From a virus (taxonomy: Duplodnaviria; Heunggongvirae; Uroviricota; Caudoviricetes): a stretch of 19,140 nucleotides of DNA. This document shows positions 1-19,140 of the stretch, piece after piece (positions within the stretch are counted from its first letter, which is position 1; each line of letters opens with the position of its first letter). Position numbers and translations under genes: made by a program. Location of the stretch: IMG/VR virus record IMGVR_UViG_2778261300_000006, positions 1 to 19,140 of that record; one strand, 5' to 3'. The notes under the pieces were generated by a model. That model was not told the DNA's origin and did no database searches. It saw only the letters and a program-made list of their open reading frames with translations.

Positions 1-201
1 TTAGGTAACTTCTTTACCTATTGCAACCGATAGATCTCGCAAAATCCGATAAGTCAAACGACCGCGAGGTAGTTCACTTTTACCAGCCCAGCGACTGACT
101 GCCTGGGTGACTGTTCGTGGTTCATAGCCCGCGTTAAGCGCGAACTGGCGCAAGCTACTGCCTCGTTCAACCAGCCGTGCCCGAACTTGTTGTTTGTTCA
201 T
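1..201 (-). CDS. Ner/Cro-like small HTH DNA-binding regulator
   Basis: 66-aa ORF (ATG at 201; the track's 207 start is GTG). The segment SLRQFALNAGYEPRTVTQAVSRWAGKSE resembles the Mu Ner / Nlp family pattern (SLSALSRQFGYAPTTLANALERHWPKGE) from memory. It is divergent from the plus-strand regulator. The stop codon sits at the window edge (1..3). Confidence 0.55.
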   Translation of the reverse strand: MNKQQVRARLVERGSSLRQFALNAGYEPRTVTQAVSRWAGKSELPRGRLTYRILRDLSVAIGKEVT

Positions 202-289
202 ATGCACCGTGTTCCTGTTAGGTTATGATGTACTCTATTGGGTCTATTGTACACACCCAAATGAGTGTGTCAAATTGAGATATGTTCAA
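202..289. promoter_or_regulatory. Divergent intergenic control region between the Ner-like and XRE-like regulator genes
   Basis: 88-bp AT-rich spacer between two divergently oriented HTH genes. It contains a short inverted repeat, acacac-N9-gtgtgt (about 246..266). Promoters and operators are inferred from geometry only. Confidence 0.3.
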
Positions 290-697
290 ATGAGTACAAA
301 AGAGAGATTGCGTGAAGTGATGGATGCTAATGGCATGACAATAAAGGCATTATCTGACTTATCAAAAATTCCATATCGCTCACTTCAAAACTATTTGCGT
401 GGAGAGAGAGAACCAAACGCAGAGGCTCTTGTTGCGCTAAGTGCCCATTTGGGTGTATCGATCGATTGGCTACTTACCGGTAAAGAACATATTCCATCTA
501 AAGAAATTGTTGCTGTACCAACACAACATCAATTCAGCCCGTCAGACCTTAAAATGCTTGAACTTCTAAACCAGTTAGATCCTGAGGTTCGGCGAGATCT
601 CATGCGAGGCGCTGAAGAAAAACAGCGTGTGATTGAGATGGAAAAACAACTGAAGGAATTATCCGCAACGATTGAGCGGTTAAAAAATGTGGGTTAA
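290..697 (+). CDS. XRE-family HTH transcriptional regulator (repressor-like) with a C-terminal coiled-coil region
   Basis: ATG at 290 (MSTKERLREVMDANGMTIKALSDLSKIPYRSLQNYLRGEREP...) gives a classic XRE/Cro-CI-type helix-turn-helix. The C-terminus is charged and heptad-like (EEKQRVIEMEKQLKELSATIERLK). The track ORF starts at 194, but its N-terminal extension is unlikely to be translated. No S24 peptidase domain is present. Confidence 0.6.
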   Translation: MSTKERLREVMDANGMTIKALSDLSKIPYRSLQNYLRGEREPNAEALVALSAHLGVSIDWLLTGKEHIPSKEIVAVPTQHQFSPSDLKMLELLNQLDPEVRRDLMRGAEEKQRVIEMEKQLKELSATIERLKNVG

Positions 698-767
698 TGT
701 GTTCCTAACGAGAACATATAGCAGAAATTATTTGCCATTAAGCAATAAAAAATAAGGTGGATAGCCA

Positions 768-1775
768 ATGTCTGAGCAGACCATTGAAGTTAAACACGTT
801 GTAGTTCACATTTTAGACAAACAACAAAATGGAGACGCTTCTGAGAGATTGAGTCCTGAAGAAGGTCTAGTTACTGAAGCCTCTCAGCGCCTTATAAACG
901 ATATTTGTGCAAAATATGCAGGACGCACAGGTAAAGGTTATGGCTATTTTGAAGGCGATACGGATAACTATCCTATGGAACGAATGGCTGGGGACTTTCT
1001 CGAAGGTGTTGATGATTTCTACCAAAGTTCCTGCCGAATGATGCATCACCTGACGGAACGTTCTCAGCGAGAAAACATGGCTACTGGTGGTTATGTTCTT
1101 TTTGCAAATATCGTGATAGGACACAATGAACACCTGTTGATAGCTATTGTAAGCGCTACCATTGGGTCCACTGTCACAGATGATTTTAACATCCAAGATA
1201 GTACCTATCTTGATATTGCTAAGCTGCGTATGGCTGGGCGCATTGACTTAACCGCGTGGGAAAGTGGCGCAGAGCGCTATATCAGTTTTCTTAAGGGGCA
1301 AGGTAATGTTTCAAACTATTTTAAACAGTTCCTAGGCTGTAATGATGTCTTAATCGCCAAACGAGAGTCTGAAAAGTTACGTGACGTTTTAAAAGCATTT
1401 GCGGCAGAGAAAGGACTTGACGGCGCTGAAAAAGATGCATTTCTTAAGAGTGCGTTTGAACACTTACATGCACTAAGTAAGGCTGGTGAACCACTTAGTC
1501 TTGAAACCCTTGTTAATGCCATTTGGCCCCAGGCTCCCGAGGAGTTATCTGGTAAACTTGCTGCTGAAGAGTTGGAGTTATCGGATGGCTTCGTTCCTGA
1601 TGGTCGAGTCATTCGGGCTCTGGTATCTTTTAAAGGCAAGTCTAAATATTGGGAACTTAAGTTTGACCGGGAAGGGAAAACTGAAGGCTATATTGATTAT
1701 GATCCGGAAACAAATATTATCACCCTACGTAATGTACCTGAAGAATTTAGGGAAATGTGGATGACTGAGGTTTAA
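768..1775 (+). CDS. NdpA/YejK-like (nucleoid-associated-protein-like) soluble protein; cargo gene A
   Basis: ATG at 768 with RBS AAGGTGG 7 nt upstream. 335 aa. Recalled NdpA-family landmarks: N-terminal I-x-V-K-HVVVHILDK, KGYGYF, and GGYVLFANIV...HLLIAIV. AT-rich relative to the tail genes. This is a recall-based assignment, not a search result. Confidence 0.5.
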   Translation: MSEQTIEVKHVVVHILDKQQNGDASERLSPEEGLVTEASQRLINDICAKYAGRTGKGYGYFEGDTDNYPMERMAGDFLEGVDDFYQSSCRMMHHLTERSQRENMATGGYVLFANIVIGHNEHLLIAIVSATIGSTVTDDFNIQDSTYLDIAKLRMAGRIDLTAWESGAERYISFLKGQGNVSNYFKQFLGCNDVLIAKRESEKLRDVLKAFAAEKGLDGAEKDAFLKSAFEHLHALSKAGEPLSLETLVNAIWPQAPEELSGKLAAEELELSDGFVPDGRVIRALVSFKGKSKYWELKFDREGKTEGYIDYDPETNIITLRNVPEEFREMWMTEV

Positions 1776-1777
1776 TC

Positions 1778-2983
1778 GTGGCGATTTCATTTGAGATGCT
1801 GACAGCTCTGTATCGTCGTATGGAATTCCAAGAGGGGTTTCGTGTCGGTTCGCTGTTGCTCTTAGATCAGTCCGATTGTGATCTGGTTGATACTTTGCTT
1901 GATGATCCTCGTGAATATGGTCTTTCTATTGATACAGGCACTATCGCTCCAGGTAACACGATCATCCTACGTGTGACGTCACCACGGAGTGGACTGGGAC
2001 TTGTGTTTTCCACCCATGAAAAATTGCTAAATGCTCCAAAGCATCAGTGCCTTGAGCCAGCTAATTACTTCATCCTAGAAACAAAATTTCGTAATGATGA
2101 TGAAGATATCCCCGTTTTCATCAGCAACTACCGGAAGATTCTCGAGTTCGTTAACCTGCTAAAAGAGGCCGCGGCCTACTTTGATAACTCAACTTGTCAG
2201 TTAGTTTTTCTGAAAAAAGAAGTTATCAAGCTATTACCGCACTTCGCTGCAGAAAATGTACAAAATTTGCAAAGGGAGTATCTTGATAACCTTATAGCTT
2301 GTTTCAATGATGATACCCATAAGGATCAGAAGCTAGATATTCTGATTGAAAGTATTCAAGCAGTTAGTGATGGAATTGATTCACCTCTAGTATTCGCTTA
2401 TTTACTGGACAATATTCAGCGTCTGCATGAAAAGTTTCTGAAAGGGTATCGTATCTACTCTTCTGGATTCTCTTATGACAAAGTAATGGATCAACTGCGT
2501 GCTGCAAAAGTCGAAGAAATGGGTAAAATCCACAAAGCGTTTTCAGATATCCAGAACCATATACTTGGCATTCCTGTTGCCTCTGTTATCGTAGCTACCC
2601 AATTCAAAGTGGCTACGAAATGGTCAGGCCAAGGGATAACAAACACAATAATTCTTCTGGGATGCATTTTTGCTGCAACGTTAATCTGGCTGGCACTTTC
2701 GAACCAGATGCAATCTATAAAGGCCTTAGGCGAAGAAATTGAATACAAAGAAAAACAGATTAATAAGGAATATTCCTTCATTAAAGATGACGTGGCTGGT
2801 GTATTTAGCAGTATTTCTGCGCGACTAGACACGCAGAAACGTACGTTCTGGATTATACGTGGTGTTCTAGTTATGGGAATTATTACCGCTATCACTGTTT
2901 ATTTTTGGTACACAAAACCAGCCCTTGACTTCATGCAGTACTTGATTCACTGCATGAAGTCTTACTATTCGGTCAAAAGTTGA
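1778..2983 (+). CDS. Membrane protein with a large N-terminal soluble domain and two C-terminal TM helices; cargo gene B
   Basis: GTG at 1778 with GAGG 7 nt upstream, 2 nt after the stop of gene A (operon coupling). Hydrophobic segments ITNTIILLGCIFAATLIWLAL and TFWIIRGVLVMGIITAITVYFWY are separated by a charged helical linker. No recognisable enzymatic motif. Confidence 0.55.
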   Translation: MAISFEMLTALYRRMEFQEGFRVGSLLLLDQSDCDLVDTLLDDPREYGLSIDTGTIAPGNTIILRVTSPRSGLGLVFSTHEKLLNAPKHQCLEPANYFILETKFRNDDEDIPVFISNYRKILEFVNLLKEAAAYFDNSTCQLVFLKKEVIKLLPHFAAENVQNLQREYLDNLIACFNDDTHKDQKLDILIESIQAVSDGIDSPLVFAYLLDNIQRLHEKFLKGYRIYSSGFSYDKVMDQLRAAKVEEMGKIHKAFSDIQNHILGIPVASVIVATQFKVATKWSGQGITNTIILLGCIFAATLIWLALSNQMQSIKALGEEIEYKEKQINKEYSFIKDDVAGVFSSISARLDTQKRTFWIIRGVLVMGIITAITVYFWYTKPALDFMQYLIHCMKSYYSVKS

Positions 2984-3743
2984 GGATAATGAGTTCCTTC
3001 TTGCGACTGGATTTGCCAGTGATCTTGAGGTTGTAGCTGATATCAACCGACTGAATATTTAGACCGTTGAATGCCTGCCGCATTTCCGGGATATCGTTCA
3101 CCGATATAATCATCTTCCCTTTGATCCTGCGTGCTAAATCTGCCATATGATCATAATTTTCTAGTCCGAACTCCACACCATAACCTTCCGTTCCCCAGTA
3201 TGGAGGGTCACAGTAGAACAACGTATGCGGGCGATCATATCGTTCTATGCACTGTTGCCAGTCCATGTGTTCTATGACCGTTCTGGAAAGCCGCAGGTGT
3301 GCCGCTGACAGTTCTTCTTCAATACGCAGCAGGTTGAAGCGTGGCGGGGATATGGTGGAGGTACCAAAGCTGTGCTCCGCCACCTTGCCCCCAAACGCCT
3401 GCTTCTGAAGGTAATAGAACCGTGCTGCACGCTGGATATCCGTCAGTGTTTCTTCCGGGGTGATCTGCAGCCATTTGTAGATCTGCCGGCTGACCAGCGC
3501 CCATTTGAACTGGCGTACAAATTCTTCCAGATGATGTTTTACCACCCGATACAGGTTCACCAGCTCACCGTTGATATCATTAATGACTTCGATCTTGCCG
3601 GGTACCTTAAGAAAATAGAGCGCTGCTGCCCCACAAAACGGCTCCACATAACATTCATGCGCCGGAAACAGCGGCAGGATGTGTTTTGCAAGGCGGCGTT
3701 TGCCACCAATCCATGGAACGATGGGTAATGTCTGCATTTTCAT
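2973..3743 (-). CDS. dam: DNA adenine methyltransferase (Dam-like, D12-class N6-adenine MTase)
   Basis: 256 aa. N-terminal AdoMet-binding motif (EPFCGAAALYF), catalytic DPPY motif (FYCDPPYWG) and WIGGKRRL near the N-terminus. The 3' end overlaps the 3' end of cargo gene B by 11 bp (convergent). Confidence 0.85.
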   Translation of the reverse strand: MKMQTLPIVPWIGGKRRLAKHILPLFPAHECYVEPFCGAAALYFLKVPGKIEVINDINGELVNLYRVVKHHLEEFVRQFKWALVSRQIYKWLQITPEETLTDIQRAARFYYLQKQAFGGKVAEHSFGTSTISPPRFNLLRIEEELSAAHLRLSRTVIEHMDWQQCIERYDRPHTLFYCDPPYWGTEGYGVEFGLENYDHMADLARRIKGKMIISVNDIPEMRQAFNGLNIQSVDISYNLKITGKSSRKKELIILNF

Positions 3744-3990
3744 AATCTGTAAGCCTTTTACAATTATAAAAAATATGGCAGGCTAGTCTGGTCTCGCGAG
3801 ACTGACTGAACCTTGGTCGGCTCACAGCGCATTCCTGTGGGGCGATGGCCAGCCCGGTGTTCGGGTACCGGGCTGGTCGTTCTTTCAAAGCCATCATGCA
3901 GTGCACGTTTACATCTTCACTATTAACGCTGTTTAAAATCCGTATCCCGCCACATTTGTGATGCTGTCTCCACCAAACGAGGAGACACAC

Positions 3991-4341
3991 ATGAAAAACC
4001 TGAAAAAATTCATTCCCCCTGTTAAAAAACCTCGCCTCAGCGGCTGGCTGCTGACCTCAGTGCTGCTGCTGGGCACCATCGCTCTGGTCTCGCCACAGCA
4101 GTTGCCTGTTGTGATCTACAAGCTGGCACTCATCACGCTGGCAGCAGTGCTGGGTTACTGGCTTGACCGTTCGCTCTTCCCCAAAGCCCGTCCCGGTCAG
4201 TACCTGAAACATGACGACAGACTGATGGCTGAAGGGCGTTTCCCTGTGCAGACCGGCCTTCACCTTGTATTTTCTGCTGCGTTAATCCGCCGTGCACTGA
4301 TTGTTGCAGCGGTCTGTCTGGCTGTGGCAACAGGACTGTGA
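3991..4341 (+). CDS. Holin-like small membrane protein (2-3 predicted TM segments)
   Basis: ATG at 3991 with RBS GAGGAG at 3979..3984. 116 aa with hydrophobic stretches WLLTSVLLLGTIALV, VVIYKLALITLAAVLGYWL and ALIRRALIVAAVCLAVATGL. Stop overlaps the start region of the downstream lysis gene. Confidence 0.5.
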   Translation: MKNLKKFIPPVKKPRLSGWLLTSVLLLGTIALVSPQQLPVVIYKLALITLAAVLGYWLDRSLFPKARPGQYLKHDDRLMAEGRFPVQTGLHLVFSAALIRRALIVAAVCLAVATGL

Positions 4342-4343
4342 CC

Positions 4344-4886
4344 ATGAACTGGCCTCAAATCACCCTCATTATTCTGTTCGCCTTTGGTCTGGGCGTAACC
4401 GCCATCAGGCACGGAGAACCACGTAACGATAAATACAGCTTCTGGTGGCAGCTTGCTGGCAACCTGGTGATTGTCTGGCTGCTCTGGTGTGGCGGCTTCT
4501 TCAGTCAGGCCCGCGCAGCGCAGCCTCCGCAGGCTGCGCTGCAGTATCGCGATGATGTGATCCGTAATGCCCGGCTTGAATGGGGACTGTCTGCGCCGGT
4601 GGCCGATTTCGCCGCGCAACTGCATCAGGAAAGCGGCTGGCGACCTGATGCGGTCTCGCCGGCTGGCGCTCAGGGACTGGCGCAGTTCATGCCTGCCACT
4701 GCCGACTGGATAAGCCAGTTGATACCGATGCTGAGCAGTCGTGAGCCGTTTAATCCTGCATGGGCTATCCGGGCGCTGGTCAGCTATGACCGCTGGCTGT
4801 GGCAGCGCGTAAGCGCCGCCAACGACTGCGAGCGTATGGCCATGACACTGTCGGGCTATAACGGTGGTCTACACCCTGCGCCGTAA
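4344..4886 (+). CDS. Signal-anchored lytic transglycosylase (endolysin-like, SLT domain), apparently truncated or frameshifted
   Basis: N-terminal hydrophobic segment (WPQITLIILFAFGLGVTAI) followed by the family-1 SLT signature ...HQESGWRPDAVSPAGAQGLAQFMPATADWI... and YNGG. The ORF stops right after the YNGG motif; see the 4891..5016 feature. Confidence 0.6.
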   Translation: MNWPQITLIILFAFGLGVTAIRHGEPRNDKYSFWWQLAGNLVIVWLLWCGGFFSQARAAQPPQAALQYRDDVIRNARLEWGLSAPVADFAAQLHQESGWRPDAVSPAGAQGLAQFMPATADWISQLIPMLSSREPFNPAWAIRALVSYDRWLWQRVSAANDCERMAMTLSGYNGGLHPAP

Positions 4887-4890
4887 GGGG

Positions 4891-5016
4891 ATGCCTGTTG
4901 CCGACAAGTACGACGGAGCCGGCGGCAAGGTGAAGTACTGCCGTTATACCGATATCTACAAAGTCGCCGTGGTTGGTGGCGATGCCGGGTATCTCATTAC
5001 CGGTATCAGTAAATAA
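4891..5016 (+). pseudogene. +1-frame continuation of the transglycosylase gene (frameshifted 3' portion or separate 41-aa ORF)
   Basis: The +1 frame reads ...YTLRRKGMPVADKYDGAGGKVKYCRYTDIYKVAVVGGDAGYLITGISK and ends at 5016, exactly where the RBS (AAGGAGG) of the next gene begins. The frame switch would lie near the ggtggt run around 4862..4870. Confidence 0.4.
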
Positions 5017-5025
5017 GGAGGCGTT

Positions 5026-5364
5026 ATGGGAACCACTCAGCAGGTCATTCTGATCACAACCGTAACGGCAGGGGCCGCACTGGCACAGCAGCGTTTTGTC
5101 GGGGCAGATAATACCCCCTGTAAAGCCGGTGCCGCAGCGCTCGGGGTTGCCGAAGTGGATGCTGTTACCGGCGACAGCACGCCGGTGAGCGTTCTGGGCA
5201 TTATTGCTGTCGAGGCCGGGGCCGCTGTCAGCCGTGGTGTGGCTGTTCAGTCAGATGCTCAGGCCAGAGCCGTGCCGCAGTCCGGCGACGGTAAATCCTG
5301 TGGTATTGCACTTGATGAAGCCGGGGGTGAAGGCGACGTCATTCGTATCCTGCGCGGGGTGTGA
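5026..5364 (+). CDS. Ala/Gly-rich small structural protein (possibly Mu gp35-like, DUF2190-type)
   Basis: ATG at 5026 with perfect RBS AAGGAGG. 112 aa. Its position immediately upstream of a DUF1320-like gene matches Mu late-operon order. The family call is from memory and weak. Confidence 0.45.
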   Translation: MGTTQQVILITTVTAGAALAQQRFVGADNTPCKAGAAALGVAEVDAVTGDSTPVSVLGIIAVEAGAAVSRGVAVQSDAQARAVPQSGDGKSCGIALDEAGGEGDVIRILRGV

Positions 5365-5365
5365 C

Positions 5366-5812
5366 ATGTACTGCACCCTGGAGGATTTGCTTGCGCAGGT
5401 GCCGGAACGAACGCTGATCGAGCTCACCAGTGAAGAGATGGACTTCGACTCGCCTGCAACAGTGAATACCCGTGTGGTGGACAGCTGTATCCGCTATGCC
5501 GACGAGCTGATTGATGCCCATCTGCGCGGACGCTATATCCTGCCACTGGCAGAGATACCGACTGTTCTGCGGGACATTGCCATCACGCTGGTCCGTTACC
5601 GGCTCTACGCCCGCCGCCCGGAAGGTGACCTCCCGGATACGGTGAAGGATGACCACAAAGAAGCGCTGCGGCAACTCAGGGAGTTACGTGATAACAGGCT
5701 CACGCTGGGGCTGCCGTCCACTCAGAAAGATGTGCCTGAGCCTGGCGAGTTTCGTGTACGCAGCCGCCCGGCCACTTTCGGCGGTCGTGACGGTTTACTG
5801 GAGAAATACTGA
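5366..5812 (+). CDS. Mu gp36-like protein (DUF1320 family; head-tail joining or tail completion)
   Basis: MYCTLEDLL...RYILPLAEIPTVLRDIAITLVRYRLYARRP...HKEALRQLRELRDNRLTLGL matches the recalled DUF1320 pattern (RY.LPL...P.VL..A.D.A.YRLY.RR...YK.A...L..I..G...LG). Start is 2 nt after the upstream stop. Confidence 0.65.
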   Translation: MYCTLEDLLAQVPERTLIELTSEEMDFDSPATVNTRVVDSCIRYADELIDAHLRGRYILPLAEIPTVLRDIAITLVRYRLYARRPEGDLPDTVKDDHKEALRQLRELRDNRLTLGLPSTQKDVPEPGEFRVRSRPATFGGRDGLLEKY

Positions 5813-6276
5813 TGAACGTTCTGCCCGTCCTTGATGCGGTACTGGCCCGGTTACGCGAGAAGCTGCCGCAACTGCAGGTGGAGTACTTCCCGGAGAAACC
5901 GGCTGAATATCGCCTGAACCATCCGGTTGGCGCGTTGCTGCTGAGCTATGCCGGTTCGCGCTTTGACAGGCCGGATGATACCGGTGCGGTGATCCAGTCT
6001 CAGACTATCCAGCTCTGCGTCACGGTGGTCTTCCGCCAGCTCAACGGTAAAAAAGGGGCGATTAATGTCCTGGATGCTGTCCGCCGCATTCTCGGCGGCC
6101 ACACCCCGCCCGGCTGCCGCCGCCGTATCTGGCTGACCCGCGAGGTGTTTATCGGTGAAGTCAGGGGGCTGTGGCAATACGCCCTCGACTTCGCGACTGA
6201 AAGCGTCTTTATCGAAGACAGCGATTTACCGTCCGGCCCGCTGTTAACCGAAGTGAACTATGAGGAAAGCGAGTGA
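5812..6276 (+). CDS. Mu gp37-like virion morphogenesis / tail completion protein (tentative)
   Basis: ATG overlaps the upstream stop (TGATG) and GGAG lies 8 nt upstream. 154 aa. Assignment is by position between the gp36-like gene and the sheath gene in Mu-like order. Confidence 0.45.
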   Translation: MNVLPVLDAVLARLREKLPQLQVEYFPEKPAEYRLNHPVGALLLSYAGSRFDRPDDTGAVIQSQTIQLCVTVVFRQLNGKKGAINVLDAVRRILGGHTPPGCRRRIWLTREVFIGEVRGLWQYALDFATESVFIEDSDLPSGPLLTEVNYEESE

Positions 6277-6527
6277 TGAAAGAATACCGCTATTCCGGCC
6301 CGGCCAGCGGCGTCACGCTGTCGGACGGAACCGAAATCCTGCTCTGGCCGGGGAAGACGGTTTCCCTGCCGGAGGAGCATGAATACGTGAAGGTACTGGT
6401 GGCGCTGAAGCATCTGACGCCGGTACCAGAAGATACTAAACCCGCCGTCACACCGGCTGTGCAGTCACCAAAGCGCAGAAGCAGCAGTGACAGCGAAGTG
6501 AAAACGGAGGACTCCCATGGCAGCTAA
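6276..6527 (+). CDS. Small protein with a disordered, charged C-terminus (Mu gp38-like position)
   Basis: ATG at 6276 overlaps the upstream TGA. 83 aa. The 3' end overlaps the sheath gene start by 11 nt. Confidence 0.4.
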   Translation: MKEYRYSGPASGVTLSDGTEILLWPGKTVSLPEEHEYVKVLVALKHLTPVPEDTKPAVTPAVQSPKRRSSSDSEVKTEDSHGS

Positions 6528-7944
6528 CTATCTGCATGGCGTCGAAACCATTGAGGTGGAAAACGGAGCCCGCCCGGTTAAAACGGTGAAATCTGCCGTT
6601 ATTGGCCTGATTGGTACCGCCCCGATGGGGGATGTCAATACGCTGGTACAGTGCCTGTCTGAGAAAGACGCTGCGGCATTTGGCAGCCAGTTCACCGGCT
6701 TTACCATTCCGCAGGCGCTGGATGCGATTTATGACCATGGTGCAGGCACCGTTCTGGTCATTAACGTACTCGATCCGTCTGTGCATAAAACCGCTGTGGT
6801 CAGTGAGAATGTGTCGTTCGACAAGGCGACAGGCAGAGCCCGGCTGGCTAATCCGGTGGTCGCGCAGCTGGTACTGAAACCGGACAGCGACGGTCAGCCT
6901 TATGTTGAAGGTCAGGACTACTCGCTTGATGCACAGACCGGGGTGATTACTAACCTGGGTAAAAGCATTGCTGCAGATGCAACGGTGAAGGCCAGCTATA
7001 ACTATGCTGATCCGACCAAAGTCACCCCGGCTGATATCATCGGTACCGTTAACGCTGCAGGCAACCGTACCGGCATGAAGCTGCTTAACGACAGTTTTAA
7101 CCTGTTTGGCTACTTCGCCAAAATCCTGATTGCTCCGGTATTCTGCACCCAGAACAGCGTCTCGGTTGAGCTTATCGCCATGGCTGAGAAACTGGGAGCA
7201 GTAACCTATATTGATGCGCCGGTTGGTACCACTTTTGCGCAGGCTCTGGCGGGACGTGGCCCGGAAGGCACCATTAACTTTAATACCAGCTCTGACCGTG
7301 TCCGCCTGTGCTACCCGCATGTGAAGGTATATGACCCGGTGACGAACACGGAGCGTCTGGAGCCACTGAGCCAGCGTGCGGCGGGCCTGCGTGCCAAAGT
7401 CGACCTGGACAAAGGGTACTGGTGGTCATCCTCCAATCAGGAAATTCTGGGGATCACCGGCGTGGAGCGCCAGCTGTCGGCAATGATTGACGATCCGCAG
7501 AGCGAGGTGAACCTGCTTAACGAACAGGGGATCACCACGGTATTCAGCAGTTACGGCAGCGGCCTTCGTCTGTGGGGTAACCGGACGGCAGCATGGCCAA
7601 CGGTCACCCATATGCGTAACTTTGAGAACGTTCGCCGCACCGGTGATGTGATCAACGAGTCCATTCGTTACTTCAGCCAGCAGTACATCGACATGCCGAT
7701 TACTCAGGCGCTGATTGATGCACTGACGGAGTCGGTCAACGCCTACGGTCGCAAAATGACTGGTGATGGTGCGGTACTGGGCTTCCGTTGCTGGTTTGAT
7801 CCGGCCCGCAATCCGGAGACGGAGCTGGCCGCCGGGCACCTGTTGCTGAGCTACAAATATACGCCACCACCGCCGCTGGAGCGACTGACGTTTGAGACTG
7901 AAATCACCTCGGAATACCTGTTAACCCTGAAAGGGGGCAACTGA
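6517..7944 (+). CDS. Contractile tail sheath protein
   Basis: 475 aa with RBS GGAGG 6 nt upstream. Size and position are right for a myovirus sheath, and it is followed immediately by a tube-sized gene. Sequence is reminiscent of Mu L / P2 FI-type sheath proteins. Confidence 0.85.
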   Translation: MAANYLHGVETIEVENGARPVKTVKSAVIGLIGTAPMGDVNTLVQCLSEKDAAAFGSQFTGFTIPQALDAIYDHGAGTVLVINVLDPSVHKTAVVSENVSFDKATGRARLANPVVAQLVLKPDSDGQPYVEGQDYSLDAQTGVITNLGKSIAADATVKASYNYADPTKVTPADIIGTVNAAGNRTGMKLLNDSFNLFGYFAKILIAPVFCTQNSVSVELIAMAEKLGAVTYIDAPVGTTFAQALAGRGPEGTINFNTSSDRVRLCYPHVKVYDPVTNTERLEPLSQRAAGLRAKVDLDKGYWWSSSNQEILGITGVERQLSAMIDDPQSEVNLLNEQGITTVFSSYGSGLRLWGNRTAAWPTVTHMRNFENVRRTGDVINESIRYFSQQYIDMPITQALIDALTESVNAYGRKMTGDGAVLGFRCWFDPARNPETELAAGHLLLSYKYTPPPPLERLTFETEITSEYLLTLKGGN

Positions 7945-8465
7945 TGTCAAAGATTGAGATAAACCGAATCACGAATGCCAACATCTATCTGGATGGTACT
8001 AACCTGCTGGGACGGGCTGAGGAAGTTAAACTCCCCGATGTCTCCATGATTATGCAGGAGCACAAGGCACTGGGGATGGTGGGTAAGGTGGAACTCCCGG
8101 CTGGTTTTGACAAACTGGAAGGCGAAATCAAATGGAACAGCTTTTACCGCGATGCGATGTTGTCTGCCGCGAACCCGTACAAGTCGCTGGCGCTGCAGTG
8201 TCGCTCCAGCGTCCAGCGCTACAGCTCGCAGGGGCTGATCGACGAAATCCCGCTGGTCACCTTCCTGACAATTATGTTCAAGAAGAACCCGCTGGGGACG
8301 TTCAAACAGCACGAGAACGCCGAGTTCTCCAGTAGCTTCACCTGCACGTATATCAGACAGGTACTGGATGGTGAAGAGTTGCTGCAACTGGACTATCTGG
8401 CCAACATCTTCCGCGTCGGTGGCGTTGATCAACTGACTGACTATCGAATCAATATCGGGGGCTGA
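7944..8465 (+). CDS. Tail tube protein
   Basis: 173 aa. ATG overlaps the sheath stop (TGATG) and RBS AAGGGGG lies upstream. Canonical position after the sheath. Confidence 0.8.
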   Translation: MSKIEINRITNANIYLDGTNLLGRAEEVKLPDVSMIMQEHKALGMVGKVELPAGFDKLEGEIKWNSFYRDAMLSAANPYKSLALQCRSSVQRYSSQGLIDEIPLVTFLTIMFKKNPLGTFKQHENAEFSSSFTCTYIRQVLDGEELLQLDYLANIFRVGGVDQLTDYRINIGG

Positions 8466-8467
8466 CG

Positions 8468-8749
8468 GTGAGTGTTGAACTGACTGACAAAGGAGGGCGA
8501 TGTGCGTCACTGGGCATGTCAAATGGTACGTGGTTTACCCTCCTTGATATTCCGGGGGTGGAGACCCTCTTTAATACCCGTAAAACCAATGACCCGATTG
8601 ACTGCACACGTTCAAAGGCCCGCAAACTGGCCGATTTGATTGAAGCATGGGAGCCGCCCGACCAGTGGTTCTCCGGCACCGGCAACTCTGAGGGAAAGGC
8701 GCTTCTCATCGCTTTCCTGCGTAACTGCAAGGGTTTTCGCACTTGCTGA
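8468..8749 (+). CDS. Hypothetical small protein between tube and chaperone genes
   Basis: 93-aa ORF with GTG start at 8468 (alternative in-frame ATG at 8516). No recognisable family. Followed directly by a terminator-like hairpin. Confidence 0.3.
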   Translation: MSVELTDKGGRCASLGMSNGTWFTLLDIPGVETLFNTRKTNDPIDCTRSKARKLADLIEAWEPPDQWFSGTGNSEGKALLIAFLRNCKGFRTC

Positions 8750-8756
8750 CATCACA

Positions 8757-8778
8757 GGGGCTCCGGCCCCTTCTTTTT
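8757..8778 (+). terminator. Rho-independent terminator-like hairpin inside the tail operon
   Basis: GGGGC-tccg-GCCCC stem-loop (8757..8770) followed by TTCTTTTT (8771..8778). Confidence 0.45.
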
Positions 8779-8846
8779 AATCCCCTTTAATATCCGTCAC
8801 GTCCACCGCCAGACATACTGCTCTGAATTTACAAAGGAGTATGATC

Positions 8847-9182
8847 ATGTCACAGACCCAGTCCGATACTTTTACGCTGTCTTATCCTTTCACCACTGCT
8901 GCAGGTACCAGAATTGAACAGATTGAACTGAAACGCCTGACAGTAAAAGACCTGAAGCAGGTGCGCAAAATCAACAAAGACCCGACAGACTGGGACGAAC
9001 CACTGATTGCCCGTAGCACCGGTATCCTCCCGGAAGACCTCGATAACATGGATCTTGCCGACTATATGGAGCTGCAGAAACGATTTCAGAAAATCACTGG
9101 GCTGGGCAAGAGCGACAAAAACACTGATGCAGGTGCAGGGCCTGCTGGCGAGATGGTTCAGGTTTCAACCGGGGGAGATTGA
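8847..9182 (+). CDS. Tail assembly chaperone (P2 gpE / lambda gpG-type), upstream frame
   Basis: ATG at 8847 with AAGGAG 7 nt upstream (the 8841 ATG is too close to the RBS). Small acidic protein directly upstream of the tape measure gene, with an overlapping out-of-frame ORF, the hallmark of the conserved chaperone frameshift pair. Confidence 0.65.
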   Translation: MSQTQSDTFTLSYPFTTAAGTRIEQIELKRLTVKDLKQVRKINKDPTDWDEPLIARSTGILPEDLDNMDLADYMELQKRFQKITGLGKSDKNTDAGAGPAGEMVQVSTGGD

Positions 9183-9264
9183 TGCCCTCGATACTGACGA
9201 TCTGGAGATGTGGCTGGAGCAGGCTGAAGAGCAAATCAAAAGCGAGTTCGGCGACAATCAGTAA
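9007..9264 (+). CDS. Frameshift extension of the tail assembly chaperone (E'-like C-terminal extension)
   Basis: ORF in the +1 frame relative to 8847..9182, overlapping its 3' end. It encodes an acidic helical tail (...IDALDTDDLEMWLEQAEEQIKSEFGDNQ). It has no plausible independent start (TTG in the track). Only the 3' part (roughly 9170..9264) would be translated after the shift. Confidence 0.45.
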   Translation: MPVAPVSSRKTSITWILPTIWSCRNDFRKSLGWARATKTLMQVQGLLARWFRFQPGEIDALDTDDLEMWLEQAEEQIKSEFGDNQ

Positions 9265-9357
9265 CAACGTATCACTTAACAGCCGCCAGTCGCGGCTGTT
9301 CTGCATGGGTTTCAGACACTTCCCTTCCGTTTTTTTTGCTTTCAGAGGATAGCCACC

Positions 9358-11823
9358 GTGGCCAGTGAATTTTCAGTCGGCGTCATTATTGGCGGCATTG
9401 TCGGGAGCAGCTTCCGCTCAGCCGTCAGTGGCACCCGACGCGCCCTTGATTCCCTTGGTGATACCTCCCGCCGTCTGCAGGAACGCCAGAATGCCTTAAC
9501 CCGGGCAACAGAACGTTATGGTCAACTGGGTTCTTCCCGGATGCAGCATCTCAACAGCGAGTTGCTGCGGGTAAGCCGCACCATGGAGCAAATTGAACGT
9601 CAGCAGCGCCGTCTGTCAGCAGTATCAGCCACCGGTGATGCGTTGAAGGCTAACCGCCTGGCGCTCTATGGTCAGGGTGCAGAAACCTATGCTATTGGCA
9701 GAACGCTGGGCGCACCGGTCATGGCCTCGGTTAAACAATATGCCTCGTTTGAATCACAGTTGCGGGATATCAGTGTCACAGGAGACCTGGATGCAAAACA
9801 GGAACGTGCAATTGGCCAGGCTATCAGACAGGCCTCGCTGAAGGTTAACCAACTGCAGGAGTCTCTGTTAGGGGGAGTCGGACAATTAGTTGCTGATGGT
9901 ATGGCCCCCGAACGGGCAGCAACGTTTGCAGAGATGCTTGGAAAGACCGCTACAGCAACCAAAGCCGATATGACCGACCTTGCCAAAATGACTTATGCCT
10001 TCAGCGATGCACTCAGAATCACTGATGCGAAAGAACTTGAACAGGCGTTTGGTATTGCGGCAACAGGAGCCAAACTTGGGTCATTTGAGCTGAAGGATAT
10101 GGCAAAAGCATTACCCGGTATGGCTAAAGCCTTCGCTGCTCGTGGTATTTATGGAAAAGATGCGATTACCCAGATTGTTGCCAGTCTGGAGGTCGGTAAA
10201 GGTAGTGGCTCTGCAGAGGAAGCGGTCACCAATATGTCCAACTGGCTGGCAGCAATGGGCCGCGGAGATACCATCCAGAAATATGCTAAAGCCGGGGTGG
10301 ATTACCAGGGGTCAATGCAGAATTACGTCGCTCAGGGTTTTTCGCAGTACGAAGCTTCACTGATGATTGCCAACCGTTTTATCGACAGTAAAGGCAAAGC
10401 GTTCTTGCAGCAATGGAAAGCTGCAGGAGCAAGAGGCGATCAGGAAGGTCAGCAGAAACTCATGGAGTCATTTGGTCTGGCTGAGGTCTTTACCGATATT
10501 CAGACTGTCAACCATTTACTGTCAATGCGACAGGGCTGGGATAAATACCTTTCCAGTAAGCAGGAAATGAATACTCCGGCTGCAATGTCTACCCTGGATA
10601 AGGATGCTGCAAAGCAGAATGATACGCTTGAAGGTCGCTGGCGCAGAATGCAGATCGGCTTTAATGATTCTGCTATCAGCATCGGGCAATCCTTGCGTCC
10701 GGCTTTGCTCCAGTTGGGTGAAACATTTATTCCTTTAATGGACAGTGTTGGCAAATGGATAGCGGCAAATCCGCAGCTCGTCAGCAGCACCATAAAGGTT
10801 GTGGGCGCATTACTCGCTTTCAGGATGGCCACTATCGGTCTCAAGCTTGGGCTGAATCTCCTTCTTTCCCCCTTTGTAAGCGTCTGGAAAAATGCTGTTT
10901 TACTTCGGGCCAACTGGCTTCGTCTGACGCTCGCACTGGGGGAAGGCGGTAAACTCCGCTGGCTGGTGACAGGCTTTGGTGCTGTCGCCAGAGGAGCCAG
11001 AACACTGGGTGGTGTGCTCTCAGGGGGGCTGGTTCGCGGAATTATGAGCGCCGGGCGTGCCGTTCTCTGGATTGGCCGGGCGCTGCTGATGAATCCCATC
11101 GGTCTCGTTATCACCGCCGTCGCGGCAGCAGCTTACCTTATCTACCGCAACTGGGGCGCAGTCAGTAGCTGGTTTAAACAGCGCTGGGCTGACATTCAGG
11201 AAGCCTTTAACGGCGGCATCGTGGGAATTGGTAAACTGCTGGTTAACTGGTCTCCGGCTGGTCTGCTTTATAAAGCCTTTGCGGCTGCGCTGAAATATCT
11301 CGGCGTTGATCTGCCGGCGAAATTCACCGACTTCGGTGGTCATCTTATTGACGGGTTGATAAATGGCATCAGAAACAAATGGGCGTCACTCAAAACCAGC
11401 GTAACCGGAATGGGTGACAGCATCAGTGACTGGTTCAGCGAAAAGCTGGGCATCCATTCACCGAGTCGCGTGTTTATGGGCTTTGGTGACAATATCGCGC
11501 AGGGTGCCGCCATTGGCCTGCAACGGACCACTCCGCTTGCTGCACTGGCCGGGCAGCGCCTGGCCGCTGAAATGACACCGGATGTTCCCCGTATCCCGTC
11601 GCCGGAAATCATGGCTGCCGGATATTCAGGCCGTGGCGCAACTGCAACCGGCGGTGGAGCGTCTGGCGGTATCCAGGTCAGCTTTAATCCTCAGTTTTTC
11701 CTCAATGGTAAGGAAACCGCAGCGCCTGCCGGGCTGGCTGGTGCCCTGAATATGAGCCTGCATGAGCTGGAAAAAATGCTGGAGCGTCTGCTGGCTCAGA
11801 AACAACGTAAGGAGTACAGCTGA
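9358..11823 (+). CDS. Tail tape measure protein
   Basis: 821 aa. GTG start with AGAGGA 8 nt upstream. Long helical N-terminal region, Gly/Ala-rich hydrophobic central segments and overall architecture typical of tape measure proteins. Confidence 0.85.
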   Translation: MASEFSVGVIIGGIVGSSFRSAVSGTRRALDSLGDTSRRLQERQNALTRATERYGQLGSSRMQHLNSELLRVSRTMEQIERQQRRLSAVSATGDALKANRLALYGQGAETYAIGRTLGAPVMASVKQYASFESQLRDISVTGDLDAKQERAIGQAIRQASLKVNQLQESLLGGVGQLVADGMAPERAATFAEMLGKTATATKADMTDLAKMTYAFSDALRITDAKELEQAFGIAATGAKLGSFELKDMAKALPGMAKAFAARGIYGKDAITQIVASLEVGKGSGSAEEAVTNMSNWLAAMGRGDTIQKYAKAGVDYQGSMQNYVAQGFSQYEASLMIANRFIDSKGKAFLQQWKAAGARGDQEGQQKLMESFGLAEVFTDIQTVNHLLSMRQGWDKYLSSKQEMNTPAAMSTLDKDAAKQNDTLEGRWRRMQIGFNDSAISIGQSLRPALLQLGETFIPLMDSVGKWIAANPQLVSSTIKVVGALLAFRMATIGLKLGLNLLLSPFVSVWKNAVLLRANWLRLTLALGEGGKLRWLVTGFGAVARGARTLGGVLSGGLVRGIMSAGRAVLWIGRALLMNPIGLVITAVAAAAYLIYRNWGAVSSWFKQRWADIQEAFNGGIVGIGKLLVNWSPAGLLYKAFAAALKYLGVDLPAKFTDFGGHLIDGLINGIRNKWASLKTSVTGMGDSISDWFSEKLGIHSPSRVFMGFGDNIAQGAAIGLQRTTPLAALAGQRLAAEMTPDVPRIPSPEIMAAGYSGRGATATGGGASGGIQVSFNPQFFLNGKETAAPAGLAGALNMSLHELEKMLERLLAQKQRKEYS

Positions 11824-12707
11824 TGTTTGCCGTACTGGGTGATATTGAGTTTGAACTGATTACCTACTGGGACGGCTTCGAGGCCACGTTTGGCGTCGAT
11901 TATGCGGAGCATGCCCGCATCGAGGGTAAACCCGGCCTGCAGTTTGTCGGCGACAGGCTGGACGAAATCCAGATAAGCCTGGTCTTCCATCAGCATTATT
12001 GTGTGCCCGACGTGGAGCTGGCGAGAGTGCGAACAGCCATGAAGGCCCATCAGGCACTGGCGCTGGTCTTCGGCAACGGTGACTATCGCGGCTGGTTCGT
12101 GATTACCGATGTGACCGCAACCAGCGAGCAGACAGACAGCACCGGTAACGTGCTGGCTGTCAGTGCCACCGTGTCTCTCCGGGAATACACCGGTGACCCG
12201 AAAAATCCTCTGCAACCGCCGGCAATACGCAGGCAGGTTCCCGGTGCCGGAGCTGTATCGGGTGCTGTTCCATCGCCTTCCGGGGTGGCGCAGTTCGTCC
12301 GTAACGGCGTCAACTATGCGAAACAGGCGCAGTCTGTACTCCAGACCACTATCAGTGCCGTTCGGGTGGCGCAGAAAATGAAGGGTAACCCCGTTGTCGC
12401 GCTGACCCGTGTGCCTGGACTGATGAGCGGACTGGGTAATATATCCGGAGCTCTGGGGAAAAGTGTTCCGGCGTTTAATGCACTCTCTGAATCCATGCCC
12501 GATGCCATCAGTCTGGCCAGAACAGCCAGTGAGGCAGCCACGTATGTACAGCAGGCGCAGTCGGCGCTGAGTGGTGTGGACAAAAGAAATATTGCAGGTG
12601 CTCTGGATACCGTTTCCGGGCAGCTTAACGCCGCCGGCACAGCATTCAACCGCATGTCTCCGGGATTAAGTGCAATGGCCGCCAGAATACTGACGAGGAG
12701 TGTGTGA
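11823..12707 (+). CDS. P2 gpU-like tail protein (DNA-circulation-type N-terminal domain)
   Basis: ATG overlaps the tape-measure stop, with AAGGAG 8 nt upstream. N-terminus MFAVLGDIEFELI resembles gpU-family starts. Position is after the tape measure. Confidence 0.55.
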   Translation: MFAVLGDIEFELITYWDGFEATFGVDYAEHARIEGKPGLQFVGDRLDEIQISLVFHQHYCVPDVELARVRTAMKAHQALALVFGNGDYRGWFVITDVTATSEQTDSTGNVLAVSATVSLREYTGDPKNPLQPPAIRRQVPGAGAVSGAVPSPSGVAQFVRNGVNYAKQAQSVLQTTISAVRVAQKMKGNPVVALTRVPGLMSGLGNISGALGKSVPAFNALSESMPDAISLARTASEAATYVQQAQSALSGVDKRNIAGALDTVSGQLNAAGTAFNRMSPGLSAMAARILTRSV

Positions 12708-12919
12708 TGTTTCTTGAACATATTACCCGTGACGGAGAGCGCTGGGATTCGCTGGCATGGCAGTACTACGGTGACCCGCTGGGCTATCCCCGGATTATTG
12801 CAGCCAATCCGCACGTGGCCATTACGCCGGTGCTGCCCTCCGGGGTGTTGTTACTGATCCCGGTTATTGAGGCTGAAGATGCCCGCACAGAAGAGGATGT
12901 TGCTCCATGGCTGAGATAA
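12707..12919 (+). CDS. Tail protein X-like (P2 gpX family)
   Basis: 70 aa. ATG overlaps the upstream stop, with GAGGAG 6 nt upstream. Pattern W..LAWQYYGDPLGY..IIAANP......LP.G..L.IP resembles the gpX / LysM-like family. Confidence 0.6.
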   Translation: MFLEHITRDGERWDSLAWQYYGDPLGYPRIIAANPHVAITPVLPSGVLLLIPVIEAEDARTEEDVAPWLR

Positions 12920-14061
12920 ACAGTACTGCGCAAGACGTATCAGCGTTAACCGGCGTCAGCGATGTGCTGACGCCGGTGTTCACTCTGTGGTATCTGCAGA
13001 AAAATATCACCTCTGATATCGCGCCTTATGTCACCCGTGTGACCTGGAGCGATAACATCAAAAATGAGTCCGATACCATTGAGGTGGAGCTGGATGACAC
13101 CGATGGTCGCTGGCTGGATAAGTGGTATCCGGGCAAGGGTGACACGCTGACGCTGAAAATGGGTTATCAGGGCGAGAAACTGCTGTCCTGCGGTACATTC
13201 TCAATAGACGAGATCGAAGTGAGTTCGCCCGCGTCCGTTGTCGCTATCCGTGGGGTGGCCACCTCGGTTAACAGTGCTCTGCGGACTAAATCCAGCCGTG
13301 GTTTTGAGAACACCACGCTGGCAGCTGTTGCGGGGCGGATTGCCAGAAAGCACCGACTGAAACTGGTGGGCAGCATTGAGTCCATCAAAATCGACCGGGT
13401 GACCCAGTATGCTGAAACCGACGTGGGTTTTCTGCGCCGGCTGGCCAGCGAGTATGGTTATGCAGTGAAAGTGGTCAGTGACCAGTTGATTTTTTCTCAT
13501 CTGGCCACACTGCGCAGTCAGGAGCCGGTCAGGCAGTTAAAACCGCAGGATGTGGCCCGCTTTTCCCTGCGTGACACCATCAACCGGGTCTATAAATCTG
13601 CAAAGGTAAAACACCAGAAAAGCAGCAGTAAAAAACTGATCGTCTACGAAGCTGATGGTGGTACCCGTGAAAGCGACAAAAAGCTCAAAGGTGGTAAGGT
13701 TACCAGCGCTGACTCACTTAAAGTTAACAGCCGTGTCAGCGACCCGGACAGTGCCCGGATTAAAGCGGATTCAGCACTGGCCAGACATAACGAATACCAG
13801 CAGAACGGCTCCCTGACGCTGACGGGAACGCCTCAACTGACAGCAGGCAACAAAATTGAACTGGTGGGCTTTGGACAGTTATCCGGTCCATGGCTGATAA
13901 TCACTGCCCGCCATGCGTTTGAGCGTAACAGCGGCTACACCACAGAGCTGGAAGTGGCACGGGGGCCAGTCACAAGAGGGAAAAAACAAAAAACTCAGAA
14001 ACTCACGGTTTATCACCCGGATGGCAGTACATCGACGGTGATTAAGGAGAAGAAAAAATGA
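12907..14061 (+). CDS. P2 gpD-like / Mu P-like tail protein (baseplate hub-type)
   Basis: 384 aa. Position between the gpX-like and spike genes. Lys-rich C-terminus. 3' end overlaps the next start (ATGA). Confidence 0.65.
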   Translation: MAEINSTAQDVSALTGVSDVLTPVFTLWYLQKNITSDIAPYVTRVTWSDNIKNESDTIEVELDDTDGRWLDKWYPGKGDTLTLKMGYQGEKLLSCGTFSIDEIEVSSPASVVAIRGVATSVNSALRTKSSRGFENTTLAAVAGRIARKHRLKLVGSIESIKIDRVTQYAETDVGFLRRLASEYGYAVKVVSDQLIFSHLATLRSQEPVRQLKPQDVARFSLRDTINRVYKSAKVKHQKSSSKKLIVYEADGGTRESDKKLKGGKVTSADSLKVNSRVSDPDSARIKADSALARHNEYQQNGSLTLTGTPQLTAGNKIELVGFGQLSGPWLIITARHAFERNSGYTTELEVARGPVTRGKKQKTQKLTVYHPDGSTSTVIKEKKK

Positions 14062-14585
14062 CTGGTGTCACCCGTCAGGTCGGTACGGTCAGTGCCGTTG
14101 ATGCCGACAGGGTTCAGGCCCGCGTTCGTCTGCCTGAATGCGATAATCTGCGCACAAACTGGCTTAACGTGCTACAGCGCAATACCCAGGATAACAAGGA
14201 TTACTGGCTCCCTGACGTGGGGGAGCAGGTTGAGGTGCTGCTCGATGCCAACGGCGAGGATGGTGTTATTCTGGGCGCGGTGTACTCAGACGTCGATAAA
14301 CCGCCGTTCAGTGATAAAAACGTCCGGGGTACGAAATACGCTGATGGCGCGGAGTTCAGTTATAACCGCGCGACCCATACGCTGACGGTCAGAGGAGGTA
14401 TTGAGCGTATCGTGGTGGAGGTTGCCGCTGATATCTCTCTCAAAGGGAAAAAACTCGACCTCACGGGAGTTACCACGATCAACGGCCCCGCGACACTCAA
14501 TGGTGATCTGGAAATCAACGGAAGCGCCCATGCAACGGGTAACATATTTGCTGATGGTCAGAACTCTAATCACCATTCCCATTGA
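14058..14585 (+). CDS. Baseplate central spike protein (gpV-like)
   Basis: 175 aa with AAGGAG RBS. gpV-like N-terminal OB-fold region. His-rich C-terminal apex (...GQNSNHHSH). Confidence 0.75.
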   Translation: MTGVTRQVGTVSAVDADRVQARVRLPECDNLRTNWLNVLQRNTQDNKDYWLPDVGEQVEVLLDANGEDGVILGAVYSDVDKPPFSDKNVRGTKYADGAEFSYNRATHTLTVRGGIERIVVEVAADISLKGKKLDLTGVTTINGPATLNGDLEINGSAHATGNIFADGQNSNHHSH

Positions 14586-14641
14586 ACCTTCTTAAACGCC
14601 TTTAATATCGGCGCTTACTTCCCGGGGGCAATACTGCCTCC

Positions 14642-14989
14642 ATGAAAACGACCTCAGTATTCTGGCAACCAGCTCTGCAGGCTCCCGGCGAAATCGTCCG
14701 GGGGCTGGATGATATCCGGCAGTCCATCCAGATCATCCTGCGGACTCCCCGCGGCAGCGACCCGCATCGCCCGGAGTTCGGCAGCAATCTGCACCTTTAT
14801 ATCGACTGGCCTGTCGGCCGGGCCATTCCGCATGTGGTTCGCGAATCCGTCGATGCCATCAGGCGCTGGGAACCCCGCTGCCAGCTTATGTCGGTTAAAC
14901 CCGCCGTCGACGGCGAACATCTTACGCTCCGGGTGAGCTGGAAAGGCTCAGACGGACAACCCCGTACTCAGGAACTGCTATGGCGCTGA
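14642..14989 (+). CDS. Baseplate wedge protein (gpW / gp25-like)
   Basis: 115 aa. Pattern ...IRQSIQIILRTPRGSDPHRPEFGSNLHLYIDWP... is typical of the GPW_gp25 family. 3' end overlaps the J-like start. Confidence 0.75.
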   Translation: MKTTSVFWQPALQAPGEIVRGLDDIRQSIQIILRTPRGSDPHRPEFGSNLHLYIDWPVGRAIPHVVRESVDAIRRWEPRCQLMSVKPAVDGEHLTLRVSWKGSDGQPRTQELLWR

Positions 14990-16083
14990 CAGAACCCGAT
15001 TTTATTGAACGCGATGCCGATAAAATCACGGCAGAAATGATTGCGAAGTATGAAGCGGATACCGGAAAAACGCTGTACCCGGCACAGGCTGAACGTCTGC
15101 TGATTGACCTGTGGGCCTATCGCGAAATGCTGGTCAGGGTGGCAGTACAGGAGGCGGCGAAGCAGAATCTGGTCGCTTTTTCCCGTGAGCCGATGATTGA
15201 TTACCTCGGTGAACTGGTCGGTGTATACCGCCTTGCCGCGCAGCCTGCCACCACCACACTTCAGTTCTCTGTGGATGAGGCACTGGCCATTGATGTGCTG
15301 ATCCCGGCAGGCACCCGCGTCAGCGCTTCCGACAGTATTATTTTTGCCACCGATACAGACGTGGTGCTGAAGGCCGGATTGCTGCTGGTCAATGTCACGG
15401 CCACCTGTACCGAGCCGGGTACCGCTGGCAACGGCTGGCAACCGGCGCAGGTCAGTCAGTTACTCGATGAGATTGATAACATTGACCTGCTGGTGACCAA
15501 TCTGACGGCCAGCTCTGGCGGTTCAGAGCAGGAAGACGATGACCGGCTCCGGGAGCGTATCAGGCTGGCCCCGGAGTCATTCACCAATGCCGGAAGCCGT
15601 GGTGCATACCGTTTTCATGCTATGGGGGCGCATCCCGGCATTGTCGACGTTGCTGTTCTTTCTCCCGCTCCCGGCACTGTCGAGCTGTATCCGCTGCTCA
15701 GCACTGGTCTGCCGGACAGCAGTATCCTCACTCTGGTAGAGAGTTTCTGTTCTGACGAAAAAGTCAGACCACTCACTGATACCGTGCGGGCTAAAACACC
15801 TGTTCAGGTGGATTACACCATTGAAGCCAGGATTACGATCTATCGTGATCAGGATGCAAGGTTGGTAAAGGACAACGCTAACAGCGCCATACAGAACTGG
15901 GTGGCATCCCGTACCGCCACGCTGGGGCGCGATATTGTTCCCAGCCAGATTATCAGCGTGTTGTCCGTTTCCGGGGTGTACCAGGTCGAACTGGTGACAC
16001 CGGCACTGAGGGTGGTGGCAGAAAACGAATGGGCAAACTGTACGGCGATCACTCTTAACATGACCGGGGTGTCCGATGGCTAA
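14980..16083 (+). CDS. Baseplate J-like protein
   Basis: 367 aa with AGGA RBS. Position and size match gpJ / Mu gp47. Translationally coupled to both neighbours. Confidence 0.8.
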   Translation: MALTEPDFIERDADKITAEMIAKYEADTGKTLYPAQAERLLIDLWAYREMLVRVAVQEAAKQNLVAFSREPMIDYLGELVGVYRLAAQPATTTLQFSVDEALAIDVLIPAGTRVSASDSIIFATDTDVVLKAGLLLVNVTATCTEPGTAGNGWQPAQVSQLLDEIDNIDLLVTNLTASSGGSEQEDDDRLRERIRLAPESFTNAGSRGAYRFHAMGAHPGIVDVAVLSPAPGTVELYPLLSTGLPDSSILTLVESFCSDEKVRPLTDTVRAKTPVQVDYTIEARITIYRDQDARLVKDNANSAIQNWVASRTATLGRDIVPSQIISVLSVSGVYQVELVTPALRVVAENEWANCTAITLNMTGVSDG

Positions 16084-16654
16084 GGTGCTACAACTCCCGC
16101 CACCGCTTGAGGGTGATATCAGTCTCAGAACGCTGGGAAGACTGGCCGGACGGCTGGATAACATCGACCTGAGCGTACTGATGGTCGGTCTCGTCGATAT
16201 TGTCGACAGTTCCGCGCTGCCATGGCTTGGCGAGCAGTTCTCGCTGTTCGGCGATGGCTGGGAACTGGCGGAATCGGACGATGTACGCCGCATGCTTATC
16301 AAATCCGCTATCGAGCTACACCGCTATAAAGGAACACCGTGGTCAATCCGGGAAATTATCCGCCGTTTTGGCTTCGGCGAAGTGGATCTGATTGAAGGTA
16401 CGGGGCAGATTGGCTATGACGGCAGACACACGTACAACGGGCTTTTCGTCCATGGTGATGCACAAGCCTGGGCAGTCTATCGCGTCATCTTTCAACAACC
16501 CATCACTAACGATCAGGCGGCGCTGTTACGTCAGACGCTTGCTGCCTTTGCTCCGGCTCGCTGTCATCTGGCAAGTCTGGAATATCAGTCTGTCGCCATT
16601 CGATACAACAGTACTACCTGTTATGACGGTAGTTACAACCACGGGAGCAGTTAA
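16076..16654 (+). CDS. Baseplate/tail protein (P2 gpI-like, Mu gp48-like)
   Basis: 192 aa. ATG overlaps the J stop. Immediately upstream of the tail fiber gene. Confidence 0.7.
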   Translation: MAKVLQLPPPLEGDISLRTLGRLAGRLDNIDLSVLMVGLVDIVDSSALPWLGEQFSLFGDGWELAESDDVRRMLIKSAIELHRYKGTPWSIREIIRRFGFGEVDLIEGTGQIGYDGRHTYNGLFVHGDAQAWAVYRVIFQQPITNDQAALLRQTLAAFAPARCHLASLEYQSVAIRYNSTTCYDGSYNHGSS

Positions 16655-16656
16655 TT

Positions 16657-17622
16657 ATGGCAAATCTACCCGAAACCCCGCAGTGGGAAAGCGGCATCTA
16701 CCAGATTGAGGTCTCTGACCCCGTTCTGGGCGGACCTGACGGAATTTCTAACCGCCAGGCTAAACAACTGGCCAGCCGAACGTCATACCTCAAACAGAAG
16801 GTCGAAAAAAGCGGAACAGACCTGGCTGCACATATCGCGGCAGTTGACCCGCATACCCAGTACGCGACGAAAGCCAGTCCGACATTCACCGGCACACCAA
16901 CAGCACCTACACCTGCAAATGGTGATAACAGCAAAAAGCTGGCGACGACGGAGTTTGTGGCCAAAGCACTTGCGGCACTTGCAGGCAGCGCCCCTGAGAC
17001 ACTGGATACGCTTAAAGAGCTGGCTGACGCTCTCGGTAATGATCCAAACTTTGCGACTACGGTACTGAACAAGCTGGCGGAAAAGCTGGCTAAAGACCAG
17101 AACGGCGCAGATATTCCTGAGCCTGCGCTGTTTGTCAAAAACCTTGGTTTGGGGGAAGGCTCTGCACTGCCCGTTGGTGTGCCTGTTCCGTGGCCCTCAG
17201 CCACACCGCCAGCAGGGTGGCTGAAATGTAACGGAGCAGCATTTTCTTCTGAAATGTACCCCAAACTGGCAAAGGCTTACCCCGCGAATAAATTACCGGA
17301 TTTACGGGGTGAGTTTATTCGTGGCTGGGATGACGGGCGCGGGATTGATCCTGGTCGCCAGTTGCTTGGGTGGCAGAAAGGTACTTTGGTTGGTGGTAGA
17401 GATGACAATGATGCCGCAGTTGATATTTCATATATGAGTAACGGAAATAGTATTGATTACGGTGGCGATAAAACATTTTCAACGAATTACCGGAGTGATT
17501 ATTTATGGTATGCAATTCTGGGTAACGTCACTGGTCGTGCCAAAGCTGCTTTAAGTGGGTCCTTTTTTAATGTAACTCGTCCACGCAACATCGCCTTTAA
17601 CTACATTGTGAGAGCAGCATAG
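16657..17622 (+). CDS. Tail fiber protein: constant N-terminal part fused to variable C-terminal cassette 1 (tail-collar domain)
   Basis: 321 aa. The constant region contains the conserved fiber segment SPTFTGTPTAPTPANGDNSKKLATTEFVAKALAALAGSAPETLDTLKELADALGNDPNFATT (P2 gpH-like). The variable part begins at about 17146 with the tail-collar-type motif GWLKCNGAAFSSEMYPKLAKAYP...LPDLRGEF and ends ...RPRNIAFNYIVRAA. Confidence 0.8.
   Translation: MANLPETPQWESGIYQIEVSDPVLGGPDGISNRQAKQLASRTSYLKQKVEKSGTDLAAHIAAVDPHTQYATKASPTFTGTPTAPTPANGDNSKKLATTEFVAKALAALAGSAPETLDTLKELADALGNDPNFATTVLNKLAEKLAKDQNGADIPEPALFVKNLGLGEGSALPVGVPVPWPSATPPAGWLKCNGAAFSSEMYPKLAKAYPANKLPDLRGEFIRGWDDGRGIDPGRQLLGWQKGTLVGGRDDNDAAVDISYMSNGNSIDYGGDKTFSTNYRSDYLWYAILGNVTGRAKAALSGSFFNVTRPRNIAFNYIVRAA
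17132..17157. other. Putative Gin/Hin/Cin-type recombination crossover site A, at the constant/variable junction of the fiber gene
   Basis: ttgtcaaaaacc-tt-ggtttgggggaa: a 12+2+12 bp arrangement whose left half matches the recalled hix/gix half-site (TTCTTGAAAACC / TTCCTGTAAACC) at 9 of 12 positions. Homology with the downstream repeat copy starts exactly at the central dinucleotide. Confidence 0.5.
17144..17345 (+). repeat. Repeat copy A (5' conserved part of variable fiber cassette 1)
   Basis: About 200 bp nearly identical to 17628..17829 (direct) and to the reverse complement of 19035..19140 (inverted; truncated by the window end). Confidence 0.85.
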
Positions 17623-17641
17623 AAACGTTGGTTTGGGGGAA
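17616..17641. other. Putative crossover site B (direct orientation relative to site A)
   Basis: agcatagaaacg-tt-ggtttgggggaa: right half identical to site A, left half diverged and overlapping the stop codon of cassette 1. Confidence 0.4.
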
Positions 17642-17829
17642 GGCTCTGCACTGCCCGTTGGTGTGCCCGTTCCGTGGCCCTTAGCAACACCACCAACGGG
17701 CTGGCTGAAATGTAACGGTGCAGCATTTTCTTCTGAAATGTACCCCAAACTGGCAAAAGCCTACCCCGCGAATAAATTACCGGATTTACGCGGAGAATTT
17801 ATCCGTGGCTGGGATGATGGGCGAGGAAT
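17628..17829 (+). repeat. Repeat copy B (5' conserved part of silent cassette 2)
   Basis: Direct repeat of 17144..17345 with a few substitutions; the two copies diverge after ...GRGID. Confidence 0.85.
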
Positions 17830-18109
17830 TGATGCGGCACGCGCTTTATTGAGCATTCAAAACGGGATGTTGGAAAAACACCGCCATATTGTTGTAGCTA
17901 ACGATGGATATGACACAAAAGATGAATGGGAGTTGGCTACGATTTTCAAAAAAACATATACACAAGGCAGGGGGCTTGATGCCACAAATACAGGAGGGAG
18001 TTTGACTCCATCACCAACGCTTCATTCACGAGGAAGTATTGGTAACACAGGTGGTAGTGAAACCCGCCCCCGCAATATTGCATTTAACTATATCGTGAGG
18101 GCGGCTTAG
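17630..18109 (+). CDS. Silent alternative tail-fiber C-terminal cassette 2 (no own start codon)
   Basis: Open frame encoding GEGSALPVGVPVPWP...GWLKCNGAAFSSEMYPKLAKAYPANKLPDLRGEFIRGWDDGRGID, then a unique middle, then the conserved end ...RPRNIAFNYIVRAA. There is no ATG or RBS (the track start is TTG at 17633), so it would need to be joined to the constant region to be expressed. Confidence 0.55.
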   Translation, partial: GLGEGSALPVGVPVPWPLATPPTGWLKCNGAAFSSEMYPKLAKAYPANKLPDLRGEFIRGWDDGRGIDAARALLSIQNGMLEKHRHIVVANDGYDTKDEWELATIFKKTYTQGRGLDATNTGGSLTPSPTLHSRGSIGNTGGSETRPRNIAFNYIVRAA

Positions 18110-18115
18110 TTATAT

Positions 18116-18733
18116 TCAACTGGCTGCTGCCAGAGGCATTTCCGGCCAGTTGATATCCGGTGCAGTGCTGATGTCAGTCGCATTAAGCACATCTATGAAA
18201 TCAAGCACGGCGTTTAGTTTTTCCGTCTCCTGGGGCGTCAATCGGCGTCCGGCTCGTAGTTTGAGATTTATAAGCTCAACAGATGCCATTGCCTGTTCCT
18301 CAAGTTGCTGACGATGCGCTCCGGCAGCTTCCAGTTCTGCTGCGTGCTGTCGTCCCGCATCTGTCACCCAGGTCTCACCATCCCAGACATCATAGATAGT
18401 AGCTGGCTGTTTCACCGTCGTATCAGGAGGGTAATCTCCCGGTTGTGTGATTTGCACAGCGTTACCATTCTCTGTGCTGTAAACCGTTTCGCCTCTGTGG
18501 TCTGGAACATATTTCCAGATGTTCTGGTCGGTATCACGACAGACAGCGAAGCCGGGGCGTTTTTCTGGTGGCGCGTCAATGCATGAGTGAGCCGGAATTC
18601 CAACACCATAAGCGAGATACTCAACAGTGGCAGAGAGATATTCACGGTTTTCAGCATCGTAGTTATAAACGGTAATATCGCCTGCAGTTATAGCGATACC
18701 ATTCTGATCAAGTACTGCAGCAGCATTATTCAT
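18116..18733 (-). CDS. Tail fiber assembly chaperone (Mu U/U'-like)
   Basis: 205 aa. C-terminal ...INWPEMPLAAAS resembles the conserved C-terminus of Mu U / Tfa-type fiber assembly proteins (recall). ATG overlaps the stop of the inverted cassette 3 (TAATG). Confidence 0.75.
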   Translation of the reverse strand: MNNAAAVLDQNGIAITAGDITVYNYDAENREYLSATVEYLAYGVGIPAHSCIDAPPEKRPGFAVCRDTDQNIWKYVPDHRGETVYSTENGNAVQITQPGDYPPDTTVKQPATIYDVWDGETWVTDAGRQHAAELEAAGAHRQQLEEQAMASVELINLKLRAGRRLTPQETEKLNAVLDFIDVLNATDISTAPDINWPEMPLAAAS

Positions 18734-19140
18734 TAAGTAGCCCTTACAATATAGTTAAACGCAATATTACGGGGGCGGTTTTCCGTTCCTGTATTCCCTC
18801 CGTTGGCACCTAATCTATAAACACCACGAGTGCCAATAGCACGTAGTGAAGATGGAACTTTTACACCTGACTCATCTGTTTTAACAATCCCGCCATCACC
18901 GTATGTAGCCAGTATACCAGGGTTTGTTCCTGCACGGGTGCTATTTGCGGCAAGCCCTTCACCAGTCCATAACTCCATATAGTGAATATGATCTATAACC
19001 GAATGTGATTGTGCATTAAGCAAGGAACGCCCTGAATCAATTCCCCGCCCGTCATCCCAGCCGCGAATAAACTCACCCCGTAAATCCGGTAATTTATTCG
19101 CGGGGTAGGCTTTTGCCAGTTTGGGGTACATTTCAGAAGA
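18733..19140 (-). CDS. Inverted alternative tail-fiber C-terminal cassette 3 (partial; 5' end beyond window)
   Basis: Minus-strand frame encoding ...SSEMYPKLAKAYPANKLPDLRGEFIRGWDDGRGID-(unique middle)-...NRPRNIAFNYIVRAT. Open to the window edge. Followed by its own chaperone on the same strand. Confidence 0.65.
   Translation of the reverse strand, partial: SSEMYPKLAKAYPANKLPDLRGEFIRGWDDGRGIDSGRSLLNAQSHSVIDHIHYMELWTGEGLAANSTRAGTNPGILATYGDGGIVKTDESGVKVPSSLRAIGTRGVYRLGANGGNTGTENRPRNIAFNYIVRAT
19035..19140 (-). repeat. Repeat copy C (inverted; truncated by window end)
   Basis: The reverse complement matches 17730..17829 and 17246..17345. The inverted crossover site itself would lie about 85 bp beyond the window. 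Confidence 0.8.

Follow-up and report, generated by a model that had tools for sequence, protein, structure and literature searches.

A probable Min-type multiple-inversion array in the tail-fibre gene of a decayed Mu-like prophage of Escherichia coli

The window, which is the whole stretch of 19,140 nucleotides analysed here, closes on a tail-fibre gene and a set of cassettes that follow it. The gene for baseplate protein J (14980-16083) lies upstream of gpI and the fibre gene, and gpI (16076-16654) stands directly before the latter. The constant N-terminal part of the fibre gene (Sc, 16657-17131, forward strand) is an open reading frame that runs on through a crossover site into the first cassette, here called D (17144-17622, forward), and translation gives a product of 321 aa (16657-17622) in which D is in frame with the constant part. 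Residues 137-167 of this fibre match the stretch of the Mu fibre protein S that immediately precedes the G-segment boundary (PDB 5yvq/8ju3). Cassette D, the expressed tip, consists of a Collar domain (Pfam, E 1.3e-13), a variable middle and the end RPRNIAFNYIVRAA with a TAG stop codon at 17620-17622, and it matches the tip of T4 gp37 (PDB 2xgf, E 6e-15), the C-terminal NIAFNYIVR included. The second cassette, B (17628-18109, forward; Pfam Collar, E 4e-14), is silent and directly oriented, with no start codon of its own; its frame (17624-18109) has no 5' ATG, and the open reading frame listing gives only a TTG inside the crossover site. The third, C (18733-19140, reverse), is silent and inverted, its first ~35 codons and its own site lying beyond the window end, and it is followed by tfa (18116-18733, reverse), a tail-fibre assembly chaperone gene (Pfam Caudo_TAP, E 1e-25) which belongs to this cassette only and whose ATG overlaps the stop codon of C (TAATG). 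The stop codons of B and tfa, 6 nt apart, mark a convergence point. A preliminary description of this DNA had taken the first cassette as fused, the second as direct and lacking a start codon and the third as inverted, all of which is seen in the translations; the Caudo_TAP gene specific to the third cassette and the two 26-bp crossover sites are features that it did not mention. NCBIfam gave no match for the fibre or tfa, and only sub-threshold matches for the invertase treated below.

Common to all three cassettes are a near-identical 5' block of ~200 bp and the 3' end RPRNIAFNYIVRA, with unrelated middles between them, an anatomy that had been proposed earlier and on which the repeats and the translations agree. 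The 5' blocks appear as a direct repeat of 220 nt (17139-17358 / 17623-17842, 90% identical) and as two inverted repeats interrupted by the window end, one of 123 nt (17245-17367 / 19018-19140, 90%) and one of 105 nt (17729-17833 / 19036-19140, 93%), while a 50-nt inverted repeat (18059-18108 / 18734-18783, 86%) links the 3' ends of B and C; given their length and identity, these repeats are not attributable to chance. When nine cassette types were aligned, 57 residues were invariant in the first 69 positions and so was the RPRN-AFNYIVRA end, and the middles could not be aligned. A diversity-generating retroelement was set aside, the variable middles being unrelated sequences and not point-mutated copies. 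Annotation pipelines call every cassette a separate 'phage tail protein' CDS, as would be expected if the cassettes were independently expressed paralogous fibre or tip genes that supply each particle with several receptor-binding proteins. This explanation is extremely unlikely and was rejected, since each cassette starts within a crossover site, in the frame of the stop codon before it and with a TTG and no ATG, and lacks the N-terminal part for attachment to the baseplate, and since a scan of 16000-19140 for promoters and terminators gave nothing exceeding shuffle expectation; moreover, one and the same cassette can be joined to Sc in one genome and stand apart from it in another.

Crossover site 1 (17132-17157, forward; TTGTCAAAAACC-TT-GGTTTGGGGGAA, core TT at 17144-17145) forms the junction of the constant and variable parts and encodes FVKNLGLGE. 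It is identical at 20 of 26 positions to the gix site of Mu (TTATCCAAAACC-TC-GGTTTACAGGAA), and its left half is the same in 14/14 sequences compared, whichever cassette is fused. Crossover site 2 (17616-17641, forward; AGCATAGAAACG-TT-GGTTTGGGGGAA, core 17628-17629) has a degenerate left half that is at once the 3' end and the stop codon of cassette D. This is the general form of the inner sites, where the left half is always the 3' end of the preceding cassette, retaining AAAC only, and the right half moves, together with the 5' block, with the cassette that follows. Each cassette, whether in the window or in one of 13 related loci, has xxxxxxxAAAC(C/G)-TT-GGTTTGGGGGAA ahead of it. Like those of the Din family, these 26-bp sites are composed of two imperfect 12-bp inverted half-sites flanking a 2-bp core. 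Both sites within the window are in direct orientation; the inverted partner lies past 19140. Relatives show inverted sites, and in one of them, L004, cassette C has its site ~100 bp beyond the position that corresponds to the end of the window. The invertase gene is preceded by the outermost site, AAGACGAAAACG-TT, and an outer site AAGAC(T/G)AAAACG-TT-GGTTTGGGG is also present in a P1-like phage.

The invertase was assessed in these relatives, as the window stops before both the invertase and the inverted partner site of its own element. In 12 of the 13 related loci, the gene for a serine invertase of 190 aa (Resolvase and HTH_7 domains) comes directly after the outermost site, so that a small serine recombinase adjoins the invertible DNA as in other Din-family systems. 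The gene is kept in 12/12 relatives with an intact array end, its product being identical in 10 and 1 aa different in 2. The preliminary description had expected a serine invertase just beyond 19140; the invertase does exist in the relatives, but in L004 it starts ~1.6 kb past the window end, after three more cassettes (H, E and A). It matches structures of Gin (PDB 4m6f, E 6e-91; 3uj3, E 3e-90), has the catalytic Ser9 context YIRVSTNDQ, and shares 75% identity with Gin, 73% with Cin and 79% with the invertase of Fels-2. With the invertases of ~90-kb E. coli plasmids, of which the one examined is IncY and P1-like, the identity is 96.3-96.8%. In Gin and Hin systems, the invertase gene contains in its 5' portion a Fis-dependent recombinational enhancer that acts in cis. 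The present gene aligns with gin over its 5' 240 nt, with high conservation at nt 20-75, and a simple scan of it for Fis motifs found no conserved pair spaced as expected; inversion here presumably requires Fis and an enhancer too.

Across the relatives, Sc is 98.7-100% identical irrespective of cassette order, and the arrays have two to six crossover sites each, thus exceeding in part the two of a simple switch, as p15B Min does. Where E. coli assemblies encode a 321-aa fibre protein identical to that of the window, the cassettes are {D,B,C,H,E,A}, and six signed orders of them occur. The three alternative tips of the preliminary description are thus those visible in the window, whereas the closest relatives carry six cassettes. 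Cassette D is unfused and inverted in A31, and in strain 2014C-3075 it is B that follows the constant part as the fused cassette. The orientation of cassettes and sites is always +..+ -..-, and in 13/13 relatives tfa stays downstream of C, with B and C-tfa remaining tail-to-tail at the convergence point. Under an inversion-only model computed for six sites, 240 isomers are possible; every observed order is among them, the six-cassette orders observed are separated by 1-5 inversions and all satisfy the two invariants of the model, namely the +..+ -..- pattern and the position of B/C-tfa. L004 and the window have 100% identity in 2009 nt of variable region, after which L004 continues with H, E, A and the invertase, and the window shares the arrangement of this relative, whose constant part is 98.75% identical; the 8-kb constant part of the window, on the other hand, is 100% identical to that of L010, which is arranged +D+H+C-B-A-E. 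This mismatch of backbone and order indicates that cassette order changes faster than point mutations accumulate. An exact 60-mer spanning the D/B junction had no match among the GTDB species representatives.

The closest view of the rearrangement comes from a sister prophage at the same insertion site, in the near-clonal isolates 8178 (three assemblies), DEF2, DEF10 and FEA3, which have 0/3499 mismatches in each flank and whose invertase differs by 2 aa. In these isolates, three core-to-core units (470, 437 and 1610 nt) occur in four arrangements; the units are 100% identical between isolates and their total is constant at 2525 nt, with no base gained or lost. The three assemblies of strain 8178 have the same arrangement, and variation appears only once DEF2, DEF10 and FEA3 are added. 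The exchange point falls in an interval that starts at the base 5' of the core and extends no further than +21 nt. The relatives and the clonal isolates together fit conservative, reciprocal inversion between inverted sites, and the arrangements, as read from the assemblies, show active switching among near-clonal isolates of the sister prophage. RecA-dependent homologous recombination between the inverted 5' blocks, rather than site-specific recombination, has been considered as the driver, given that the blocks, at about 200 bp and 90-93% identity, suffice for RecA and that some of them are mosaic between lineages (for example those of B and A in L007 and L009), a sign that the blocks also undergo gene conversion or homologous recombination. 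As the driver of the rearrangements, it is nevertheless very unlikely and was rejected, because the clonal units run exactly from core to core at 100% identity, with exchange confined to ~22 bp around the TT core despite ~180 bp more of homology, because, leftward of the core, homology between the Sc junction and the flank on the invertase side is limited to the half-site, and because the +..+ -..- and convergence-point invariants hold at every locus examined.

In the proposed site-specific mechanism, the ~190-aa serine invertase, encoded just outside the array, would recombine 26-bp sites with a non-palindromic TT core, one of them at the constant/variable junction of the fibre and one heading each of the promoterless tip cassettes. 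Recombination would take place only between oppositely oriented sites, so that each event would invert a segment spanning the convergence point, setting another cassette in frame behind the constant N-terminus and reshuffling those that remain. Six sites would allow 240 isomers and six fibre proteins; in the predicted state of the window, tip D is expressed, with C one inversion away and B two.

The element in which the array of the window resides belongs to a chromosomal Mu-like, BcepMu-type group of transposable prophages with a P2-type tail module. Compared with the A31 prophage, it is without 8.5 kb of lysis and head genes, all head genes being missing and the Rz-like genes deleted, and without the whole early operon, Mor and the transposase included, and its neighbour is a truncated flgL. 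The element retains a repressor, a holin, an SLT with ES, GLAQF and YNGG motifs and the full tail module. This deletion variant is rare, with three contigs, one of which breaks off within the first 5' block, near window position 17173, and it is absent from all complete E. coli genomes. These losses, the flgL junction and the absence from complete genomes would suit a frozen relic, in which a Min-type array has lost or silenced its invertase, leaving +D+B-C fixed and inconsequential; the invertase region lies outside the window and could likewise be lost in a degraded element. We regard a frozen relic as unlikely, though far from negligible, since the invertase is kept in all relatives whose array end is intact, and since the order differs from that of L010 despite the identical constant part, which points to recent rearrangement. 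Din-family invertases also work in trans on each other's sites, as complementation among Gin, Cin, Pin and Hin indicates, and E. coli often has several of them; one such case, that of PinQ and e14, has been published. The element of the window probably still has cassettes H, E and A together with the invertase. Its gene content, with tail, lysis and regulatory genes and no head or early genes, is compatible with an R-type tailocin, but the loss of the Mor activator and of the Rz-like genes and the rarity of the variant tell against one. One may speculate, although we consider it improbable, that the flgL-inserted remnant is a domesticated element still using its six-way switch, either as an R-type tailocin of switchable spectrum or as a free fibre-tip blocker of adsorption; for the latter, PinQ/StfE2 of e14 is a published case in which fibre-tip proteins block the adsorption of other phages. 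Any phenotypic consequence of the present copy is doubtful, as this is a remnant without transposition and head genes. The programmed switching of target range that had been proposed fits this type of system, but it is not a demonstrated property of the present element.

Taken together, the region 16657-19140 is, with a probability of roughly 85%, the left part of a p15B-Min-type multiple-inversion array of the Din family (Gin/Cin/Pin/Hin/Min). Comparative data support this Min-like reading, beyond the two-state Mu G segment, much as first suggested, and what was observed directly in its favour comprises the cassette anatomy, with Gin/Hin-type sites at every cassette boundary, a Gin-family invertase next to the array of each complete relative, and clonal natural isolates whose units are rearranged conservatively from core to core; the signed permutations of one cassette set among relatives are added to these. 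This kind of switch is already well known, and the present copy is a real further example of it, in a decayed E. coli Mu-like prophage, which leaves the current understanding of Din-family inversion unchanged. Through a multi-state fibre switch, a temperate phage or tailocin can spread its risk over several receptors, and such switches serve as natural collections of receptor-binding tips that can be exchanged for one another. The set found here is unusually large, with six compact T4-gp37-like tips (~90-130 aa variable) that share their collar scaffold, C-terminal strand and 26-bp junction and that may well bind different receptors. Such cassettes also occur in Mu-like prophages, P1-like phage-plasmids and lambdoid side-fibre genes, and the six-tip family offers a convenient panel for receptor mapping or for engineering the specificity of phages and tailocins. 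In natural isolates, arrays of this kind break short-read assemblies, and they mislead annotation because silent cassettes are called as genes.

The closest known counterpart is the Min multiple-inversion system of the IncY P1-related plasmid p15B, reportedly described by Iida in 1990 and by Sandmeier, Iida and Arber in 1990-1992. Both have several crossover sites in the 3' region of a fibre gene, a set of alternative 3' ends and a Din-family invertase adjoining the array, and the isomer number of p15B is reportedly 240, as in the six-site model here. The likeness rests on plasmid and P1-like relatives and not on the p15B sequence (X62121) itself, in that the invertase is ~96% identical to those of ~90-kb plasmids, one of them IncY and P1-like, and the outer site is common to this array and a P1-like phage; according to one published account, a P1-like plasmid invertase is 98.5% identical to Min. 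The present array differs from p15B in being carried by a chromosomal BcepMu-type prophage instead of a P1-type plasmid prophage, in its short constant fibre part (~160 aa) and in having a chaperone gene with just one of six cassettes. The Mu G segment with Gin, like the P1 C segment with Cin and the e14 P segment with Pin, resembles it in its related invertase, in homologous sites lying in the same reading frame of the fibre gene, in the terminal position of the invertase gene within the prophage (in Mu, only com/mom lie between gin and the end) and in the central B/tfa-C segment, which behaves like a G segment. Mu, however, has two sites, two states and a chaperone per tip (S-U / S'-U'), as opposed to up to six sites, 240 states and one chaperone here, and the collar-type tips of the present array are unrelated to Mu Sv.

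The R64 shufflon, in which multiple inversions pick one of several C-termini of the surface adhesin PilV, is said, after Komano in 1999, to depend on Rci. Membership in that system was rejected, since Rci is a tyrosine recombinase acting on sfx sites and the recombinase adjoining the present array is a serine resolvase/invertase with gix/hix-like sites; the earlier term "shufflon-like" therefore holds for multiple inversions that choose among C-termini, but as an analogy only. An invertase-switched fibre tip in a head-less phage-tail element is likewise found in carotovoricin Er, where fibre inversion by Ein was reportedly described by Nguyen in 2001. That carotovoricin is a conserved and expressed tailocin, whereas the element of the window is a rare deletion derivative without the transcriptional activator. 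Ein-mediated inversion of the carotovoricin Er fibre also features in a published account (PMC13195805). The same switching principle has been shown experimentally in the Gin-driven, three-isoform fibre 'shufflons' of Enterobacter phage FRphi (PMC13418256) and of a P2-like prophage of EPEC E2348/69 (PMC4272514), where isoforms coexist as seen by long reads or PCR, deletion of gin locks the arrangement and receptor use (FhuA) is isoform-specific (PMC13418256, PMC4272514). Three inverted repeats or C-termini are present in those systems, and their DNA occurs in four variants, whereas the array described here, read from sequence, brings six cassettes onto another phage backbone.

The preliminary description had placed three fibre cassettes in 16657-19140, sharing a 5' block and a 3' end around unrelated middles, and this layout is borne out by a repeat search of the window, with translations giving the peptides it quoted. 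The 5' block occurs as a direct repeat of 220 nt (17139-17358 and 17623-17842, 90% identity) and twice more in inverted orientation (123 and 105 nt, 90-93% identity), both inverted copies reaching the window end at 19140, and the 3' ends of cassettes B and C are linked by a 50-nt inverted repeat (86% identity). Cassette D (17144-17622, plus strand) continues the fibre ORF (16657-17622) in frame and is directly followed by cassette B (17628-18109, plus strand), which is without an ATG; both match Pfam Collar. Cassette C (minus strand, from 18733 to beyond 19140) is cut by the window end, and this incomplete cassette gave no domain match in the Pfam search. The adjoining tfa gene (18116-18733, minus strand; Pfam Caudo_TAP), encoding a fibre-assembly chaperone, has an ATG that overlaps the stop codon of C (TAATG) and is translationally coupled to it. 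A chaperone gene accompanies only cassette C; the other five tips of the six-cassette arrays (D, B, A, E and H) have none, and may either fold unaided or rely on a chaperone acting in trans. In the window arrangement tfa lies antisense to the fibre operon. When nine cassette types were aligned, the first ~69 residues and the RPRN-AFNYIVRA end were invariant and the middles unalignable. Two related loci, L005 and L008, also have frameshifts in some of their silent C-type cassettes (labelled I and J), one being a 1-nt deletion in L008 that lies 29 nt past the core; these are either sequencing errors of the assemblies or the decay of copies that are not expressed.

A 26-bp Gin/Hin-type site stands ahead of each plus-strand cassette: site 1 (17132-17157, TTGTCAAAAACC-TT-GGTTTGGGGGAA) before D, and site 2 (17616-17641, AGCATAGAAACG-TT-GGTTTGGGGGAA) before B, the left half of site 2 being the 3' end of D with the D stop codon. 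The gix site of Mu reads TTATCCAAAACC-TC-GGTTTACAGGAA and is read through in the same frame by the fibre gene, and the residues immediately upstream of site 1 match those of Mu protein S that come right ahead of its G-segment boundary. Among ten assemblies found to encode the exact 321-aa fibre protein, nine have a 190-aa Resolvase+HTH_7 gene behind the array, whose product matches Gin crystal structures (E ~1e-90) and shares 75% identity with Gin, 73% with Cin and 79% with the Fels-2 invertase. It is also 96.3-96.8% identical to the invertases of ~90-kb E. coli plasmids, the example inspected being a P1-like phage-plasmid of type IncY; a P1-like phage carries the same outer site adjoining its own invertase. 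The exception among the ten is L013, with no invertase behind its array. In this draft assembly (L013 13562-14920), the outermost cassette B is joined to a fibre gene belonging to another prophage, of true Mu type, with Phage_Mu_Gp48 and Baseplate_J as neighbours; either the invertase has inverted DNA between the two prophages, or the shared 5' block has led to a misassembly.

Cassette orders, read by labelling each cassette by its variable middle, differ widely among related loci. The window reads +D +B (-tfa -C ...), and the others read +D+B-C-H-E-A (L004), +D+A+B-C-H-E (L006), +D+A+E+H+B-C (L007 and L011), +D+C-B-E-H-A (L009), +D+H+C-B-A-E (L010), +D+E+A+H+C-B (L013), +A+B-C-D-E (strain A31), +B-C (strain 2014C-3075) and +F+B-C-G-A-H (strain 12089). 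In a model permitting recombination solely between a plus- and a minus-oriented site, plus-oriented cassettes must precede minus-oriented ones, and B and C-tfa, which meet at the convergence point, must stay together; both rules hold in every locus. By enumeration, six cassettes give exactly 240 reachable isomers, and all observed orders fall within this set, 1-5 inversions apart. The fit is not trivial, because with D fixed first the model allows only 48 of 3840 signed orders. From the window arrangement, it predicts that C, H, E and A are each expressed after one inversion, and B after two.

Evidence for ongoing switching comes from close relatives. The window and L010 are 100% identical over the 8-kb constant part and differ in cassette order, while the window and L004 share the same order and 100% identical variable sequence with a constant part that is 98.75% identical. 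Six complete genomes (8178 x3, DEF2, DEF10 and FEA3; 0/3499 mismatches per flank) share a sister prophage at one yehR-side insertion site. This prophage has a fourth cassette besides A, B and C and an invertase differing by 2 aa, and it occurs in four arrangements. Its 2525-nt array consists of three units (470, 437 and 1610 nt) bounded by TT cores, each 100% identical in every isolate, whichever its orientation. In all loci, the sequence stays with its position (constant part, invertase flank or preceding cassette 3' end) up to the last base before the core and travels with the cassette from +21 nt at the latest, which confines exchange to ~22 bp around the core. RecA-mediated exchange could also rearrange such repeats, but this bound argues against it as the driver, since ~180 bp of further homology is available beyond the interval. 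Some 5' blocks are lineage-specific mosaics, which indicates that gene conversion also acts.

The C-terminal half of the fibre matches the distal tip of T4 gp37 (PDB 2xgf, E 6e-15), with collar domain and terminal NIAFNYIVR strand both included, and there is a further match to the collar domains of short tail fibres. Cassettes B, C, E and H each contain a single HxH motif, which we take to resemble the metal-binding motifs of the gp37 needle.

The window derives from E. coli. Its tail module has the gene order sheath, tube, tape measure, U, X, D, V, W, J, I and fibre, and the nearest complete relative is a ~38-kb Mu-like transposable prophage inserted in rlmI of strain A31, with Mor, gp16, Gam, an ExeA/MuB-like protein, a DDE transposase, a DUF935 portal, Mu F and G and, as last gene, the invertase; chromosomal insertion sites differ among relatives. 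Set against A31, the window matches the SLT gene over 4480-4870 and picks up again 8.5 kb later over 4869-17412; this clean deletion (junction ~4870, region 4338-5030) joins the SLT endolysin gene, just past YNGG, to the capsid gene near its 3' terminus. Lost are the SLT 3' end, Rz-like genes, both terminase subunits, portal, MuF, G, protease/scaffold and most of the capsid gene. The junction was found in none of 5426 complete E. coli genomes, but three public contigs have it, with the truncated 180-aa SLT. In one of the three, L103, a Logan contig of the same clone that is 100% identical to window 1-14886, window base 1 (window 1-240; L103 4872-5690) abuts a truncated flgL, about 268 FlgL codons reading into phage DNA, so that nothing is left of the early operon (Ner-like gene, transposase, MuB-like gene, Gam, Mor). 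From its gene content, the element is incapable of transposing or making heads and, by analogy with Mu, probably cannot turn on late genes without Mor. The DNA switch may still work in this copy, a host-range phenotype is doubtful, and the host, with its truncated flgL, is probably non-motile.

Between the repressor and Dam methylase lies a cargo pair (768-2983), where A31 has two different hypothetical genes. The first encodes an NA37 nucleoid-associated protein (335 aa), and the second a 401-aa protein with no family in a Pfam search and just weak, sub-threshold matches to the anti-phage models NCBIfam DS1_2_antiphage (76 bits, cutoff 315) and PADLOC KwaA (E 8e-5); the pair may be a defence moron.

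Cassette arrays systematically break short-read assemblies: L103 ends at about window position 17173, inside the first 5' block, the window ends at 19140 inside that of cassette C, and Escherichia sp. MOD1-EC7003 has 1-1.7-kb contigs made solely of cassettes (L023, L026).

Of 5426 complete E. coli genomes, 2010 contain the conserved 5' block, which is shared with P1-like phages and a lambdoid 'side tail fiber' gene (HK106). A survey of species-representative genomes detected the cassette family throughout Enterobacterales; among the best 80 loci, 56 have one cassette, 18 two, four three and two four, which places the six-cassette E. coli arrays at the upper end of cassette number. In the IncY P1-like plasmid p28Eco12 (L104 4501-7573), a near-identical invertase directly follows a single 2.4-kb fibre gene with the outer site alone left, a locus that looks like a collapsed, locked array. 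Literature searches found no published account of this prophage lineage. Multi-state fibre inversion by Din-family invertases is already established, examples being Min of p15B, a P2-like prophage of EPEC with three repeats and four variants (PMC4272514), the Gin-dependent three-isoform fibre locus of Enterobacter phage FRphi, where one isoform has been matched to its receptor (PMC13418256), and Ein in carotovoricin (PMC13195805). The R64 shufflon depends on a tyrosine recombinase and is analogous only; of the earlier reading as a shufflon-like, Min-like region, the Min-like multi-state inversion stands, with gix-type sites, a Gin-family invertase and permuted orders, and the shufflon is kept as an analogy. 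The array is best classed with Min, as the six-cassette array of a Mu-like prophage lineage on the chromosome; the mechanism is textbook, and the value lies in clean evidence from natural isolates and a compact panel of tips.

Follow-up and report, generated by a model that had tools for sequence, protein, structure and literature searches.

A probable constant-side recombination site of a multiple DNA-inversion system in the tail-fibre gene of a P2-like prophage

The window (the whole stretch of viral DNA that was analysed, 19,140 nt) carries a contractile-tail module followed by a tail-fibre gene and a group of tail-fibre cassettes. The module contains genes for the sheath (6517-7944) and the tape measure (9358-11823), and a phage tail protein gene (12907-14058) that is assigned to the PHROG family 'tail protein' and whose equivalent coding sequence in Escherichia coli A31 is annotated as 'phage late control D family protein'. 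Two baseplate genes recognized by Pfam, Baseplate_J (P2 J-like, 14980-16083) and Tail_P2_I (P2 I-like, 16076-16654), lead up to the fibre gene. Upstream of the fibre gene the window and the A31 prophage (locus L001) differ at 7 of 5657 nt. Positions 768-2983, at the left end and ahead of an endolysin-like ORF (4338-4886) and of the tail genes, encode a 335-aa protein that matches the PHROG 'nucleoid associated protein' family and another of 401 aa whose function is unknown. A sister prophage (L003, L094 and L006; 8178-type) contains an 876-bp coding sequence with a PD-(D/E)XK nuclease domain (WP_001371051.1) between its baseplate V and W genes. This gene is absent from the window and from A31, and may be a moron or defence gene.

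The tail-fibre gene is listed as a single ORF on the plus strand (16657-17622) and consists of two parts. The constant 5' part (16657-17143) follows the J-like and I-like baseplate genes and is equal in E. coli strains A31, 2014C-3075 and 12089 regardless of the cassette that comes next. It is joined to cassette D (17146-17622, plus strand; stop codon 17620-17622), the currently expressed C-terminal tip, which contains a Collar domain (PF07484) and is identical to a minus-strand cassette of A31 (L001, 8243-8714). The two parts form an in-frame fusion of 321 aa. Cassette B (17630-18109) lies beyond it in direct orientation on the plus strand; it too encodes a Collar domain, has no start signals of its own and represents a silent alternative tip. 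In strain 2014C-3075 cassette B is fused directly to the constant part, giving an in-frame product of 322 aa. The 3' part of a third cassette, C (18733-19140, minus strand), is cut by the window end. It is a silent, inverted tip that falls within the region matching a rearranged A31 locus at 0 mismatches (see below), and it is tied to the other cassettes by inverted repeats (17245-17367 with 19018-19140, and 17729-17833 with 19036-19140). Five cassettes are all in frame with the constant part; the resulting fibres are 307-331 aa long and read ...PALFVKN|LGLGEGSALPVG... across the junction. Informative families for the fibre, cassette and tfa proteins came from Pfam but not from NCBIfam.

Between cassettes B and C lies a tail-fibre assembly (chaperone) gene, tfa (18116-18733, minus strand), which matches Caudo_TAP (PF02413, E = 9.6e-26) and is annotated as 'tail fiber assembly protein' in relatives. 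It is the only such gene in the array and is co-oriented with cassette C. The same arrangement, one Caudo_TAP gene per array of 3-6 cassettes and co-oriented only with cassette C, is found in the window and in loci L001, L093 and L092. In the window's present isomer the expressed fibre, formed from the constant part and cassette D, has no same-strand tfa downstream. Either the short Collar-type tips fold without tfa, or tfa is expressed independently. The silent cassettes (window 17633-18109, with equivalents in L001, L003 and L093) are called by PGAP as stand-alone 'phage tail protein' genes with a TTG start inside the right half of the site described below, and ORF calling of this style puts the start of cassette B at TTG 17633. 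It is unlikely that these coding sequences are genes in their own right.

The junction between the constant part and the first C-terminal cassette is occupied by a 26-base element on the plus strand, TTGTCAAAAACC-TT-GGTTTGGGGGAA (17132-17157), here called site 1, whose sequence and coordinates are exactly those given at first pass. In direct reading its left half (17132-17143), with which the constant part ends, is ttgtcaaaaacc, the core (17144-17145) is tt and the right half (17146-17157) is ggtttgggggaa. Compared as an inverted repeat, the directly read halves match at 8 of 12 positions, and both fit TTxxCxxAAACC towards the core, the pattern of the annotated gix, cix and pix sites. A second copy, site 2, lies on the same strand at 17616-17641 (AGCATAGAAACG-TT-GGTTTGGGGGAA, read as agcatagaaacg-tt-ggtttgggggaa), so that the two are direct repeats of each other. 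The 19-mer AAACCTTGGTTTGGGGGAA reaches from the inner left half through the core and right half; at three mismatches or fewer the window holds two occurrences of it, against 0.00 in 200 shuffles. As the first-pass annotation had described, site 2 shares its right half with site 1 and has a diverged left half that overlaps the stop codon of the first cassette. This left half is the 3' end of cassette D and contains its stop codon, TAG (17620-17622). While the right half of site 2 fits the family pattern, the left half retains only GAAACG, in which it resembles the pin-side site of e14 and the EC958 site Phi2_3prime.

The two copies head a direct repeat of 220 nt with 90% identity (17139-17358 with 17623-17842). 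It had been proposed at first pass that the homology between cassettes begins exactly at the central dinucleotide. Unbroken identity does run from the core T (17144 with 17628), but four of the five bases that precede it are also equal (AAAC, followed by C in one copy and G in the other), because they are part of the conserved half-site. The window contains no inverted partner for site 1, both copies being on the plus strand and the window ending at 19140, and no invertase or other recombinase gene is found within its 19,140 nt.

Comparison with annotated sites places the element in the Hin/Gin family. The gix, cixL, cixR and two pix sequences were taken from annotated records, and site 1 aligns in register with all of them: Mu gix (TTATCCAAAACC-TC-GGTTTACAGGAA), P1 cixL (CAATCCTAAACC-TT-GGTTTAAGAGAA, with the annotated crossover between the two T's), P1 cixR read from the outside in (TTATCCAATACC-TT-GGTTTAAGAGAA), e14 pix (CTCTCGAAAACC-TT-GGTTTGGGAGAA) and the pin-side e14 pix (TTTTCATAAACG-TT-GGTTTGGGAGAA). 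The central dinucleotide of site 1 (17144-17145) lies in the register AAACC-TT-GGTTT, as in cixL, and the TT core is present in 42 of 42 sites from 10 related loci. The hix half-site, which we take to be TTATCAAAAACC, differs by one base from the window's left half, TTGTCAAAAACC. At first pass the left half had been likened to hixL and gixL; the nearest matches, which share the TT core, are e14 pix and P1 cix, not hix or gix. Mu gix and Salmonella hix share the 12-2-12 architecture and the half-site family with site 1. Mu gix differs in its TC core and in belonging to a two-site system. The hix core is AA/TT, and that system likewise has two sites, with Hin controlling a promoter and not a fibre gene. 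The closest single-site match is e14 pix of E. coli K-12, which has the TT core and a right half that differs by one base. The e14 locus further resembles the array in carrying the AAACG variant on the invertase side and Collar-type fibre cassettes beside the pin gene; it differs in having two sites and two cassettes, each with its own tfa, whereas the arrays described here have up to 5-6 cassettes and a single tfa. P1 cix shares the AAACC-TT-GGTTT centre, but the P1 system is one of two sites, with a C segment of 4.2 kb and long S cassettes accompanied by U and U'. A tail-fibre site in prophage Phi2 of E. coli EC958 (GAGAGATAAACG-TT-GGTTTGGGGGAA) has been seen to invert in PacBio reads (PMC4134206). 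Its TT-GGTTTGGGGGAA is identical to that of the window and is followed by an imperfect inverted repeat of about 197 bp (PMC4134206), although its left halves differ from the window's and it bounds a simple two-site segment of 2067 bp (Forde et al. 2014, PMC4134206).

The genes and sites that the window lacks are found in its relatives. The A31 array contains five sites, two on the plus and three on the minus strand, all with the TT core and the right half GGTTTGGGGGAA; the three minus-strand sites are inverted partners of site 1. Just past the last site lies the gene for a 190-aa recombinase with Resolvase and HTH_7 domains. This protein shares 75% identity with Mu Gin (tblastn) and about 73% with a P1-like Cin, and matches the Gin structures 3uj3 and 4m6f (E = 1e-90). 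An intact invertase lies in this position, just outside the last site, beside all seven E. coli chromosomal arrays of this type that were examined (A31, 2014C-3075, 8178, DEF2, 12089, CFIAFB20190167 and MS20655). An enhancer is annotated at nt 19-90 of cin in the P1 record, and the corresponding 5' stretch of the invertase gene in the relatives matches it at 58 of 72 positions; as this stretch is coding sequence too, the match is weak evidence. The arrays vary in size, from the simple two-site version of 2014C-3075 (L002) to six sites in 12089. A31, with five sites and five cassettes, can reach 48 isomers, and the window shows two sites and three cassettes. A symmetric regex scan counts near-palindromic sites twice, and the site numbers do not come from it. 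In genome contigs of other Enterobacterales, a scan for the invertase returned mostly simple two-site segments with the same site family, which shows this family to be widespread. From the A31 isomer, the DNA beyond 19140 is predicted to contain, in order, the site of cassette C, cassette A (minus strand), a further site, cassette E (minus strand), AAGACGAAAACG-TT-GGTTTGGGGGAA (minus strand) and a 573-bp invertase gene on the plus strand.

Natural isomers of the array allow the recombination junctions to be mapped. Loci were segmented at the site cores, inversions were simulated for every pair of plus and minus sites, and the breakpoints were then slid to bound each exchange; the resulting paths are the shortest in-silico routes between isomers as compared, and do not represent observed events. 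After two core-to-core inversions the A31 locus agrees with window 16657-19140 at all 2484 nt (0 mismatches). No exact match to the arrangement of the window was present among 5,426 complete E. coli genomes. The first inversion pairs site 1 with an internal site on the minus strand, and the exchange falls between 17143|17144 and 17162|17163, corresponding to a permitted displacement of the crossover of -2 to +17. The second pairs two internal sites, one of which is site 2 of the window (AGCATAGAAACG), within a permitted interval of 66 nt. The sister prophage, which adjoins btsSR and yehRS, is carried by four mouse E. coli strains that are nearly isogenic (8178, DEF10, FEA3 and DEF2) and provides a further set of four isomers, all of the same 3651-bp region. 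DEF10 and FEA3 are each one inversion away from 8178 and DEF2 is three away, all core-to-core and with 0 mismatches. The DEF10 and FEA3 inversions pair an internal site (GGCATAGAAACG or AGCATGAAAACG) with the invertase-proximal site, and the breakpoint intervals in the sister prophage measure 20-31 nt with the core always inside. Apparently different arrangements in the 8178 assemblies H25, H34 and H35 were an artefact of joining BLAST pieces, and all three are the same.

For every exchange involving site 1 the left limit is immediately 5' of the core T (17144). The earlier proposal that recombination at the core exchanges the downstream sequence is in keeping with this, the isomers placing the exchange in a 20-nt interval that opens at the core. 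As a junction map these intervals start at the core but are no finer than about 20 nt, because the right halves and at least the next 5 nt are identical among cassettes. Cleavage at the TT itself would follow from homology to cix. Across the isomers, the left halves stay in place at the end of the constant gene, at the cassette 3' ends and in the invertase-proximal DNA, and the right halves travel with the cassettes. A silent cassette accordingly has a right half-site at its 5' end and, at its 3' end, a stop codon and AAACG that form the left half of the next site. As the right halves move with the cassettes, after each inversion it is another cassette that continues the frame at ...FVKN|LGLGEG. 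Around the central B-tfa-C unit the modules keep to a fixed strand, always plus on its left side and always minus on its right. The matches to annotated cix, gix, pix and EC958 sites, the Gin-like invertase beside the relatives' arrays and the isomer junctions together uphold the first-pass identification of a 12-2-12 Hin/Gin-family crossover site at the constant/variable junction.

The same junctions bear on whether the rearrangements could instead be the work of RecA, through homologous recombination in the conserved 5' parts that the cassettes share, the 26-bp motif then being no more than the edge of the homology. The cassettes do share about 200 nt at approximately 90% identity in both direct and inverted orientation, their 5' parts are mosaic between strains so that gene conversion evidently occurs, and the 66-nt interval of the second A31 inversion would be compatible with such a process, as would the 41-nt interval of a 484-bp module difference described below. 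Against RecA, however, six of the seven inferred inversions fall in a tract of 19-31 nt at the site, and identical tracts of 50-128 nt further downstream were left unused. At 19 nt, the tract at which the site-1 event of A31 took place seems too short for efficient RecA exchange, given the minimal homology that this requires. In addition, the motif agrees with proven invertase sites, and a Gin-like invertase always lies beside it. Homologous recombination as the source of the inversions is consequently considered very unlikely.

It might also be supposed that the motif has no function at the DNA level and is conserved only for the protein segment that it encodes (...KNLGLGEG..., a hinge preceding the Collar domain). 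Site 1 is coding throughout and the right half encodes the start of every cassette. However, AAAAC(G)-TT-GGTTTGGGGGAA persists even with a non-coding left half, both after stop codons and in the intergenic DNA by the invertase, and AAAC(G/C)-TT is likewise retained at these positions. With the TT core present in every site of the set and the rearrangement junctions coinciding with the motif, a purely coding explanation is the least credible of those considered and can be given almost no weight.

The first-pass annotation had suggested that site 2 may be weaker or non-functional. Loss of function is contradicted by the second A31 inversion, in which site 2 is one partner, and by the equivalent internal sites in 8178, DEF10 and FEA3, where the stop-codon-bearing left halves GGCATAGAAACG and AGCATGAAAACG account for single inversions between near-isogenic strains. 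To judge from these comparisons of sequence, internal sites, site 2 included, appear to be active even though their left half is degenerate and overlaps a stop codon.

Taken together, site 1 very probably serves as the recombination site on the constant side of a multiple DNA-inversion system, by which the receptor-binding C-terminal tip of a prophage tail fibre is switched. The array of the window is a p15B-Min-like multiple-inversion array on a P2-like tail module, with a Din-family crossover site. By analogy with Gin, Hin and Cin, a dimer of a Gin-like serine invertase, which would be encoded just past the far end of the array and outside the window as in the relatives, would bind each 26-bp site. 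Two inverted sites would then come together, presumably at a Fis-bound enhancer within the first part of the invertase gene, its 5' end. All four strands would be cut with a 2-nt stagger at the TT (17144-17145), the likely point of staggered cleavage and strand exchange, before half of the complex turns by 180 degrees and the ends are rejoined. Since the TT core is asymmetric, only inverted pairs would be expected to ligate, so that cassette D would not normally be deleted between the two direct copies in the window.

An alternative is that site 1 is a relic and that the array is frozen in the genome from which the window derives, for instance through an invertase that has been lost or is inactive past the window end. 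No invertase is visible in the window, and truncated invertases occur in related elements, namely EC958 Phi4 (PMC4134206) and P1-like plasmids. On the other hand, the window and the A31 array are isomers with 0 mismatches, implying very recent inversion, and the invertases at all seven E. coli chromosomal arrays examined are intact. Din-family invertases can moreover act in trans (discussed in PMC4134206). A frozen array is thus held to be very improbable, and an active inversion system remains the preferred reading.

Among known systems the overall organization most resembles the p15B Min multiple-inversion system, reportedly described in 1990 by Sandmeier et al. (PNAS 87:1109) and by Iida et al. 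We take that system to comprise a single constant 5' fibre part, a set of alternative 3' cassettes and, at the end, one Din-family invertase, with 26-bp sites that number more than two and face both ways; the likeness is drawn with the arrays of P1-like phage-plasmids as proxies. The R64-type shufflon, with its Rci tyrosine recombinase and 19-bp sfx repeats, was rejected as a model, as the enzyme here is a serine recombinase of the Resolvase/HTH_7 type acting on 26-bp Din-type sites; only the multi-cassette logic is shared. The arrays of P1-like elements (L092, Salmonella Typhi plasmid ph681355, 6058-13061; L010, phage vB_EcoM-673R5, 3957-6934) are closely related. Their cassettes are about 85-93% identical to those of the window at the nucleotide level, the TT core is conserved, the invertase is 94% identical, and internal left halves of the GGCATnAAAACG type and the invertase-proximal left half AAGAC(T/G)AAAACG are shared as well. 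The constant-side left half is different, TTCTTAATTACC in place of TTGTCAAAAACC. Furthermore, the window's array sits on the P2-like baseplate/fibre module of a chromosomal prophage and not on the P1 S gene, the P1-like arrays being joined to a different constant fibre gene. The array and its invertase thus form a module common to P1-like and P2-like tails, with homology from the site onward. In ph681355 an ISEcp1-blaCTX-M-15 unit is found inside the cassette array.

Beyond inversion, the arrays differ in their content of modules. Removing the 484-bp module 17144-17627, which lies between the direct sites, converts the window into the 2014C-3075 locus with 1 mismatch in 2000 nt, and the junction of this deletion is confined to the stretch from the core to +40. 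Similarly, once modules A and D+E are taken out, the A31 locus equals that of 2014C-3075, at 1 mismatch in 2740 nt. These differences indicate that cassette modules have been lost or gained between direct sites, either by rare invertase-mediated deletion or by homologous recombination. The internal sites turn every cassette into a self-contained module, and a broader proposal is that the invertase might be able to move such modules and also to delete or capture them between direct-repeat sites and across replicons. Such mobility would explain both the module loss in 2014C-3075 and the presence of the same array and invertase on P1-like and P2-like elements, and if true it would mean that a Din invertase drives the gain, loss and horizontal exchange of cassettes in addition to their inversion; nevertheless we regard it as rather unlikely. 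Cassettes of type A, which share the same variable 3' part, are patterned differently by strain over their first 200 nt or so (L003 from 4141 compared with L001 from 6145). The mosaic 5' parts point to gene conversion or mosaicism among cassettes on top of site-specific inversion.

The inversion of tail-fibre genes has been a textbook mechanism since the 1980s-90s, so that the mechanism itself is already known and holds little surprise; what is of use is a map that locates sites and cassettes at nucleotide level, along with the apparent activity of the internal sites. With at least three cassettes in the window and five in A31, the prophage can present several receptor-binding tips from one fibre gene. 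This bears on host-range prediction and on annotation, in which the silent cassettes are routinely called as separate genes. Genome assemblies also break or differ at the array locus. In draft genomes, many contigs stop within about 100-200 nt of the invertase gene (L013, L018, L021, L022, L024, L027, L029, L030 and others), which is what assemblers do when a culture mixes orientations of the neighbouring segment.

Follow-up and report, generated by a model that had tools for sequence, protein, structure and literature searches.

A single invertible tail-fibre assembly gene in the very probable pivot block of a Min-type multiple-inversion array on a Mu-like prophage

How can a phage that changes its tail fibre by DNA inversion supply a fibre chaperone to every variant when the only chaperone gene lies on the inverting DNA? 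The locus at the right end of the window, by which we mean the whole stretch of 19,140 nucleotides analysed here, raises this question, and its real content lies in reconciling chaperone supply with a single invertible Tfa gene. A preliminary description of the region had noted that an expressed fibre gene is followed by a silent cassette 2 in direct orientation, and that the sole Tfa-like gene is co-oriented with an inverted cassette 3. All these features are found where they had been placed (Table 1), and the open reading frames (ORFs) together with the Pfam assignments bear out the arrangement, including the presence of only one Tfa-like ORF in the window. The present analysis indicates that the region is very probably the pivot block of a multiple-inversion switch of the Min (p15B) type, located in a transposable Mu-like prophage whose tail is P2-like.

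Table 1. Features of the fibre locus; positions refer to the window
Feature	Position	Strand	Description
Expressed tail-fibre gene	16657..17622	+	321 aa; constant part to ~17143, in frame with cassette 1
Crossover site A	17132..17157	+	TTGTCAAAAACC TT GGTTTGGGGGAA; within the fibre ORF; left half fixed to the constant part
Shared 5' collar-coding repeat, copy 1	17139..17358	+	repeat search
Crossover site B	17616..17641	+	AGCATAGAAACG TT GGTTTGGGGGAA; direct relative to A
Cassette 2	17633..18109	+	158 aa, Pfam Collar, HRH motif; silent in the window's configuration
Tfa (tail-fibre assembly protein)	18116..18733	-	205 aa; Pfam Caudo_TAP
Cassette 3	18733..19140	-	3' three quarters only; 5' end beyond the window

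The P2-like tail module of the window includes the sheath gene (6517-7944), the tape measure gene (9358-11823), and homologues of GpU, X, D, V, W, J, and I. The product of the fibre gene contains a Pfam Collar domain at residues 174-221, and its C-terminal half resembles the tip of T4 gp37 (PDB 2XGF; phmmer, E=6e-15), the terminal NIAFNYIVR strand included. Both elements of a T4 gp37-tip-like receptor-binding domain, namely the collar and the C-terminal strand that returns to it, are accordingly present in the 2XGF alignment and the Pfam match. Cassette 3, which is 167 aa long in relatives, is a collar cassette as well. As judged from the sequence only, the HxH motif, which recurs as a metal-binding repeat in the needle of the T4 gp37 tip, occurs once in cassette 2, once in cassette 3 (HIH), and not in cassette 1.

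The Tfa product matches PF02413 (Caudo_TAP) at residues 80-200 with E=1e-25, and its orthologue in a related array, L175, matches both PF28596 (Caudo_TAP_N) and Caudo_TAP; a search of PDB sequences with Tfa gave no match. Cassette 2 and Tfa are convergent, with 6 nt separating their stop codons. The Tfa start overlaps the stop codon of cassette 3 (TAATG), which points to translational coupling, and a Shine-Dalgarno-like AAGGG lies 7 nt upstream.

A pattern scan for the crossover core, TTCCCCCAAACCAA[CG]GTTT, finds two copies in the window, at 17139-17157 and 17623-17641, where 0.01 would be expected by chance. The two cores have the same orientation, in agreement with the earlier statement that site B is direct relative to site A. 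Both sites are 26 bp long, with conserved half-sites and an asymmetric central dinucleotide, and they share the form and consensus of the 26-bp invertase sites tabulated for the prophages of E. coli EC958 (PMC4134206). As site A lies inside the fibre ORF, inversion would swap the 3' end of the gene in frame. The fusion of the constant part (K) to cassette 1 (c1), K-c1, is the one seen in the window, while the in-frame fusions K-c2, K-c153, K-c177, K-c155, and K-c143 are found in relatives. A 220-nt direct repeat (17139-17358 vs 17623-17842, 90% identity) and an inverted copy of it at 19018-19140 (105-123 nt, 90-93%) mark the 5' collar-coding parts that the cassettes have in common. The site C of the preliminary description is not within the window; collinearity with L175 puts it ~88 nt past the end, at the window-equivalent positions 19228-19253.

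Since the window ends in cassette 3, the content of the right flank, like site C, was inferred from relatives. Complete E. coli genomes carry prophages 98-99.7% identical to the window, in which one to four more cassettes lie to the right, followed by an invertase. The latter, a protein of 190 aa with Resolvase and HTH_7 domains, is of the serine type; it directly follows the array in every complete relative, including L175, which matches the window collinearly for 8.5 kb with 98.9% identity, and none is encoded within the window itself. Downstream of the array in this prophage family come the invertase and then host DNA.

With arrowheads giving the orientation, the L175 array reads K-c1, c2>, <Tfa, <c3, <c177, <c143, <c153, invertase. 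That of strain A31, where cassette 1 of the window lies silent in inverted orientation, reads K-cX, c2>, <Tfa, <c3, <c1, <c143, invertase, and that of strain 2014C-3075 reads K-c2, <Tfa, <c3, invertase; the arrays of 12089, JB2, M-17, and KY180 hold four to six cassettes in other orders. An exact look-up of the K-c1 protein retrieved ten further arrays, and the identical protein is present in at least 10 arrays that differ in their permutation; one set of six cassettes stands behind it in at least eight different orders. Near-identical prophages differ only in the permutation and orientation of the same cassettes. To judge from these genome comparisons, inversion actually occurs in this prophage family, and PacBio reads of the related E. 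coli EC958 prophages have directly revealed inversions at near-identical 26-bp sites in fibre genes of the collar type (PMC4134206).

The expectation that further cassettes and chaperones might lie beyond the window turns out to hold for the cassettes and to fail for the chaperones. The 205-aa Tfa (T205) is present in exactly one copy per array in this prophage family, and the right flanks of the relatives with 98-99.7% identity contain no additional co-oriented chaperone gene. A single pivot Tfa is found in 24 of the 25 arrays with at least three sites. The exception, L182, is the only array with two Tfa genes, T200 and T147, which differ from T205 and belong to a different pivot. A scan of viral contigs with Tfa yielded six loci only.

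The arrangement of the half-sites accounts for this geometry. The cassette-side half-site GGTTTGGGGGAA opens every cassette, while the outer half-site of the internal sites (AGCATAGAAACG) consists of the last codons of the preceding simple cassette, its stop codon, and five more bases; at site B these codons and the stop are those of cassette 1. In the proposed mechanism, a simple cassette would thus have the cassette-side half-site at its 5' end and would provide, with its own 3' end and stop codon, the outer half of the next site. Cassettes 2 and 3 have no 3' half-site of this kind, as they point towards each other with Tfa in between; the block c2> <Tfa <c3 is consequently bounded on either side by a cassette-side half-site. 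The serine invertase to the right of the window would recombine the 26-bp sites only in mutually inverted orientation, and since recombination would be confined to inverted sites, the pivot geometry would force every reachable isomer into the order constant part, forward cassettes, pivot, inverted cassettes, invertase. The rule is obeyed by all 25 mapped arrays with at least three sites, and the block c2> <Tfa <c3 is never split in them. The window displays two direct sites and an implied inverted one; the relatives have four to seven sites.

The consequences were explored with an isomer model based on a breadth-first enumeration with four simple cassettes and the pivot, i.e., six sites, which gives 240 isomers. 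Starting from the state of the window, cassette 3 or any inverted cassette is expressed after one inversion and cassette 2 after two, which reproduces the earlier deduction that cassette 2 can be reached only through A x C followed by A x B. The model also reproduces the claim that no co-oriented Tfa ever stands behind an expressed cassette 2: Tfa is always antisense when cassette 2 is expressed and always sense when cassette 3 is expressed, while for each simple cassette it is sense in half of the isomers. The mechanism would accordingly have cassette 2 always convergent with Tfa, cassette 3 always followed by it, and the other cassettes followed by a sense Tfa in one isomer out of two. It follows from the pivot geometry that the asymmetry pointed out in the preliminary description is structural: a lone, oppositely oriented chaperone gene belongs to the defining, normal geometry of a p15B-Min-type array, which that description had not recognized.

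Cassette 3 is expressed in only 10% of the isomers of the model. A synthetic K-c3-Tfa junction gave no contiguous match in complete E. coli genomes, among which there are ~20 non-independent carriers, and given the predicted 10% this absence is not meaningful. A protein-database search for K-c3 fusions with the variable part of c3 returned only ORFs of ~167 aa or less. The control search with the variable part of c2 likewise returned short ORFs only, despite the demonstrated K-c2 fusions; fused forms thus escape a search of this kind, and the c3 result was discarded.

Cassette 2, for which no Tfa would ever be in sense, had been suspected of being a decaying reservoir, and relaxed selection on it had been named as an observation that would count against the initial picture. 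The dN/dS analysis refutes the suspicion. In the pivot arm opposite Tfa, all 22 instances of cassette 2 (10 alleles) are intact, with 54 synonymous vs 15 non-synonymous changes (ω ~0.09); dN/dS is 0.08-0.10 over 16 alleles, and pN/pS is 0.08 among Tfa-less contexts. Moreover, strain 2014C-3075 and L168 carry a 100% identical cassette 2 as an in-frame fusion with the constant part, and the loci with such a fusion comprise L002, L168, the truncated L085, and probably L170. The comparisons thus show cassette 2 to be a maintained and used cassette. It could be that the purifying selection is partly imported by recombination from contexts in which Tfa is available. The view that cassette 2 is decaying, or that a second chaperone gene lies just outside the window, draws on nothing but the truncation of the window, and it is extremely unlikely in view of the intact, conserved, and elsewhere fused cassette 2, the single Tfa in all the arrays but L182 with its different pivot and two Tfa genes of its own, and the invertase and host DNA that follow the array.

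It remains to be considered which fibres Tfa can serve. The comparison set comprised 160 related loci, drawn from viral contigs and from other genomes. Their common arrangement is Mu-like, K> c> T> <T <c, each cassette (c) having a Tfa (T) of its own, and ~40 of the ~50 two-site loci have one Tfa for each cassette. The c2 type and the 177-, 155-, 153-, and 143-aa types each precede a Tfa of their own of ~200 aa in other loci, as does a 193-aa relative of the 196-aa type. Conversely, P1-like arrays contain the c3 type both as a simple cassette lacking Tfa and as a Tfa-less pivot arm. The same cassette types thus occur with, without, or opposite a Tfa in different elements, and comparison with the P1-like arrays shows that the variable parts of the cassettes move between slots.

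The identity of the N-terminal 75 residues of Tfa does not follow that of the cassette variable parts (Spearman 0.02, 2080 pairs). It is rather the class of the conserved end of the cassette that the N-terminal domain tracks, in 70/70 collar-ended cases and 36/39 others. This domain is reportedly the fibre-binding one in Mu, as described by North et al. in 2019. A fibre-binding role of the N-terminal domain is also stated for Mu Tfa elsewhere (PMC7291167). Tfa looks as if it recognizes the conserved collar and the C-terminal part of the cassette, and since its N-terminal domain follows the end class and not the variable tip, it looks class-generic. Taken with the locus comparisons, this shows Tfa to be a predicted chaperone for collar-type (T4 gp37-tip-like) cassettes as a class, not one private to cassette 3. 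Of the earlier options, the folding of cassettes 1 and 2 with no chaperone dedicated to them can stand in a modified wording, namely that Tfa is not dedicated to cassette 3 either. That Tfa would serve cassette 3 only, the other cassettes being intrinsically self-folding, finds some backing in the physical and translational coupling of Tfa to cassette 3, which is constant in this prophage family; such a dedicated role is nevertheless improbable, because the c2, 177-, 155-, 153-, and 143-aa types and the 193-aa relative have their own Tfa in other phages, the c3 type does without Tfa in P1-like arrays, and the N-terminal domain does not co-vary with the variable tip.

A generic Tfa still has to be made, and in one isomer out of two its gene is antisense to the late operon; the state seen in the window and all K-c2 states are among these. 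We tentatively propose that the fibres made in these states may still assemble, either without Tfa or with the help of general chaperones. Single-Tfa pivots recur in several lineages, and one contig of 1098 bp represents a pivot without any Tfa; together with the purifying selection on cassette 2, these findings favor assembly without a Tfa expressed in cis. Some established facts count against chaperone independence: T4 gp37 depends on gp38, and fibre assembly requires U in Mu and G in P2. Also against it, the majority of two-cassette relatives have retained a Tfa for each cassette, including loci with two cassettes of the collar type (L088, L091, and L153), and such collar-collar relatives usually have both Tfa genes. 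A literature search found no explicit discussion of single-Tfa arrays.

We have also considered that all collar cassettes need Tfa and that Tfa is made only in the c3>Tfa> orientation of the pivot. Half of the isomers and all K-c2 states would then give fibreless or inactive particles, and cassette 2 would remain intact only through recombination with copies located where Tfa is available. The dependence of gp37 on gp38 speaks for such unproductive isomers, the cassettes being homologues of the gp37 tip, as do the ~40 two-site loci with one Tfa per cassette, the movement of variable parts between slots, and the failure to find a promoter-like site for Tfa on the - strand. However, the value of ω of 0.09 among the 10 Tfa-less pivot-arm alleles, with 22/22 copies intact, is hard to reconcile with unproductive isomers, and so are the single-Tfa pivots of many lineages and the pivot that has none; the two-cassette switch L002 would be a bare on/off switch with a perfectly conserved, useless cassette. 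We consider this possibility unlikely.

Quite unlikely, too, is the supply of Tfa by another route, i.e., from a leftward promoter at the invertase end or in trans from the Tfa genes of other prophages. In the former version, the inverted cassettes and Tfa would be transcribed, and two convergent promoters would always cover the pivot. Another route would fit the generic nature of the Tfa class, the many homologous Tfa/cassette loci of E. coli genomes (up to 16 matching places per genome), the Shine-Dalgarno-like AAGGG of Tfa itself, and the established ability of lambda Tfa to replace T4 gp38. Yet scans for sigma-70-like promoters found none on the - strand anywhere in the array, phage late promoters being outside their coverage, and none on the - strand of the 60-nt spacer between the site and the invertase, and the Tfa genes of cryptic prophages are not expected to reach high late expression. 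A scan for terminators gave no terminator-like sites within the array.

Compared with these alternatives, the explanation that we favor joins the array architecture, a maintained cassette 2, a class-generic Tfa, and, tentatively, Tfa-independent assembly when the gene is antisense, and as a whole we regard it as probable. A doubtful extension, which we consider improbable, is that the supply of the chaperone also undergoes phase variation, so that the pivot, depending on its orientation, would switch Tfa on or off independently of the simple cassette being expressed. Mu Tfa is said to form a stable complex with the fibre tip, according to North et al. in 2019. Lambda Tfa assists the trimer assembly of Stf and is a component of the virion (PMC7291167). 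If the present Tfa stayed bound as in lambda and Mu, the simple cassettes would each come in two forms, capped and uncapped, and a phase-variable Tfa would, if real, give up to 2n+2 adsorption phenotypes, that is 10 instead of 6 for the six-cassette L175.

For annotation, this means that the short ORFs labelled 'phage tail protein' and the antisense Tfa, which are present in thousands of E. coli genomes and P1-like phage-plasmids, belong together in one shuffling array; they are neither pseudogenes nor separate genes. With respect to host-range engineering, the data indicate that collar-type tips and Tfa are modular, one Tfa class going with many unrelated tips.

Concerning known systems, the invertase of the window's relatives belongs to the same serine family as those of the Mu G segment (Gin), the P1 C segment (Cin), and the e14 P segment (Pin), and it shares 83% identity with an e14-like Pin. 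Like the present array, these switches have a site within the fibre ORF, exchange the 3' end in frame, and contain a convergent invertible block of two cassettes. They have, however, two sites and two cassettes with one Tfa for each, as do ~40 of the relatives, whereas the window's family has extra simple cassettes and a single Tfa. The cassettes can be aligned with the T4 gp37 tip (2XGF) at its collar and its C-terminal strand but, with ~90 variable residues, are much shorter, and Tfa falls in the same Caudo_TAP family as the lambda Tfa that acts with Stf, its role as a required chaperone being putative here. The R64 shufflon (Rci) resembles the array in that inversions shuffle cassettes to give alternative C-termini of one adhesin-like protein; it differs in its tyrosine recombinase, in acting on a pilus adhesin, and in having no chaperone gene.

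The closest likeness is to the Min system of p15B, which, in the work of Sandmeier, Iida, and Arber from 1990-1992, reportedly has six sites, six ORFs, and 240 isomers; the count from our six-site model equals this figure. The invertase of the window's relatives shares 96% identity with its counterpart in IncY P1-like plasmids; for one of these plasmids, an invertase 98.5% identical to p15B Min has been reported (PMC6906374). Three P1-like plasmids show the same design, with the same 26-bp sites, on a long P1-type fibre: there are five to seven simple cassettes, the c1, c2, and c3 types being shared with the window's family, and one pivot with a single Tfa that is 59% identical to the window's. 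The pivot Tfa is linked to a 152-aa type in these plasmids and to the c3 type here, and the P1-type fibre of roughly 800 aa contrasts with the short constant part of 160 aa of a P2-like baseplate fibre on a chromosomal Mu-like prophage. The array of the window is very probably a further member of the known Min-type multiple-inversion family, here acting on the fibre of a Mu-like prophage.

In the window and its relatives, each simple cassette (one without the chaperone Tfa and lying outside the pivot, the block composed of cassette 2, Tfa and cassette 3) has its last codons and stop codon within the 26-bp crossover site belonging to the cassette that follows. The end of cassette 1 is listed in the table below, and the same arrangement is found at every internal site in the relatives. 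The conserved ...VRAA-stop end of a cassette thus doubles as a recombinase half-site.

The dependence of the cassette end on its position is seen in three related loci (L165, L186, and L187), where one and the same variable region of the cassette 3 type ends in ...IVRAA plus the site when it forms a simple cassette, while it ends in ...IVRAD as an arm of the pivot. Evidently, variable parts move between slots through homologous recombination in the conserved flanks. The cassettes of the window may further represent two structural sub-types of a gp37-like tip, since an HxH motif is present in cassettes 2 (HRH) and 3 (HIH) but absent from cassette 1 (17300-17560).

An array that ends at a second tail module is found in L183, with the order K>c1>c143>c153>c177>c3>Tfa> (K being the constant part of the fibre gene, and c143, c153, and c177 cassettes named by their length in amino acids). 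Here, the array does not end at an invertase; its last element, cassette 2, forms an in-frame fusion with the constant part belonging to a second tail module, which is convergent and of the Mu gp45-48 type. The arrangement resembles the outcome of an inversion in which crossover sites from two different prophages recombined, and which would leave both fibre genes complete with one array common to both. It should be mentioned that protein-database searches with the variable part of a cassette yielded nothing but short ORFs standing alone and failed to recover full-length fusions that are known to exist; the lack of fused forms in such searches is therefore not evidence that fusions are absent.

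Two arrays are degenerate. Of the relatives, MS20655 comes closest to the window upstream (99.7% identity); in it, a deletion shortens Tfa to 165 aa and joins it to a cassette fragment. L176 retains a 113-aa remnant. A contig of Dryocola clanedunensis consists entirely of two convergent collar cassettes separated by 82 bp, with crossover sites at the boundaries and no Tfa between them.

Positions of the features discussed
Feature	Locus	Position	Strand	Details
Crossover site with cassette 1 end	window	17616-17641		AGCATAGAAACG TT GGTTTGGGGGAA
Cassette 2 region with HRH	window	17860-18050
Cassette 3 region with HIH	window	18800-19000
Array ending at second tail module	L183	6001-12966
Fusion of cassette 2 to second constant part	L183	9562-10332	-	256-aa ORF
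Shortened Tfa	L003 (MS20655)	4651-5276
Remnant	L176	8374-8715
Convergent cassette pair	L068 (D. clanedunensis)	1-1098		1098-bp contig
Interrupted array	L185	5494-8266
Invertase fragment	L165	3150-3326

For the prophage represented by the whole window and by L001-L004 and L172-L184, the host gene at the insertion is truncated and differs from strain to strain, the neighbours including yccA, hyc, ygjJ, otsA, and fepE, among others. These insertions and the DUF935 (Mu gp29-like) portal combined with a P2-like tail in the same prophage speak for a transposable Mu-like phage carrying a P2-type tail module. Strain JB2 (NZ_CP182203.1) harbours two copies of the prophage family, at ~674 kb and ~1.80 Mb, each with a separate array.

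Cassette arrays are also carried by IncY P1-like plasmids. In the phage-plasmid L185 of Salmonella Typhi, the array is interrupted by an ISEcp1-blaCTX-M-15 unit. In the IncY plasmid L165, the min-like gene is adjoined by a second invertase sequence, a truncated fragment with 61% identity over aa 1-59, which is reminiscent of the pseudo-win remnant of p15B.
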